IMG/VR virus record: IMGVR_UViG_3300044970_000539 | Location: 1-64,000 of that record | DNA length: 64,000 bases | Strand: one strand, 5' to 3' | From: a virus | In this document: in pieces, positions 1 to 64,000 of the stretch | Layout: every line of letters begins with the position of its first letter | Position numbering within the stretch: the first letter of the stretch is position 1 | The notes under the pieces: model-generated | Seen by the model: the letters and a program-made list of their open reading frames with translations, nothing else | What the model was told of the DNA's origin: nothing | Databases searched by the model: none | Position numbers and translations under genes: made by a program

Positions 1-1
1 A

Positions 2-187
2 GATGGTTTCGTCGACTTGACATTCCCATCAAACCGTGTATGGGGATTCCAGCGTGATATTACTGTAAACCGTGAATACAAGCCAAAGAAGGATACAATT
101 GAATACACAGTATTCGTCCGCTTTGGTGTTCAATGGGAAGAACTAGATGCAGTTGCCTACGGCGATGCAGATAACGTTTCTGAGTAA
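2..187 (+). CDS. Major capsid protein, C-terminal end (partial, starts before the window)
   Basis: Frame 2 is open from the window start: DGFVDLTFPSNRVWGFQRDITVNREYKPKKDTIEYTVFVRFGVQWEELDAVAY...*. This resembles an HK97-fold capsid C-terminus and is followed by a hairpin and head-tail genes. Confidence 0.8.
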   Translation, partial: DGFVDLTFPSNRVWGFQRDITVNREYKPKKDTIEYTVFVRFGVQWEELDAVAYGDADNVSE

Positions 188-206
188 TACTCATAAATAA
201 TTGAAT

Positions 207-240
207 GAGGAGGGCGGTGTAACAACTGCCCTCCTTCTTC
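207..240 (+). terminator. Hairpin after the capsid gene, probable intrinsic terminator
   Basis: GAGGAGGGCGGT-gtaaca-ACTGCCCTCCTT inverted repeat followed by a pyrimidine tract. Confidence 0.65.
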
Positions 241-274
241 ACATTCTGGTATAATAACATAGGAGGATATAATT

Positions 275-607
275 ATGACAATTGAAGAATTAGTTGGAAA
301 GACAGTTTTTGAGTTAAAGTCCTATGCCAAAAAGAATAATATTAATTTAGACGGAGCCACAACAAAATTACAGATCTTAGAAACAATAGGAAGTTTTATT
401 CCAGACCCAAATAAAGAAATTATTGAACCAAGCAAAACAAGTGAAAAAGTTGCAATATACTCAAGTAAAAATTTACATTGGTTAAAAGTTGGCCAACTAA
501 AACCAGGCTATAATATTGTAACTAAAGAAGCATCAGAAAAATGGCTAACACGTAAGCAGGTACGCCTTGCGACACCTGAAGAATTAGCGAGTTATTACGG
601 TAAATAA
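275..607 (+). CDS. Rho-N/HeH-like domain protein
   Basis: N-terminal LVGKTVFELKSYAKKNNINL...KLQILETI fits the Rho-N helix-extension-helix pattern; AGGAGG RBS. Confidence 0.6.
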   Translation: MTIEELVGKTVFELKSYAKKNNINLDGATTKLQILETIGSFIPDPNKEIIEPSKTSEKVAIYSSKNLHWLKVGQLKPGYNIVTKEASEKWLTRKQVRLATPEELASYYGK

Positions 608-1584
608 TGGAAATACTACGTAAGCCACCATACCCATTGTCTGTATCTTATACAGTACCAGAACCAGATACAGAATATATCCTTGTAATTGATGACCTTT
701 TAGAGCAGGTAGAATCAGAGATAGTTCTTGAGTCAGATGAAAACTCTAGAATTACCTATGAACTTACTGGAAACTATGTTCGGTATGACAAGTCATATCC
801 AGTTACTGTTTATGAAAGTGTCACGGTATCGGGAGTTGAAAATACTCGTGGAGACATAGTAGTAGAAGATAATCTAGATATAACAAGACCGTATGTGGAT
901 CCAGCAAGTTTAGGGACAACCCCTACTGAGATAGCGGAATATACAGAGCATGAAAAACTTGCAAGAGCAATTATTGATGCATTTACTGGTGGATTTTATT
1001 ATAATAGAACTTACTTAGAGGTTGTTGGTCAGGGAACTGACTATGTACCGCTTTGGGATAAAACACATAAGATTTTAACTGTACACGAAAATGCAGAATT
1101 AGTTTATGACTCATCGGAAACTCCAAACATCCTTGGAGTATTTAACTATTTAATAACTAAAGATAAGAGCGCAATAACAAAAGATCCTGTTGAACTAACA
1201 GATGCATTAAACCGTGCAGAAAGAAAACCAGCAAGAATTCCTTTAGCATACTCTGACTCAATCTCTATGTTTGATACAGAGGATAGTGGAAACGTTCAAA
1301 CTGTTAGTTCTGGTGTTGGATTTGCAGAAGGAACTGATTATATCTTCTTGCTAGAAACTGGATACAAGGTTGTTCCTTATGATATTCAGGACGCAGCAAA
1401 AATGTTAATTAATGATATTAAGTGTGGAAAACTAGATTATTACAAGAGATACGTCAAGATGTATAGCACTGAACAGTTTAAAATTGAATATGATAAGAGA
1501 CTTATTGACGGAACTGGAAATATCTTAGTAGATAAGATTTTAGATAAATACGTAGACAATCTCCCTAAGCCTTGGGTGTTGTAA
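607..1584 (+). CDS. Putative head-to-tail adaptor
   Basis: Position after the capsid; AIIDAFTG...GY..VP.DI..AA motif typical of gp15/gp6-like adaptors. Confidence 0.6.
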   Translation: MEILRKPPYPLSVSYTVPEPDTEYILVIDDLLEQVESEIVLESDENSRITYELTGNYVRYDKSYPVTVYESVTVSGVENTRGDIVVEDNLDITRPYVDPASLGTTPTEIAEYTEHEKLARAIIDAFTGGFYYNRTYLEVVGQGTDYVPLWDKTHKILTVHENAELVYDSSETPNILGVFNYLITKDKSAITKDPVELTDALNRAERKPARIPLAYSDSISMFDTEDSGNVQTVSSGVGFAEGTDYIFLLETGYKVVPYDIQDAAKMLINDIKCGKLDYYKRYVKMYSTEQFKIEYDKRLIDGTGNILVDKILDKYVDNLPKPWVL

Positions 1585-2030
1585 TGGATCTATGTGAAGA
1601 GACAGACTTCATGTATCCAATGAAGGCAGATGTTTACTATCCAATAGTTGAACAGGGTGCTTATGGAAATGTTAAAAAGACTTGGATCTTCAATAAGACA
1701 GTAGTTTGTAATTTTTCAAAAGATGGCACGGTAGATGAAGAAGTAAAAACAAATGTAAACATAACATTAAAGAAAGTCTTAGTAGGAAGAACAAAGAAGG
1801 ACATTCGTTTTTCTGAAGAAAATGTAGGAGATGCAATAACAAATGTTATTGTTACAAACATTAGAACAAAAAATGATGTCCCCTTATACGTAGAAACCTC
1901 TGGAACAAGGGCTGGAAAGTCAACAATATATGAGATTGAGTCTCAGTCACCAATCATAGGACCATTTGGAGATCCAGAGTATTTTGCATTAGTGGTACGC
2001 CGTTCAGAGAATCAGGCATCAGATATCTAA
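1584..2030 (+). CDS. Putative head closure/stopper protein
   Basis: ATG overlaps the upstream TAA; size, beta-rich sequence and synteny. Confidence 0.5.
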   Translation: MDLCEETDFMYPMKADVYYPIVEQGAYGNVKKTWIFNKTVVCNFSKDGTVDEEVKTNVNITLKKVLVGRTKKDIRFSEENVGDAITNVIVTNIRTKNDVPLYVETSGTRAGKSTIYEIESQSPIIGPFGDPEYFALVVRRSENQASDI

Positions 2031-2707
2031 TGAGACTAGCAATTAATAGCAAGCAGTTTAGAAAAGATATGGACAATATCATTGAATACTCTTTTGGCTA
2101 CCTAGATGGAGTTCAAATTGGAAAAGTTGAGTTCTTTCATAATCTTGGTTTAAACATTTCAGAAATGTTGCAAAAATATATTGACTCAAATGCAAGGGTA
2201 AATCCACAAGCACTAAACCATATATATGAATGGTATCAAGTGGGAAGTCCAAACGCAAGACTATATGACATAAAACACACAGTAAGCAATAATGGACTAA
2301 CATTTATAACAAACTTTAAACAATCATCATCACTCAAAGATGGATCAAATGTACCTTTCTATGAAAAGGCAAGAATAATGGAAGAGGGAATACCAGTAAC
2401 GATTACACCAAGAAATTCTGATGTGCTTGTATTTGAAGAAGGCGGAGAAACAGTATTTACTAGAAATAGTGTGAATGTAGATAATCCTGGCGGAGACGCA
2501 ACAACAGGAGCATTTGAAAAAGTAATTGATTCCTTCTTTACAAAGTATTTTACACAAGCATTTTTAAGATCAAGCGGTATATCACAATACTTAGAAAACC
2601 CTATATTATATAAAAAGAACCTTACATCAGGAAAGAAATCTGGAAGATCAAAGGGAAGAGATGTAGGATATAGATGGATAGCAAATGCGGGGTTACTAAA
2701 TGGCTAA
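2030..2707 (+). CDS. Putative neck/tail completion protein
   Basis: Translationally coupled 225-aa ORF in the head-tail block. Confidence 0.45.
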   Translation: MRLAINSKQFRKDMDNIIEYSFGYLDGVQIGKVEFFHNLGLNISEMLQKYIDSNARVNPQALNHIYEWYQVGSPNARLYDIKHTVSNNGLTFITNFKQSSSLKDGSNVPFYEKARIMEEGIPVTITPRNSDVLVFEEGGETVFTRNSVNVDNPGGDATTGAFEKVIDSFFTKYFTQAFLRSSGISQYLENPILYKKNLTSGKKSGRSKGRDVGYRWIANAGLLNG

Positions 2708-3341
2708 TACAGATTTATTAAATACTCCATTGTTATGGATTAATAAGTACTTACAATCAAAACTAAGTGAGAGCCTAGGATATGTAACCCCGTTTTTTCC
2801 ACCTTCACCATTTAATCTTGACGACCTTACAGAAAAGTGGATGATACTAAATAATGTCAATACACCAGTAAGCAACGGTGTTGCCTGTACATGGGATAGA
2901 CTTATCAAGATGCAGAAGAACAAGTTTCCACACATAAAAAATGAACAGATATTATATTATTTTTATGGACTTGGAGAAGACTCAATCCCAACCATGATTC
3001 AAACACAGGAGGCTGTCTTGAGGCTTCTTGACCGTGGAGATGAGTCTGCTGAAGAGTTAAATGCCTGGTGTGCCAACCGAAAAGTACAGTTAGACGATGG
3101 AACTACCGTAGACAACATGTTCCTATTCCATAGTTTTAAGGTATACCAACTAGAAGAAACCAGAGACATTATTGACTTTGGAACAGCCCGCACCTATGGC
3201 GGTAACAAGATAATCATTGACTTTGAGTACCACCAGGCACCAGGACCGATAACCCCAGGTTTGTCAAATCAAGATCAGATGCTATATTCTGACTGGACTC
3301 CAGAGGCAAGACTCTCTGATGCAAACAAAATAGTTATATAA
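2700..3341 (+). CDS. Putative tail terminator
   Basis: Lies immediately upstream of the tail tube gene; synteny only. Confidence 0.45.
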   Translation: MANTDLLNTPLLWINKYLQSKLSESLGYVTPFFPPSPFNLDDLTEKWMILNNVNTPVSNGVACTWDRLIKMQKNKFPHIKNEQILYYFYGLGEDSIPTMIQTQEAVLRLLDRGDESAEELNAWCANRKVQLDDGTTVDNMFLFHSFKVYQLEETRDIIDFGTARTYGGNKIIIDFEYHQAPGPITPGLSNQDQMLYSDWTPEARLSDANKIVI

Positions 3342-3419
3342 AACAATGTTATAATTGAGGCTGAGGAAACAAATCACGCCAAAACAACTTAATATCTATT
3401 TTAAGGAAGAGGTGAATAA

Positions 3420-4058
3420 ATGGCATATAGTCGTGGAAGTTCTACCAACATTATCGTTGGAGCAGCAGCGCTTTTCGTTGCAGACACAACCCTAACTCCA
3501 GGCACACTGGAGCCATTTGTAAACGGCGAATCATACAAGGAAACTTTGTCTGATGAGGCTGCTTATACAAACGTAGGTTATACCATGAACGGTCTTGAAA
3601 TGCAGTTCCAACCAGACTTCGGTGAAGTCCAGGTAGACCAGATTCTTGACGTTGCTAAACTTTACAAGCAGGGAATGCAGGTTAACCTTGCAACTGCTTT
3701 TGCTGAGGCTACACTAGAGAACTTGCTTCTCTCATTGGCAGCAAACGAAGATGATCTATCTGGAAATAAGTCAACATCAGCAGGAAGAACATTGAATCTT
3801 TCTGCAGGTGATATTGGTGAGTGCCCAGTAGAACGTGCTATCGTTGCAGTTGGACCAGGAACAGGTGATTGTGCAGATTCTCCATACATTGAGCGAGTCT
3901 ACACAGCATACCGTGCTTTGTCTATTGAAAACGTAACAGTATCAGCAAAGCGTGATGAGGCTTCAATGTTTGAAGTATCATTCCGTTTGCTACCAGAGGA
4001 CGCTTCTGGCTCATACGGTAAGATCGTTGACCGTACTTGGGACTCAAGTTCAATCTAA
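3420..4058 (+). CDS. Major tail tube protein
   Basis: NIIVGAAALF, VGYTMNGLE, VDQ, AEATLENL and EVSFRLL motifs of siphophage tail tubes; own promoter and terminator. Confidence 0.85.
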   Translation: MAYSRGSSTNIIVGAAALFVADTTLTPGTLEPFVNGESYKETLSDEAAYTNVGYTMNGLEMQFQPDFGEVQVDQILDVAKLYKQGMQVNLATAFAEATLENLLLSLAANEDDLSGNKSTSAGRTLNLSAGDIGECPVERAIVAVGPGTGDCADSPYIERVYTAYRALSIENVTVSAKRDEASMFEVSFRLLPEDASGSYGKIVDRTWDSSSI

Positions 4059-4073
4059 TATAAATTAACAACT

Positions 4074-4105
4074 AGCCCATCTCCTTAATTGGGGGTGGGC
4101 TTTTT
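4074..4105 (+). terminator. Intrinsic terminator after the tail tube gene
   Basis: AGCCCATCTCC-ttaatt-GGGGGTGGGCT followed by a T-tract. Confidence 0.8.
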
Positions 4106-4126
4106 GTTTGTGGTAAAATTGATAAG

Positions 4127-4831
4127 ATGGCAACAAGAATATATAAGTCAGACATTATTACATTAATAGATGGCGAACAAATAGAGATTTATCCCTTAAA
4201 AATTAAATATCTTAGGGAGTTTATGGAGGCATTCCATTTAATTAAAGATGCTAAAAATGATCTTGAATCAATATCCTATTTGTCAGAGTGTGCAAGAATT
4301 GCTATGAAACAATATAAGCCAGAAATTTCTAAAACACTTGAAGATCTTGAAGATAATGTTGACCTTCCAACAATTTATAAGATAATTAATATTGGCGGGG
4401 GTATAAGTGTGAACGGTGAGATAGACGAACCAGTAAAAGAACAAGCACTAAAGAGTGAGTCCTCTGGAAGCGGATGGGATGAGTTAGATTTAGCAAAATT
4501 AGAGTCTGAGATATTTTTGCTGGGTATATGGAAAGATTATCAAGAATTAGAACTAAACATGTCAATGCCAGAGTTAGTTACAACAATTGGATCTATTAGA
4601 GATTTAGATTATCAAGAAAAGAAATTCCTTGCAGCAATTCAAGGGGTAGATTTAGATGGTGCAACAAATCAAGATAAAGGTCAAAAGGAGTGGGAAGACA
4701 TGAAGGCTAGGGTATTTAGTAAAGGTCAAACCAGCGATAGCAATGACGTATTGTCTTTACAGGGTGCTACTGCACAAAAGGTAGGGTTTGGAATAGGCAT
4801 GGGTCTTGATTACGAAGACCTAACAAAATAG
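4127..4831 (+). CDS. Tail assembly chaperone, long (GT-like) form
   Basis: Between tail tube and TMP. The N-terminal ~95 aa are paralogous to 4874..5203, and there is a C-terminal extension. Confidence 0.7.
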   Translation: MATRIYKSDIITLIDGEQIEIYPLKIKYLREFMEAFHLIKDAKNDLESISYLSECARIAMKQYKPEISKTLEDLEDNVDLPTIYKIINIGGGISVNGEIDEPVKEQALKSESSGSGWDELDLAKLESEIFLLGIWKDYQELELNMSMPELVTTIGSIRDLDYQEKKFLAAIQGVDLDGATNQDKGQKEWEDMKARVFSKGQTSDSNDVLSLQGATAQKVGFGIGMGLDYEDLTK

Positions 4832-4873
4832 CCCTTTTATGCTATAATTGAGGTAACTTACTGAGAGGAAGTT

Positions 4874-5203
4874 ATGACTACAACAGTTCATGAAGAAAAA
4901 ATAATTACCCTGATTGATGGAACAAAGATCAAGGTAAGACCTCTCAAGATCTCACTTTTACGTAAATTTATGAAGAAGTTTGAGGGCTTGGGGGCAGTCC
5001 AAAATGATAACGATAAGTCTATGACACTTTTAATTGAGTGCGTGGCAATCGCTATGGAGCAGTATAAGCCAGAGTTGGGGGAAAGCATTGAGAAACTTGA
5101 GGATGTAATTGATCTTCCTACGGTTTATTCAATCATTGAGGCAGCATCTGGAATTAATCTTTCAGATACCGCTTTACTTGCTTTAGCACAAGAAGAACTA
5201 TAA
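4874..5203 (+). CDS. Tail assembly chaperone, short (G-like) form
   Basis: Directly before the TMP; shares IITLIDG..PLKI..LR.FM..IAM.QYKPE..LED..DLPT.Y with the upstream gene. Confidence 0.7.
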   Translation: MTTTVHEEKIITLIDGTKIKVRPLKISLLRKFMKKFEGLGAVQNDNDKSMTLLIECVAIAMEQYKPELGESIEKLEDVIDLPTVYSIIEAASGINLSDTALLALAQEEL

Positions 5204-5223
5204 CGGTTTAAGGTTAACGGTTA

Positions 5224-8200
5224 ATGGCTGGAGATACAAATAGCAATATTTTTATAAATATTGATACCTCACAAGCAATGACGCAACTGCGTCTACTTGA
5301 GAAGGAACTCACAGCCCTTAACCGTTCCTTAATTGTTGGAACAAAGGCTGCAGCAGCAGCCCAAGCAAAATACGCACAATCTCTTCTACACAATGTAAAT
5401 GCCACTGGTCAGTGGACAGCATCAATGACAAGAATGAGCACTGCCTCTGAGCAGTTTGCTACAAACCTAGATAGACAAAGATTATCACTTAAAGAATACT
5501 TTAGATATGGTGCAGCATCTACCAAAACTTTTGGAAAGTTTTTTGGTCGTGAATTTGACACCATTGGAAAACTTGTAGACAAGCGTGTAAAGACTTTACA
5601 GCAACAGTATGTTCAATTAGGACGTGATGCTCAAGGCGCAATGAACGCCATGAAGTTTACTCCAAAGTCCCTGAACATGCAAAATTTAACTACCCAGTTA
5701 ATGATGGCAACACAAAAACAACAAATATTAAATAAACTTATTGATGATGGTTCAACAAAACTATTAAACTTTGGTAAGAATACTCAGTGGGCAGGCCGCC
5801 AACTTATGGTTGGTTTTACAATTCCACTTATGCTTTTTGGCGCTCAAGCAATTAAAACATTTAAGGAAATTGAAACACAAACAATTAGATTTAAAAAAGT
5901 TTATGGAGATATCTTTACAGACCAAGGAGCAACAAACGCTGCTTTAAAGAATATTCGTGATCTTGCTGATGAGTATACTAAGTATGGTCTTACAGTTGCT
6001 GACACAATTAAGATGGCTGCAGATGCTGCAGCAGCAGGTTTTTCTGGTAAGGGATTAGAAAACCTTGTAGAGCAAACAAATAAACTTGCAGTACTTGGTG
6101 GAGTTACACAAGAAAAGGCATTAGAAACAACAATTGCATTAAAGAACGCATTCCAGATAGATACTGGAGCAATGGCTGGAACAATTGATTTCCTTAACGC
6201 AGTTGAAAACCAAACTGTTGTAGCACTTGATGATTTAACAGAAGCAATTCCAAAGGTTGCTCCAGTTATTCAGCAACTTGGAGGAGATGTAAAAGATCTT
6301 GCATATTTTATGGCTGCAATGCAAGAAGGTGGAATTTCTGCAGCACAAGGTGCTAACGCCCTTAAGTCTGGCCTTGCATCTTTAATTAATCCAAGTAACG
6401 CTGCATCAAAGGCTGCAGCAGCCGTTGGAATTAATATCAAGGGAATTGTTGAAGCAAATGCTGGTAACTTAAGAAATACTGTAACTGGATTTGCAAAAGC
6501 ATTACAACCATTAACAGATCTAGAAAAAGCAAGAGTAATTGAAAAGGTTTTTGGTAAGTATCAGTTTGCTAGAATCTCTGCACTTTTAAATAACATAGGA
6601 AGAGAAGGAACACAGGCTGCTCGTGTACTTCAATTAACCAATGCATCTGTTGAAGAACTTGCAATCTTAAGTCAACGAGAATTAAAGGTTCAAGCCGATT
6701 CACCAATGAACAAATTAGCATCATCAGTAGAAAAATTTAAAGCATCTATTGCTCCAATTGGAGAATTATTTGCTAAGGTATTTACTCCAGTAATTGAGTT
6801 TATTGCAAGAATGGCAGAAAAATTTAATAACCTTCCAGATGGAATAAAGAAGGCTATTGGAATTATTACTGTTGTAGTTGGAGGCCTAGGACCTATATTC
6901 TTAATGACATTTGGTTTACTTGCAAATGCTGTTGCAAACTCAGTTAAGGGTGTTCAGATTCTTCGTAAAGGATATCAGCAACTTGCAGCGGGATCAACTG
7001 ATGCAGCATTAAAGACACAGTATTTATCACAAGAAGAATTAGAAAACATATCTATTAGCAATGCCCTTTACTCTAAGCATCAACAACTCTCTGCAGCATA
7101 TGCTCTAGAGGCATCTGCTCTAACATCTTTAACAAGTGTATACACCAAGGCCAACGCATCTATGGGAGCCTTTGCAGCAAGTAACCCAGGAATGTTTATG
7201 CCTAGAGGCGGAGTTCTACTTCCTAAGAAATTTGCGGGAGGAACAACATCTGTACCAGGACCAAAGGGAGCAGGAGACGTAGTTCCAGCAATGCTTTCTC
7301 CTGGAGAGTCTGTTATTCCAACAAAGCAAACACAAAAGTATGCAGGGTTTATTAATCAGATTATTCAAGATAAGGTTCCAGGTTTTATAACTGGAACTAC
7401 TGGCGTTGCTGTAACACGGGCTGCTGCAACACGGGCTGCATCAACAAGAGGTGCTGTTAGTTCATCCCTTGCTCCAGTCGTTGATATTTCTTCTGGACTT
7501 AGAGGAATATCATTTGCTACAGAAGGAAATAGAGTTAAAGTTTCTGTTGGAGGTAAATTCTTCTACATTCCTGCAGGTAAAAAAGATTATGTTCAAAGCA
7601 AACTTAAAGAAAATGAAGAATGGCTAAGGTCTAAAGGGCGAACAGATACCACAGAAGAAAATCTTCTTCATGCAATTATAAGAAAAAATCTTGGTGGACA
7701 AAATGTTACTAGTGTAGCCAAGTTAATAGCAGGAAACCTTCCTAAATTTCAAGCAGGAAGAAACCGTCGTGTCCCACAACAAGTTAAGTCTTTAAGAGCA
7801 AAATATCAAAATTCACCAATTTATAAAGAACTTGTTTCCACACATAAACAAGAAATTGAAGAGTTAAAGTTACTTGCAAACACTAAAGATAACCCATATG
7901 GAATAACACAAGCAGACCTTGATGCTGTTAAAAAAGTTCAAGCAGCAAGGGCTGAAAAGTTTGAATATACTCCAGCATTTAGTCATAGATTTACAGATAG
8001 ACAGGTAGATGAGTTACCAGGATTAACTCAATATAAAAGAAATGCCCCAAGCAATGTATTTGAAGAACAAGGATTTTTTAATACATTTTTTCAAAACATT
8101 TCAGGAACATCTCTTGGTGGAATGCACATATCAAAAAGAGCACAAGCAGAGGCTGCTCGTAGATTTATTTTAGATATACCAGCATCTCAAAGAACATCAG

Positions 8201-11200
8201 TTCAAAAAGCAGTTCACGCAACACTAGATAGAAGACTTGCTAGTGGCTACTATGAAAAGTTTGGTTCAAAAACAAATCAACTGTCATTGTTGCAAGATGC
8301 TGGCTTAAGCAATGAAAAAATAAAATCTTTCAAAAGATTTAGACCAAAAGATGAAGAACTTCCAGGATTTGCTGGTGGAGTAGTTTCACTTGGAATGCCA
8401 ATACCATTTAAGGTTATTGCAAAAAATAGAGCAGCGGCTCAACAGATAGATGCTCGTGTAAGATCAAGTAAGTTTAAAGATACTCCACCAACAAACTTTG
8501 GAGTAAGGTTAGAAGAATTTACAGGTCACAGTTTTCCAATCCCAGGCGTTGGAGGGGTTTACAGAAAACCAAATGGACAAGTTGTTGTTGTTAAGCCAGT
8601 TCTTAATGAAAAGGCAGCGTTAGCAGAACAAAGAGGAACAGTAATTACTAGAGGGGCGTTCCCAGAACTAGACGCTCCAGAACAAACAATTAGAACAATG
8701 GTTGATCCAACAGACTTAACTGGTAAGCGTAAATTTATTGTCCTTGAATCTCCATACAATCCAAAATTTGCAACTGGAGGAACTAAGTTCTCTAAGGAAG
8801 AATACTTTTCACAACTTCTTGCTTCAACAGTAAGAGGAGACAAAGACTTATCTCCTTCAAACGTGTTTGGACCAAACGTAGCAGATCAAGGTGCCTCTGG
8901 AGTATTCGGTTCGGCTTCAGGACAAAGAGAATTTAAATTCAACATGCCATCTCTAGAAGAGCAGGCAATGATCAATCTTCTTGGAGTCAAGGGTGGTGCT
9001 AGAAAAGCATTTGCTGAAAATACTGCTGATATAGCAAGATCTATGACACCACAGCAATATCAAGATGCAATGATTGCTGAGATTAATGCGACTATCCCAA
9101 GATTAGAAAAGACTATTGCTTCTCTTGGGTTAACAACAGGAGTTGAAAAAATTGTATATCAAAGAATGGTTGATAGACTTAAGGCTGGGTTAGGTGTTGA
9201 TTGGACTAAGTTACACGCAGTTCACTCTAAGGTAAAGGCTCCTCTTGAATTAGCAGAAGGCATTGTTTCAGTACCTGGTCCAAAGGGTGCTGGAGATATT
9301 CAACCTGCAATGCTTTCTCCAGGAGAGGCAGTAATTCCTGCAAAGCAATCTGAAAAGTATATGCCACTTATTCGTTCAATGATTGCTGATAATGTTCCTG
9401 GGTTTGCAGAGTCAAATGTTAGTTGGGATGGCTACCCAGCATCACTAAAAGAAGGTGGAAAGTATGCAGGACCAGTTACTCCTGTATATCCACCAGGATA
9501 TGATGCTTTCGGCAAAATACAAGAGCCTACTTCATCTGGAGGAAGAGTAAGAAATGCTGCTACTTCATTAATTACAGATAAAGGAATGAGGTCAATCACA
9601 AACTTTGCAACAGAAACAGCAAGGGCTGCAAGACAGTCAAGACTAGCATCCAACGCACTTGAAGGTGTAAAGAACGCTGGATCAAAAGTTAAAGCATCTT
9701 TTGTTTCTACTACAACAGCAGTAGACGCTGCAGCAGATAGTACAGTAAAAAATACTCAAGTTGCATCAACAATGACCAAAGAAGAGTTAAAAAATGCTCG
9801 TCAGTTAAAGCAGATGAACAACATGGGCAAGAACATGGGTATTGGAATGGCTGCCTCTATGCTTCCTATGATGGGTATGGCACAGGCTTCTACAAATCCC
9901 GAAGGGATGATGGCAAGAAACATGAGCACTCTAAGTGGAGTTGCCATGTTAGCAATGATTGCCCCAATGTTAAATACACCACTAAAACTTCTTGCAGGAG
10001 TTGCTTTAGGATACGCTGCTATATTAAAGATGCAGTCTGCACAAATTAAAAAGGCAATAATAGAAGGCAACAAACTTGCTGAGTCATTCTCTATGACAAC
10101 TAAAAAGTTAGAAGAGTTTGGATCAATAACTGGGGAAGTATCAATTACTCAAGAGTATGAGCAGAAAAGGTTGGGAAGAACAACTGTATCTGGTGTTGTA
10201 AACCAAGAGTTTGGAACAAGTTTTCTTTCATCTGAACCTGGTAAAAAGTTTAAAGATGATTTTACAAAACTTTCACAACAATATGAAACTGCTGTTGCGG
10301 GACAAATTGCTACTGCACAACTTGCATCTGCAGTAAATCAAGGAGTATTGTCTTATCTACAGGCAGAATCAATTATTACAAAGATGGCAAGAGATCTAAA
10401 GGATCCAACTTTAGAGTACCAGATGCAAGGTCAGTTAATGAAGATTCTTGGTCCAGATGGACAAGACCTTGCAAGAGATCCACTAAAGGTTCAACTTGAA
10501 TTAGTAAGGGCAAATCAAACAGGATTTAACACTGCAGCACAAAATTTCCAAGATGTAGGGTCTGCTCAGTTAGGATTACCAAGTAGGGGAGAAGTAGGAG
10601 GTCTTGCTGCTGGCGCTACCGCTGGTGGCTTAATCGCAGCAAAAGCATACAGTTCATCTTTGATGGCAGTTGCTGCTCAGGCTCAACTTGCAGGTACTGC
10701 AGTTACTGGAATGTCAGCAACACTGTCTGCAATTCCTGTAGGAAGACTTATAGCAGCAGGTGCTGCAATAGGAACTATTGCAACAAGAATATTTCAAAAA
10801 GGAAAAGAACAAGAAGCAATTGGAGCAGCAGCAGGACTGCTACAGGGAGTTGCAGCACAAAACTTTGCAGCAATTCAGCAATCTGCTGATGCCCTAAACT
10901 ATCAGTATGATGTTCAAATAGCAAACCTTTCTATTGAAAAAGATAGAACAAAAAACCTAGAACAAATTAAAAAACTTAATGAACAAATTGCAGAACTTGA
11001 GACTAAAAGAAGTATAGGGTTAGATAAACTTGCTCAATCTCAATTAGACACTATAAATTCATATATTGAAGTTGTAAGAAATTATAAGAACGATACAGAA
11101 GGGTTTGGTCAAAATCTTACAGAAGCACTTACTGAGCCATCTACTGTTCTTAATGCGCTGCCATTCTTTACTTCTAAAGATCAAAAGATGTATAACAAGG

Positions 11201-14200
11201 CTATGGATGCAGCAATTCTTGGAATGCAAGAGGCCTGGGACAACAGCATAGGTGCAAAACTTCTTGGAACACAACTAGAAGGTATGGACATCGAAGATGT
11301 AATTAGAATATCACTTCTAGTTGAATCAAAGACAGTATCTCCAGAACAAATGTTGCTTCTTAAAGATGTTGTTGAAAGAAATGGTAAAGATTTAGATCAA
11401 GTTATTAGGGTTACATTAGAAAATACTGATCCAGAGACTTTTGCAAGAATTTCAACACTTCTTGGAAGGTTTGAAACGCCTACAAAGCAGCAGGGATTCC
11501 AAAACCTAACAGATAGATTAATGGGTGATCCAGCAAAACTTAAGAACGTTCTTACAGCACTTGAAGAATATTCTAAGGCTCCAGATGAAGTTCCAGTTGT
11601 TATGGGAATGGAAATTGATCAAAGTGATATTGATGACCTTGCTAAATTTGGAAAAGAAATTGACGGAATTAAAAAGAGATTCCCTAAAGGCCAGTTTGAT
11701 ATTAAGTTGTTGCAAAAGTATCAAACAGAACTTGCTGGTGCTGGACTCCCATCTAATGCTACCTTAGATTATGTTATAAGCAATATTGATTATTTTATGG
11801 AGTTACCTGCAGAAAAAAGATTTGAAGCAATATTTGCTTTTAAAATGTTAAAAGATGCAGACTCAGTTAAGGCAGATATTGAAAGAACCTTGCAAATAGG
11901 ATTTATGAAAAAGCAAGCGGTAACAGGTGCAAACACAGTATTAAAAGCAACAGACCCGCTTTCTATTGCTGCTCAAAAACAATTTGAAGCATGGAGAAAA
12001 TCTACCGAAGGTGTAAAGGCTTATACTGCTGCTCTTAAGAAGATGGGTCTTGACTGGAAGGGTACTGGGCTAGACGAAGATGATGAAGATGGTGGTCCTA
12101 TAAGTGATCTAACTAAGGGACCAACAAAAGATATGTCTTGGCTTAATGATCTTGGCCAAAGACTTAAGTTAGTTAAGGAAAGTGCATTTAATGCACTTGA
12201 TCCTTTAGGATCTTTAAAAGAATTTCTTGATAAGGGCGGTAAGAAGTCAGTAAACCCAGGACTTGGCGAACAAGACGGAGCAATTAAAAGAATAGAAGAA
12301 GCAGCAAAAAAGTATAAGGATGCTGCTGGAAATATTGGTATAGCCATAGATAAAGACTTCATGGATGTTATTAGAGGTCTAGATGCAGAACAGTTTAAGT
12401 TATGGTCAGATACCTTGTTTAAGGTTGGTAAAGATAGTAAACAAATTTATGCGCTAACAGAAGTTTTTGCTACTATTAACGAAGGATTCCGTGTAGCAAC
12501 CATTGGTGGATTTATTCAAAATGTAAAAGATTCAAGCAAAGAAATTGAAAATCAAGTTAATGCTTATAATATTTTATCTAATGCTCGTGATGAAGACAAT
12601 AAACTAATGTATAACTCACTTGAAATTCAAAAGATATTACAGAACGCAACACTGGCTGCAAAGATTGCAGCACAGGGTGGACTGAAAGCCACCAAGCAAG
12701 AGCAAGAAGAGTTAAATAAAGAAATACAAAAAACTATTGATCTTAACTATGAATTAAGCACAATAAAACTTAATGACAACATTGCAGAAACAAAGATGCA
12801 GGTTGAAGCATTTAAGAGGCTTACTGCTGCTGGTGTAAAACATGAAGTTATTCTTGAAATATTAAAAGATAAAAATAACTCTTGGGCTATTGGCTCTGCT
12901 GATGCAACGGTAAATGTTAAAGATAAGTTCGGTGATTTAATAAATAAGACCAAGGAATATTCTGATATTCTTGAGTTAATTGCAAATCAAACAAAAACTT
13001 TTGAACAAAAAACACAAGATGCTATTGATGCAAATATTGCTGCACTTGACCTACAGGCTAAGACATTACAAAATGCTTTTGACATTAAAAACTTTGATCT
13101 TAAAGCAAAAATTACTTTAACAGAAAATGCTATTAAAGATATAAATGATGATATTCAAAAAGAACAAGATAAAATTGATAAAATTAATTTTGAACTTAAG
13201 TATGATTCAAAGATTGGTCAAAACCTTCTTGATGATATTCAGGAAAACATTAATGATGCCCAAAGAAAGATGGAGTTTGATTTTGATAGACCACTACAGG
13301 CATTGTCTGATAGATCAGCGGTATTATCAAATGACCTAACGTTAATTGATAAGGCTACAGAAGCAATCAATGAAAAGTACGATAAGCAAGAAGAAGCCTT
13401 ACGTACAATTTTTGAACTAAATCAAGATATTGCTGCACAAGAGCAAAGAAGAATTTCTCTTGCAGATGCGCTTTCTCAAGGTGATATCTCAGCAGCAGCA
13501 CAACTAGCAAATGAGATGCGCTCTACTGCAGCAGAAGCAGCAAGCCGTACATCTGGAGACTTTATCACAGCAGCAAGAAAGGCTGAAACAGAAGGCTTAG
13601 TATCTGCAAGTGGTATGACAAGAGCACAAATTGAGGCAGAACAGTTTAGAATTGGTCAGCAGTCTTATGCTCTTGAACTACAAAGAAAGACTGCTCAAGA
13701 AGCAATTCTTAAATTAGAAGATCAAGTTTATGATATAACAGAATTAAGAGAAGTAAAACTCTTAGCAATTAGAGATATTGAAACTGTAATTGATGGTATT
13801 AAGAAATACCAACTTGATAAGGCACAAGAAGAACTAGATCGAGATCAGAAAACACTTGAGGCTCAACAAAGAATACTTGATGCAAAACTTCTTGCAATTG
13901 ATAAAGAAAAACTAGGTTGGGAATCTATCCAGATTCAACTTAATGCTTATACACTTAAGTTAGATGAAATTAATAAGGGTCCACTTAAGAGCATGAAAGA
14001 TATAGTTGATTCAATTGCTGCAGCCCTTTCACAAATTAATAACGCAAAGTATTCACCAACAAGTGCATTTATTCCAGCAGCAACAGATACGACTACAGTT
14101 CTAACACCTGCACAGGTAACAGCAGCAACTGATGCAGCAAACGCAGCAGCAATCGCAGCAGATGCAGCAAACGCAGCAGCAGAAGCCACTGCAGCAGCGC

Positions 14201-14820
14201 AAGCAGCAGCCCAGGCAAAGGCTGACGCTGAAGCAGCAGCAACAAGTGCAGCACTAAAGAAAGCAATAGAAGATGCAAAGAAAGCAATCGCAGATGCAGC
14301 AAAGTCAGGAGACTCAGCATCTAAAGCCTACATTGCTCAACAAAAAGCAGAAGAAGAAAGACTTGCAGCCATTGCAAAACAAAATGCACAGTGGGTTGCG
14401 AAGGTAGCAGCAATGCAGGCAGCAGCAAACGCAGCAGCAGGCACAGCAGCATCTGCCTCTACCACAGTTTCTTCAGGTGGTGGAAGCGGTGGTGGTGGAA
14501 GATTTGGAATGATGGCACTTTCTTCTGGAGGAATGGTCAGACCTAAGTATTTTGCGGTAGGTGGAAAAGCAAGGGGTACAGACATTATTCCAGCAATGCT
14601 CACCCCTGGAGAATTTGTAATGAGTAAGTATGCCGTTGACTCATATGGTGTTGATAAAATGAAGGCTATCAATAGCGGATCATACGAAGGCGAGAAGGTG
14701 TATAATTATAATCTAAACGTCAATGTTAAGTCTGATGCAAATCCAGAGGATATTGCAAGAGTCGTTATGACACAAATTAGACAAGTTGACTCACAGAGAA
14801 TTAGGACACAGAGGGGCTAA
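5224..14820 (+). CDS. Tape measure protein with embedded cargo domains
   Basis: 3198 aa; TP901-type TMP core in the N-terminal ~600 aa; Ala/Gly-rich helices and coiled coils; PAML(S/T)PGE motif three times; position after the chaperones. Confidence 0.92.
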   Translation: MAGDTNSNIFINIDTSQAMTQLRLLEKELTALNRSLIVGTKAAAAAQAKYAQSLLHNVNATGQWTASMTRMSTASEQFATNLDRQRLSLKEYFRYGAASTKTFGKFFGREFDTIGKLVDKRVKTLQQQYVQLGRDAQGAMNAMKFTPKSLNMQNLTTQLMMATQKQQILNKLIDDGSTKLLNFGKNTQWAGRQLMVGFTIPLMLFGAQAIKTFKEIETQTIRFKKVYGDIFTDQGATNAALKNIRDLADEYTKYGLTVADTIKMAADAAAAGFSGKGLENLVEQTNKLAVLGGVTQEKALETTIALKNAFQIDTGAMAGTIDFLNAVENQTVVALDDLTEAIPKVAPVIQQLGGDVKDLAYFMAAMQEGGISAAQGANALKSGLASLINPSNAASKAAAAVGINIKGIVEANAGNLRNTVTGFAKALQPLTDLEKARVIEKVFGKYQFARISALLNNIGREGTQAARVLQLTNASVEELAILSQRELKVQADSPMNKLASSVEKFKASIAPIGELFAKVFTPVIEFIARMAEKFNNLPDGIKKAIGIITVVVGGLGPIFLMTFGLLANAVANSVKGVQILRKGYQQLAAGSTDAALKTQYLSQEELENISISNALYSKHQQLSAAYALEASALTSLTSVYTKANASMGAFAASNPGMFMPRGGVLLPKKFAGGTTSVPGPKGAGDVVPAMLSPGESVIPTKQTQKYAGFINQIIQDKVPGFITGTTGVAVTRAAATRAASTRGAVSSSLAPVVDISSGLRGISFATEGNRVKVSVGGKFFYIPAGKKDYVQSKLKENEEWLRSKGRTDTTEENLLHAIIRKNLGGQNVTSVAKLIAGNLPKFQAGRNRRVPQQVKSLRAKYQNSPIYKELVSTHKQEIEELKLLANTKDNPYGITQADLDAVKKVQAARAEKFEYTPAFSHRFTDRQVDELPGLTQYKRNAPSNVFEEQGFFNTFFQNISGTSLGGMHISKRAQAEAARRFILDIPASQRTSVQKAVHATLDRRLASGYYEKFGSKTNQLSLLQDAGLSNEKIKSFKRFRPKDEELPGFAGGVVSLGMPIPFKVIAKNRAAAQQIDARVRSSKFKDTPPTNFGVRLEEFTGHSFPIPGVGGVYRKPNGQVVVVKPVLNEKAALAEQRGTVITRGAFPELDAPEQTIRTMVDPTDLTGKRKFIVLESPYNPKFATGGTKFSKEEYFSQLLASTVRGDKDLSPSNVFGPNVADQGASGVFGSASGQREFKFNMPSLEEQAMINLLGVKGGARKAFAENTADIARSMTPQQYQDAMIAEINATIPRLEKTIASLGLTTGVEKIVYQRMVDRLKAGLGVDWTKLHAVHSKVKAPLELAEGIVSVPGPKGAGDIQPAMLSPGEAVIPAKQSEKYMPLIRSMIADNVPGFAESNVSWDGYPASLKEGGKYAGPVTPVYPPGYDAFGKIQEPTSSGGRVRNAATSLITDKGMRSITNFATETARAARQSRLASNALEGVKNAGSKVKASFVSTTTAVDAAADSTVKNTQVASTMTKEELKNARQLKQMNNMGKNMGIGMAASMLPMMGMAQASTNPEGMMARNMSTLSGVAMLAMIAPMLNTPLKLLAGVALGYAAILKMQSAQIKKAIIEGNKLAESFSMTTKKLEEFGSITGEVSITQEYEQKRLGRTTVSGVVNQEFGTSFLSSEPGKKFKDDFTKLSQQYETAVAGQIATAQLASAVNQGVLSYLQAESIITKMARDLKDPTLEYQMQGQLMKILGPDGQDLARDPLKVQLELVRANQTGFNTAAQNFQDVGSAQLGLPSRGEVGGLAAGATAGGLIAAKAYSSSLMAVAAQAQLAGTAVTGMSATLSAIPVGRLIAAGAAIGTIATRIFQKGKEQEAIGAAAGLLQGVAAQNFAAIQQSADALNYQYDVQIANLSIEKDRTKNLEQIKKLNEQIAELETKRSIGLDKLAQSQLDTINSYIEVVRNYKNDTEGFGQNLTEALTEPSTVLNALPFFTSKDQKMYNKAMDAAILGMQEAWDNSIGAKLLGTQLEGMDIEDVIRISLLVESKTVSPEQMLLLKDVVERNGKDLDQVIRVTLENTDPETFARISTLLGRFETPTKQQGFQNLTDRLMGDPAKLKNVLTALEEYSKAPDEVPVVMGMEIDQSDIDDLAKFGKEIDGIKKRFPKGQFDIKLLQKYQTELAGAGLPSNATLDYVISNIDYFMELPAEKRFEAIFAFKMLKDADSVKADIERTLQIGFMKKQAVTGANTVLKATDPLSIAAQKQFEAWRKSTEGVKAYTAALKKMGLDWKGTGLDEDDEDGGPISDLTKGPTKDMSWLNDLGQRLKLVKESAFNALDPLGSLKEFLDKGGKKSVNPGLGEQDGAIKRIEEAAKKYKDAAGNIGIAIDKDFMDVIRGLDAEQFKLWSDTLFKVGKDSKQIYALTEVFATINEGFRVATIGGFIQNVKDSSKEIENQVNAYNILSNARDEDNKLMYNSLEIQKILQNATLAAKIAAQGGLKATKQEQEELNKEIQKTIDLNYELSTIKLNDNIAETKMQVEAFKRLTAAGVKHEVILEILKDKNNSWAIGSADATVNVKDKFGDLINKTKEYSDILELIANQTKTFEQKTQDAIDANIAALDLQAKTLQNAFDIKNFDLKAKITLTENAIKDINDDIQKEQDKIDKINFELKYDSKIGQNLLDDIQENINDAQRKMEFDFDRPLQALSDRSAVLSNDLTLIDKATEAINEKYDKQEEALRTIFELNQDIAAQEQRRISLADALSQGDISAAAQLANEMRSTAAEAASRTSGDFITAARKAETEGLVSASGMTRAQIEAEQFRIGQQSYALELQRKTAQEAILKLEDQVYDITELREVKLLAIRDIETVIDGIKKYQLDKAQEELDRDQKTLEAQQRILDAKLLAIDKEKLGWESIQIQLNAYTLKLDEINKGPLKSMKDIVDSIAAALSQINNAKYSPTSAFIPAATDTTTVLTPAQVTAATDAANAAAIAADAANAAAEATAAAQAAAQAKADAEAAATSAALKKAIEDAKKAIADAAKSGDSASKAYIAQQKAEEERLAAIAKQNAQWVAKVAAMQAAANAAAGTAASASTTVSSGGGSGGGGRFGMMALSSGGMVRPKYFAVGGKARGTDIIPAMLTPGEFVMSKYAVDSYGVDKMKAINSGSYEGEKVYNYNLNVNVKSDANPEDIARVVMTQIRQVDSQRIRTQRG

Positions 14821-15456
14821 ATGGCTACAGCAGGGTATTTAACAGGTAGACGTAGGTATCAGCGCCCCCAGGCCCTGTTGTGGTCTGAGAACCCTGGCAC
14901 ACTGGTTAATGGGGTGTATCTACCAGATGGCTATGAAGTACAAGGTAACTTTGCAGAGTCTACAGATCCAGATCTAATTAATCAATTTCTCATTCTTTCA
15001 GACCATAATCGTGGGGAATTAAATTTTACACCAACAAGAATTGAACAAAGACAAAGAACCATTAATGGACGTATGCGTTCATATCATATAGCAGATAAAT
15101 TAACAATGTCTGTCTCTTGGAATAATCTACCATCAAGGTCATACTTTCAAGATGCAGGGTTTTTATCTACTGGCTTATCCCCTGACAAAAATACAACAGG
15201 TGAATTTACATCAGATGGTGGAGCAGGGGGAGTAGAACTTCTTGATTGGTATGAAAACCACACAGGACCTTTTTGGATGTTCCTAGCATACGATAAGTAC
15301 TCAAACTTTGGCAAGGATGATGCAGACTATGGACACCTTGCACAATACAATCAAATAATGCAGGTTTATATAACAGACTTTAACTACTCCGTTGTAAAGC
15401 GTGGTGGGTCAAACCACGATCTCTGGAATATTTCGGTATCACTGGAAGAGGTCTAA
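14821..15456 (+). CDS. Minor tail protein (distal tail/Dit-like)
   Basis: First gene after the TMP; RT.NG..R motif and terminal WNISVSLEEV. Confidence 0.6.
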   Translation: MATAGYLTGRRRYQRPQALLWSENPGTLVNGVYLPDGYEVQGNFAESTDPDLINQFLILSDHNRGELNFTPTRIEQRQRTINGRMRSYHIADKLTMSVSWNNLPSRSYFQDAGFLSTGLSPDKNTTGEFTSDGGAGGVELLDWYENHTGPFWMFLAYDKYSNFGKDDADYGHLAQYNQIMQVYITDFNYSVVKRGGSNHDLWNISVSLEEV

Positions 15457-18400
15457 ATGTTTGTTAGTGAGACATTAAAGACACACCTAGAAACATCTTC
15501 AACAGTACACCTACAGTCATTAGTTTTGGCTGAGTGGAACATGAATATGCCAGATAACATATTTAAACTTGGTAACTATAGATATAGACCTACTGGATCA
15601 GATGTTCAATACCGAACACTTCCTTTAACATTTGATAGCCTAGATGTAGGAAATTATTATACAGGTGCAACAGATGCCGATGTTGTTGTAGATGGAGGGT
15701 TTGATAATTCTGGGGTTCCACAATTATTTACTTCAACTAAAGAAAAAATGAAAATGATATATTCTTTAGAAGATTGTGTAAAGCCTTTTAGACCAAGATC
15801 TGGAATTAATAAAGCATCATATTTTACTAATAGGTATTTTGCAAACTCTGGTGTATCTATTGCAGAAAGACCCAGATACTACATGGCATCAAGATATGAT
15901 CAGTTTAGATATTGGTCATCATTTAGAACAGAAGGTAGCATTGAAAGAGGAATTGCTAAAAATGTTTCTAATGGATTAAATTATATTGATGATGCGGTTC
16001 CATTTGTAGTCTATAAAGAAAAGGTTCCAGCAAACAGACTTGTTGTAAAAATGCAAACAAATGTTGGAACGGCAAACTTAGGAAACTTTACTACACCATC
16101 TGGCATTTTGCCTGATCCACTATATGGCGCAACAAATAAAACAACCCCCGTTAAATGGAAGATCCAATACTTAAATGAAGATAACTGGGTTGACGCTTAT
16201 TCTTTTGATGAAAACTCTGTTCGTGATGATCAATCTGCAATTATTCCAGAAGATGGATATGTTGAATTAGAGTATGGAATAAAAATTCCAGATGCCTATA
16301 AAGAATCATACACCTTCGTTGAAAAGATAGCATCTATAACATTGTTGCCAGAGCAGTCTTTTAATGGAGATGCATATCTTGTAGTTGAAAATGCAAATAC
16401 TCGTGGAACGCTTTATATATGGAATGGCGCAGATGAAGACTACGATTCTTTTATTCCTGAATATGGATGGATGCTAGGCACTGGAGTTTTAAATAGTTCA
16501 ACAAAACTTGTTACAGACCTAACCAATCCAGAACTATTTACTAATGATGCACAAAATCAAACTACATATAGAGAGTTTGCCTATATTCGTGGTATAAGAG
16601 TTGTAGCAGAAACAATGAACAAGTTTGATTCAACTTTTGATTTAATTGAAATGTCTCCTAGACTAGTCGTAAATATATCGGATAAGGTTGTTGATTTTAA
16701 TATTAAAAAGATCTTATCTGATATAGGAACTACATCTCTTCCAGTTGGACAGTTGCTTGCTTCTACTGGAACACTATCATTGTTTGATGATGATCAGGCA
16801 TTTAATGAAAACAATACGTCTAGCATAGTCGCTGACTATATTAGAAAGAATATTAAGTTTGTTTTTTATGAATCAATTTTAAATGTTGATGGTGACGAAT
16901 ACTCTGTTCCAATTAAAACGTTATACTCAGAAGGATTTCCTCAAGCAGATGTTACTGCAGCAAAACTATCAATAGAGTTAAGAGACTTTTATTTCTTCTT
17001 AGAATCAATGCCAGCCCCAAGATTACTTACAACACAGACATCATTAAGTTATGCAATCTCAATGCTTCTTGATTATATTGGGTTTAGCAACTATACATTT
17101 AGGCGTGTAGCAGATGAAGCAGATCCTATCATCCCATTTTTCTTTGTTGCTCCAGATCAAAATGTTGCAGAGGTTTTAAATCAACTAGCAGTGTCAACTC
17201 AGAGTGCAATGTTTTTTGATGAATATAATAACTTTGTCGTAATGAGCAAAGACTACTTAATGCCTACAGCAGAACAAAGAGAAACAAACTTTGTCCTATC
17301 TGGATCAAACAATCAAACCGACTCAGGAGTTATTAAAAACTCTAGTTCTGGAAACCTTCCTAACATTATTGCCATTGCATCACAAGATAAGAAGATTTAT
17401 AATGATGGAAAGATTAACTACACAACTAGATATATTCAAAGATCTTACGGATCAATTAGACAATCAACAATGATTGATAAAGAAAAAACTTGGATATATA
17501 AGCCATCTCTTTTATGGGAAGTTGCGGGAACAGAAAATACAAAAACGATAAACGAACTTGCTTCAAAGCAGGGTAGTTATGTATTAGGGGCAATGCCATT
17601 AAACTCAGACCTAGTAGGAACGGCACCAGTTGTAGTAGGAAATGTTCTTACAAATAACATAATTGATCTTGGAGAAAATGTTTATTGGCTAACAAGATAT
17701 AACGGATACCTATATTCTAACGGAGAGGTTATTCGTTATGATGCCTCAGAGTTTGATATTACTGGAACTGGCAAGGTTTGGATTAGTAGCAATCAAGAAT
17801 ACCAAAAGTATTTTTCATCAATACCCTTTAACGGTAAGATATATCCAACTGGACTTGTAAGAATTTATGCAACACCAAACTATGAAACCGTAGATGGAAT
17901 AACAAGATTACAAAACGGTGCCGTGGTTGATCATGGACGTGGACAGTTTGGAACTCAGATAGTCTCACACTCTGCTGGAATAAATAGTTACTGGACAAAT
18001 AATAATAATGTTCGTGGACTAAATATGCAATCTCAATATCTATTTAGCACACAACTAGACGCTAACCTTGCAGCAACACTTCCATCTACAACAGTTGCTG
18101 CTGCAGGAGTAAATAATCCAGTTGCAAGGCAGTCAACAAGAAATAGCATTATAAAGAATTTTATGGCTACAAACTATTTAAGTGAAACAGAAGTAAATAA
18201 TCTACAATCAACGCAAACTGGAACAATTCAGTCATCTGCTTTAGTCTTTAATGGCCCATCATTTAAAACAACTGAAAAACCTTTGAACTTTGTATCTTAC
18301 GTATACAAGGGTTTGGATAATGCCTATAAGCATTTTGGAACTAGAATGAGAATTATTGGTAAGATTGAAAATAATACAAGCAGAACACAGTCTCCAAATG

Positions 18401-19779
18401 GAAGTATTACATACTATCAATTATCTGGAAACCAGCCAGATCAAAATATAAATATCGGTGGAGGCTCTGGCGGACTAGCATTTTTGCTAAATCCAGAAAC
18501 AAATAATGGTTATTATTTTGAAATTGTTGCATTAACAGAAGACAACATAAACTCTTACCTTAAGGTTGATGAAAATAATAATGCACAATTCTCAGTAAAC
18601 AATGTTGTGTTCTATAAAATTAAAAAAGATTCTTCAAACTCAAATGCTATACCAGTAAAACTTTGGGGAGGCCTATCAAAAATTATTGTTGATGACGGAA
18701 AGTTTACTGGGCAGCAAAGACTTGCTGGAGAAGAAAATTCAACGGTATACGATTTATCAGTAGAGTATATTGATATTGGAAATACAAGAAGGTTTTATCT
18801 ATACATAAACAATCAATTAATAAAGGTTGTAGACGATACAGACCCTCTACCAACATACAATAATATGGCATTGTTTGTTCGTGGTTCTTCAAAGTGTATG
18901 TTTGAGAATATATATGCTCTATCTAAAAACTATAGTCAAAATACAGTATTTACAGTTAATGAGACTTTGGGTCAGGTGTTTGGAGACAACGAGATTGATG
19001 TTACAGAATCTTTTAGAAAATACGCTATGAGTGGAGTTATTCAATCAACTTACCTATCTGGAATTAGTGCACAGCAACCACCAAAATATAACATTTATTT
19101 TGAAGAGTTTGGATCTATTATGCGTGAGTGTGCATACTTTGACATTAAGTATGACCGTGCATACCCTGCACTTTATGCAAAACTTTCTCCTACCTTTAAT
19201 AATATAAAGGGATATACCACATCTGGGTTTTATGCAGACTCATATGGTGCAGAGTTTTTAATATTTAACTCAACAGATAAAGCATTAAACTTAGATGAAA
19301 CAACTGGAAACTTTTTAAGAATTCAGGGAATTACATTTACACAAGATACAACCCATGAACTAACTGTAGATGAGTTCTTTAAAAAGCGTGGTAATTTGTC
19401 AGATCCAGAGTTAGTTGGAAGCACACTAACATACTCTCCATTAGTTGAAAAATCAAGGTATGATGAAATAAAGTTAAGTAGATTGACCTACGGTAAAAAT
19501 GAATTTAGTATTGATAGCCCATATATACAGACACAAGATGATGCAGATGCTATGATGAATTGGATTATTAATAAGTTAATGGTACCTAAGAAGTCTGTTG
19601 GAATGAATATATTTAGTATTCCAACCTTACAACTTGGAGACATTGTAACTATAAACTATAAAGATTCTTCTGGCTTAGACCTAGTATCTAAAGATTCGTC
19701 TAGGTTTGTAGTTTATAATATAGAATATCAAAGATCAGAAAGTGGTCCAAACATGACAATTTATTTGAGTGAGGTATAA
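15457..19779 (+). CDS. Large minor tail/baseplate hub (Tal-like) protein
   Basis: 1440 aa after the Dit-like gene; MFFDEYN and LQLGDIVTI hub motifs. Confidence 0.7.
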   Translation: MFVSETLKTHLETSSTVHLQSLVLAEWNMNMPDNIFKLGNYRYRPTGSDVQYRTLPLTFDSLDVGNYYTGATDADVVVDGGFDNSGVPQLFTSTKEKMKMIYSLEDCVKPFRPRSGINKASYFTNRYFANSGVSIAERPRYYMASRYDQFRYWSSFRTEGSIERGIAKNVSNGLNYIDDAVPFVVYKEKVPANRLVVKMQTNVGTANLGNFTTPSGILPDPLYGATNKTTPVKWKIQYLNEDNWVDAYSFDENSVRDDQSAIIPEDGYVELEYGIKIPDAYKESYTFVEKIASITLLPEQSFNGDAYLVVENANTRGTLYIWNGADEDYDSFIPEYGWMLGTGVLNSSTKLVTDLTNPELFTNDAQNQTTYREFAYIRGIRVVAETMNKFDSTFDLIEMSPRLVVNISDKVVDFNIKKILSDIGTTSLPVGQLLASTGTLSLFDDDQAFNENNTSSIVADYIRKNIKFVFYESILNVDGDEYSVPIKTLYSEGFPQADVTAAKLSIELRDFYFFLESMPAPRLLTTQTSLSYAISMLLDYIGFSNYTFRRVADEADPIIPFFFVAPDQNVAEVLNQLAVSTQSAMFFDEYNNFVVMSKDYLMPTAEQRETNFVLSGSNNQTDSGVIKNSSSGNLPNIIAIASQDKKIYNDGKINYTTRYIQRSYGSIRQSTMIDKEKTWIYKPSLLWEVAGTENTKTINELASKQGSYVLGAMPLNSDLVGTAPVVVGNVLTNNIIDLGENVYWLTRYNGYLYSNGEVIRYDASEFDITGTGKVWISSNQEYQKYFSSIPFNGKIYPTGLVRIYATPNYETVDGITRLQNGAVVDHGRGQFGTQIVSHSAGINSYWTNNNNVRGLNMQSQYLFSTQLDANLAATLPSTTVAAAGVNNPVARQSTRNSIIKNFMATNYLSETEVNNLQSTQTGTIQSSALVFNGPSFKTTEKPLNFVSYVYKGLDNAYKHFGTRMRIIGKIENNTSRTQSPNGSITYYQLSGNQPDQNINIGGGSGGLAFLLNPETNNGYYFEIVALTEDNINSYLKVDENNNAQFSVNNVVFYKIKKDSSNSNAIPVKLWGGLSKIIVDDGKFTGQQRLAGEENSTVYDLSVEYIDIGNTRRFYLYINNQLIKVVDDTDPLPTYNNMALFVRGSSKCMFENIYALSKNYSQNTVFTVNETLGQVFGDNEIDVTESFRKYAMSGVIQSTYLSGISAQQPPKYNIYFEEFGSIMRECAYFDIKYDRAYPALYAKLSPTFNNIKGYTTSGFYADSYGAEFLIFNSTDKALNLDETTGNFLRIQGITFTQDTTHELTVDEFFKKRGNLSDPELVGSTLTYSPLVEKSRYDEIKLSRLTYGKNEFSIDSPYIQTQDDADAMMNWIINKLMVPKKSVGMNIFSIPTLQLGDIVTINYKDSSGLDLVSKDSSRFVVYNIEYQRSESGPNMTIYLSEV

Positions 19780-19780
19780 G

Positions 19781-20284
19781 ATGACAATATCTCCAGTTCC
19801 ACAAACTCCATCAAATGCAACAGTCGTAACAGCCTATTCTCCAGCACCAACAAAGACTGCTCCAATAGATACTGTTCTTTTTGATGACGAGTCTATGTCT
19901 CCAGAGATTATGGCTGATTTAATATTTGAAGATATTGGTGGTCACGAGTTATTAAGTATTTCTAGAAACGATATTATAAATGGTCAGAGAGTCTCTTATT
20001 CACCAATTAAAAATCTTGGACTTGTACAGCAAAGATATAATCCTAACAATATTTTAAGATTGCAGGCAACCTCTGATACATACTTTGCAAACTTTGCAAT
20101 TAAGTTTGAAGAGAAGGTCCCTCTTGAAGCAAACGGAACAAATGGGGTAAATGTTTATATTGAGGAAGAGACTGGAGACTTGATTATTGAGACTGTTAAT
20201 ATGAATAATGATGAGCAGATAGAGATTCAAATCGCCATAAATGGTACAATATATGAAGCGAACTTTGGAGAAACTGTGTCATGA
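19781..20284 (+). CDS. Minor tail protein
   Basis: Synteny; ATG 19781 follows a GAGG RBS. Confidence 0.5.
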   Translation: MTISPVPQTPSNATVVTAYSPAPTKTAPIDTVLFDDESMSPEIMADLIFEDIGGHELLSISRNDIINGQRVSYSPIKNLGLVQQRYNPNNILRLQATSDTYFANFAIKFEEKVPLEANGTNGVNVYIEEETGDLIIETVNMNNDEQIEIQIAINGTIYEANFGETVS

Positions 20285-21435
20285 TTACAAATAAGGGCAA
20301 GAGTATAATCGGGAAATATATGCTAGGGCAGGCCCCCGCCTATGCCTCATACCTTGCAGTTGGCTGTGGACCACAACCATTACAGACAGAAGATGTCGCA
20401 GATGACTTTGCAACAAAAACAAACCTAGATTTTGAAATGTTTAGAGTTCCTATATCCTCTAGAGGATTTATAAATGAAAACGGTATAGATAAGATAGTCT
20501 TAACAGCAGAACTACCAACAGAAGAAAGATATGAAATCACAGAGGTAGGACTATACTCAGCAGGCTCAAACCCTTCTGCTGGAGCCAATGACAGCAAGAC
20601 TGTTTTTTCTTTTGCACAAGGAGAGACCTGGGTTCATCATACTCCAAGCGCAGCAACAGAGATACCAACAATTTCTATACCATTAGACGATCCAGAAGAC
20701 GATAATGTTATTGGTGTAGATGGTGTATTTCAAACTAATGCAGATAATTCTATTTTTTATAAATCAGGTCGTATTGAGAGGTATGAACGTGCAAGGTTTT
20801 TAAATAACACAATATTAATTCAAGGAGATGATTCAGACTTAACACTAGATGGTGGAGGGTCAGGAGGAGTCGATCATATTGTTATTGAGCCTGGTTCAAA
20901 CCACATACACTTAACTGCAGCAAATGTTGATTTTTCTAGAAACTCTCCAACAGATGAGTTAAGGTTTGCATTTTCTTTAGTTAACAAAGATGGAGATTCT
21001 TTAGCGGTTCCAGATACAGTTAGAATATTAATTGATTTTGCAGATACTGATATTGCAGAACCAGAAGTTTATGCAAGATTTGAGATTGATATTGAAAATG
21101 GTTTTGACGGATATGACTTTGAAACTAATAGATATTTTGTAGTAAAGAAACAATTACAAGAACTTTACACAACTCAAAACTTTACATGGCAGGCAGTCAA
21201 TGTTGTTAAGATTTATGCATGTGTTCTTGACTCTACTGGAACATCTGGACCATTCCCTTCTCCTGATTATTATATTGCCTTAGATGCAATGAGGCTTGAA
21301 AACATTGCAACAACAAACCCTTTATACGGGCTAACTGGATATTCAGTTATTAAAAACGATAACTCTACAACTATTATTAAATCACCAAATACAAGTAATT
21401 ATGTTGAATTTAGATTTTCTATTGGTGTAACCTAA
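20281..21435 (+). CDS. Minor tail/tail fibre N-terminal-type protein
   Basis: MITNKGK...ITEVGLY motif typical of tail fibre/baseplate N-termini. Confidence 0.6.
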   Translation: MITNKGKSIIGKYMLGQAPAYASYLAVGCGPQPLQTEDVADDFATKTNLDFEMFRVPISSRGFINENGIDKIVLTAELPTEERYEITEVGLYSAGSNPSAGANDSKTVFSFAQGETWVHHTPSAATEIPTISIPLDDPEDDNVIGVDGVFQTNADNSIFYKSGRIERYERARFLNNTILIQGDDSDLTLDGGGSGGVDHIVIEPGSNHIHLTAANVDFSRNSPTDELRFAFSLVNKDGDSLAVPDTVRILIDFADTDIAEPEVYARFEIDIENGFDGYDFETNRYFVVKKQLQELYTTQNFTWQAVNVVKIYACVLDSTGTSGPFPSPDYYIALDAMRLENIATTNPLYGLTGYSVIKNDNSTTIIKSPNTSNYVEFRFSIGVT

Positions 21436-21860
21436 TGGTTGATTCAAACATTAAAAAAACAAGGGTTTTAAAATCATCCTTGCCTCCAGTTGACCATGAC
21501 ACAGGAAAATATAATATTAGATATAGAATTATATCTGAAGATAGAAACAGAACTTCGCACTGGTCTCCGATATATAACTCAGACGGCGCTGCCATAATTG
21601 GAACAACTGGTGCCCTTTCAATAACTGAAGAAATAATTACTGCAGTTTGGGGAGATGAAAACCTTCATCCAGAATATGATGTATTTGTTAGTTTTGATGG
21701 AGATCCATTTTTTTGGCACGGTACATCATCAGTTCACTCATATTCTTTTTTAAATGAAGGAACAACAACTGTACATGTAAAAATACAACTATCATCATCT
21801 AAAAAAGAAATAAAGGCAGGATTAGGAATCTTTGATTCTGGATCTCAATCTTTGATATAA
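21435..21860 (+). CDS. Minor tail protein (FnIII-like)
   Basis: YNIRYRIIS...SHWS motif; tail block. Confidence 0.45.
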   Translation: MVDSNIKKTRVLKSSLPPVDHDTGKYNIRYRIISEDRNRTSHWSPIYNSDGAAIIGTTGALSITEEIITAVWGDENLHPEYDVFVSFDGDPFFWHGTSSVHSYSFLNEGTTTVHVKIQLSSSKKEIKAGLGIFDSGSQSLI

Positions 21861-21878
21861 TCTAATAGGAGGAATAAA

Positions 21879-22319
21879 ATGGCAAAAGTACCACTACCAG
21901 AAAGAGGGCAACCTCTTGATGTTACATATATCTATCAGTTAGCAGAAGCAGTAAACGATCTGTCTACTTCTATTTCTGATGCAACATATAACTACACAGA
22001 TGTTGATGTAGTTGGAGCAGAAAAGAAAAGTCTAAAAACTTCAGACACAAAGTTTGTTGGAAAATATAAGTCAATTGCAAACAATGAAACAGTAACTGCT
22101 GGTCAAGAGAAAACATACTCTGTAACATTTTCTAACTTTAAGTTCCCTCCAATTGCTACTGCATCAATTGTAAACCTAAGTGGTACCACTGCTGGATCAA
22201 ACACAAGTGTTGTAATAACTTCTATAACAACTTCAGAGGTTCAATTTATTGTAAAGTTTGGAACTTCTGGAACAGCATCAGTTGGTGTTAATGTTATTGC
22301 CATTGGGGTACCTAACTAA
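21879..22319 (+). CDS. Minor tail/fibre protein (H-type lectin-like C-terminus)
   Basis: F..PP.A.AS...V..IAIG C-terminal signature; AGGAGG RBS. Confidence 0.5.
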   Translation: MAKVPLPERGQPLDVTYIYQLAEAVNDLSTSISDATYNYTDVDVVGAEKKSLKTSDTKFVGKYKSIANNETVTAGQEKTYSVTFSNFKFPPIATASIVNLSGTTAGSNTSVVITSITTSEVQFIVKFGTSGTASVGVNVIAIGVPN

Positions 22320-22320
22320 C

Positions 22321-22509
22321 ATGACTTGTAAAAGATGTGAAGGAAAAATGTTTGTTGATAGAATACATTCAAACGTAGATCACCTAGAGACATATTGTGT
22401 CAAGTGTGGAAATAGAAAATTCTATCATCCACCTAGCGAATCTGTGGAGGGAAAATGGTTACTGCAAAAGGAAAAATTCAGAGCGAAGCATATAATAGCG
22501 AACCTGTAA
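22321..22509 (+). CDS. Small zinc-finger protein
   Basis: CKRC...CVKC; ATG 22321 directly follows the previous stop. Confidence 0.55.
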   Translation: MTCKRCEGKMFVDRIHSNVDHLETYCVKCGNRKFYHPPSESVEGKWLLQKEKFRAKHIIANL

Positions 22510-22997
22510 TTTCTGGCGGTAAAAAGATTTGGTTTCTTAATGGAGACTTAGTAAGACTTCATCATAGTTCTAGATCAACAGGAATGGTAACTGTTTATAA
22601 TATTAACAAAGATAGATTAGAAACTTGCCTTCGTTCTGATTTTAGAAGAAATAGGAAAAGAGCATACACAATTGCTGAGACTGCTAAGTTAGTTAATCGT
22701 CATAGAAAGTATATGCCAAGATTAATAAAACGAGGAGTCATTCCTCCACCAGTGGGGTCAAGCATTGATGGGAAAACAGGATTTCAAATAAGAGCATATT
22801 ACTCAGAAGATCAGGTTAAAGAGATTTGTGCTATACTTGCAACTATACATATTGGACAACCAAGAAAAGACAAATTAATAACAAACAACATGACTCCTAC
22901 AAGCCAAGAGTTGACAAGGCGAATGGGAGACGGTATACTTACATATACGAAGACAGAAGATGGACGATTTATTCCAGTGTGGAGTGAATCTATTTAA
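22455..22997 (+). CDS. HTH (MerR-like) DNA-binding protein
   Basis: YTIAETAKLVNRH...LIKRGVIP...YYSEDQV. Confidence 0.6.
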   Translation: MVTAKGKIQSEAYNSEPVISGGKKIWFLNGDLVRLHHSSRSTGMVTVYNINKDRLETCLRSDFRRNRKRAYTIAETAKLVNRHRKYMPRLIKRGVIPPPVGSSIDGKTGFQIRAYYSEDQVKEICAILATIHIGQPRKDKLITNNMTPTSQELTRRMGDGILTYTKTEDGRFIPVWSESI

Positions 22998-23015
22998 TTA
23001 TTGAATGGGTGGATA

Positions 23016-23222
23016 ATGGAAAACGATAATACAAAGGTATCTGTAACACTTGGATATACGCTTAATCTAGGAAATTTTCAGTCACTACGCCTTGATTTGG
23101 GTATTGTAGATTCAAAGCGTGAAGGCGAAAATGTAGATGAGGCTTTTAGTCGTGTCTATAAGTTTGTAGAAGATAAACTTACAGAGAAGATTCAAGAAGC
23201 AAAATCTGAAATCTCAGAGTAA
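23016..23222 (+). CDS. Conserved hypothetical phage protein
   Basis: GYTLNLGNFQSLRLD motif; coupled to the next gene. Confidence 0.5.
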   Translation: MENDNTKVSVTLGYTLNLGNFQSLRLDLGIVDSKREGENVDEAFSRVYKFVEDKLTEKIQEAKSEISE

Positions 23223-23530
23223 TGGCTGATCGCAAAGACCGAATGGCTTTGCTCAGTAGGTTTAACAAGTTTTACTTGCAACGGTATGAGCAGAAGTCTA
23301 ACATGAATCTAAACGTTGAGCAGTGGGCTGCTGATGCCCTTGTAGAGTCATATGGTATTGCACAGTGTTATGATATTCTTGAATATTACTTTAGCATTGC
23401 ACAAGAACCATCCTGGAATTACTTTGCATATAATGCAGAAAAGATTATTAACGGAAAAGCAGAAGTAGAGCAAGATAAAAAAGAACGTGAAGAGCGCAGG
23501 AGATTAGCAAAGGAGTGGTTAAGTGAATAA
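23222..23530 (+). CDS. Hypothetical protein upstream of the helicase
   Basis: Translationally coupled ORF; function not recognisable. Confidence 0.45.
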   Translation: MADRKDRMALLSRFNKFYLQRYEQKSNMNLNVEQWAADALVESYGIAQCYDILEYYFSIAQEPSWNYFAYNAEKIINGKAEVEQDKKEREERRRLAKEWLSE

Positions 23531-24743
23531 CACAGAGGCAAAGTTAATTTCTGCAGTATTGCAAGACAAACAAATTCACGTACTACTACAGGCAAACGTT
23601 GAAACACTACTAAGAACCCACAACGACGTATGGAACTTTATTCGTTTATATTCTGAAAATAATCAATGCCTACCGCCAGCAGATTTAGTTACAGAAAAGT
23701 TTAGAGACTTTGAACCAGTTCCAGGTATTGGAGCAACAAAACATCATCTAGCAGAATTACAAACAGAATATCTTAATGATAGCCTAAAAGATATATTGCG
23801 TAATGCTGCAGGAGAAGTACAAAGCGGTAATGGTGGGGAAGCCCTTGAACATCTAATTACAAAAACATCTGAGTTAAAAAAGAATACTTCTGCAATTCGT
23901 GACATTGATGCAACAGATCTTGAGTCTGCAGTTGCATACTACGAAATGGTCCAAAAACAAAAAGAGACTGGTCAGATAGGAATTAAAACAAACCTTCCAG
24001 GATTTGATAACTATTTGCCATCTGGAATTATGCCAGGACAACTAGGAGTGTTCCTTGCCTATCCAGGAATTGGTAAGTCATGGATGGCTTTATACTTTGC
24101 AGTTCAAGCATGGAAGCAAGGCAAGTCACCACTTATTATTTCTCTTGAAATGTCTGAGACAGAGGTTCGTAATCGTATTTTTGCAATTATGGGTGAAGGT
24201 CTTTGGTCACATAGAAAATTATCTAATGGTGAAGTTGAGATTGATATGCTTAAGAAGTGGCATGCCAATAAGGTTGCTGGTCGTCCAGAGTTTCATATTA
24301 TCTCAAATGATAGCGGTGGAGAAGTAACTCCTTCAGTTATTCGTGGAAAGATTGATCAGTACCGTCCAGACTTTGTGGTTGTTGACTACTTACAACTTAT
24401 GTCTCCAAACCAAAAGGCTGATTCTGAAACGGTACGAATGAAGAACCTTTCAAGAGAACTTAAACTAATGTCTATTGGTGAAGAAGTACCCATTATTGCT
24501 ATCTCATCTGCAACTCCAGATGATGTAAAAGATCTATCAAGTCCTCCTACACTTGGACAAACTGCTTGGTCTAGACAGATTGCTTATGATGCTGACTGGG
24601 TTATGGCACTTGGTCGTGCAACTAATAGTGATATTATTGAATGTGTATTCCGTAAAAATCGTAATGGGTTTATGGGAGACTTTTTAGTTCAAGTAGATTT
24701 TGACAAGGGCTACTACAGGTATAAAGACTATGAGGAGAAATAA
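23523..24743 (+). CDS. dnaB: DnaB-like replicative helicase
   Basis: Walker A AYPGIGKS, SLEMS, VVVDYLQLM, YDAD and KNRNG. Confidence 0.93.
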   Translation: MNNTEAKLISAVLQDKQIHVLLQANVETLLRTHNDVWNFIRLYSENNQCLPPADLVTEKFRDFEPVPGIGATKHHLAELQTEYLNDSLKDILRNAAGEVQSGNGGEALEHLITKTSELKKNTSAIRDIDATDLESAVAYYEMVQKQKETGQIGIKTNLPGFDNYLPSGIMPGQLGVFLAYPGIGKSWMALYFAVQAWKQGKSPLIISLEMSETEVRNRIFAIMGEGLWSHRKLSNGEVEIDMLKKWHANKVAGRPEFHIISNDSGGEVTPSVIRGKIDQYRPDFVVVDYLQLMSPNQKADSETVRMKNLSRELKLMSIGEEVPIIAISSATPDDVKDLSSPPTLGQTAWSRQIAYDADWVMALGRATNSDIIECVFRKNRNGFMGDFLVQVDFDKGYYRYKDYEEK

Positions 24744-25474
24744 TGTTTAATAAAAATAATAACAAACAGATATTTTTTAAAGAAACAACACCTGCAGCAA
24801 AACATCTGTTACAAATGCCAAAACCAGCAACAAACCATGTTCCTAAATGGTATAAGGATGATAAACTTTTTGTTAGTGGGCATAATGATTTTCTGAGGTC
24901 TTATCGTGATAAGTCAAGGGGTACATACAAGTTATGTGTTCCATTAGTAGACTCGCTAACCGCTGGTTATATTTTTGTTACTCCATGCGATATACTTGTA
25001 ACCAATGCTTCTAAAGATAAATATACACCATTACTTCAATGGAAAGTAGACTGGGCTCCAGTGGAAGTGCAGCCACAAGAAATTTTGGCAAATTTACCAA
25101 TACCTTTTGGTCACAGTTTAACTTCATTCAGATGGGCTACTGATTGGCAAATCATTACTCCAGAAGGATATAGTTTATGGATAACTCATCCATCTCATAG
25201 ATATGATCTTCCATTTACTACAATGACTGCATTTGTAGACACCGACAGACATCCAAATAATCTTTTCTTTCCATTTTTCATAAGAGATGGATTTGAGGGT
25301 ATTATTCCAGAAGGAACCCCTATAGCACAAGTTATACCAGTTAAAAGGGATATTTGGAAATCAGAAAAAATAGACTATGATCCAGAAAAAGAGTTTATGA
25401 CTAACAATATTATGAAGACCAACATGATTAGAACATATAAAAATAAGTTTTGGTCAAAAAAAGAGTATAAATAG
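24743..25474 (+). CDS. Hypothetical protein with possible dUTPase-like fold; paralogue of 59142..59834
   Basis: P.WYK, K.C.P..D...GY, HP..RYDLPF, VDTD and GTPIAQVIP motifs. Confidence 0.55.
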   Translation: MFNKNNNKQIFFKETTPAAKHLLQMPKPATNHVPKWYKDDKLFVSGHNDFLRSYRDKSRGTYKLCVPLVDSLTAGYIFVTPCDILVTNASKDKYTPLLQWKVDWAPVEVQPQEILANLPIPFGHSLTSFRWATDWQIITPEGYSLWITHPSHRYDLPFTTMTAFVDTDRHPNNLFFPFFIRDGFEGIIPEGTPIAQVIPVKRDIWKSEKIDYDPEKEFMTNNIMKTNMIRTYKNKFWSKKEYK

Positions 25475-25477
25475 ATT

Positions 25478-26401
25478 ATGTTAAAAAATATATATACTCA
25501 GGATCAAATTAAACGTGTTCTTGTTGGTTCTGGAGTTGACATTGAGGCAGAGTTTGGTAACGACTTTATAATCTTTTGTCCTTATCATAATAACAATAGA
25601 ACACCTGCTGGTGAAGTTGCAAAAGATAGTGGACTATTCTTTTGCTTTGGTTGCCAGACAACAAAGAACTTAGAAGAACTAATAATGCACATGTCTGGAC
25701 GAACATACTTTGAGGCAGTTCGTTATATTAAAAGTAAAGAAACAGAGCACGATATTGAAAAGTTAGTTAATAAGACATTGGTTGCACCACCAGAGTTTAC
25801 TCCATATGATGAGTTAATCTTAAAGCGTTTACATAACCAGTTGCTTGCAGAAGAAAAACCTAAAAATTATCTTAAGTATAGAAAGATTAACAGTTCTTCC
25901 TTTACAAAGTTTTCACTTGGATATTCAGAAAAACAAGATTCAATAACCATACCAATGCATTCACCAGATGGCATGTGCCTTGGTTTTGTTGCAAGAACCA
26001 TTGAAGGTAAAGATTTTAAAAATACACCAGGATTACCAAAGGGTAAAATATTATTTAACCTGCACAGAATTAAATCATCTGGTACAGTATATGTAGTTGA
26101 ATCATCCTTTGATGCTATTCGACTAGACCAAGTAGGTTTCCCAGCAGTTGCTACTCTGGGTGCTAATGTATCTAATTCTCAAATTAGATTGTTAGAAAAG
26201 TACTTCACAAACGTTGTACTAATTGCAGATAACGATGAGGCTGGTAATATAATGAAAGATAAGTTAGTTGAAAAACTTGGATCTTTGGTTACTACTATCA
26301 GGCTTGATAAAAAATATAAAGACATAGGTGATATGGATGATGAAGAAATTAAGAACTTAGAGTTCCAGTTTGACAAATCTATATCTGCTATGCTAAACTA
26401 A
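25478..26401 (+). CDS. dnaG: DNA primase (CHC2 zinc finger plus TOPRIM)
   Basis: CPYH...CFGC; VVES.FD; DNDEAG; KDIGD. Confidence 0.9.
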   Translation: MLKNIYTQDQIKRVLVGSGVDIEAEFGNDFIIFCPYHNNNRTPAGEVAKDSGLFFCFGCQTTKNLEELIMHMSGRTYFEAVRYIKSKETEHDIEKLVNKTLVAPPEFTPYDELILKRLHNQLLAEEKPKNYLKYRKINSSSFTKFSLGYSEKQDSITIPMHSPDGMCLGFVARTIEGKDFKNTPGLPKGKILFNLHRIKSSGTVYVVESSFDAIRLDQVGFPAVATLGANVSNSQIRLLEKYFTNVVLIADNDEAGNIMKDKLVEKLGSLVTTIRLDKKYKDIGDMDDEEIKNLEFQFDKSISAMLN

Positions 26402-26425
26402 TATAACAACACGAAGGAGAAAAAT

Positions 26426-27082
26426 ATGAGTATTGTAAAGGGACTGAAGAACATTGAAACCCTACTCGAAAAGCCAAAGTATGACGAGAATGCACCAAAG
26501 GTAAAGTGGCTAAAACTTGCCGATGGACAATCAGTAAAGATCCGATTCATTGAAGAGTTGGACGAAGATTCTGCAAACTATAATGCAGAGCGTGGACTTG
26601 CACTAGTTGTTAAGGAACACACAAATCCAAAGGACTATAAGCGTAAGGCTGTAGACACAATGGAAACAGAAGGCCGTGACTGGGCAGAAGAAATGCATCG
26701 CAAAGATCCAAAGGCTGGCTGGAGAGCCCGTCTTCGCTTCTATTGCAACGTTCTTGTAGACGACGGCATTGAAGCACCATATGTTGCAATTTGGAATATG
26801 GGTATTAGCAAGCAGTCATCATTTAATACAATTCGTGAGTATGCTCTTGAAACAGGAAGCATCTCTAACGTACTATGGAAGTTAAAGCGTAATGGTCAGG
26901 GTACTGAAACCAATTACACACTTATTCCATCAGCGCCAGATAAGGAACCATTTAACTGGGGAGACATCAAGCCTTATCCACTAGAATCTGCACTACGCAA
27001 GATTCCATACGCAGAACAAGAAGCGTTCTATTTGGGGTTTGACACTCCATCTATAACTTCATCTACCAACGCAGATTGGTAA
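26426..27082 (+). CDS. Putative ssDNA-binding protein
   Basis: Between primase and polymerase; OB-like W.KL..G..IRF and KRNG.GT.T.Y motifs. Confidence 0.6.
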   Translation: MSIVKGLKNIETLLEKPKYDENAPKVKWLKLADGQSVKIRFIEELDEDSANYNAERGLALVVKEHTNPKDYKRKAVDTMETEGRDWAEEMHRKDPKAGWRARLRFYCNVLVDDGIEAPYVAIWNMGISKQSSFNTIREYALETGSISNVLWKLKRNGQGTETNYTLIPSAPDKEPFNWGDIKPYPLESALRKIPYAEQEAFYLGFDTPSITSSTNADW

Positions 27083-27083
27083 T

Positions 27084-30000
27084 ATGAACTACGTAGGCTT
27101 ACACGTACATACCCATTACTCACTATTTGACGGCGTAGCAACTCCAAAAGAGTATGTTGACCGTGCTAGTGCTTTAGGCATGCCAGCAATCGCAATCACA
27201 GACCATGGTACGTTGTCTGGTCATCGTGAGATGTATCGCATGGCTAAAGAAAAGGGTATTAAGCCGATTCTAGGTCTAGAAGGATATATGTGTGCAGACA
27301 TATCTGATACACGAGATAAGTCTGAAAGAGAAGGTCAGCAAGATCTTGTCTATAATCACATTATCCTTCTAGCCAAGAATAAAATTGGTTTGGAAAACCT
27401 AAACAAGATTAGCGAATTATCTTGGACAGATGGATTTTTTAAGAAGCCAAGGTTTGATTTTGATATTCTACAAAAGTATCGTGAAGGAATTATTGTAACT
27501 TCTGCCTGTCCAAGTAGTGTTATTGTTAAGGCATTAGAAGAAGAAGAGTTTGCTCTTGCTAAAAAATATATTCAGTGGTTTAAAGATAACTTTGGCAGCG
27601 ATTACTACATTGAGGTAATGCCACACAATGAAGCACACATAAACAAATACCTAATAGAACTAGCAGACGAGTTTGGCATTAAGGTTGTTGTGACACCAGA
27701 CTGTCACCACGTTGACCAATCACAAAGAGAAGTACAAGAGTTTAAATTGTTGCTTAACACACATGGTAAAGTAAACAAAGAAGCAACATATGAAAAGTCA
27801 AAAAAGCAACCAGACATGATGAAGCGACTTGACTATCTGTATGGAGAAGATCGCCAGATAACATTTAATAAGTTTGATATCCACCTTTTGTCTTATGAGG
27901 AGATGAAGGCAGCGATGGAATTGCAGGGTATTGATAGACCTGACATCTATGCAAACACACTCCTACTAGCAGACACAGTAGAAGACTATGAAATACAAGA
28001 TGGACTAAACCTACTACCAGTTCAATACAAGAGTCCAGATAAGGAACTTGCTAAGATTGCTTTAGAAGGTTTACAACTAAAAGGTTTGTCAGAGAATAAA
28101 GAGTATCTAGATAGACTTGATGAAGAACTTAAAATTATTAAAGACAAGAAGTTTGCTCCATATTTCCTTGTAGTTCAAAGCATGATTGCTTGGGCTAAGA
28201 AGGAAGGTATCATGGTAGGTCCAGGTCGTGGATCTGCTGCTGGCTCATTGGTTTGTTACTCACTTGGAATTACAGATATTGATCCAATTAAGTACGGACT
28301 GCTGTTCTTCCGATTTATTAATCCAGAACGTAATGATTTTCCTGATATTGATACAGATATTCAAGATAACAGACGTGATGAAGTTAAAGATTATCTTGTT
28401 AGACAATATAGACACGTTGCATCTATTGCAACATTCCTTGAATTTAAAGACAAGGGTGTTGTGCGAGATGTAGCCAGAGTTTTAGATATTCCTTTAACAG
28501 ATGTAAACAAAGTTTTAAAGTTGGTAGACACTTGGGACGAATATTGTTCATCAAGGACTACGGCTTGGTTTAGAGAAAAGTATCCAGAGGTGGAGGTTTA
28601 TGGTGAACAATTACGTGGTCGTATTCGTGGTACTGGTATACACGCTGCTGGTGTGGTCACTAGCAAAGATCCGATTTTTAGGTTTGCTCCAATGGAAACG
28701 AGATCTAGTCCTGGGTCTGATGAACGTATACCTGTGGTTGGTGTCGACATGGAAGAGGCTGAACGCATCGGCCTTATAAAAATTGATGCACTTGGTCTTA
28801 AGACATTGAGTGTTATTCAAGATGCAGTTGCTATGATTAAAGAAAATCATTACAAAGATATTGATTTAGATTCTCTTGATCTTGCAGATGCAAAAGTTTA
28901 TGAAATGCTTTCAGATGGATATACAAAGGGAGTATTTCAGTGTGAAGCAACCCCTTACACAAATCTTTTAGTTAAGATGGGTGTAAAGAATTTTAATGAA
29001 CTTGCTGCATCAAATGCACTTGTTCGCCCTGGTGCTATGAATACTATTGGTAAAGACTACATTGCCCGTAAACACGGAAAGCAAAATGTATCTTATACGC
29101 ACCAAATTATGAAAGAGTTTACGGAGGATACCTATGGCTGTGTTCTTTACCAAGAGCAAGTTATGCAAGCATGCGTACACCTTGGACAAATGTCCATGTC
29201 GGAAGCAGATAAAGTTAGAAAAATCATTGGAAAGAAAAAGGATGCTAAAGAGTTTGACGTATACAAAGAGCAATTTGTCAAAGGTGCTTCTGCCTATATT
29301 GCTCCCAATCAGGCTCTTGATTTATGGCATGACTTTGAAGCACATGCGGGGTACTCATTCAACAAGTCTCATGCGGTTGCTTACTCTACGCTCTCGTATT
29401 GGACGGCGTGGTTAAAATACTACTACCCTCTTGAGTTTATGTTTGCATTACTTAAGAATGAAAAAGACAAAGATGGTCGCACAGAATATCTAATTGAAGC
29501 AAAGCGTATGGGAATCCCTATTAAGTTGCCACACATTAATGATTCTGACTTTGACTTTAAGATTGAAGGTAAGGGAATTAGATTTGGATTGACTGGAATT
29601 AAGTTTATTTCAACTAACATTGCTGAAAAATATGTTGCTGCTAGACCTTTTAGTTCCTATAAAGAACTTGAAGAGTTTACTTTTACAAAAGGCAATGGAG
29701 TAAATAGTCGTGCACTTAATGCTTTACGTGTTATTGGCGCAGCAACATTTCCAGATCAGCCAAGAAATGATAGTGAGATTAAAGAAAATCTATACGAATA
29801 TTTAAACCTTCCAGAGTTTAATATTACAATACCATCTCACTATTATGCATTTATTCAGGATGTTGACTCATTTGAAGAAAAGGGGTCTTTTATTCTTATG
29901 GGAATGGTCAAGGCAATTAAAAGAGGAACAGGATGGTCACGAATTGAAATTTTGGACAAGACTGGCAGTGTTGGTATATTTGATGAAGAGTCTACGACTA

Positions 30001-30356
30001 TTGAGACTGGCCGTACTTATCTTATTCTTGCAAATGATAATAGGATTGTGTCTGCAATACCTGTTGACGAGATAAAAGGATCTTCTAACGCACTAGTAAA
30101 GTTTTTAAGTTATAAGCAATTGCCTTATTCTGAAGAAGAAATGTTTGTTGTTTCTTTTAAACCAAGAATGACAAAGGCTGGAAAGAAGATGGCTTCTCTA
30201 ACTTTGGCAGATACAAGTAGAGAACTTCACTCTGTAACTGTATTTCCTACCGCATTTCCTAGAGCATACATGCACATTGAAGAAGGTAAGGCTTATAAGT
30301 TTAGTTTTGGAAAAACGAAAGACGGAACAGTAACATTGGAGGATGTACATGTTTGA
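27084..30356 (+). CDS. dnaE: DNA polymerase III alpha subunit
   Basis: PHP domain HVHTHYS/TDHG; GPGRGSAAGS; catalytic PDIDTD; HAAGVV; YSFNKSHA. Confidence 0.97.
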   Translation: MNYVGLHVHTHYSLFDGVATPKEYVDRASALGMPAIAITDHGTLSGHREMYRMAKEKGIKPILGLEGYMCADISDTRDKSEREGQQDLVYNHIILLAKNKIGLENLNKISELSWTDGFFKKPRFDFDILQKYREGIIVTSACPSSVIVKALEEEEFALAKKYIQWFKDNFGSDYYIEVMPHNEAHINKYLIELADEFGIKVVVTPDCHHVDQSQREVQEFKLLLNTHGKVNKEATYEKSKKQPDMMKRLDYLYGEDRQITFNKFDIHLLSYEEMKAAMELQGIDRPDIYANTLLLADTVEDYEIQDGLNLLPVQYKSPDKELAKIALEGLQLKGLSENKEYLDRLDEELKIIKDKKFAPYFLVVQSMIAWAKKEGIMVGPGRGSAAGSLVCYSLGITDIDPIKYGLLFFRFINPERNDFPDIDTDIQDNRRDEVKDYLVRQYRHVASIATFLEFKDKGVVRDVARVLDIPLTDVNKVLKLVDTWDEYCSSRTTAWFREKYPEVEVYGEQLRGRIRGTGIHAAGVVTSKDPIFRFAPMETRSSPGSDERIPVVGVDMEEAERIGLIKIDALGLKTLSVIQDAVAMIKENHYKDIDLDSLDLADAKVYEMLSDGYTKGVFQCEATPYTNLLVKMGVKNFNELAASNALVRPGAMNTIGKDYIARKHGKQNVSYTHQIMKEFTEDTYGCVLYQEQVMQACVHLGQMSMSEADKVRKIIGKKKDAKEFDVYKEQFVKGASAYIAPNQALDLWHDFEAHAGYSFNKSHAVAYSTLSYWTAWLKYYYPLEFMFALLKNEKDKDGRTEYLIEAKRMGIPIKLPHINDSDFDFKIEGKGIRFGLTGIKFISTNIAEKYVAARPFSSYKELEEFTFTKGNGVNSRALNALRVIGAATFPDQPRNDSEIKENLYEYLNLPEFNITIPSHYYAFIQDVDSFEEKGSFILMGMVKAIKRGTGWSRIEILDKTGSVGIFDEESTTIETGRTYLILANDNRIVSAIPVDEIKGSSNALVKFLSYKQLPYSEEEMFVVSFKPRMTKAGKKMASLTLADTSRELHSVTVFPTAFPRAYMHIEEGKAYKFSFGKTKDGTVTLEDVHV

Positions 30357-30666
30357 TCAATTAGCAGAAAAAATACACGCAAATGCAATAGAGAAAGGGT
30401 TTTGGGATCGTCCAGCAGATGAAATTTTTGTAACAAAGCAAATGATGATGATCGTATCTGAAGTTGTTGAAGCAATGGAAGCATTAAGAAAAGAGATGGA
30501 CCCAGATCAATTATCAGATGAGTTTGCAGACATTATAATTCGTACCCTAGATCTTTATGCAGGCATGGTAAAGGCAGGGTATGTAACTAAATCATTAGAT
30601 TCTGCAGTTAAACAAAAGATAGAAAAAAATCAGGATAGACCAAAGAAGCATGGGGTAAGATTTTAA
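30343..30666 (+). CDS. MazG-like NTP pyrophosphohydrolase
   Basis: SEVVEAMEA...DEFADIIIR motif. Confidence 0.8.
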   Translation: MYMFDQLAEKIHANAIEKGFWDRPADEIFVTKQMMMIVSEVVEAMEALRKEMDPDQLSDEFADIIIRTLDLYAGMVKAGYVTKSLDSAVKQKIEKNQDRPKKHGVRF

Positions 30667-31679
30667 TGGCAGTCACAATGGAAGAAGTATTAGCACAGTT
30701 AGACCCTAAATTAAGAAAGAGATTGGGTAGTGGTGTTGGAGTAAACTTTGAGTATCAGCCTACTCCAAGTTTTGGATTAAACCGTGCACTAGGCGGAGGA
30801 CTGCCTTATGGACGACAGGTCCTTATCTGGGGATCAAAGTCGTCTGCAAAGTCCTCTATGTGCCTTCAGATGATTGCTATGGCACAAAAAGAAGGCAAGG
30901 TCTGTGCATGGATTGACTCTGAAATGTCATACTCTGAAGACTGGGCTGTAAAACTTGGGGTAGATCCAACTAAACTAATCTACTCACAAGCAAGAACTAT
31001 CAGTGATATGGTAGATGTAGGTGTTGGACTAATAAATGCTGGTGTTGACTTAATCGTAATAGACTCTATTACATCAATGCTTCCTGCAATCTATTTTGAA
31101 AAAGATACCGATGATATGAAGGCATTAGAAAATACAAAGCAAATCGGAGCAGAGTCTCGTGACTTTAGTAATGCTTGGAAGATGCTTAACTATGCAAACA
31201 ATAAGGTTAAGCCAACCCTACTTGTACTTATTTCTCAGTCTCGTAATAATATTAATGCTATGTATACTAGCCAACAACCTTCTGGTGGTCAGGCTACTAA
31301 GTTTTATTCCTCATGCGTTATTAAATTGTTTTCATCAGAGTCAGACAATCAAGCACTTAAAGGCAAGATTAAGGTAGGAGATAAACTAATTGAAGAAAAA
31401 GTTGGTAGAAAGATTCGCTGGGAACTACAGTTCTCCAAAACCTCTCCAGGGTTCCAATCTGGTGAGTATGATTTTTATTTTAGAGGTGACGATATTGGTA
31501 TTGATGCCATTGGTGATTTGGTTGATACAGCAGAGTCAGTAGGACTGGTTAATCGTACTGGTGCATGGTATCAACTTGATGATGGTACAAAAGTTCAAGG
31601 AAGAGATGGATTTATTAGTCGTGTAAGAGAAGACCTTGATTTACAGCAAAGCCTAAGAGATAAATTGGCAAATGGCTGA
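30666..31679 (+). CDS. recA: RecA recombinase
   Basis: LNRALGGGLPYGR, WIDSE, VIDSI, ISQ.R, GG.A.KFYSS and GAWY. Confidence 0.92.
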   Translation: MAVTMEEVLAQLDPKLRKRLGSGVGVNFEYQPTPSFGLNRALGGGLPYGRQVLIWGSKSSAKSSMCLQMIAMAQKEGKVCAWIDSEMSYSEDWAVKLGVDPTKLIYSQARTISDMVDVGVGLINAGVDLIVIDSITSMLPAIYFEKDTDDMKALENTKQIGAESRDFSNAWKMLNYANNKVKPTLLVLISQSRNNINAMYTSQQPSGGQATKFYSSCVIKLFSSESDNQALKGKIKVGDKLIEEKVGRKIRWELQFSKTSPGFQSGEYDFYFRGDDIGIDAIGDLVDTAESVGLVNRTGAWYQLDDGTKVQGRDGFISRVREDLDLQQSLRDKLANG

Positions 31680-31857
31680 TAGTAATTTTACTATATATCA
31701 TGGAAAGTTTCCATGCAAAAAATGCCATGAAGAAGTCTTATCTTTAAGACTTTGGAGTGAAACTGGAGATGCAACCTGGATGTGTTCTGCAAAGCATGTG
31801 TCAAAAGTTGCGCTAGTGCCATCAAAAAAGAAAAAGAAAGATTTTGTTAATGAGTGA
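31672..31857 (+). CDS. Small zinc-binding protein
   Basis: CKKC...C..H; coupled ORF. Confidence 0.5.
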   Translation: MADSNFTIYHGKFPCKKCHEEVLSLRLWSETGDATWMCSAKHVSKVALVPSKKKKKDFVNE

Positions 31858-32146
31858 GAGGTCTGAGTCAAAGCGTATAGGGGCTAAGCAGCACAAGAAC
31901 TCTGGTAGGAATAACACTAAGGGTGATGCATCTTGGAATAATTTTGTAATAGACTTTAAAGAATGCTCTAAGTCTTTTACCTTAAATCAAGATGTTTGGG
32001 CTAAGGCTACAACTGATGCATTAAAGAAAAGTATGGATCCTGCTTTGATTATTGTGCTCGGTGAGGGTACACAAAAAGTACGCCTTGCTATAATAGAGTT
32101 AGATATGTTAGAACAGTTAATAGAGGAGAACAAGAATGTCAAATGA
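31850..32146 (+). CDS. PD-(D/E)XK resolvase-like nuclease
   Basis: E...NSG...KGD...IDFK motif. Confidence 0.65.
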   Translation: MSERSESKRIGAKQHKNSGRNNTKGDASWNNFVIDFKECSKSFTLNQDVWAKATTDALKKSMDPALIIVLGEGTQKVRLAIIELDMLEQLIEENKNVK

Positions 32147-32450
32147 GGGTCCACAAAAAACAACACTAGAGCAAGTAAATGGTTTGGCTGAGATTGCAGA
32201 GTATATGAATGATGAAGAACTTACAGTTGCTCTTACAATGATTGCTAAAATAATCATTAAACCAGACATTCCAATTCAAGTTGCAAGTCTTGAGATTGTT
32301 AGACTACAGGCAATTGCAGCAAAGATGTCATTAAAGGCTACATGGATGGCCAATGTTGATAAAAGTGACAGGGCAAAGAAAAATATTTACTATACCGCAG
32401 CAGAATCAATCAATGATTTGGTATCAGCATTAAAATACATTATGCGCTAA
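32136..32450 (+). CDS. Hypothetical helical protein
   Basis: Coupled ORF with GAGGAG RBS. Confidence 0.5.
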   Translation: MSNEGPQKTTLEQVNGLAEIAEYMNDEELTVALTMIAKIIIKPDIPIQVASLEIVRLQAIAAKMSLKATWMANVDKSDRAKKNIYYTAAESINDLVSALKYIMR

Positions 32451-32481
32451 CCTGCTATACTTATATAAACAAGGGATGATA

Positions 32482-33291
32482 ATGACTAAAAATTTACTAC
32501 AGCAAATAATGATTAGAGAACCAAAGAAGATAGAGATTATAGACACTCAGGCATTGATTGAAAAGATTCAGTCAGGTTATACAGTTAAACGTGTAGATAA
32601 ATTTCAAACAAAGAAAACTTTTGCACCATCAACAATTGCATACTCTCATGGTGAGTGCCCAAGATATTGGTACCTTGCATTTGAGGGTGCAGTCTTTGAG
32701 GATAATGCAGATGCTTATGGAGCAGCAAATATGACTGCTGGTACTAAGTCACATGAACGCATTCAGCAGGCTATGATGGATTCTGGTATTGCAGAAATAT
32801 ATGAATCAGATGAAGGTCCAACAACAGAGTTTAAGATTGTTAACAATGATCCACCTATCTTTGGTTATGGTGATGCCATGATTAATTGGGAGGGTGAACA
32901 GATTGTTGGAGAAATTAAGACCATGCTCAATGAAGGTTTTGAGTATCGCAAGAAGGCGTTAAAACCAAAAACTGGCCACTTAATTCAATTACTTATTTAT
33001 ATGAAGATTCTTAAAAAATCAAAGGGTGTGTTGATTTATGAAAACAAGAATAATCATGAGTTGCTAGTTCTTCCAATAGAAGTAACAGATTATTATCGTC
33101 AATGGATTGACGAAACATTTCAATGGATGAGAGATGTTCGTAAAGCATGGACAGATAAAACACTACCTACAAAAAACTACAGATCAAATTCAAAAATCTG
33201 TAAGACATGTCCAATTCAAAAAGCATGTGAAGATGCTGGCACAGGGGTAGTAAAACTTAAATCCCTGGAGGGGCTCAGTGAAGTTATGTAG
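32482..33291 (+). CDS. Cas4-like/RecB-family exonuclease
   Basis: CPR.WY, GT..HE, GD, EIKT, Q...Y and the C-terminal CKTCP....C Fe-S ligands. Confidence 0.85.
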   Translation: MTKNLLQQIMIREPKKIEIIDTQALIEKIQSGYTVKRVDKFQTKKTFAPSTIAYSHGECPRYWYLAFEGAVFEDNADAYGAANMTAGTKSHERIQQAMMDSGIAEIYESDEGPTTEFKIVNNDPPIFGYGDAMINWEGEQIVGEIKTMLNEGFEYRKKALKPKTGHLIQLLIYMKILKKSKGVLIYENKNNHELLVLPIEVTDYYRQWIDETFQWMRDVRKAWTDKTLPTKNYRSNSKICKTCPIQKACEDAGTGVVKLKSLEGLSEVM

Positions 33292-33568
33292 TGTATGCGA
33301 TACATCATTTAAACCTAAAGTAACTTATCAAATTTACTGTACTAAGGTTTGTAGAGATATTGCAACCAGAGAAAAGATTGTGGAAAGATATAATGTCACA
33401 AAAAGACAAAAGCGAAAAGGCAAAAAGCGTTTATGTCTTGGCGGTTGTGCACAAGAACTTTCTATCTACAATGACTCTGGATTTTGTTCAAACTGTAATG
33501 TTAGTGAAAAAGCAGTTGCAAAAATGTTAAAAGAATTGAAAGGCTATATTCAGTATGAGCAAGACTAA
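33278..33568 (+). CDS. Cys-rich zinc-finger protein
   Basis: CSVC, YC...C, C...C and CSNC. Confidence 0.55.
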   Translation: MKLCSVCDTSFKPKVTYQIYCTKVCRDIATREKIVERYNVTKRQKRKGKKRLCLGGCAQELSIYNDSGFCSNCNVSEKAVAKMLKELKGYIQYEQD

Positions 33569-34151
33569 GTGGGGAGCAGAGGCTGAGCCAAAGACTATTT
33601 GTGCTATTGATGCAAGCACTAATAGCCTTGCTTTTGCTTTGTTTGATACCCAACAAAAAACATTGGGCAGTATAGGTAAGATTTATTTTGAAGGAAACAA
33701 CATCTATGAAAAGGTTATGGATGCTGGTAAAAAGGTAAAAGCATTTATTGATTACTACGGTAGTTTTGATGCAATAGTAATTGAACATACAGTATTCATG
33801 AATAGCCCTAAAACTGCTGCAGATCTTGCATTAGTTCAAGGGGCTATTCTTGGAGCAGCAGGCCAGTCTGGAACAAAGCAAATAGGCAGGGTTTCTCCAA
33901 TAACTTGGCAAAACTTTATTGGAAACAAAAAGATTTCTAAAGAAGAACAGTTGGTTATTCGTGCACAAAACCCTGGAAAGTCTTTATCTTGGTATAAGGC
34001 TTATGAAAGAATGCTTCGTAAAGAAAGAACTATTAATTTTATTAATATTAATTATGACAGAACAATTACAGACAACGATGTTGCAGATGCCTGCGGTATT
34101 GGTCATTGGGCTGTAAAGAATTGGGATAAAGCGATAGGGGAAAGCAAATAA
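33555..34151 (+). CDS. ruvC: RuvC-like Holliday junction resolvase
   Basis: AIDAS, VIEH and DVADA catalytic motifs. Confidence 0.8.
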   Translation: MSKTKWGAEAEPKTICAIDASTNSLAFALFDTQQKTLGSIGKIYFEGNNIYEKVMDAGKKVKAFIDYYGSFDAIVIEHTVFMNSPKTAADLALVQGAILGAAGQSGTKQIGRVSPITWQNFIGNKKISKEEQLVIRAQNPGKSLSWYKAYERMLRKERTINFININYDRTITDNDVADACGIGHWAVKNWDKAIGESK

Positions 34152-34795
34152 TGCCTGAGTTAAATGCAAACATACCACCAATTGAATGCTATGTTCGTGG
34201 TAATTTTTTAAGAGATCAAGAAGATAGTCATGACAAATATTTTCCATGCGTTATCTTTGGTGTTTCAAGTATTAAGAGTAGAAGTCCACTGTTTCATTTT
34301 CTAATGGAAGATGGAGGAATTTGGTGGAGAATGCCAATCAATGCTTTTTGTACTAAGCCAGGAGTTCCAGAGGAGCCAATTCATAATCTTGTCTTATGGA
34401 ATTCTTTTAGCCCATATATTTCTGTTACAAAGTTTGAGAACTTAAGCAATATGAGAATGTCATACATTGACAGAACAAAAACAAGTATTCTTGGAACATA
34501 TTTATTTACTCTTGACTGGCATAATCCAGAAACAAACATACTAGATGATGGATACTCTGAAAATCCAGGGCAGCATAAATGTGGACATGTAATTCAAAGA
34601 GATGATGGAAACTTTGCTATTCAGCCTAACAATCGGGTAAGGCTAAAGGAACCCTCATTTGTAACAAAAAATGATCTAGTTATACAAAGACTCATTAATA
34701 CAAATAAGTGGGACGTTGAAAGTTATGACAAGTGGATGCTTGAAGACTCAAACGCCTACGACTATGAGGTTATTGACACAGGGGTTGACAAATAA
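34151..34795 (+). CDS. Conserved hypothetical phage protein
   Basis: YLFTLDW...HKC.H...GNFAIQPNNR motif; function unknown. Confidence 0.55.
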   Translation: MPELNANIPPIECYVRGNFLRDQEDSHDKYFPCVIFGVSSIKSRSPLFHFLMEDGGIWWRMPINAFCTKPGVPEEPIHNLVLWNSFSPYISVTKFENLSNMRMSYIDRTKTSILGTYLFTLDWHNPETNILDDGYSENPGQHKCGHVIQRDDGNFAIQPNNRVRLKEPSFVTKNDLVIQRLINTNKWDVESYDKWMLEDSNAYDYEVIDTGVDK

Positions 34796-34799
34796 CACC

Positions 34800-34955
34800 A
34801 TGCCTGCTAAACTATATACATCAGAAGTCTATATGCGTAAGCGATATCTTATGGATAAAAAGACTCCAGAAGAGATTGCAAAGGAGTGCGGAGCCAGTGT
34901 TGAGACTATCTACGTATACCTTGCAAAATTTGGATTAAGGAAATCTAAAAGATGA
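34800..34955 (+). CDS. Small HTH protein
   Basis: KTPEEIAKECGASVETIYVYLAKFGL. Confidence 0.65.
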   Translation: MPAKLYTSEVYMRKRYLMDKKTPEEIAKECGASVETIYVYLAKFGLRKSKR

Positions 34956-35089
34956 AAAAGATTAAATATTTTATGTCATTCATATCATTAGTAATGGCTG
35001 TTGGGCTTATAACTGCAATTGCTACACTTAAAAACATTCCAGAATCATTTGACTGGAACCTAGAGGAAGATGAAGATGAGAATTATTAA
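34952..35089 (+). CDS. Small membrane protein (45 aa, not in the ORF track)
   Basis: MKKIKYFMSFISLVMAVGLITAIATL plus an acidic tail; ATGA overlap with the previous gene. Confidence 0.5.
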   Translation: MKKIKYFMSFISLVMAVGLITAIATLKNIPESFDWNLEEDEDENY

Positions 35090-35237
35090 GCATTTTGTAG
35101 ATGTTGCAAAGGCACTTACACAAAGACTATTCTGTAAGCATACAGAGTCTTCAATATCATCTTGTCCCTTTACTGGTAGAACATATACAACATGCTTAAA
35201 TTGTTTTAAAAGATTAAAAGTTGAGGTAACTCCGTGA
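35076..35237 (+). CDS. Small zinc-binding protein (53 aa, not in the ORF track)
   Basis: FCKH...CP...CLNC; fills the gap with coupled ends. Confidence 0.5.
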   Translation: MRIIKHFVDVAKALTQRLFCKHTESSISSCPFTGRTYTTCLNCFKRLKVEVTP

Positions 35238-35476
35238 GTGATAACCTACATATTACTGTTGATCAGGTAAACCACCCCGTTCATTACACATCAGATCCTT
35301 CTGGTGTTGAATGTATTCAAATTACTAGACATAGAAACTTTAATATTGGTAATGCATTCAAGTATTTGTGGAGAGCAGGGCTTAAAGATGAAGCAAAAAC
35401 AATTCAAGATTTAGAAAAAGCCATCTTCTATATTAAAGATGAAATAAATAGATTAGAGGGAAAGTATGTCAAGTGA
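35234..35476 (+). CDS. DUF3310-family protein (T7 gp1.7-like nucleotide kinase family)
   Basis: VNHP.HY..G.ECI...GNAFKYLWRAG.K...DL.KA..Y. Confidence 0.85.
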   Translation: MSDNLHITVDQVNHPVHYTSDPSGVECIQITRHRNFNIGNAFKYLWRAGLKDEAKTIQDLEKAIFYIKDEINRLEGKYVK

Positions 35477-36002
35477 GGCAGAACTTATTCAACATCTTGA
35501 TGAAGTTAATCAAGTAGTTACAGAATACCTTAAGGGTAATGATCCTACAGTTATTTCTAAAGAACTAGACATTCCAAGAACTCGTGTTGTATCTTTAATT
35601 AATGAGTGGAAGGTTATGGCATCTGCAAATGATGCTATTCGTGCCCGTGCAAAAGAGGCATTAGTAGGTGCTGACACACACTATACAAAGTTAATTACAA
35701 AGGCTTATGAAGTTATTGATGAGGCAAGCCTATCAACAAACCTTACTGCCAAGACTGCTGGCATTAAACTAGTTTTAGATATTGAGTCAAGAAGAATTGA
35801 TATGCTGCAAAAGGCTGGACTTCTTGAGAACAAAGAACTTGCAGAAGAAATGATTGAGATTGAAAGACGACAAGAAGTTCTTGTTGGAATACTAAGAGAC
35901 ATTGCTTCAGAGCATCCAGAAGTCCGTGATATTATTATGAAGAGGCTTTCTGCTATTGCAAAAGAAGGAGAAGTGATTACTGTTGTCCACGATGTTCAAT
36001 GA
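35466..36002 (+). CDS. Putative terminase small subunit
   Basis: N-terminal HTH, helical, overlaps the terL start. Confidence 0.55.
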   Translation: MSSEAELIQHLDEVNQVVTEYLKGNDPTVISKELDIPRTRVVSLINEWKVMASANDAIRARAKEALVGADTHYTKLITKAYEVIDEASLSTNLTAKTAGIKLVLDIESRRIDMLQKAGLLENKELAEEMIEIERRQEVLVGILRDIASEHPEVRDIIMKRLSAIAKEGEVITVVHDVQ

Positions 36003-37767
36003 TTTTCTTGAGGTATTAAAAGAAAATCACTTTGTTGAAACTCCAGTTGATGTAAAGACATTTGTCCAGTCACCTGATTATCTTGGTCAACCACTTTTAT
36101 CTGATATTCAATATGAAATTGTAGAGGCAATGAGCCAGATATATCGTAAAGAAGATCTAATAGAGATTATGGGAGATGTTGAAGGCACCAAACACTTTAA
36201 CAAATATACCAAGAATGAACTAATTCTTCAACTTGGCAAGGGTAGCGGTAAAGATTTTATTTCAACTGTAGCATGTGCATATGTAGTATATAAACTGTTA
36301 TGTCTTAAAGACCCTGCAATTTATTATGGCAAGCCTGCAGGAGATGCTATTGATATTATTAACGTTGCTGTTAACGCACAACAGGCTAAAAACGTTTTCT
36401 TTAAAGGTTTTAAAACAAAGATTGAGAAGTCACCTTGGTTTGCTGGAAAGTATAATGCCAAGGCTGACTCAATTGAGTTTGACAAAGCAATTACTGTTTA
36501 CTCTGGACACTCAGAAAGAGAATCTCATGAGGGCTTGAACTTGCTTATGGCAGTACTTGATGAGATTTCTGGTTTTGCAAGTGAGGTTGTGTCTGGAAAT
36601 GAGCAAGGAAAGACTGCTGATAACATTTACAAAGCATTCCGTGGAACAGTAGACTCTCGTTTTCCAGACCTTGGAAAGGTTGTTTTGCTTTCTTTCCCAA
36701 GATATCAGGGCGACTTTATTTCTCAACGATATGAGTCTGTTATTGCTGACAAAGAAACTGTTGAGCGCAGACATACTTTTATTATGAATGAAGATTTGCC
36801 ACACGATGATCCTGGAAATCAGTTTGAAATTTCGTGGGATGAAGACAACATTCTCCAATATAAAATTCCAAGGGTATATGCATTTAAAAGACCTACATGG
36901 GAAGTAAACCCAACCCGTAAGATAGAAGACTTTAAAGTAGCGTTTTACACTGATCTTGGTGATGCCATGATGCGTTTTGCATGTATGCCAACCTATTCAT
37001 CTGATGCTTTCTTTAAGCAGATTGACAAGGTTGAGAAGTGTATGAACACTAGAAACCCGCTAGACTCATTTAGAAGGTTTGACGAAACGTTTGTACCAGA
37101 TCCAGATAAGACATATTATATTCATGCTGACCTTGCACAAAAGCACGATAAGTGTGCGGTAGCAATTGCTCACGTAGATAAATGGGTAAATATCCAAGTA
37201 ATCAAAGATTACGAGCAGGTAGCACCAATTGTAGTAGTAGATGCAGTTGCATGGTGGGAGCCGAGAGCAGAAGGACCTGTAAACCTATCTGAAGTTAAAC
37301 AATGGATTATGAACCTACGTAGACAAGGTTTTAATATTGGTATGGTTTCTTTTGACCGTTGGCAATCATTTGATATTCAAAATGAGTTACAAGCAGTTGG
37401 AATTAGAACTGAGACGGTCTCTGTTGCCAAGAAACACTATGAAGACCTTGCTATGATGATTTATGAAGAGCGTGTTTCTATTCCAAGAATACCTATCCTA
37501 TTAGAAGAAATGTCAGAACTTAAAATTATGAAGGGTAATCGTGTAGATCACCCAAGAAAAAAGTCTAAAGACTTAGCAGATGCCGTGACAGGCGCTGTAT
37601 TTGGTGCTATTTCTCATACACCAAAGAGTAATAATACTGAGATAGAAGTCCATACTTGGTCCTCTTCGGCAAGACTTGCAGAAAGAGAGCAGGGTATGGT
37701 AAAATTAGATAATCGAGAAATGCCTGACGACGTTAAGGACTTTCTTGACGGATTTAACTTAATTTAA
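35983..37767 (+). CDS. terL: Terminase large subunit
   Basis: Walker A GKGSGKD, Walker B VLDEI, and RNase H-like acidic residues HADLA, SFDRW, DHP..SKDLADA. Confidence 0.88.
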   Translation: MSTMFNDFLEVLKENHFVETPVDVKTFVQSPDYLGQPLLSDIQYEIVEAMSQIYRKEDLIEIMGDVEGTKHFNKYTKNELILQLGKGSGKDFISTVACAYVVYKLLCLKDPAIYYGKPAGDAIDIINVAVNAQQAKNVFFKGFKTKIEKSPWFAGKYNAKADSIEFDKAITVYSGHSERESHEGLNLLMAVLDEISGFASEVVSGNEQGKTADNIYKAFRGTVDSRFPDLGKVVLLSFPRYQGDFISQRYESVIADKETVERRHTFIMNEDLPHDDPGNQFEISWDEDNILQYKIPRVYAFKRPTWEVNPTRKIEDFKVAFYTDLGDAMMRFACMPTYSSDAFFKQIDKVEKCMNTRNPLDSFRRFDETFVPDPDKTYYIHADLAQKHDKCAVAIAHVDKWVNIQVIKDYEQVAPIVVVDAVAWWEPRAEGPVNLSEVKQWIMNLRRQGFNIGMVSFDRWQSFDIQNELQAVGIRTETVSVAKKHYEDLAMMIYEERVSIPRIPILLEEMSELKIMKGNRVDHPRKKSKDLADAVTGAVFGAISHTPKSNNTEIEVHTWSSSARLAEREQGMVKLDNREMPDDVKDFLDGFNLI

Positions 37768-37809
37768 CATTCTGGTCGTGGGATCAGATAAAACTAACAA
37801 GGAGAAAGA

Positions 37810-38982
37810 ATGAATTCATTTAAGAAAATCGCTCTTGCCGTGGTTGCAGCCATGACATTGGGCACAATCGTAGCAACACCTGCAAGTGCTGCCGTAATGA
37901 CAGTGGCTGTATCGCTAAACGGAACTGCAAATACAACAAATTCCGCTATTGCTACACCTGCTGCATTGCCAGTACCATCAGACAACAAGATTGATGCAAC
38001 AGATGCACTTAGATTTGTTGCAACTGTTGACACAGGAACAGCAGTTACTGTATCAGCAACCAACGCAACAATCGTGTCTGCTCTACACTCAGATGCAGCA
38101 CCAATTGGAGCATCGTCAGGATCATCATCTTTGACAATCGCAACAGGTACTGGAACAACTGCAACATTTTTTGTCTACACAAAGACAACAGCAATTGGTA
38201 CAGTTACAGTTACTAACCAGGGAACTACTTTTACATACTATGTACAGGGTACTGCTGGACTAATTAACAACCTATCAGTTTCTGCTCCAACAGCAGGTGC
38301 TGCTGGCACAAAGCATGATATTCTAGTTACAGCAACAGATGTATTTGGAAACAAGGTTTCTGGTAAGTCACTTACTGCAACAGTATTTGCTGCAACAGCA
38401 GTCATGGATACAGCAACAGCAACAACTGGTGCTACACTTTCAGACTTTGGAGTAGCAACATTTAAGGCAACACTTCCAGCAACTGGAAATCGTTCACTTA
38501 TTATGTTTGCTCCAACTACTGCTGGCGATGCATCAACTGCTGATGTGGTTGGTCTAACTGTTCGCACACTTGCACCATTTGCAGAAATTGCTGTTCGTGA
38601 TCTAGTATCAGAACTTGCTGCTGAAAAGGCTGCAAAGGATGCAGCAGTTGCTGCACTTGCTGCTGAGAAGGCTGCACATGATGCAACTAAGGCTGCAGAT
38701 GTTAAGGCTCTTGCAGATGCAAAGGTTGCTGCAGATAAAGCACTTGCTGATGCAAAGGTTGCTGCAGATGCAGCACTTGCTGCAGCAGTTAAGGTAGAAA
38801 CAGATAAGGCTGCTGCTGCTAAGTTAGCATCAGATGCTGCTCTTGCTGCTAAGGATGCTCAGATTGCTAAGTTAACAGCAGATAACGCTGCTGCTCTTGC
38901 ATCACTAAAGAAGGCATTTAACACACTTGCAAACAAGTGGAACAAAAAGAATCCAAAGGCTAAGGTTACTCTAGTTAAGTAA
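37810..38982 (+). CDS. Secreted surface protein (signal peptide, Ig-like region, Ala/Lys coiled coil)
   Basis: Sec signal MNSFKKIALAVVAA...ASA; Thr/Ala beta-rich core with TDVFGN; AAEKAA/DAKVAAD repeats. Confidence 0.7.
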   Translation: MNSFKKIALAVVAAMTLGTIVATPASAAVMTVAVSLNGTANTTNSAIATPAALPVPSDNKIDATDALRFVATVDTGTAVTVSATNATIVSALHSDAAPIGASSGSSSLTIATGTGTTATFFVYTKTTAIGTVTVTNQGTTFTYYVQGTAGLINNLSVSAPTAGAAGTKHDILVTATDVFGNKVSGKSLTATVFAATAVMDTATATTGATLSDFGVATFKATLPATGNRSLIMFAPTTAGDASTADVVGLTVRTLAPFAEIAVRDLVSELAAEKAAKDAAVAALAAEKAAHDATKAADVKALADAKVAADKALADAKVAADAALAAAVKVETDKAAAAKLASDAALAAKDAQIAKLTADNAAALASLKKAFNTLANKWNKKNPKAKVTLVK

Positions 38983-38999
38983 CAAAACCTTAAAAGTTT

Positions 39000-39030
39000 G
39001 GGAGTCAGGAAACTGGCTCCCTTTCTTTTT
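39000..39030 (+). terminator. Intrinsic terminator
   Basis: GGGAGTCAG-gaaa-CTGGCTCCC followed by a T-tract. Confidence 0.8.
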
Positions 39031-39085
39031 GTCCTCATGTCTAATTGAATAATTTGATATAATAGGTAAGAGGAGAGTCCACCAC

Positions 39086-41215
39086 TTGAAAAAACTCTTG
39101 CGTATATTTACAGTTTCTATACTTGCTTTTGCTTGGCTTTTAATAGCCCCTACAGAGGCTAATTCTGACGACCCTCTAACCGTTGCAGCCCAAGAAATAC
39201 AAGAACTTAATAGCAAAGTAAGCAATTTAGTTTATCAAGATGATTTTATAGATCTTATAGACATAGCAGAAAACAAGTTTGACTATGCCAAAAATGCGAT
39301 GGAACTTAGAGATGATGCAACCGATGCCCACGAAGATGCAGTAGAGGCAGAAGCCACAGCCTTAGAAGCAAAGAACCTTGCCCAGTCAAATGTGGATGGT
39401 CAGACAGCCACAGTAGCCTCGGCCCTTGAACATAAAGACAACGCTCTTGAAGAAAAGAATGATGCTCAAGATGCACTAAGCATAGCCAATATTAATGTTC
39501 AAACCACTCAATCAAATATGCAGGCTGCTGGAGGAACAGGTTTGGCATACACTGTTTATACTCTTGTTAGACAAGGTAATGTCGCTACCCCAGGATCTGT
39601 GCTTTGTTCTGGCACTTGGAACTCAAGCCACATGCAACTACCAGTTTGTGGTAACAGATACGAAAACTTTATAGTTAAGTTCACTGGTCAAATAACAGTA
39701 CCGTCTTGGTTCACATCAACATATTTTGCAGGATATACAGATGATGGATTTAGAATGTATGTAGACGGAAATCTTGCAATAGATCAATGGATAGAGCAAG
39801 GAACTACCTGGAGCGACTATTCACCAGTATATGATGTTAGCGAAGACAAAACATTTAGTGTAGAGATTTGGTGGTATAACGGTGGAGGCCCAGGATCTTA
39901 TCATCTTGGATGGGCAATTCCTGGAGGCTGGACTGGAGCAGGTTGTGACTATGCTGGAGATCCACGAGTATGGGGAGAAAATTTTAGTTGTAATCTTAAT
40001 ACATTTTCCTCTGGATCAGGACCAACCCAAGCACAGATAAATGCATATGATGAAGCACTTGCAGCAAGGACTACTGCACAAACAAATTATAATAATAAGT
40101 TAGAAGCATACAATGACAAACTAAGCGTATACAACTCTGAGAATGCAATACTATCATCAATGAATCAGGTTTTGCAAACCAAAACACAGGAACATCTTAA
40201 TGCAGTTGCAGATACAGAAGATGCTTTAGAGTTGAAGAATAGCAGAATAGAAATATACAATCAGTCAATCGTTGACTTAAATAATTCTATTAATGATGCA
40301 TGGGAATATTACTACGAGCAAGCACAAAGAGAACTTAATGCTGCTATTGCTCAAGCAGCAGCCAACGCTGCAGCCAATGAGCCTACCCCAGAACCCACAC
40401 CAGAGCCTTCTCCAGAACCAACTGAAGAACCAACAGATGACCCAAGCCCAGAGCCTTCACCAGACCCAACAGATGAACCAACTGAAGAACCTACTCCAGA
40501 GCCTACAGCAGACCCTACAGAGGAGCCTACACCTGAACCTACCCCAGAAGTTACCCCAGATCCAGAACCAACTGAAGAGCCAGTTGTAGAGCCTACTGAA
40601 GAGCCTACCCCAGAACCCACACCAGAGCCTGGACCAGAGCCAGAGCCAGAAGAGAATCCTTGGACTGAACCAGATGTAGAAATTACTGATGAGGTATTGG
40701 CAGCACTTGTTCCTGAAAAAGGAACTGGAACATCAGAAGATTTATCTGGAGTTATTGCCAACCTCACAAGCAAGGATAATAAGTTAGTTACACTTTCACC
40801 TGAGCAAGTAGCAGCAGTTAGCCAAACTCTTAAGTCTTTGACCCAAGAGGCAAAGTCAGAGATTTCTGAAGATCTTGGCATTAAAGCATCAGAAGTTGCA
40901 CAAATTGCTGAGCAGATGAAGGACAACCCAGCACTTGCTGCAGCATTTGTTGAGTTCGCAGATAGAGCAGAAGAAGCAGGGGATTCAGCAATGCCATTTA
41001 CATTAGCAGATGCAGTAACAGAGGTTCAAACAGAGGCATTTCTTGCTGACCCATTGGGAGCAATTACAGAGATAGATTTTGAAAAGGTTTTAAACCCAGC
41101 AGAATGGGGAAAGGATATGACTGACGACCAAAGAGAAAAGGTTCAGGAAGTCATAATTCCAGTAATTATAGTATCAAACATTATTAGTTCTGTTATGTCA
41201 ACAAGGAGGTTATAA
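39086..41215 (+). CDS. Secreted/membrane-anchored protein with coiled coil, PA14-like domain and Pro/Glu/Thr stalk
   Basis: Signal peptide; F.VKFTG.I..P...TDDGFRMYVDG..IDQW..Q...WYNGGG is PA14-like; C-terminal hydrophobic segment. Confidence 0.8.
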   Translation: MKKLLRIFTVSILAFAWLLIAPTEANSDDPLTVAAQEIQELNSKVSNLVYQDDFIDLIDIAENKFDYAKNAMELRDDATDAHEDAVEAEATALEAKNLAQSNVDGQTATVASALEHKDNALEEKNDAQDALSIANINVQTTQSNMQAAGGTGLAYTVYTLVRQGNVATPGSVLCSGTWNSSHMQLPVCGNRYENFIVKFTGQITVPSWFTSTYFAGYTDDGFRMYVDGNLAIDQWIEQGTTWSDYSPVYDVSEDKTFSVEIWWYNGGGPGSYHLGWAIPGGWTGAGCDYAGDPRVWGENFSCNLNTFSSGSGPTQAQINAYDEALAARTTAQTNYNNKLEAYNDKLSVYNSENAILSSMNQVLQTKTQEHLNAVADTEDALELKNSRIEIYNQSIVDLNNSINDAWEYYYEQAQRELNAAIAQAAANAAANEPTPEPTPEPSPEPTEEPTDDPSPEPSPDPTDEPTEEPTPEPTADPTEEPTPEPTPEVTPDPEPTEEPVVEPTEEPTPEPTPEPGPEPEPEENPWTEPDVEITDEVLAALVPEKGTGTSEDLSGVIANLTSKDNKLVTLSPEQVAAVSQTLKSLTQEAKSEISEDLGIKASEVAQIAEQMKDNPALAAAFVEFADRAEEAGDSAMPFTLADAVTEVQTEAFLADPLGAITEIDFEKVLNPAEWGKDMTDDQREKVQEVIIPVIIVSNIISSVMSTRRL
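40378..40660 (+). repeat. Coding EPT/EPS/DPT tetrapeptide tandem repeat
   Basis: Reiterated GAGCCTACCCCAGAACCCACACCAGAGCCT-type units encoding EPTPEPTPEP. Confidence 0.9.
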
Positions 41216-41219
41216 TAGG

Positions 41220-41690
41220 ATGGTTATGAATAAAGTTAAAGAAAGTATAAGGGTGATTTTAGGCAAAATAAAGATGCCTAAAATTGCAATCCCTAAAATA
41301 AAAATACCAAGCATTAAAATCCCAAGCATCAAAATGCCAAAGTTTAAGATGCCAAAAATGTATATGCCAAAGGTAAATATTCCAAAAATATCTATTCCAA
41401 AGATTAAAATGCCAAAAATAGATATGGAAAAACTAAAAGCATATGCTGCAAAGTATTTTCCCATTATTAAAAAAGTATTTGAAATTTTGGTAAAGATCGT
41501 TAAAGGATTTATCTCATGGCTTTGGAAAGCAGTTAAAGAAAGTATTGCTCAGGTTTGGACACTGCTTGGATTCTTTATTGCATGGCTTACGCTTACGGGA
41601 ACAGCACAACAGGTAGTTGGAGTGGCAACATTAATTGCTACTGCTATCTGGCTTATAACAATTCCATTGCGTGAAGAAAAAGAAGACTAA
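41220..41690 (+). CDS. Membrane protein with pentapeptide repeats and two TM helices
   Basis: Ten K/S-hydrophobic-x-hydrophobic-P repeats followed by two hydrophobic helices. Confidence 0.65.
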   Translation: MVMNKVKESIRVILGKIKMPKIAIPKIKIPSIKIPSIKMPKFKMPKMYMPKVNIPKISIPKIKMPKIDMEKLKAYAAKYFPIIKKVFEILVKIVKGFISWLWKAVKESIAQVWTLLGFFIAWLTLTGTAQQVVGVATLIATAIWLITIPLREEKED

Positions 41691-41703
41691 GATAGTTACT
41701 GAT

Positions 41704-41913
41704 ATGAAAAAAATAGCAGCCCTTTTATCAGCAACAGTATTATCATTAATGTTAACATCTTGTGGTTTACTAGAAAATAGATATCGTTATGATTGCCATG
41801 ACCCTGAAAACTGGTATAATAAAGAGTGTAATCCACCAATCTGCCAAGCAGATGGATTATGCACTAAAGACATACTTGGTTTTGATCCTACGGAGGGTAG
41901 CGTAAATGAGTAA
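41704..41913 (+). CDS. Small lipoprotein
   Basis: MKKIAALLSATVLSLMLTSC lipobox; four more Cys residues. Confidence 0.65.
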   Translation: MKKIAALLSATVLSLMLTSCGLLENRYRYDCHDPENWYNKECNPPICQADGLCTKDILGFDPTEGSVNE

Positions 41914-42238
41914 AAAAAGATATACATCAGATGAACTAGATGCACGACTAAAGTTTTTTCTTGGTATGACACTAGGAACAATCTTGTTGTTTACAACAAT
42001 GGGTATCTTGTATGCCCTTGTTTTTGTAACACAGCCAATTGGAGAGCAGTCAGAAAATGACAAGATGTTCTTCAATGTATTATCATCTGTTGCAACATTT
42101 ATTACTGGCACACTTGCTGGTATTTTAATTGGCAAAAATGGCGGGGGTTCAGATAACTCACAGCCTAATCAAGTATCTGAGCCTATGACTAATAGTGTTG
42201 TAGATGATCTTGATGACATTGATGATTTTATTGAATAA
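41906..42238 (+). CDS. Two-TM membrane protein
   Basis: Two hydrophobic helices and an acidic tail. Confidence 0.6.
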   Translation: MSKKRYTSDELDARLKFFLGMTLGTILLFTTMGILYALVFVTQPIGEQSENDKMFFNVLSSVATFITGTLAGILIGKNGGGSDNSQPNQVSEPMTNSVVDDLDDIDDFIE

Positions 42239-42313
42239 ATAATACATTACTTGACGGCCCTCTTTGGGCAATGGTATACTTGATTATAACCTATCTGGAG
42301 AGGGCCTACAATT

Positions 42314-43030
42314 TTGTATAATCCGAATTCTGTTCCAAGTTTTTTTATTAAAGAAGCATCTTCTGGAACTGTAAAAATTGAAAAATATATGAATAGTTTT
42401 GGTCTTTATAATAATAACAAGCAATGGATGTGTTATCTTAACCATGACTCTGTTATTAAAGAAATGTATTCTTCTTATGATCTAGCACATGGAGACGTTA
42501 TTGTTTCTGGTTTAGGGTTTGGAATACTTGCTTTATGGCTTTGCAGTAAGGAAGAAGTAGATAGCGTTACAGTTATAGAATTTTCATCAGATGTTATAAA
42601 ATTATTTAAAGATTCAAACATTGTTCCAGATAAATTAAACATTGTTAATGCTGATATAAGAAGTTATAATACAGATATAAAGTATGACGTAATGTTGTTA
42701 GATCACCATGAACTGGAAGACTTTGATTTTAGGTTATTTGACATTGAAGAAATTTCTAACAGAATTAAACATAAGTATATGTGGTCTTGGTCTTTAGAAT
42801 TAATGTACATATTTAAAATGTATGCAAATGAAGATCATAAAGTCCAAGAGAGCCTATGGTACGATCTAACAATTAAATGCGAAAAAGACTTTAGTACACT
42901 CTGGAATGATTTTGTAGATAATTTTTTTCCTAAAGAAGAAATGCTAAAAAATATAAGCAATCAAAAAATAAATGAGTATGTGTATACATACTATAGCCCG
43001 AAATTTACCAAGTTTGACTTTTTAAAGTGA
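42314..43030 (+). CDS. SAM-dependent methyltransferase-like (spermidine synthase-like) protein
   Basis: VIVSGLGFG, VTVIE, IVNAD and YDVMLLD Rossmann motifs. Confidence 0.65.
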   Translation: MYNPNSVPSFFIKEASSGTVKIEKYMNSFGLYNNNKQWMCYLNHDSVIKEMYSSYDLAHGDVIVSGLGFGILALWLCSKEEVDSVTVIEFSSDVIKLFKDSNIVPDKLNIVNADIRSYNTDIKYDVMLLDHHELEDFDFRLFDIEEISNRIKHKYMWSWSLELMYIFKMYANEDHKVQESLWYDLTIKCEKDFSTLWNDFVDNFFPKEEMLKNISNQKINEYVYTYYSPKFTKFDFLK

Positions 43031-43073
43031 GAACGGTATACTTAAATATACCTAATCTGGGAGGGGTTTTGTC

Positions 43074-43598
43074 ATGACTTGCATTGTCGCTCTGCGCCAT
43101 GAAGAAAAAGTTTATATGGCAGGAGATCGTGGAGCATCAGATGATGGAGTTATCCTTTCACTTGAATCGCCAAAGGTTTGGAAAGTTGGACCCTATCTAA
43201 TTGGATATGCTGGCTCAATGGACGGGGATAGAATAAGACACAACTTCAGACCATCAGCACCTAACATTAAAGACACAGATAGGTTTATGCACACAAAGTT
43301 TATTAAAGAACTTCGTGAATTCTATAATGAGTTCTGGATTGACACATCTAAAGAAGGTGAACTTAGTTTAATTATTGGTATTCGTGGAGAAATCTATGAG
43401 CATAGTTCTGGAGATATGTCTTTATCTAAATACTCTTTGCCATATATGTCTATTGGTTCTGGAGCAGAGTACGCTTATGGGGTTTTGTATGCAACAGATA
43501 AACAAAAAAATGCAAGGAACAGAGTAATTCAAGCAGTATCAGCAGCAATTAAATTTAACCCATCATGCATGGGTCCAATTGACATCATAAGTGCCTAG
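43074..43598 (+). CDS. HslV/proteasome-beta-like Ntn threonine protease
   Basis: M-T-C-I N-terminal Thr, AGD, K.W, GYAG and SIGSG..YA.G. Confidence 0.8.
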   Translation: MTCIVALRHEEKVYMAGDRGASDDGVILSLESPKVWKVGPYLIGYAGSMDGDRIRHNFRPSAPNIKDTDRFMHTKFIKELREFYNEFWIDTSKEGELSLIIGIRGEIYEHSSGDMSLSKYSLPYMSIGSGAEYAYGVLYATDKQKNARNRVIQAVSAAIKFNPSCMGPIDIISA

Positions 43599-43613
43599 GA
43601 GTATACTTAGTAT

Positions 43614-43835
43614 ATGAACGAAGAATTTGAAGAGATCCTAAAGGACATTCAGAATATAGAGTCAAATTTTGATGAGTTTGAAATTTGGCTTGAAAACGGA
43701 ATTGAACGGGGATGGGTAACTGAACCGTTCTGTAATACTCATGAGGGTGATCCCTATATGAATGAAGAAGAACAGAAGGAATGGGAAGAGGGCGGAGACC
43801 CTTGCCAAGTAGTAATTAAAATCAAAGAAAACTAA
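43614..43835 (+). CDS. Hypothetical acidic protein (leaderless)
   Basis: FC.TH.G.P...GGDPC motif; TTGACA-N17-TATACT-N6-ATG. Confidence 0.55.
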   Translation: MNEEFEEILKDIQNIESNFDEFEIWLENGIERGWVTEPFCNTHEGDPYMNEEEQKEWEEGGDPCQVVIKIKEN

Positions 43836-43847
43836 CAAGGAGAAACA

Positions 43848-44726
43848 ATGAAGAAAATCGCAGTGGGAATTATTGCAGTACTTAGTTTAGTATTGCTACA
43901 ACCAGTACAAGCACAACCAAATAAATCAATTGTTATTATTGATACAGCAATTGATTCATCTATTCCACAACTAAAGGCAAAACTTGTACAGGAAGTTTGT
44001 ATTCTTGGAAGCATGGTTTGTCCAAATGGTCAAAAATTCCAAGAAGGTACTGGAGCAGCAACTCTTCCATCAGCACAAGCACTAAAGGGTGGATTTGAAC
44101 ATGGAACGATTATGGCACTTATTGCTAATAAGGTTAATCCAGATGTTGATCTTATCTTTATCAGAATTGCTGGTATGACAAAGCGTGGAACAATGGATAC
44201 ATATAGTATTACTGAAGTGGAAAAGGCTCTTACATGGGTAGTCAACAACAAGCAAAAGTACAATATTGTTTCAGTTTCTGCTTCACAAGGAAACCATAAT
44301 ATAAGAACTGGACTAAATTATTGCCCAATTAGAGCAACTCATTCACAACTTATTGGAAACATTGATAAGTTGTCTTCCGTTGGAGTTGCAACCATGTTTG
44401 CTGCTGGAAACCAAAGAGACTATTCAAGAATTAACTTTCCAGCATGTATTACACAGGCTGTAGCAGTAGGTGGAGCAACAGAAGATAATGCAATGGCTCC
44501 ATACTCAAATGCTGCACCAGAGGTAGACTTTTACGCTCTTGGAGCATTTGACACACAGGTTGGTAGGTCAGTTGGAACATCTGCAGCAACTGCAGCATTT
44601 TCTGCACACTGGGCTAAAAATTACAAGGGTACATATCAATCAACTTATGATTACTTTGTATCAGTATCTAAGTCAGCAGTAGGAAGATCAACTACAACTA
44701 ATAGGCTTGTAAGTCTTTTAGGTTAA
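43848..44726 (+). CDS. Secreted subtilisin-like S8 serine protease
   Basis: Signal peptide; catalytic motifs IIDTAID, HGT, AAGN and GTS.A. Confidence 0.85.
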   Translation: MKKIAVGIIAVLSLVLLQPVQAQPNKSIVIIDTAIDSSIPQLKAKLVQEVCILGSMVCPNGQKFQEGTGAATLPSAQALKGGFEHGTIMALIANKVNPDVDLIFIRIAGMTKRGTMDTYSITEVEKALTWVVNNKQKYNIVSVSASQGNHNIRTGLNYCPIRATHSQLIGNIDKLSSVGVATMFAAGNQRDYSRINFPACITQAVAVGGATEDNAMAPYSNAAPEVDFYALGAFDTQVGRSVGTSAATAAFSAHWAKNYKGTYQSTYDYFVSVSKSAVGRSTTTNRLVSLLG

Positions 44727-44733
44727 TTGGTTT

Positions 44734-44806
44734 TGGTCTGTAACTCAGATGGTAGAGTGCCGAACTGTTAATTCGGATGTCGCAGGATCGATACCTGCCA
44801 GACCAG
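44734..44806 (+). tRNA. tRNA-Asn(GTT)
   Basis: Acceptor TGGTCTG/CAGACCA; anticodon arm CCGAA-ctGTTaa-TTCGG. Confidence 0.88.
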
Positions 44807-44811
44807 CAAAA

Positions 44812-44885
44812 GCGAGTGTTGCATAATGGTAGTGCTTCTGCCTTCCAAGCAGATGGTGCCAGTTCAATTCTGGTCACTCGCTCCA
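44812..44885 (+). tRNA. tRNA-Gly(TCC)
   Basis: GCGAGTG/CACTCGC; TCTGC-ctTCCaa-GCAGA; encoded CCA. Confidence 0.92.
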
Positions 44886-44886
44886 G

Positions 44887-44958
44887 GGCCCTATCTTCTA
44901 GTGGTTAGGATACCAGGCTTTCATCTTGGTGAGCAGAGTTCAATTCTCTGTAGGGCTA
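44887..44958 (+). tRNA. tRNA-Glu(TTC)
   Basis: GGCCCTA/TAGGGCT; CCAGG-ctTTCat-CTTGG; GTTCAATTC T-loop. Confidence 0.9.
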
Positions 44959-44969
44959 CAAAAGTTTGA

Positions 44970-45035
44970 TATAATATATATGTACCTGCCAAATGGGGGT
45001 ACATTAACTTATTCGCTTGAAAGGGGAATAAAATG
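44970..45035 (+). promoter_or_regulatory. hsp20 promoter and structured 5' UTR (ROSE-like)
   Basis: TGaTATAAT, then hairpin ATGTACC...GGTACAT, then SD-occluding hairpin TTATTCGCTT-gaa-AGGGGAATAA. Confidence 0.55.
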
Positions 45036-45461
45036 GTAGTAACACATGCAATGGATCTATTCAATGATCCTTTTTTTATTGGGTTTAACAGAGAGTTAGC
45101 CCGTTTGAATACAGCACATAAAACAAATTCACAATCATACCCTCCGTATGATCTTCTTAAACTAGATGAAGATACATATAGAATCTCTTTGGCTGTTGCT
45201 GGATTTTCCAGGGAAAATATTGATATCTCAGTAGACAATGGAACTCTTATTATTAAGGGTGAGATTGTAGAGGTAGTAGACGCTGAAGTGGTTCATAAGG
45301 GCATTGCTGGTCGTAAATTTGTACGATCATTTGCTCTTGGAGAATATATGGAAGTAACTGGTGCAGAAATGAAGGATGGTATGCTGCATATTAATGTAGA
45401 TCGTATTATTCCTGAAGATAAAAAGCCAAAAACTATTGAAATCAAACTTGCTAAAAAGTAG
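45033..45461 (+). CDS. hsp20: Small heat shock protein (IbpA-like Hsp20)
   Basis: YPPYD, LAVAGFS, HKGIA.R.F.RSF.L, A...DGML.I and IPE..KP. Confidence 0.93.
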   Translation: MVVTHAMDLFNDPFFIGFNRELARLNTAHKTNSQSYPPYDLLKLDEDTYRISLAVAGFSRENIDISVDNGTLIIKGEIVEVVDAEVVHKGIAGRKFVRSFALGEYMEVTGAEMKDGMLHINVDRIIPEDKKPKTIEIKLAKK

Positions 45462-45534
45462 TATATAGGCTATAATTGTATAAGAGACCTAGGCATGTCT
45501 TTATAAACTGCCCCTTAATATTAGGAGATAAAAA

Positions 45535-46338
45535 ATGGCAGCAAAGGGTAGTCTAGAAGCAATCATTGAGGTTGCAAAGAAAGAAGTAGGAACTATTGAA
45601 GGTCCTAAAGATAACGAGACAAAGTATGGTAAATGGACTGGAATGAACTTCCAACCGTGGTGCCAATCATTTGTTTCGTGGTGTGCATTCACATCTGGTT
45701 TAGATGCAAAGAAGTATCCAAAGTCTGCATCAACAGTAGCAGCATCAGATTGGTTTAAAAAGAATGATCGCTGGGCAGATGCTCGTAATGATGATCCAAC
45801 TCCAGGAGACTGGATTTATTTTGATTTTCCAGAAGATGGTGTAAACCGTATTTCACATGTTGGTATTTGTATTAAAAATAATGGAAACGGAACTATCCAA
45901 GTTATTGAAGGCAACACTTCAGGAACTGCAAAGGGAGACCAAAGAAATGGCGGAATGTGCGTAGAAAAGACTCGTGCATACGTTAAGGAAAATAAGTTAA
46001 AACTTATCAATGGAATTGTTGGTTGGGGTCGTCCAGTTTATGCTGGTGAAGAAAACCTTCCACTTCTTTCTAAGGTTGGATCATCTGATGCTCCAGTTAA
46101 AAAATCTGCTCCAGCCTCTTCAACACCTTCAGCACCTGCAGTTAAGAAAGAGTTTAAGCAGTTTAAAGAAGGAGCAAAAGGTTCACCTGTTAAAAAGATT
46201 CAAGAAGCACTTGGCTTAAAGGCTGATGGAGTTTTTGGTCCAGGAACATCTAAAGCAGTTAAAGATTTTCAATCTAAGTCTAAACTTCCAGCAACTGGAA
46301 TTGTAGATTTAAAAACATATAAGGCTATTTTGAAGTAA
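45535..46338 (+). CDS. Endolysin (CHAP amidase plus peptidoglycan-binding domain)
   Basis: PWCQSFVSW, SHVGI and IEGNT (CHAP); ADG.FGP.T..AVK.FQ (PG_binding_1). Confidence 0.9.
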   Translation: MAAKGSLEAIIEVAKKEVGTIEGPKDNETKYGKWTGMNFQPWCQSFVSWCAFTSGLDAKKYPKSASTVAASDWFKKNDRWADARNDDPTPGDWIYFDFPEDGVNRISHVGICIKNNGNGTIQVIEGNTSGTAKGDQRNGGMCVEKTRAYVKENKLKLINGIVGWGRPVYAGEENLPLLSKVGSSDAPVKKSAPASSTPSAPAVKKEFKQFKEGAKGSPVKKIQEALGLKADGVFGPGTSKAVKDFQSKSKLPATGIVDLKTYKAILK

Positions 46339-46523
46339 TGCCAGTATATGAATACAAATGCACAGGACAATGTTCTGAAATTGTAATCAAACAAAGATCT
46401 ATTAAGGATAGCGATCCAGGGTATGAGTGTGAAACTTGCACTCTACCACTGGAACGTGTATACTCTAATGTAACAGCAGTATTCAACGGTAGTGGATTTT
46501 ATTCCACTGATAACAGAAAGTAG
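46338..46523 (+). CDS. FmdB-family zinc ribbon protein
   Basis: MP.YEYKC...C..C...F.GSGFY.TD. Confidence 0.85.
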   Translation: MPVYEYKCTGQCSEIVIKQRSIKDSDPGYECETCTLPLERVYSNVTAVFNGSGFYSTDNRK

Positions 46524-46538
46524 CGGTATACTATGAAC

Positions 46539-46787
46539 ATGACAATGACAAAAGAAGTTGTTCAAGAAGAGTGGATTTTAAATGCAACAGACAGATGTGA
46601 TGCTTGTGCAGCAGAAGCCCTTGTAAAGGTAACTGGATTATCTGGAGACTTAATGTTTTGTGGACATCACTACAACAAGATTATGGATAATAAAGAAGGG
46701 TATAAGAAGATGATTTCTTTTGCACTTTCAGTTGTTGATGAACGACATAAACTTATTGAAAACAAGTCAAAGGGGCAAGATTACTAA
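46539..46787 (+). CDS. Conserved actinobacterial-type zinc-binding protein
   Basis: L.ATDRCDAC...L.FCGHH; start chosen from TATACT-N6-ATG. Confidence 0.6.
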   Translation: MTMTKEVVQEEWILNATDRCDACAAEALVKVTGLSGDLMFCGHHYNKIMDNKEGYKKMISFALSVVDERHKLIENKSKGQDY

Positions 46788-47194
46788 TGTATGAATACTA
46801 TGTAAGAAAAGTAGAGAACGTAGTAGATGGAGACACTATTGACGTTATTATTGATTTAGGGTTTGATATCTTGTTTGCATCTCGTGTAAGGTTGGCTGGG
46901 ATCGATACCCCAGAGTCTCGCACAAAAGATCTTGCTGAAAAGGCTCTTGGACTTGAAGCCAAGGAGTACTTAAAGAAGTCTTTAAAGGACGCTAAGTCTG
47001 TTGTTATTAAGACTGAGAAGATGGACTCATCTGAAAAGTATGGTCGTATTTTAGGTTGGGTATATGTAGATGACAACACTGTTTCACTTAACGACATGAT
47101 GATTAATGATGGCTATGCCTGGGGATATCTTGGAGATACAAAGGTTAAAGATTTTACAGCCCTTGCAAAAGCCAGAAAAAAGTCTGGAAAATGA
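46787..47194 (+). CDS. Thermonuclease (SNase) family nuclease
   Basis: VVDGDT, VRLAGIDTPE and KYGRIL. Confidence 0.9.
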   Translation: MYEYYVRKVENVVDGDTIDVIIDLGFDILFASRVRLAGIDTPESRTKDLAEKALGLEAKEYLKKSLKDAKSVVIKTEKMDSSEKYGRILGWVYVDDNTVSLNDMMINDGYAWGYLGDTKVKDFTALAKARKKSGK

Positions 47195-48048
47195 AAAAAA
47201 ATTTAACTTTGGCAAAAATAATAAAAGAAAATAGTTTTTCTAATTTTACAGAATTTGAAAAAATAATATCAATGAAATACACTAATTTTTTTAACGCCAA
47301 AATAAAAGAAAAAGAACTTAATAAAAATTTTATAGAACCAAATAATTTAATTTTTATGAATGATGGATATGCAGAAATAGACGAAAATGGTTATCCTTAC
47401 GATTCACAAAAAATAAAAAATATTTTATTAAATCCAAAATTTATTCAATTTAAATATCAAATAAATTTATACAAAAGATTATTAAATTTTGCTGATATTC
47501 AAAACAATAAAAATGTAAAAGTTTTAATAGATGTAGGTTGCGGTAAAGGTGGAGGAATTTCTTTTTATAAACAGTTTTATAATTTTGATAAATGTATTGG
47601 AATTGATTTAACTAAAATAAATATAGAGTTAGCAAAACAACACGAAAAAAATGTTTCTTTTTATGTTGCTTCTGCAACTAATCTTCCTATAAATGATAAA
47701 ACAGTAGATGTAATCACATCTGTTGAATCTTTGATGTATTACGACCCACTTATCAAATTTATTGAAGAGGCTAGGCGAGTTCTAAAAAACAATGGGAAAT
47801 TTTTAATATCAATGCCATTGACCGAACAAGAAGAAAATAACTTAGAAGAGTCATTTACTAACAATGGGTTTATATTAAGTAAAAAAGAAGATATAACAGA
47901 AAATGTAAGAATGGCTTGTGCAATATCAAAAAATAGGTTTAGAAATTCTTCATTTCAAGAATCAGAAATTATGAGAAATGATGAAGAGAGATATTTCAAC
48001 AAAACCGTATTTTACAAAAATTTTGTATTTATTAAAAAGGGCGATTAA
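47191..48048 (+). CDS. Class I SAM-dependent methyltransferase
   Basis: LIDVGCGKGGG, GIDL, LP...VDVI.SVES and RVLK..G. Confidence 0.85.
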   Translation: MKKNLTLAKIIKENSFSNFTEFEKIISMKYTNFFNAKIKEKELNKNFIEPNNLIFMNDGYAEIDENGYPYDSQKIKNILLNPKFIQFKYQINLYKRLLNFADIQNNKNVKVLIDVGCGKGGGISFYKQFYNFDKCIGIDLTKINIELAKQHEKNVSFYVASATNLPINDKTVDVITSVESLMYYDPLIKFIEEARRVLKNNGKFLISMPLTEQEENNLEESFTNNGFILSKKEDITENVRMACAISKNRFRNSSFQESEIMRNDEERYFNKTVFYKNFVFIKKGD

Positions 48049-48053
48049 AATTG

Positions 48054-48278
48054 ATGGATATAAAAAGTCAAGCCTTATTAGAGCATTTAATTATTCAAGG
48101 TGCAATTGAGATATCTGGTATTGATCAATCTGGTGAGATGACATACTCAATTACTGATAAGTTACAAGAGGTTCATCCAGAACTATACATGCAACTTAAA
48201 GATGAGTTTGAACATAACATGTTTGAAATGATAGATCAAGGACCAAAGGTTATGACGTGGAAGATTAGGACAAGATAA
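48054..48278 (+). CDS. Hypothetical protein, paralogue of 48529..48858
   Basis: Shares LI..GA.E..G.D....Y.IT.K.QEV.P..Y. Confidence 0.55.
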   Translation: MDIKSQALLEHLIIQGAIEISGIDQSGEMTYSITDKLQEVHPELYMQLKDEFEHNMFEMIDQGPKVMTWKIRTR

Positions 48279-48536
48279 ATGAATATGATTCTTTATTTTA
48301 CTGCTGATTGGTGTAACCCTTGTAAAAAAACAAAGCCAATTGTTGAAGAGTTAAATCGTGAACAAATTATGGCTAAATTCTTTATAGTTGACGTTGATTC
48401 AGAGATTGAGATGACTAAAGATTTTGAGATTAGATCTGTTCCTACTTTTGTAGTAATGAAGGATAATACTGAGATTTATCGTGTAACTGGTGCACAAACA
48501 AGGCAACAGTTAGAGGAGTTAATTAGATATGAATAA
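48279..48536 (+). CDS. Thioredoxin
   Basis: FTADWCNPCK and IRSVPT. Confidence 0.9.
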   Translation: MNMILYFTADWCNPCKKTKPIVEELNREQIMAKFFIVDVDSEIEMTKDFEIRSVPTFVVMKDNTEIYRVTGAQTRQQLEELIRYE

Positions 48537-48858
48537 CAATGAAGATGAACTAATCAAAAATCTTATACTTGAAGGTGCCCTAGAAGTGGCTGGAGTAGAT
48601 TCAGAAACAAATGAACTTTTGTATACTATTACTCCAAAAATGCAAGAGGTCATGCCAGATATGTATGAAGACCACCTAACTCAAGTAAATAGGGATCTTT
48701 TAAATTTATGGGAAAAGGGTTATGTTAATATTGATTTTTTACTAGCAGATCCAGTAGTTACAATATCTGAAAAAGGTCTTGATAAGGCTGAGGTTGCTAA
48801 ATTAACCAAGCCAGAAATCTGGGCACTAGAAGAGGTAAAGAGATTACTAAAAAGGTAA
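48529..48858 (+). CDS. Hypothetical protein, paralogue of 48054..48278
   Basis: Same motif as the paralogue; coupled to thioredoxin. Confidence 0.55.
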   Translation: MNNNEDELIKNLILEGALEVAGVDSETNELLYTITPKMQEVMPDMYEDHLTQVNRDLLNLWEKGYVNIDFLLADPVVTISEKGLDKAEVAKLTKPEIWALEEVKRLLKR

Positions 48859-48896
48859 AGTCTGATATAATCAGTATATAAACTAGGAGGATTGTT

Positions 48897-49646
48897 ATGC
48901 CATACAGAGTTGGAGCCAAAGGTTCTTTTGGGTGTTCTGGATACCCTGCACTAAAAGAAGGCACAAATGAAGTTATGGGTTGCCACACAACCCGTGCTGA
49001 GGCTGCTGCACAGATTTATGCAATCAATCGCTCTGAAGGCAACATAGGGAAAAGTATGAATGAAATTAAAGAGGGTGATTTCGTTATGGGAATGACCTCT
49101 GAAGGAATGGTTCACGGAATTGTTGAGCACATTATGATAGAAGGCGGAGTCTATGGGGTTCCTGGAACAGAATATGCAATTCAGTCTATGCCACCAGAAA
49201 ATCCAGCAATGGCTGTTAGAATTTATGAAGAAGAAGATGGTAAGTGGGAGCCAACCGCATATAGTATTGGAATGATGTACAAGGATGCACAGGTTGTAGA
49301 TATAAACAACCACACTATGGAAGATGATAAAGAAGAAATGGATTCAGAAGTTGCAATGGCAATGTATGATTCATCAATTGGAAAATCAGAAGAAAAGGAA
49401 GATGAAATGGAAAAAGCAAAAAAGCCTAACTATGGTGAAATGATTCAACCACGTCGTGGTGGATCAACACCTTCTAATCCAAGACTTTATGCAAGAGTTG
49501 TGCAGGCAGCAAAAGATAAATTTGATGTGTATCCATCTGCAGTTGCAAACTCTTGGGTTGTTCAAGAATACAAGCGTCGTGGTGGAACATATAAGTCTGA
49601 AAAATCAGCAGAGTTGGATAATTTTTGGAATGGATTTTTAAAATAA
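48897..49646 (+). CDS. Multi-domain hypothetical phage protein
   Basis: GCH...A..Q..A N-domain; C-terminal PSA.A..W.V.EYK.RGG.Y motif. Confidence 0.5.
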   Translation: MPYRVGAKGSFGCSGYPALKEGTNEVMGCHTTRAEAAAQIYAINRSEGNIGKSMNEIKEGDFVMGMTSEGMVHGIVEHIMIEGGVYGVPGTEYAIQSMPPENPAMAVRIYEEEDGKWEPTAYSIGMMYKDAQVVDINNHTMEDDKEEMDSEVAMAMYDSSIGKSEEKEDEMEKAKKPNYGEMIQPRRGGSTPSNPRLYARVVQAAKDKFDVYPSAVANSWVVQEYKRRGGTYKSEKSAELDNFWNGFLK

Positions 49647-49780
49647 TGCCAAAGAAAAAAGCACAATCATTTAATGCAACACAAATCAAAGATGGAAAGA
49701 TTGTACGCATGAATAAAAACGGTACAGTTAAATCTATTATTGGTCCTTATGAAGTGAAGCATCCAAAGAAGGGTAAGTAA
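49646..49780 (+). CDS. Small basic protein (44 aa)
   Basis: TAATG coupling on both sides; MPKKKAQSF...KKGK. Confidence 0.5.
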   Translation: MPKKKAQSFNATQIKDGKIVRMNKNGTVKSIIGPYEVKHPKKGK

Positions 49781-50151
49781 TGGCAGATACATATTCACCT
49801 AATGCAGGCATGAAGGCTGCTGCAAGACGTGCTTTGAAGTGGAAAGAAGATGGAAAGGCAACAGGGGCTGGAACTCCAGTAGGTTGGGGCAGAGCAACAG
49901 ATATTGTTAGCGGTGCATCTATGTCTCTTGATACTGTCAAAAGAATGTACTCTTTCTTTTCACGTCATGAAGTAGATAAAAAAGGTAAAGGTTTCTTTGA
50001 TGGACCAGAGTTTCCATCAAATGGAAGAATAATGTGGGACGCATGGGGCGGAGATGCAGGTTTTGCATGGAGTCGTGCTATCGTTGAACGTGAAAAAAAT
50101 AAAACAGAAAAGGTTTGGCAAGGAAGTCCATTTAGTTTTAAGGGGGAATAA
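49780..50151 (+). CDS. Conserved phage domain, often found with head-morphogenesis genes
   Basis: GTPVG..RA, TVKRM.SFFSRH and GRI.W..WGGD.G..W. Confidence 0.55.
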   Translation: MADTYSPNAGMKAAARRALKWKEDGKATGAGTPVGWGRATDIVSGASMSLDTVKRMYSFFSRHEVDKKGKGFFDGPEFPSNGRIMWDAWGGDAGFAWSRAIVEREKNKTEKVWQGSPFSFKGE

Positions 50152-50153
50152 AT

Positions 50154-50333
50154 ATGGAAGATTTAACGATTGATGAATTAAGACAACTTCTGACATTCTA
50201 CAAGCAAAGAGCGTCAGACGTAGAGTTTACATTCTTACAGACACAGATAAAACTAAATAAGTTTATATCTGATCAATTAATTTCAGATCAAAATGTTTCA
50301 AAAAAAGAAACACCAGAAAAAACAACTAAATAA
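50154..50333 (+). CDS. Small coiled-coil protein (59 aa)
   Basis: GGGG RBS; MEDLTIDELRQLLTFYKQR...; fills the gap. Confidence 0.5.
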   Translation: MEDLTIDELRQLLTFYKQRASDVEFTFLQTQIKLNKFISDQLISDQNVSKKETPEKTTK

Positions 50334-50345
50334 TTAGGAGAAAAG

Positions 50346-50762
50346 ATGCAGGCTATTTTGATTATCGGCTTGACATTGATCTCTTTTTCGTCTATAATTA
50401 TAGTAATGAACAAAAAAAGAAAAAACTCTTTTAATAAAATACTATATCGTCAAAGCGATATGCATAATATATTAAAGGATTTTTTCTTTAAAGATATTTT
50501 TGATGACAAGGTTGTTACATCTCAGTCTAAAATTTGGAAAGAGAAACAGACAACCAAGGTAGTCATAATAGATCAAAAGGCATATTGGGTATCAAATAAC
50601 ATGTTCTATGTTGGAGATACAGTAGATGGAAAGGTCAGACCAGAAACTGGAAGACCTTTAGATACAACCAAGATGTCAAAAAAAGAAGTAGATAAGATGT
50701 TATTCATCCTGGATAACTTAAAGAATGGGAAACTAAATGATAGTGGCAGTGCAGGGAACTAA
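50346..50762 (+). CDS. N-terminally membrane-anchored protein
   Basis: AGGAG RBS; hydrophobic residues 3-20. Confidence 0.55.
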   Translation: MQAILIIGLTLISFSSIIIVMNKKRKNSFNKILYRQSDMHNILKDFFFKDIFDDKVVTSQSKIWKEKQTTKVVIIDQKAYWVSNNMFYVGDTVDGKVRPETGRPLDTTKMSKKEVDKMLFILDNLKNGKLNDSGSAGN

Positions 50763-51087
50763 TGAGTTTGATGACTATAATCTATTCCTTCGTGCTATAA
50801 GCGTTGCTTTATCTGGAATGAAAGAAGAAGAAAAAGATTTTATAATTTATTCTGTTGGTCCAACAAGGGTCAACTCTTTTGTTTCAGAGTTTTCAAACCT
50901 TTCAGAAAGAGGAATGAAAGCAAGGGGTCGTAAGATAAAGTTTTATAAAGTTCCAGAAAGTTGGGTACATGACAACATGGACAGCGTAAACTATTTTGCA
51001 TTTCTTAGCAAACCAAAAGAGCCAGTATCCAAACTAACTACTTTTGCAGAATCAAAAAATGTAGAAGTAGGAATATTCCGTTACTAA
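50737..51087 (+). CDS. SLOG/YspA-like hypothetical protein
   Basis: IVAVQGT..F.DY N-terminal pattern. Confidence 0.4.
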   Translation: MIVAVQGTNEFDDYNLFLRAISVALSGMKEEEKDFIIYSVGPTRVNSFVSEFSNLSERGMKARGRKIKFYKVPESWVHDNMDSVNYFAFLSKPKEPVSKLTTFAESKNVEVGIFRY

Positions 51088-51100
51088 AAGAAAGAATACA

Positions 51101-51310
51101 ATGATAATTAATTCGTTAGCACAAATGGAAAAGATTGTTTCAAAGAACAAAGAACTTGAATGGGTTGGCTGGGATGTTGTTGAACGCAAGCGATCAGACC
51201 TTGCAAGAACATCACCAAGCGGAGTTCGTGTAAAAAATGCATGGTACCTACAAAAAACTTTTAACCTTAATCGTAATGGTTGGGATATTCCAAACAAATA
51301 CGGTCAGTAA
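51101..51310 (+). CDS. Hypothetical protein
   Basis: Co-oriented ORF immediately before whiB. Confidence 0.5.
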   Translation: MIINSLAQMEKIVSKNKELEWVGWDVVERKRSDLARTSPSGVRVKNAWYLQKTFNLNRNGWDIPNKYGQ

Positions 51311-51595
51311 ATGAAGCAACATTTATGGAAAGATCAAGCAGCGTGTCTTGGTCTTGATACTAATATCTTTTTTGATAAGTATGAAGACAATGTAGATGTG
51401 CGCCCAATTGTAGATTCAATGTGCCAAAGGTGTCCAGTATCAAAGGTTTGCTTTGCTAACGGTGTTTCTGGTAAAGAGTACGGTGTATGGGGTGGGGTGT
51501 TCCTTGAACTTGGAAATATATCTAGAGAGTTTAATAAACACAAAACCAAACAAGACTGGGCTAATACTTGGCAAGCATTGACAATGGAGAAATAA
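51311..51595 (+). CDS. whiB: WhiB-family Fe-S transcription factor
   Basis: W...AAC...FF...C..CPV...C...YGVWGG. Confidence 0.92.
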   Translation: MKQHLWKDQAACLGLDTNIFFDKYEDNVDVRPIVDSMCQRCPVSKVCFANGVSGKEYGVWGGVFLELGNISREFNKHKTKQDWANTWQALTMEK

Positions 51596-51826
51596 TTGTA
51601 CACTGATCAAATGCGTAGAGCCTTTCACTCTGTAGTACCTCCAAAGGGTTTTGCTATAGAGTTAATTGATAATGAACACTTTTTAACTATTAAGTTAAAT
51701 GAACTTAAGTTTGCAAACATGGTTCATGACGATAAAATACAGGCTCTTCAATATGTTTTAAATTTAAAGAAAGCATTGGAAATGGAAGGGGCTATCGTCC
51801 TAGTAACAAGAGAGGCAATAAAGTGA
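51596..51826 (+). CDS. Hypothetical protein
   Basis: Coupled ORF between whiB and the glycosyltransferase. Confidence 0.5.
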   Translation: MYTDQMRRAFHSVVPPKGFAIELIDNEHFLTIKLNELKFANMVHDDKIQALQYVLNLKKALEMEGAIVLVTREAIK

Positions 51827-52737
51827 AAATCTTTGTATCTATTGCATCTTATCGTGATCCAGAACTTCAATGGACAATTAAAAGTGCTATTACAAATGCA
51901 AATAATCCAGACAATCTATATTTTGGTGTTGTTCATCAGGGAGTTGATTCAGAACTGTTTGATATTCAGGAAATTAAAAACATATCTATAACTAAAATGC
52001 ATCCAAAAGAAGCAAGAGGTGCAGGATATGCAAGAGCAAAAGCAATGGAGTTATACTCTGGACAAGAGTATTTTCTTCAAATTGATTCACATACTAGATT
52101 TGTTCCTGGTTGGGACTCTATATCTATTGATCAGTTGAATAGGGCTAAGAATATATCTGGCCATAGTCGTGTATTGTTATCATACTTTCCTGCCCCGTTT
52201 GAGCCAGAAAGAAATGGCGGTATGTATTTAATTACAAACAACCCAAAAGTAAAGCCATATCCAACTAGACAAAAGATATCATTAAATAAAAGAAAACAGT
52301 GGACAGCAGAAAGACTTGAGTTTAATAACAAACTAAAAGAAGATCCAGAACTTTCTGAAACAGTTCTTGGTGGCTTTATGTTTTCAGATGGTTCAATAGT
52401 TAGTGAAGTTCCTTATGATTCAGAAATTAGTTTCTTTGGTGAAGAGATTTGTTTTGCTATGAGATCATGGACAAGAGGATGGGATATATATTCTCCTTCA
52501 AAAAATATTGTATACCACTTTTATTCTCGTGGAGGATACAGTAAGATATGGAAAGATAGAAATCTACGTGGAATATCTTGGAAAGAGTTAGAAGAAATAT
52601 CATACAACAAACAAAAAAGAATTCTTTGTGGTGAAGAAGAAGGTGTGTTTGGTGCTGGAAACGTTAGAACCCTTGCCGAGTATGAGATCTTTACTAATAC
52701 TAACTTTAAAGATTTTTATAGTTTGACAAAACCTTAG
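51823..52737 (+). CDS. GT60-like GlcNAc-transferase (Skp1/polypeptide alpha-GlcNAc transferase family)
   Basis: IFVSIASYRDPEL, A.GAGYAR, LQIDSHTRF..GWD, F.GEE...R.WT.G.D.Y.P and YHFY. Confidence 0.85.
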   Translation: MKIFVSIASYRDPELQWTIKSAITNANNPDNLYFGVVHQGVDSELFDIQEIKNISITKMHPKEARGAGYARAKAMELYSGQEYFLQIDSHTRFVPGWDSISIDQLNRAKNISGHSRVLLSYFPAPFEPERNGGMYLITNNPKVKPYPTRQKISLNKRKQWTAERLEFNNKLKEDPELSETVLGGFMFSDGSIVSEVPYDSEISFFGEEICFAMRSWTRGWDIYSPSKNIVYHFYSRGGYSKIWKDRNLRGISWKELEEISYNKQKRILCGEEEGVFGAGNVRTLAEYEIFTNTNFKDFYSLTKP

Positions 52738-52757
52738 TGTTAGGATATAATTAAAAC

Positions 52758-53204
52758 ATGTGGAGTGGTGATATGAAAGATATTTTTATTGTTGTTTTTG
52801 CAACATTGTCAGTTTGCTTTGCAGCATCATATATTTTAGTCTTAGGACAGTCCATTAAACTTAAAAGAGATGTTTCAAAACTTTTTATTGAAAAGACTTT
52901 GCTTCAAGAATATGTTGATATAACTAAGTCTACAAAAATAAAAGAAGATTCAGATGACTCAATACACAAAGAAAACTTTATTAAGTTTCTTTCTGATTCT
53001 AGACTATGGGCATTTGAATATATTGAGAATGTACAAAAAGGTTTAACTAAATTTGTTAATGATGTTGATGCAGACATATCATACTTTGATGAATATGGAG
53101 AAGCCTTATCTATGTCAAGACCAGACTATCCATCTATGAAGAATATTTCAAAAGCATATAAAGAATTAAAAACACTATTACCAGAAGATGAAATAAAACA
53201 ATGA
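52758..53204 (+). CDS. Membrane-anchored hypothetical protein
   Basis: N-terminal TM helix; TTGACA-N17-TATAAT-N6-ATG. Confidence 0.55.
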   Translation: MWSGDMKDIFIVVFATLSVCFAASYILVLGQSIKLKRDVSKLFIEKTLLQEYVDITKSTKIKEDSDDSIHKENFIKFLSDSRLWAFEYIENVQKGLTKFVNDVDADISYFDEYGEALSMSRPDYPSMKNISKAYKELKTLLPEDEIKQ

Positions 53205-53359
53205 GAGATATATTGTTGTCAACACTAACAGGTTTTGGATGTGGTGTAGTATTTGCTGCATTCAAATTGCCAGTTCCAGCACCGCCAGTTTTTGCGGGAG
53301 TCGCAGGAATTGTAGGGCTGTGGGCTGGATATGCTATACTAATAAAGGTTCTATCCTAG
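53201..53359 (+). CDS. XapX/DUF1427-like small membrane protein (52 aa, not in the ORF track)
   Basis: G...G.VF...KLPVPAPP..AG..GI.G...GY signature. Confidence 0.75.
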   Translation: MRDILLSTLTGFGCGVVFAAFKLPVPAPPVFAGVAGIVGLWAGYAILIKVLS

Positions 53360-53367
53360 GAGGAAAA

Positions 53368-53637
53368 ATGAACACAGAACAACTAAAGGCAGTACTTGCA
53401 TCATACGGACGTTCAGTCCTTGCATCAGGCCTTGCACTATACATGGCAGGCGTAACAGATCCAAAGGATCTATGGACTGCACTTGTTGCTGCAGTTGCGC
53501 CAGTTGCAATTAGAGCAATCAACCCTAATGACAAGGCGTTTGGCGTATTGCCAGATGCTAAGGAAGTAGAGAAGGCTCTTAAGGGTGCAAAGGCACCCGT
53601 AAAGAAGGCTGCTAAGAAGGCTGCTCCAAAGAAGTAA
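53368..53637 (+). CDS. Putative holin
   Basis: GGAGG RBS; SYGRS, hydrophobic helices, RAINPND.AFG and a basic KKAA tail. Confidence 0.6.
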   Translation: MNTEQLKAVLASYGRSVLASGLALYMAGVTDPKDLWTALVAAVAPVAIRAINPNDKAFGVLPDAKEVEKALKGAKAPVKKAAKKAAPKK

Positions 53638-53654
53638 TATTTACTTACAGAATT

Positions 53655-53686
53655 GCCAGTCTAGAAATAGGCTGGCTTTTTTGTTT
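53655..53686. terminator. Terminator between convergent transcription units
   Basis: GCCAGTCTA-gaaa-TAGGCTGGC followed by TTTTTTG, at the strand switch. Confidence 0.8.
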
Positions 53687-54720
53687 TATGAATTAATTAA
53701 ATCAATATACTTTTGTTTTAGTGAGTCTATTGAAAAGTTATTGTTGCCAAGATCAAATGCTTTATCTTTTAACTTGGGAATATCTAAGCCATAATAATCA
53801 TCAACTAATTTACCAAGCATTTTAGCATTTCCATCATAAACATCAAGCATTGTTCTTGTCTGTAGTTCGTCAATCTTATTAGATTCAAATAACCACTCCT
53901 CTGGTAAAACCTTATTGTTTGGAGATATGTTAGTCATAAAAACAGGCAGGGAACTGATTAAAGCCTCATTCATAGGAAGACATAGGCCAGCATACCTTCT
54001 AGGCAATATCATAGCGTCAAAGCCCTCATACAGGCTCTGATGGCTATCTGGGTTTGATTTGTCAATGGTTAATCTTGGATCATTGCATTTTATGTCTAAA
54101 TTGCTCTGGGTTCTTATTACTAACTCATAATCACCGATAGAATAATTAAGCATTTCAATTACTGTGTCAGTACCGTTTCTATCTTTGGCTGCAGCCTTCC
54201 CAGCAATGTGTAATAATCTTTTATGTGTTTTGCTTGTATTTATTTCTCTTGCATTAGAAAATAAGTTAATGTCAGTCGGCGGCGGTATATGAACAACCCT
54301 TGTTTTATCTCCAAATTTACTAACAACATCTTCAAAGTTCCATAGACTAGGAGCAACAAGAACATCAGGCAATGTTTGATTAGGGTTTGCTAAATAATCT
54401 AAAAACTCATAGTTATACTGCAATATTGTTTTTATTCCACGACTTTTTGCAAGATCAACAAACTTTGGATTATAAAATAATTCACAACTAAGAACTACGT
54501 CAATGTCTTTTAAAAATTCTAAGATTTCATTTGTATTTGGAAAACCTTTGATTGTGGTTTGACAGTTGTATCCTTCGTACCATTCAGGATGCTGCTTGTT
54601 TTGATTAAAAAATCTTGAGTTAATAAGCATAATCTTATCAGGATTAAGCATGTTTACTAACTCTCTTGTTTGATTACCAAGACCTGTGTTGTCTGATCTT
54701 GCAATTATTCCTAGTCTCAT
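53686..54720 (-). CDS. GT-B glycosyltransferase (GT4-like)
   Basis: TGLGNQT, LVAPS and YAGLCLPMNEAL.S.LPV. Confidence 0.8.
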   Translation of the reverse strand: MRLGIIARSDNTGLGNQTRELVNMLNPDKIMLINSRFFNQNKQHPEWYEGYNCQTTIKGFPNTNEILEFLKDIDVVLSCELFYNPKFVDLAKSRGIKTILQYNYEFLDYLANPNQTLPDVLVAPSLWNFEDVVSKFGDKTRVVHIPPPTDINLFSNAREINTSKTHKRLLHIAGKAAAKDRNGTDTVIEMLNYSIGDYELVIRTQSNLDIKCNDPRLTIDKSNPDSHQSLYEGFDAMILPRRYAGLCLPMNEALISSLPVFMTNISPNNKVLPEEWLFESNKIDELQTRTMLDVYDGNAKMLGKLVDDYYGLDIPKLKDKAFDLGNNNFSIDSLKQKYIDLINS

Positions 54721-55379
54721 GAGTCCATATCTTTATATAGTTGTTTTAATCCATTAAGCGTTCCTATGTCCATATACTTACCGCCAGGACTTACAGATCT
54801 AATATTAAGACTCATATCTATCCAATCCTGTATTTGTTTTCCTGGATGCTCTAGTAATGGATCAATATATCTAATAAGGTTTTTACGAAACAACATTGTC
54901 CCCCACATATCTGGGTAATCACAGTCAGATACTTTGTCTCTAGATGACATAACCTTGCCTTCAGATATTGATACTTGTCCAACTCTACCCTTAAGTTCTG
55001 GATCACAACTCCAGGTTCCAAGAACCAGATCTCCAGAAGTATCCATCATATCTTTATAAATATTGGTTTTGCATCCAAGAATATATGTGTCTGGCATTCC
55101 AATTAAAACGGTATCGTTATAATCTCCAACCATAAACTTAACAGCATCAGACATAGTTGAAGGTTCACGAACAACTAACTTTATATCCATATTCATATTT
55201 TGAATAATAGGAACCCATTCAGCCCTTGTTGAAACTCTAACTTCATCACATACCTCTAGCATTTGATTAACGTGCCATTGAAGTATAGATTCTTTTTCTG
55301 AAACTGGAAGACAAAACTTTGGAATACCACCTATTCTAGATGCTTTTCCTGATGCTGGTAGGATTCCTATTGTAGCCAT
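54717..55379 (-). CDS. Sugar-1-phosphate nucleotidyltransferase
   Basis: GILPASGKASR..GIPK..LP, GMPDT and Y.DIGT. Confidence 0.85.
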   Translation of the reverse strand: MATIGILPASGKASRIGGIPKFCLPVSEKESILQWHVNQMLEVCDEVRVSTRAEWVPIIQNMNMDIKLVVREPSTMSDAVKFMVGDYNDTVLIGMPDTYILGCKTNIYKDMMDTSGDLVLGTWSCDPELKGRVGQVSISEGKVMSSRDKVSDCDYPDMWGTMLFRKNLIRYIDPLLEHPGKQIQDWIDMSLNIRSVSPGGKYMDIGTLNGLKQLYKDMDS

Positions 55380-56167
55380 TACCTTAACCCATATTTTTTC
55401 TTTAATGTTGCTATATCATTTACTGGCCAATAGTCTAAAGATTTTGTTGGATCATTAAATGGGTTCTTATATTCTCCCCAACCTTCCCTTGTTCTATCCC
55501 CGCCCCACTTGGCCTTAAAGTAATCGTGAAGAGGTTCAATGTTAATTCTTAGTCCGTCTATTGTTGCGCCTCCGTCTATTTGACATGTTACATCAACTTC
55601 TGCAGCAGGTGCGTTTATTCTCATTACATAACTTATAGGTGCATTAGGATGTACAAACTGACTACGCCAAGAAACTGCAACATCTGAATCAGGATTATTT
55701 ATAACTTGTTCTTCAAGTATTCTGCACCTTTGATCCCAGTCACAATCATCAAAATTATATGGATAAAAATTTTCATCAAAATATCCAATTGCTTCAACCA
55801 ATTTTTTGTTTATTCCAGCCAAATGCCATCCATGCTGTGTTCTAAACATTAAACCATTAAAGCCATTAAGCATATCAACTATATGAGAAAAGGGTTGATT
55901 AAACAACATTGAAGACGAAACAAAAAAGGTCCAGTCGTGATTCTTTTTTAATCCTATGTTCCATGCTCTGGCTAAACCAATATTTTCTGATTGATACTCT
56001 ACCTGAAAGCCATACTTCTTCTCAAATACTTCACACTCTCTGTTGCCACTATTGTCTATAAGTAAAACATTTTTATCTTTTATAGACTCCATGCATTTGT
56101 AGATTCTTTCTGTTACCCTGTAAACAGGTATACAAATTAAATAATCAATCTCAGTATCTATTTGCAT
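55379..56167 (-). CDS. GT-A (GT2-like) glycosyltransferase
   Basis: IPVY, LIDNS, N.GLARAWN.G and IGYFDENFYP..FDD.D...R; start set at MQIDTE. Confidence 0.8.
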   Translation of the reverse strand: MQIDTEIDYLICIPVYRVTERIYKCMESIKDKNVLLIDNSGNRECEVFEKKYGFQVEYQSENIGLARAWNIGLKKNHDWTFFVSSSMLFNQPFSHIVDMLNGFNGLMFRTQHGWHLAGINKKLVEAIGYFDENFYPYNFDDCDWDQRCRILEEQVINNPDSDVAVSWRSQFVHPNAPISYVMRINAPAAEVDVTCQIDGGATIDGLRINIEPLHDYFKAKWGGDRTREGWGEYKNPFNDPTKSLDYWPVNDIATLKKKYGLR

Positions 56168-56846
56168 AAATATATCCTCCTCTTTCAGGGCTACCCAAAA
56201 TATCAATTCCAAACTGTTTTGAAAGTTTTTCAATCATTTGGCCAAATCTTCCATCAAAAGATTTATCAAATTCAAGAACTAATCTGTTTATCTTTGCTAA
56301 AGTTTCTGCGGGGGTATTTATAATAAGATCAAACTCTGCACCCTCTATATCAATCTTCATGACATCAACCTCTTTGATATCATAAGTTGAAAATAAGGTT
56401 TCTAAAGTTATTGCTAAGACTTCTGAATTATCTTCTTCTATGTCTACAATACTACTGTTGCCACCACGATTACTGATTGAAACCATCTTTTCTTCATACC
56501 AGATAGCATTATTTACTATAGTAATGTTTTCAGTAGGGTTATTTTCTATATTTTGACTAAGTAGATATAGGTTATTTGGCTCTGGTTCTACAGCGTATAC
56601 TTTGATTTTACTATCATCTGGTCTATCTTTATTAAAACTATCTACAAAAAGGCTAACTGCTCCAATATTTGCACCAACATCAACAAAAACACCACCACCA
56701 AAGAATTGGCCTTGATGTATTCTATATACATTTTCTATCCATGTTTCGTTAACTACTTTAAAGTCAAGGTTATGATCATAACTAGGATCTTCTGTATACT
56801 CTCTTATTTGAAAATTATAGTTTTCGTGGTTTAAGATAGATGTCAT
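56151..56846 (-). CDS. FkbM-family methyltransferase
   Basis: VDVGANIG, AVEP and MKIDIEGAE. Confidence 0.88.
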   Translation of the reverse strand: MTSILNHENYNFQIREYTEDPSYDHNLDFKVVNETWIENVYRIHQGQFFGGGVFVDVGANIGAVSLFVDSFNKDRPDDSKIKVYAVEPEPNNLYLLSQNIENNPTENITIVNNAIWYEEKMVSISNRGGNSSIVDIEEDNSEVLAITLETLFSTYDIKEVDVMKIDIEGAEFDLIINTPAETLAKINRLVLEFDKSFDGRFGQMIEKLSKQFGIDILGSPERGGYIYANRY

Positions 56847-57784
56847 AGGTTTAATTCTTTCAATATGTTTTGCCATCTATTTTTATAAGTATAATTAGAC
56901 TTAACTAATTCATGACCTGCTTTTCTAATTGCTTCACGCTCTTCATCATGTTCTATATAGTAATCAATTAGTTCTTTTAGTTGATTGAAGTTGCCGTACT
57001 CATAAAATACCAAATGTTTTTTGTCTTCAAACTCTCTTTCCATACCTTGGACATATGGGTGAATCATAAAGCCACCACGACCCAAGGTTTCATAAACACG
57101 ATCAGACCAGTAATCTGGGTAATCAAAGTTTATACAAAGAGTATCACCAACAACAACTTTTGTAGACCAATAAAGTTTATTAAGTTTTAGTCCACGAATT
57201 GATGGCAATCCACCACTTCCATAATGCTTAAAGTTATTTCTATATTTATCTTCAAGCCAATTAATAAGTTCAGTTCTGTAGTTCCACTCTGGATGATACT
57301 TCTTGCTACCGACAAATATAACTTGGTTGTTTAATTCTGACTCTTTATATATACACTCTTGATCATAAACTCCAGCAGGTACATAATGACCAATTACATT
57401 TGTTTTTGCATTAAACCATTCAGACATTTTTTTGTCTACCGTAAAGAAGTGCCCAATGTGTTTATATACTGGGTGAGTATCTAGATCTTTTTGTCTTTGT
57501 AGTCCAAACCAAAGATCAAGGTGATATGTCATTGTTGGGATATTATAATCTCTAAGTGTTAGCAACACCTTGTCCATTTCAAACTTTCCAGGAGTCTTCC
57601 AACCGTGTGTGTGAATCCATATGAAAAGATCTGAGTCAACAGAAGACTTTAATATGTCTTCGCTCTTAGCCTCTGTTTCTTGTAATCTTATTACTTTGTG
57701 TCCCAAAGATTCCAGGGTATTGGCATGGTGACTTTCACTAGTATAATCAACACGAAAGTTACCAAGAAAAACTATTTTTGCCAC
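56843..57784 (-). CDS. CgeB-like (Glyco_trans_1_2) glycosyltransferase
   Basis: IFVGS, WSDRVYE.LG.GGF and R..IR.AG...V....TY..R. Confidence 0.8.
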   Translation of the reverse strand: MAKIVFLGNFRVDYTSESHHANTLESLGHKVIRLQETEAKSEDILKSSVDSDLFIWIHTHGWKTPGKFEMDKVLLTLRDYNIPTMTYHLDLWFGLQRQKDLDTHPVYKHIGHFFTVDKKMSEWFNAKTNVIGHYVPAGVYDQECIYKESELNNQVIFVGSKKYHPEWNYRTELINWLEDKYRNNFKHYGSGGLPSIRGLKLNKLYWSTKVVVGDTLCINFDYPDYWSDRVYETLGRGGFMIHPYVQGMEREFEDKKHLVFYEYGNFNQLKELIDYYIEHDEEREAIRKAGHELVKSNYTYKNRWQNILKELNL

Positions 57785-57813
57785 AAATACCCCTTTGTTT
57801 TCATCTATTATAG

Positions 57814-57885
57814 CATCTCTGGTAGGATTTGAACCTACGACCTACACCTTAGAAGGGTGTCACTCTTCCGCTGAGTTACAGAGAT
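57814..57885 (-). tRNA. tRNA-Arg(TCT)
   Basis: ATCTCTG/CAGAGAT; ACACC-ctTCTaa-GGTGT; GGTTCAAATCC. Confidence 0.92.
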
Positions 57886-57889
57886 TTAG

Positions 57890-57960
57890 TAGACCTAGAA
57901 GGTAATGCTCCTTCTTCTCAGGATTAAAAGTCCTGAGCATCACTTTAATGCTTTAGGTCC
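57890..57960 (-). tRNA. tRNA-Lys(TTT) with atypical T-loop
   Basis: GGACCTA/TAGGTCT; CAGGA-ctTTTaa-TCCTG; T-arm GAAGG-AGCATTA-CCTTC. Confidence 0.75.
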
Positions 57961-57964
57961 ATAG

Positions 57965-58038
57965 TACATCTGGAAGGACTTGAACCTTCGGCTCTCTGCA
58001 TATAAGGCAGGTACTCTAACCAACTGAGTTACAGATGC
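57965..58038 (-). tRNA. tRNA-Ile(TAT)
   Basis: GCATCTG/CAGATGT; CTGC-ctTATat-GCAG; GGTTCAAGTCC. Confidence 0.85.
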
Positions 58039-58042
58039 TTAG

Positions 58043-58117
58043 TACACCAGGTAGGACTTGAACCTACGAATAGCCGAATTATGAGTTCGGTGCCTTAACC
58101 AACTTGGCTACTGGTGC
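58043..58117 (-). tRNA. tRNA with CAT anticodon (elongator Met or Ile2)
   Basis: GCACCAG/CTGGTGT; CCGAA-ctCATaa-TTCGG; lacks the initiator 3 G-C anticodon stem. Confidence 0.88.
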
Positions 58118-58127
58118 TTGCTTTATA

Positions 58128-58156
58128 AGTATATTAAAATTCTTTATCAAAGTCAA
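58128..58156 (-). promoter_or_regulatory. Promoter of the minus-strand tRNA cluster
   Basis: TTGACT-N17-TATACT, ending 10 nt before the first tRNA. Confidence 0.7.
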
Positions 58157-58574
58157 GCCAGTACTGTTTAAAGTTATCTCTTGGTTCAAGATATCTAACC
58201 TCATCAATAATTTTATGTTTTAATGCAGTCTTAATCATGTTATCAGAATAACTTCCTGGTTCTGGTTTGGCAGAAAAATAAACAACATAGTATAAAACAT
58301 TAGAAGTTTTTATTAATGCACCATTAGCAATTGCTTTTTTAACATTGTCAGTTCTTTGTGCTCCTGGTCTTTTACCCTCACCAGAAAGGCCACCCTTTGC
58401 TTCAATATACTCAAAGGTTGTTTTAGAGTGTGCACGAAAGTCTACTTCACAACCAACATTCTCAAAGCAATAATTTCTATCAATAGGACCAAAACCCCTA
58501 CTAACCAAATCTGCGTATACAAGTTCTTCAAAAGCGTCTCCTGACTTTTTAGATTGTGATTGAAAGTTTTCCAT
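58134..58574 (-). CDS. PD-(D/E)XK endonuclease
   Basis: G..FE, EVDF, IEAKG and RTD.VKKA. Confidence 0.7.
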   Translation of the reverse strand: MENFQSQSKKSGDAFEELVYADLVSRGFGPIDRNYCFENVGCEVDFRAHSKTTFEYIEAKGGLSGEGKRPGAQRTDNVKKAIANGALIKTSNVLYYVVYFSAKPEPGSYSDNMIKTALKHKIIDEVRYLEPRDNFKQYWLDFDKEF

Positions 58575-58586
58575 ATGTTTATTGTA

Positions 58587-58808
58587 TCAGTTTACTGTTT
58601 CTTTAGACCAACGTAAAAATGACTTAATGTAAACGGCAGTGTATGCAAGAGCAGCAAATATAAATCCGTACTGCTCAGTGGCAAGTGCAAAAATGATCCA
58701 TAGACACTCATTAAATATAAGCCATAGCCAGGCCCATTTCTTTTTACGACCAACAAAGTAAATTCCAGACACACCTATCACTGCAAGAACCCATGAGTAC
58801 CACTCCAT
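58587..58808 (-). CDS. Small three-TM membrane protein (PnuC-like)
   Basis: Trp-rich hydrophobic helices. Confidence 0.5.
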   Translation of the reverse strand: MEWYSWVLAVIGVSGIYFVGRKKKWAWLWLIFNECLWIIFALATEQYGFIFAALAYTAVYIKSFLRWSKETVN

Positions 58809-59141
58809 ATTAGTCCTGCTTAACTTTATATGTCATAACAAGATAGCAAATTGAATACCCAGCAACAAATGTAGGGATCAAAAATAAAATATTAATCATC
58901 TTCTTCCTCAAATTCTCTAAGGGCGTTGCTATTATCATTACAATAATTACAATCGCCATATTCTACTCTATTACCACAGTAGTTACAAAACATTTATTAT
59001 TCTACCAAATTTTCTTTTATTTCTTTTAAAACATTATTTTTAATTTTAAACATGTTGTAATACTCATCAAGACTTCTTATTTTAACCCTTCTATTAGATT
59101 TTGAATTAATAACTAAGTCTTTATAATAATATAATTTATCA

Positions 59142-59834
59142 TTATTCATATGTTTTTTTAAACCACTTATTATTCTTATAGTTTCCATAAAAAACATTCA
59201 TAGATCTTGCTCTTTCATCATTATCCTCTTGTTGCATACTTAAATCTTTTTCTGCTTTCCAGTTTTCTCTTTTAAATGGAAGAATTTGTAAAATTGGAGT
59301 TCCCTTTTCTATTAAACCAGAAAACCCAGTTTTTAAGAAAAATGGAACTTGACCACCAAACATAATTTTTTCTGCATCAACAATTCCAGTGGAACTTAAA
59401 AATGGAAGTTCATATCTATTAAATGGATGAGAAATAAGCAAGGAGTATCCTGGAGGAGTTTTCATTGCATATGGCAATCTCCACATATAATGCATTGTTT
59501 CATCATATCCAGCAGGTGTTGGAACGTTTGTTGTTTCAGATTTTCTTTGTTGAAATGGTGGAACATTTCCAGCCCACTTAATTGACTTATCTTTTTCATC
59601 AAAAAATATATCACACCAAAGTTCAATTGTGTATCCAGATAGAAGAGTATCAAAAAATGGAATACAAGATTTTAGATTTTTTGCTGCATTATTATTTTTA
59701 TCAAAAACCATGTTTGATTTATTATATGCTTTTATGGATTTAAACCAGTCTGGAATATAATTTTTTGATGGACCTATATCATCAATTCCAGTATCTAATG
59801 GTGTATATTTAAAAATATTTTTGTTTTTCCACAT
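59142..59834 (-). CDS. Hypothetical protein, paralogue of 24743..25474
   Basis: PDWFK, K.C.PF.D...GY, HP.NRYELPF, GIVDA and GTPILQILPFKRE.W. Confidence 0.55.
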   Translation of the reverse strand: MWKNKNIFKYTPLDTGIDDIGPSKNYIPDWFKSIKAYNKSNMVFDKNNNAAKNLKSCIPFFDTLLSGYTIELWCDIFFDEKDKSIKWAGNVPPFQQRKSETTNVPTPAGYDETMHYMWRLPYAMKTPPGYSLLISHPFNRYELPFLSSTGIVDAEKIMFGGQVPFFLKTGFSGLIEKGTPILQILPFKRENWKAEKDLSMQQEDNDERARSMNVFYGNYKNNKWFKKTYE

Positions 59835-59928
59835 AGTTAAACCCTTCTTTATTGTTGACATTTTGTTTAGAATACCTTTTAATTGTATCATATTGAAAAA
59901 ATTTTTGCAAGTATGGTAGAATTATAAT

Positions 59929-60135
59929 ATGTGCACATTTTGCAAGGGTATATTAACCCCAATTGTATATTCACGGGTAGTTGACGATGTGCTTCTTGGT
60001 ATGCATAAAACGGGACAAATAATCTTATCAGGTCCATCAGAAAGATATTCAGACCACCCTAGATCATATTGTAGAGCCTGTCAAGAGCCAAGCACTATAG
60101 AAGTTTCCATTGATAACGCATTAGTTCTAGACTAA
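59929..60135 (+). CDS. Small zinc-finger protein (leaderless)
   Basis: CTFC..PIVY...CRAC; TAGAAT-N6-ATG. Confidence 0.55.
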   Translation: MCTFCKGILTPIVYSRVVDDVLLGMHKTGQIILSGPSERYSDHPRSYCRACQEPSTIEVSIDNALVLD

Positions 60136-61041
60136 TCTTTATCTGGTATCTCATCAAACCTACGATAGCCTTTTCTAACCAGAACCTTTGCTATTTGAAA
60201 TGTAGCAAGTAGATATCCAAATAGCATTCCGTATAATATATGTAAAAGCATCAATCAATCCTATCTAAATCTTCAAGACTATATACTCCATATAGATTTA
60301 TCATTTCTTCAACACTAAACTCTAAATCAAACTCTTCTTCAGTATCCACCTGTGCACTCATTTCTTGTATGATATAGTCTAATCTTTGTCATAATTTTGC
60401 GGGATGGAGCATAAAGATCTTCCTTACAAGTTAAACACTTATAAGACCATTCCCCAGTAAAGAAGTCATGAACATAACCTTTGGCATTAGCATACTTCTT
60501 GGCTACAAAGGTTTGAAAGGGATCAGGAATCTCTAGTGACTGGATCAAGTCTATCCCAAAACCCCATAGAATTCCCAACGAATACCTGACCAGTTTCTCT
60601 ATCTACAAGAAGATATTTTTCTGGACATCTAGTTTTAACTGTAAGACCAATTGGTTGTTCTAATTTTTCAAACTTTTTTGACTGTATCATTTTCTTCCTT
60701 TTCCCATATTTTTTTACCATCTTTGTAGACTGGCCAATAGCCCAAGGCTCTCCAGTCCATCTTCGTAATCTTAGGTTCTTTTGGCATACGCACACCAAAT
60801 TCTACCATCTGTCATTGTTTGATGTGTTTCCCAAAACAATGGATCTTTGTGTGACATCTTACACTTTACGCATTCATTCTTATTCAAAGTCTACCTGGCT
60901 TTCAAAGATGCTGTTCTCTCCTCTTGCTATTTTTGCAGCAGCAATACGCATACCAAGTGCATTTGTTACTCCTGTTTCAATTGGAATCAACTCAATAGCC
61001 TTGGCAATTTCTTCTCGCAAAATCATATCATCTATGCTCAT
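60134..61041 (-). other. Cluster of tightly packed small accessory ORFs
   Basis: Overlapping short ORFs, e.g. ending at 60339 and 60523, and 60880..61041; exact starts uncertain. Confidence 0.45.
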
Positions 61042-61484
61042 TTAACACCGTCCCAAGTTCCTATCTTTGTTGTAGGAATCTTATTGTCTTCCCACAATCT
61101 TATCACATTTGGGTTATCATCTACTGCATGTGTTACATCCCAGAGTTTAGTAATCTTATCAAGCATATCTTTCTTTGCTTCATAGTCTGGTCGGTTATCA
61201 TCGTCTGCTCTCATAAACAAGCCATGCGATCTAATATTGTTCTTTGCAAGCCACATGGATGTAAGACCACGGTATTTTTCTTTGCGTGATGTAACAACTA
61301 AAATAGAGTGTCCATCGCTAACAGAATTATTAAGCATTTCTAATACCTCAATATTTGGCAGGGCATCAATAGAGGCAGAATGAAAGGCATCGTAATCCCT
61401 ATCAGAGCCACGGACAAAATGTAAGTATGGGTCAACATTGGCAAGAGTGCCGTCTACGTCATATATATGTGCTGTTGGTTTCAT
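61038..61484 (-). CDS. HAD phosphatase (T4 PNK 3'-phosphatase-like domain)
   Basis: DVDGTL, VTSR, MR...D.R.D...K and VDD. Confidence 0.85.
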   Translation of the reverse strand: MKPTAHIYDVDGTLANVDPYLHFVRGSDRDYDAFHSASIDALPNIEVLEMLNNSVSDGHSILVVTSRKEKYRGLTSMWLAKNNIRSHGLFMRADDDNRPDYEAKKDMLDKITKLWDVTHAVDDNPNVIRLWEDNKIPTTKIGTWDGVK

Positions 61485-61568
61485 ATATCAAGTATACAGT
61501 TCGGCGAAAAGTATGTCAAGTTCGGCGCAAAAATAGGAGTTAACAAACCTTCCCTTGAGTCTAACGAC

Positions 61569-62141
61569 TCACCCTTGGTTAGCAGGCTTCAACTTGCTCA
61601 AATAGTATTTATACTCTGAGACTAATCTAGATTTCTTACTGGAGTTACATTTCCTACAAAGAGGCTGAAGGTTTCCAATTGAATGGTTTCCCGACCTAGA
61701 TATGGGAATAATATGATCCATCGTAATCTTTTCTGTTGCCCCGCAGAAGGCACAGGGAGAGTTATAGAGACGTTTATACTCTTTATCTAATATCTTATAA
61801 CTCTTGGCATCTTTGGCTATCTTACGCTTGATATGGGAGTTGGCTACATGAAGGGTAAATCTTTCACGGTTTGCTTGATTCCAAGCCTTAGCAGTTGCTA
61901 CACGCCTTGCACTATTTTCTTGACGATAGATAGCCTTCTTAGTCATATAAACTTGATCTTGCTTTTGTTTTACCCAACGCTCTTTATTTTTCTTTTGCCA
62001 TTGCTTTTTATATTTCTCTGGATTAGCCTTTTGCCAAGCCTTAGAATACTCTTTGGCACATGGCTTACATTGTGACTGACCTTTATAAAAGTCTGTGACA
62101 AGGCAGGTCTTTTGACATTTTCTGCAAACCTTTGTATCCAT
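61569..62141 (-). CDS. HNH endonuclease
   Basis: N-terminal CxxC pairs; CAFCG...DHIIP.S..G.H...NL...C..CN..K. Confidence 0.9.
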   Translation of the reverse strand: MDTKVCRKCQKTCLVTDFYKGQSQCKPCAKEYSKAWQKANPEKYKKQWQKKNKERWVKQKQDQVYMTKKAIYRQENSARRVATAKAWNQANRERFTLHVANSHIKRKIAKDAKSYKILDKEYKRLYNSPCAFCGATEKITMDHIIPISRSGNHSIGNLQPLCRKCNSSKKSRLVSEYKYYLSKLKPANQG

Positions 62142-62172
62142 ATACCTATTCTACCAATTTTGCCAGGGTATG

Positions 62173-62340
62173 TCAAGAATGCTCTTTACACACAGGCATA
62201 GGAATATCTTCTACTGGTATAAACATATGTCTAGGTTTGCGACATATATAGCATAGGCTCCAGGGGACTATGTTCTTGAATTTAATGTCATTAAAGTACT
62301 TTTGCTGTAGAGACTTTCGTTCATCATTAGATAGTCCCAT
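62173..62340 (-). CDS. Small zinc-binding protein (leaderless)
   Basis: CYIC...C..H; TATAAT-N6-ATG. Confidence 0.5.
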   Translation of the reverse strand: MGLSNDERKSLQQKYFNDIKFKNIVPWSLCYICRKPRHMFIPVEDIPMPVCKEHS

Positions 62341-62367
62341 ATGCTGATTATAGCCTATAATGTATGC

Positions 62368-62685
62368 ATGGAGCAAGCCATACTATACCTACTATACAGT
62401 CCAGAGCATAAGGCTATTAAGATAGGCATATCAGATATCTCAGGTAAAAGGTTTGCAAGCCACAGGACCAAAGGTTGGATCTTGATTAAGTATTGGCATT
62501 TTTTTGAACGGTATAGGGCAAAAGAAGTAGAAACTACAGTACTAAGAACACTAAGGGATAGATACGGACACTATCTAACTAAAGAACAAATGCCTCATGG
62601 GGGATATACGGAGACATTTGATGCAAATAAAGTAACCAGGAGGATGTTGATCCGTATGGTTAATAAGGCGATTAAAGAGGTTTGA
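62368..62685 (+). CDS. GIY-YIG/T5orf172-like nuclease domain protein
   Basis: LYLL...KIGIS...R...H...E...GYTETF. Confidence 0.6.
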   Translation: MEQAILYLLYSPEHKAIKIGISDISGKRFASHRTKGWILIKYWHFFERYRAKEVETTVLRTLRDRYGHYLTKEQMPHGGYTETFDANKVTRRMLIRMVNKAIKEV

Positions 62686-62687
62686 GA

Positions 62688-62807
62688 CTATTGCTTTAAT
62701 GGCATAACAGCATCACATATACAGATGATTGACTCTGGCAATGTATGGACTTTAGTATTGATTGCAATAGTTGTTGCACACTCTGGACACTTGTATGTAT
62801 TCTTCAT
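62688..62807 (-). CDS. 39-aa zinc-ribbon peptide (not in the ORF track)
   Basis: MKNTYKCPEC...CIC; TATGAT-N6-ATG. Confidence 0.45.
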   Translation of the reverse strand: MKNTYKCPECATTIAINTKVHTLPESIICICDAVMPLKQ

Positions 62808-62819
62808 ATACCCATCATA

Positions 62820-63550
62820 TCATAGAGTTATCCACAGGTTTTATGTTAGAAATGTCATAGTTATCCACAAGTTATCCACAATTAAATGTTACTGATATTT
62901 TTTAGATTTATCCCAAAGTGGAGGAAAGTGGAGGATAGTGGTTTATGGAGCACTTTTATAGAGGGCGTTCGTAATGTCGCAGAGCGCCAAACCTCCTACC
63001 ATAAAACCTTTACATTGTCAAACCTTCATATTTGGATAGCGGATTATACTCCCAAACCTCTATATTGTCAAGTATATTTGATAACAATTTGATAACAAAC
63101 CCCTATATAAAACCTCTCAAAATGTGAGAAAAATGTAGAAAAACCTCTATAAAAATATATAAAGGTTTGATAAATATTCTAAAATCCAGGGAAAAATATA
63201 TGTCCTTCGTAATGTCTTTTATACTATAGGGTTTGGTATATCTTTTGATCCCCCGCTGCAGAATGTCTGATAATCCTGGGTTTCATTGCAGGGCGGGGGA
63301 TAAATAAAGAGAGTTCGTAATACCCCTATAGTAATAACAAACCATACATTCTGGTTTTTGGATATAGAGGTTTGAAAGATATGAGTTTATATGATATAAG
63401 GTTTGACAAACAAGGTTTGATATGCTAGAATCCTGGGAAATTTATAGGTCGTTCGTAATCTTTTTTATTGGGATATAAGGTTTGATCGAAAACCCTGCGA
63501 ATTTTTTAGAAGGTTCGTAATAAGGTTTGGTGTGTAAAAGGTTTTTCGAA
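62820..63550. other. Putative replication origin/control region
   Basis: Longest non-coding stretch; DnaA boxes, oriented AAACCT/AGGTTT repeats, TTCGTAAT five times, divergent promoters and a GC hairpin at 63248-63301. Confidence 0.6.
62828..62880 (+). promoter_or_regulatory. Three perfect DnaA boxes
   Basis: TTATCCACA at 62828, 62861 and 62872. Confidence 0.75.
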
Positions 63551-63554
63551 AATC

Positions 63555-63833
63555 TCAGTCTTCAGCAGCAGAGATTTCCAAAACCTCATCAAGGGTCATG
63601 CCTTCAATGATGTCATCTTCAGTAAGTTTAATAGACTCAAGAAACATTTCAAATGTGTCAGCAATGTATCTGCGACCATCATCTGAAACCTCAACAACCA
63701 AACCCTGTGATGTTAGATATGCCAATGGCAATCCGAGATCGTTGTATTCTATAAAGGCTCTGAAGTCTTTCTCTTCTTTATAGTTTTCATACAACTCCCC
63801 CAGGATTACACACTGTGTTACAAAATCTGTCAC
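63555..63833 (-). CDS. Hypothetical acidic protein
   Basis: F..YNDLGLPLAY motif; GTG start overlaps the upstream TGA. Confidence 0.55.
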   Translation of the reverse strand: MTDFVTQCVILGELYENYKEEKDFRAFIEYNDLGLPLAYLTSQGLVVEVSDDGRRYIADTFEMFLESIKLTEDDIIEGMTLDEVLEISAAED

Positions 63834-64000
63834 TCTTTAACTTCCTGTGCCCTGAAAAAGTCTAGAGCCGTGTCATACATAACTTCTGGGTCAAGGTCAC
63901 GCATCTCGCAAAGTTCTCTCCATGCATACTCTAACTCAAACTCACCAAGAGATGTAAGTGTTACCCACTCTGCTGCGACATACTCTGCTAACTTTAGTTC
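63830..64000 (-). CDS. Hypothetical protein, C-terminal part (runs in from the window end)
   Basis: Open frame ELKLAEYVAAEWV...QEVKE*. Confidence 0.5.
   Translation of the reverse strand, partial: ELKLAEYVAAEWVTLTSLGEFELEYAWRELCEMRDLDPEVMYDTALDFFRAQEVKE

Follow-up and report, generated by a model that had tools for sequence, protein, structure and literature searches.

Residues ~1040–1342 of the giant tape measure protein (TMP) encoded in the window (the whole 64,000-nucleotide stretch of viral DNA analysed here) are predicted to form a globular domain, and structural modelling supports a protein-kinase-like (PKL) fold for it. We put at roughly 55% the probability that this domain is an active atypical kinase, founding a new sequence family of the PKL fold and delivered by the virion, which may carry it ready-made into the host. 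Its catalytic activity, retention in mature virions, delivery and substrate are inferred, in the case of delivery from general TMP biology and the precedent of the RNA polymerase in the TMP of Thermus phage P23-45. TMPs are usually viewed as rulers and channel formers, and the enzymes known within them are, to our knowledge, wall-degrading domains and one tested RNA polymerase, that of P23-45. No description of a kinase within a TMP was found in the published literature.

The tape measure protein and its kinase-fold domain

The TMP is encoded in one uninterrupted frame of 3,198 amino acids. It matches PF10145 at residues 247–444 (E = 3e-27), TIGR01760 at residues 200–557 (E = 3e-31) and eleven PHROG TMP families (best E = 4e-86). 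This core, together with the location of the gene between chaperone-like and distal tail genes, identifies it as a TMP of the TP901 family. The gene pair on its 5′ side occupies what we infer, from position alone, to be the tail assembly chaperone slot.

5224..14820, + strand: TMP (PF10145, TIGR01760, PHROG TMP families)
4127..5203, + strand: two genes 5′ of the TMP gene, both phrog_10504 (PHROG match)
14821–15456: gene directly 3′ of the TMP gene
15457..19779, + strand: large minor tail protein, second gene 3′ of the TMP gene (phrog_10359, E = 4e-59)
8341..9273, + strand: kinase-fold domain as modelled, TMP residues 1040–1350 (AlphaFold2 and structural matches)

The conserved core of the domain spans residues ~1047–1342 (nucleotides 8362–9249), the block conserved among homologues being positions 50–343 of a 396-residue probe. 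An AlphaFold2 model based on a 48-sequence alignment had a pLDDT of 89.3 and a pTM of 0.85. A single-sequence AlphaFold2 model of residues 997–1392 (pLDDT 36) was discarded in favour of this alignment-based one. The model has a five-stranded N-lobe with helix C, a hinge, and a helical C-lobe with the catalytic loop. Its elements follow the order β1, Gly-rich loop, β2, β3, helix C, β4 and β5 in the N-lobe, and then hinge, helix E, catalytic loop, hairpin, DxG and helical C-lobe.

When the model was compared with 48,161 PDB representatives using VIA-align, the best 50 matches were all protein-kinase-like enzymes (Z = 6.0–11.8), covering model residues ~45–300. The highest score, in a first and a second examination alike, was that of CotH (11.8), followed by CtkA (9.8–10.6), PI4KII-β (10.1), PI4KII-α, LepB and MavQ (9.8 each), Fam20C (9.2) and HipA (8.0–8.9); the small-molecule kinases MPH (6.9) and WaaP (6.6) were also matched. 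A Foldseek search of the PDB returned a list made up nearly entirely of kinases, with CtkA at the top (probability 0.97–0.98, E = 3e-3) and nothing at E < 1e-3.

The putative active-site motifs were located as follows.

8524..8562, + strand: Gly-rich loop, residues 1101–1113, between β1 and β2 (conservation and place in model)
8593..8595, + strand: K1124, the β3 Lys, in VKP (VVVVK, residues 1120–1124; conserved in 212/212, strand at residues 1120–1126)
8626..8628, + strand: E1135, the helix-C Glu (AALAEQR, residues 1131–1137; conserved in 210/212, helix at residues 1129–1145)
8833..8862, + strand: catalytic loop RGDKDLSPSN, residues 1204–1213, directly after helix E (conservation)
8884..8892, + strand: D1221-x-G1223, equivalent of the DFG metal motif (ADQG, residues 1220–1223; conservation)

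Conservation was assessed in 212 homologous domains sharing 32–94% identity. In the Gly-rich loop, GHSFPIPGVGGVY, residues G1101, S1103 and G1111 are present in 100% of these domains and G1108 and G1110 in 91–93%. The catalytic loop retains R1204 and D1206 in 99%, D1208 in 211 of the 212, and L1209 and N1213 in all of them. In the DxG motif D1221 (100%) and G1223 (99%) flank a Gln here and a Val in most homologues. The Gly-rich loop, Lys, Glu, D-x4-N and DxG thus occur in order and conserved, and K1124, E1135, D1208, N1213 and D1221 lie on the expected elements of the model: β3, helix C, the loop after helix E, and the turn past the next β hairpin. Since it is 99–100% conserved in 212 homologues down to 32% identity, the motif set is far beyond chance. 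K1124 and E1135 would hold the ATP phosphates, D1208 would serve as the catalytic base, and N1213 and D1221 would bind Mg2+. D1208 and D1221 are 13 residues apart, compared with the usual 18–23 in kinases, and the geometry of the active site may therefore be unusual. The dN/dS ratio measured against seven relatives was 0.23–0.34; purifying selection and catalytic residues are compatible with any active kinase, whatever its site of action. The same residues offer clear mutants for a direct test.

A preliminary description, made from the DNA sequence, had proposed a globular kinase domain embedded in the TMP at residues 1047–1342 (nucleotides 8362–9249), with a K...E...DxxxxN...DxG set of motifs. 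Its limits coincide with the block conserved in homologues, all the motifs it named are found at the residues given and in the right, almost invariant order, and both the AlphaFold2 model and the structural searches bear out a kinase fold.

Sequence family and known kinases

The kinase-fold domain had no match in Pfam, PHROG or NCBIfam, nor in the PDB when searched by phmmer and by profile. Among 48 family members searched against Pfam at E ≤ 5 there was no match to PF08757, HipA_C, PF00454 or PF00069, and PF08757 was not matched at E ≤ 10 anywhere in the whole phage genome. Comparison alignments for CotH, HipA_C and Pkinase were built from actinobacterial genomes and compared with the family alignment using hhalign. 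The probabilities were 0.3% against 14 CotH domains and 0.2% against 13 HipA_C domains, neither significant, and nothing was found with 12 actinobacterial Pkinase domains. One locus from an unpublished genome was excluded from the Pkinase alignment. From these comparisons the domain appears to constitute, at the sequence level, a new family within the kinase fold. The best ESM Atlas score was 0.89, which is under the trusted range, and the named neighbours there (HipA_2, LepB_N and PI3_PI4_kinase, 0.85–0.86) are leads only.

Homologues of the domain were found in 440 cluster representatives at E < 1e-3, essentially all of them giant TMPs; the best 150 of the 440 are almost all TMP-like proteins of 2–4.4 kaa. 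A word-based search gave 723 matches, nearly all with PF10145. The 19 short homologues are all on contigs of 0.8–7.5 kb and so are probably fragments; they are evidence neither for nor against free-standing forms. A tblastn search of 50,697 GenBank phage records showed the domain to be absent from them, and hence from the cultured phages represented there.

The best structural match was CotH, the atypical Ser/Thr kinase of the Bacillus spore coat (PDB 5jd9/5jda; PF08757), which aligned over 216–218 residues with an rmsd of 3.9–4.0 and 6–7% identity and scored ~1–2 Z units above the next families. This closest three-dimensional likeness of the model is one of fold and does not establish membership of the CotH family. 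CotH has, and the domain is predicted to have, a bilobal kinase-like fold with catalytic and metal-binding Asp residues; CotH is a free protein and the domain described here is part of a TMP. CotH acts outside the normal signalling context, on structural proteins, and its catalytic-metal Asp pair, D228/D251, is 23 residues apart, as against 13 in the TMP domain (PMC7821199). CtkA of Helicobacter pylori (JHP940; PDB 3akj/3akk/3akl), a secreted atypical Ser/Thr kinase of ~290 residues, aligned over 191–205 residues with 13–14% identity. It is small and is exported to act in another cell, as proposed for the domain, but its targets are eukaryotic cells, it is an effector of a bacterium and not phage-borne, and it has no sequence-level match to the domain.

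PI4KII-α and -β, Vps34, LepB and MavQ matched with Z scores of 9–10.1 over 184–221 residues; LepB and MavQ are delivered effectors of Legionella. The PI3K/PI4K enzymes have the loop G-D-R-H-x-x-N followed by DFG, whereas the domain has G-D-K-D-L-x-x-x-N and D-Q-G, no PF00454 match, and no helical solenoid or other accessory domain. With HipA, hhalign paired only helix E and the catalytic loop, placing D1208 and N1213 on the HipA Asp and Asn (probability 0.2%). The His that is invariant in D-x-H-x-K-N of the 13 HipA_C domains is Ser1210 here. Unlike HipA/HipT (PF07804), the domain lacks the HipA N-terminal domain and an adjacent HipB-type gene, and it is internal to a TMP located between chaperone-like and tail genes, which is not a toxin–antitoxin setting. 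The D-L-x-x-x-N of the catalytic loop resembles (HR)D-I-K-P-x-N of Pkinase (PF00069), but the His-Arg and the APE motif are missing. The earlier label ‘HipA/PI3K-like’ is thus only roughly accurate: the structural matches include HipA and PI3K/PI4K (Z = 8–10), but CotH and CtkA score higher, neither D-x-H-x-K-N nor DRH is present, and no Pfam or profile link was found.

Kinases carried by, or made early by, other phages provide a further comparison. T7 protein kinase gp0.7 is made after entry and is not carried in the virion. It and the kinases of ‘polyvalent proteins’ are phage kinases known or thought to modify host proteins early. For the polyvalent-protein kinases, delivery along with the DNA is predicted (Iyer et al. 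2017, PMC5512222). They lack the whole C-lobe, and keep the phosphotransfer His and Asp, which an insert separates (PMC5512222). Their carriers are head proteins, whereas that of the present domain is a TMP. In BFVD, kinase-like domains were found in phage portal, MuF and ADP-ribosyltransferase (ART) fusion proteins.

A modular cargo region within the TMP

Within the TMP, the kinase-fold domain occupies a cargo bay located in the head-proximal third, framed by two 58-residue cassettes and situated between hydrophobic segments.

6853..6945, + strand: transmembrane-like hydrophobic segment, TMP residues 544–574, 5′ of the cargo (Kyte–Doolittle)
7213..7386, + strand: cassette copy 1, residues 664–721, containing PAMLSPGE, upstream border of the cargo bay (alignment to copy 2)
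7396..8343, + strand: middle module, residues 725–1040, first cargo unit (in 55/276 collected relatives)
9232..9405, + strand: cassette copy 2, residues 1337–1394, downstream border of the cargo bay (alignment to copy 1)
9841..10023, + strand: Met-rich hydrophobic region, residues ~1540–1600, 3′ of the cargo (hydropathy and sequence reading)
14512..14646, + strand: cassette copy 3, residues 3097–3141, near the TMP C-terminus (19/45 identical to copy 1)

Cassette copies 1 and 2 are identical at 36 of 58 positions, and their alignment score of 187 compares with 29.5 ± 5.9 for shuffled sequences. The C-terminal cassette region gave chance matches only when compared with the PDB. The hydrophobic segment at residues 544–574 consists of 31 uncharged residues, with a Kyte–Doolittle mean that reaches 2.16 over 19 residues. 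In the Met-rich region residues 1573–1591 alone score by hydropathy (mean 1.54), the wider span being delimited by reading the sequence. Outside the kinase-fold module the TMP appears, judged by eye from its sequence, to be long and helical.

The middle module had no match in Pfam, NCBIfam, the PDB or ESM Atlas. Among relatives, the kinase-fold domain starts at residue ~500–800 in 85 proteins, at 1000–1200 in 65 and at 1200–1400 in 31. In relatives that have both cassettes and an N-terminus 50% identical, the cargo between the cassettes is different; in six related TMPs the alternative cargo matched no Pfam family above cut-off. Several modules are interchangeable here, the kinase-fold domain being one of them. 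A cargo bay framed in this way suggests a general route for the exchange of injected effectors among long-tailed phages.

Delivery, alternative explanations and host

If the domain acts after injection, the TMP would leave the tail before the DNA and insert in the envelope of a monoderm host. The kinase module would refold on or close to the cytoplasmic side of the entry channel, with access to ATP, and would phosphorylate a host protein or membrane lipid ahead of all phage gene expression. The TMP of P23-45 provides a precedent: a virion RNA polymerase makes up its N-terminal part, transcribes the pre-early genes and has been proposed to operate at the TMP pore during DNA entry (PMC10770324). 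In both cases an enzyme acting, or predicted to act, in the cytoplasm is located in the head-proximal part of a giant TMP. The P23-45 enzyme differs in being a two-barrel RNA polymerase, at the extreme N-terminus and not between cassettes, and in having been tested experimentally. Some features count against delivery of an active kinase. Lying in the head-proximal third of the TMP, the domain would be last out of the tail, and Pfam and hhalign provided no sequence-level link to any tested kinase. A folded domain of 300 residues is too big for the tail-tube lumen, so that storage in an unfolded state or removal would be needed; if the flanking cassettes act as processing sites, the module might be excised before or during assembly.

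These last points lead to an alternative which we regard as unlikely, namely that the kinase is active late, in the producing cell, and not after injection, with the module perhaps clipped at the cassettes to leave a virion without kinase. Its substrates could be the TMP itself, tail or chaperone proteins, or host proteins. ATP is certain to be present in the producing cell, the catalytic residues and purifying selection would fit action there as anywhere, and a folded domain does not fit the tube of a siphophage tail. The module is exactly bounded by repeated cassettes, a further copy of which marks the TMP C-terminus, and phages such as λ process the C-terminus of their TMP. Late action makes it hard to explain, however, why hundreds of phages have the domain fused into a TMP, at varying positions, and not encoded separately: the homologues included no stand-alone form, the short ones being fragment-like and on contigs of <7.6 kb. 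The P23-45 RNA polymerase, also fused to a TMP, acts after delivery (PMC10770324).

Two other alternatives accept the fold and question the activity. It is doubtful, and distinctly so, that the domain has a different chemistry or a non-protein substrate, for example as a lipid or sugar kinase acting on membrane or wall precursors to aid the TMP channel, or as a nucleotidyl or other transferase. Actinobacteria make phosphatidylinositol lipids, the module lies between hydrophobic TMP segments, the lipid-kinase group PI4KII, MavQ, LepB and Vps34 scores level with the protein kinases (Z = 9–10), and MPH and WaaP match too. Some kinase folds perform other chemistry, AMPylation in SelO and glutamylation in SidJ (PMC6858067), and weakening of the wall has been proposed for zeta-toxin-like kinases that are fused to injected phage proteins (PMC5512222). 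Yet CotH, which matches best, is a protein kinase, as are CtkA, Fam20C and HipA; fold matches at Z ~10 and 7–14% identity cannot give the substrate class, and the invariant D1208-x4-N1213 and DxG are the classical phosphotransfer set. A non-protein substrate also overlaps with the reading we prefer, an active virion-delivered kinase, in which the substrate is left unspecified. That the domain is a pseudokinase or structural module, serving without turnover as an ATP-binding switch or as a spacer for TMP folding, measuring or docking, seems very improbable. The unusually short spacing from catalytic loop to DxG would suit it, as would the tolerance of TMPs for many inserts and the presence of unrelated cargo in the corresponding position of relatives. 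In a typical pseudokinase one or more of K, D, N and D has been lost, but here all four are 99–100% kept in 212 sequences, together with the Gly-rich loop.

Should delivery be correct, the domain might be a virion-borne enzyme for takeover or anti-defence before gene expression, of a class undescribed for any tail protein. As a strictly conserved TMP kinase present in hundreds of uncultured phages and forming a new sequence family of the kinase fold, it would add a signalling or modifying enzyme to the functions delivered by virions. A wider possibility, which we advance tentatively, is that the giant TMPs of this lineage of lake phages are protein-delivery vehicles with a standard cargo bay, in which recombination at the cassettes swaps effectors. 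The bay would hold the kinase module in hundreds of phages and other folds in others, and the kinase would refold at the cytoplasmic mouth of the channel and phosphorylate a membrane lipid or a defence or entry protein within seconds of adsorption.

The host of the phage, like those of the other phages with the domain, is probably a freshwater actinobacterium; freshwater actinobacteria include some of the most abundant lake bacteria. The phage genome carries a WhiB gene, and its DnaE-type polymerase is 54% identical to those of Streptomyces phages. A search of ~185,600 species genomes for prophages or hosts gave two loci only, both in Actinobacteriota MAGs, and the phage DNA occurs in lake water metagenomes.

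A conserved kinase-like domain in the tape measure protein

The reading frame at 5224-14820 runs for 3,198 codons without interruption. Matches of its product to PF10145 (aa 247-444, E 3e-27), TIGR01760 (aa 200-557, E 3e-31) and eleven PHROG tape measure families (best E 4e-86) identify it by sequence as the tape measure protein (TMP). The gene neighbourhood, as annotated here, fits a siphophage tail module.

Tail genes and the kinase domain
Upstream of the TMP gene: Ig-domain protein gene
4127-4831 (+): phrog_10504 gene, with an additional phrog_10474 part at its C-terminal end
4874-5203 (+): adjacent second phrog_10504 gene
5224-14820 (+): TMP
8362-9249: kinase domain (TMP aa 1047-1342)
Directly downstream of the TMP gene: 211-aa gene
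Second gene downstream: minor tail protein, 1,440 aa

The phrog_10504 genes occupy the tail-chaperone position, and could represent either a duplication or a frameshift-type pair of such chaperones.

Conservation was scored on 212 aligned sequences, comprising the query and 211 homologous domains from two large protein searches (32-94% identity to the query, median 52%). The kinase motifs named in the preliminary description all lie at the residues assigned to them, and its domain limits agree with the block conserved among homologues, at about aa 1046-1339 (positions 50-343 of a 396-aa probe). The proposed catalytic residues are likewise conserved: K1124, N1213 and D1221 in 212/212 sequences, D1208 in 211/212 and E1135 in 210/212. 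L1209 and the Gly-rich loop residues G1101, S1103 and G1111 are each kept in 212/212, and D1206 and G1223 in 209/212. Other invariant positions, for example D1161-P1162, S1176, A1231-S-G1233 and N-L-L-G-x-K-G-G-A around aa 1251-1259, form a signature of the family itself. Pairwise dN/dS against seven relatives was 0.23-0.34, and the domain is thus under purifying selection.

From the single sequence, AlphaFold2 gave a pLDDT of only 36. A model built with A2, an alignment of 48 non-redundant homologous domains (43-95% identity to the query), had a mean pLDDT of 89.3 and a pTM of 0.85; 237 of its 311 residues scored above 90. The predicted elements follow the canonical order of a protein-kinase-like fold: an N-terminal helix (aa 1062-1080); beta-1, the Gly-rich loop and beta-2; beta-3, bearing K1124; a long helix bearing E1135; beta-4 and beta-5, ending in L-E-S-P; a short helix and a second (aa 1191-1204) leading directly into R-G-D-K-D-L-S-P-S-N; a tight hairpin followed by D1221-Q-G; and five further helices. 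When the model was compared with 48,161 PDB representatives by VIA-align, the best 50 matches were all kinase-like enzymes.

VIA-align matches of the model (Z 7-8 is common even for unmatched models)
CotH: Z 11.8
CtkA: Z 9.8 (10.6 for chain 3akk_B)
PI4KII-beta: Z 10.1
PI4KII-alpha, MavQ: Z 9.8
LepB: Z 9.8
Fam20C: Z 9.2
ATM: Z 8.9
HipA: Z 8.8-8.9
Actin-fragmin kinase: Z 8.2
Rio, Bud32, WaaP, MPH: Z 6-7

Foldseek also returned nearly all kinases, CtkA first (probability 0.97), with none below E 1e-3. Because the top Z exceeds 7-8, the alignments span 190-220 residues of the 300-residue domain and all listed matches belong to one superfamily, we take the kinase-like fold, as claimed at the outset, to be established at the level of the model. 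The closest kinase family is only loosely defined by these comparisons.

A new sequence family

The domain had no match in Pfam, PHROGs or NCBIfam, nor in the PDB by phmmer or by profile. A2 was aligned by hhalign with domains from actinobacterial genomes: 14 CotH domains gave a probability of 0.3%, 13 HipA_C domains 0.2%, and 12 Pkinase domains no match. The only segment paired with HipA_C was helix E with the catalytic loop, placing D1208 and N1213 on the HipA D and N; this register makes sense, but a probability of 0.2% does not count as evidence of kinship. The invariant His of HipA (D-x-H-x-K-N) and the DRH mark of PI3/4-kinases are absent. The D-(L/I)-K-P-x-N loop of eukaryotic-type kinases is the closest look-alike of the D-L-x-x-x-N loop found here, but their HR and APE motifs are missing. 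D1208 and D1221 are 13 residues apart, whereas the catalytic D228 and D251 of CotH are separated by 23 (PMC7821199). The earlier label "HipA/PI3K-like" holds only roughly for structural likeness (PI4KII, Z 9.8-10.1, as well as HipA) and fails for family marks. The lack of library matches, the non-significant hhalign scores and the absent marks together indicate a new sequence family in the kinase-like fold, outside HipA, PI3K/PI4K, CotH and Pkinase.

Our literature search found no paper on a kinase inside a tape measure protein, and the combination appears undescribed in the published record. What is new appears to be the sequence family; the fold, and the placing of an enzyme inside a TMP, are known.

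Exchangeable cargo and a possible role at entry

HMMER searches of 1.84 billion cluster representatives gave 440 matches at E<1e-3, 152 of them below 1e-30; the best 150 of the 440 were almost all proteins of 2,000-4,400 aa. A word-based search gave 723 matches, nearly all with PF10145 and TP901-family TMP names. Short homologues were all on contigs below 7.6 kb, and are probably fragments. No GenBank phage record searched contained the domain, and about 185,600 species genomes yielded two loci only, both in Actinobacteriota MAGs. One of these MAGs (Acidimicrobiaceae, genome G002) has two different giant TMP frames, of 2,913 and 2,917 aa, each with the kinase domain, on separate contigs (L093 and L094, on C43 and C65); these may be prophages, or phage contigs that were binned with the MAG. 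The domain thus occurs essentially only within TMPs, as a module.

Two copies of a 58-aa repeat, the cassette, which contains P-A-M-L-S/T-P-G-E, frame the cargo.

Cassettes and cargo bay
7213-7386: cassette copy 1 (aa 664-721)
7396-8343: middle module, 316 aa (aa 725-1040), between cassette 1 and the kinase
9232-9405: cassette copy 2 (aa 1337-1394)
14512-14646: weaker cassette copy 3 (aa 3097-3141), near the C-terminus

Copies 1 and 2 are identical at 36 of 58 positions (local score 187, against 29.5 +/- 5.9 for shuffles). The cassette had no match in Pfam or the PDB. The cargo bay between them holds two modules, the kinase domain and the middle module. Searches of Pfam, NCBIfam, PDB and ESM Atlas gave no match for the middle module, and of the 276 relatives collected only 55 have it. 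The bay is preceded by a strong transmembrane-like segment (aa 544-574) on its upstream side and followed downstream by hydrophobic regions at aa about 1540-1600 and about 1810-1850. Among 197 long homologues the kinase starts at residue ~500-800 in 85, 1000-1200 in 65 and 1200-1400 in 31. A simple pattern, which probably undercounts, places a cassette motif no more than 80 residues upstream of the kinase in 51% of these homologues and no more than 60 residues downstream in 37%. Eight related TMPs (P0255-P0258, P0261, P0263, P0265, P0266) keep both cassettes and 50% identity over the N-terminal 720 residues, with 300-780 unrelated residues between the cassettes; the six of these that were scanned had no Pfam family above its cut-off in this stretch. 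The bay thus holds alternative cargos, and the variable start together with the unrelated sequence between the same cassettes makes the kinase one among several exchangeable inserts.

The domain is well folded and its catalytic set is complete and invariant; we put the probability that it is an active phosphotransferase at about 0.8. It is likely an effector, with a putative role. Within the virion, the kinase would remain part of the TMP in a non-native form, the way in which TMPs are thought to be stored according to the discussion of PMC10770324. After ejection it would refold at the entry channel, on its cytoplasmic side, with ATP at hand, and could then modify a host protein or lipid; the substrate class is left between these because protein and lipid kinases match about equally. 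The cassette may act as a handle for recombination, as a site of processing or in docking. The main rival explanation has the module removed at the cassettes and the kinase acting late in the producing cell. Action at entry has a tested precedent in phage P23-45, where an enzyme is fused to the head-proximal part of the TMP: the N-terminal portion of that protein is a virion RNA polymerase responsible for transcribing pre-early genes (PMC10770324). In BFVD, kinase-like folds were found within phage portal, MuF and ADP-ribosyltransferase fusion proteins (probability 1.00, E 3e-5 to 1e-3, TM 0.3-0.5). The large phage proteins that contain a fold like that of the model (A0A6J5S481, A0A6B9L6W7, A0A6J5PWC9_2, A0A6J5N2Y3_2) bear the annotations portal, ADP-ribosyltransferase (in Mycobacterium phage Onyinye) or head-morphogenesis fusion, which suggests that several kinds of virion protein carry kinases. 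This agrees with the notion that virions carry kinases, a prediction made for polyvalent proteins (PMC5512222), but those kinases are different domains from that of the TMP and are carried on head proteins.

Phage and host

The source record is complete (105,135 bp, with direct terminal repeats), and its first 64 kb form the window.

Other genes in the window
27084-30356 (+): DnaE-type DNA polymerase III alpha, 1,090 aa
44734-44959 (+): three tRNA genes (Asn, Gly, Glu)
51326-51499 (+): WhiB-family gene (PF02467; 45.9 bits, above cut-off)
57813-58117 (-): three tRNA genes (Arg(tct), Ile(tat), Met)

WhiB-family genes mark actinobacteria and the phages that infect them. The polymerase shares 53-55% identity with its counterparts in Streptomyces phages of about 120-134 kb (BillNye, Wakanda and others), and the phage DNA is present in lake water metagenomes from many studies. 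These features, together with a G+C content of ~36%, make a freshwater actinobacterium of low G+C the probable host. The polymerase is Streptomyces-phage-like despite the low G+C content of the genome.
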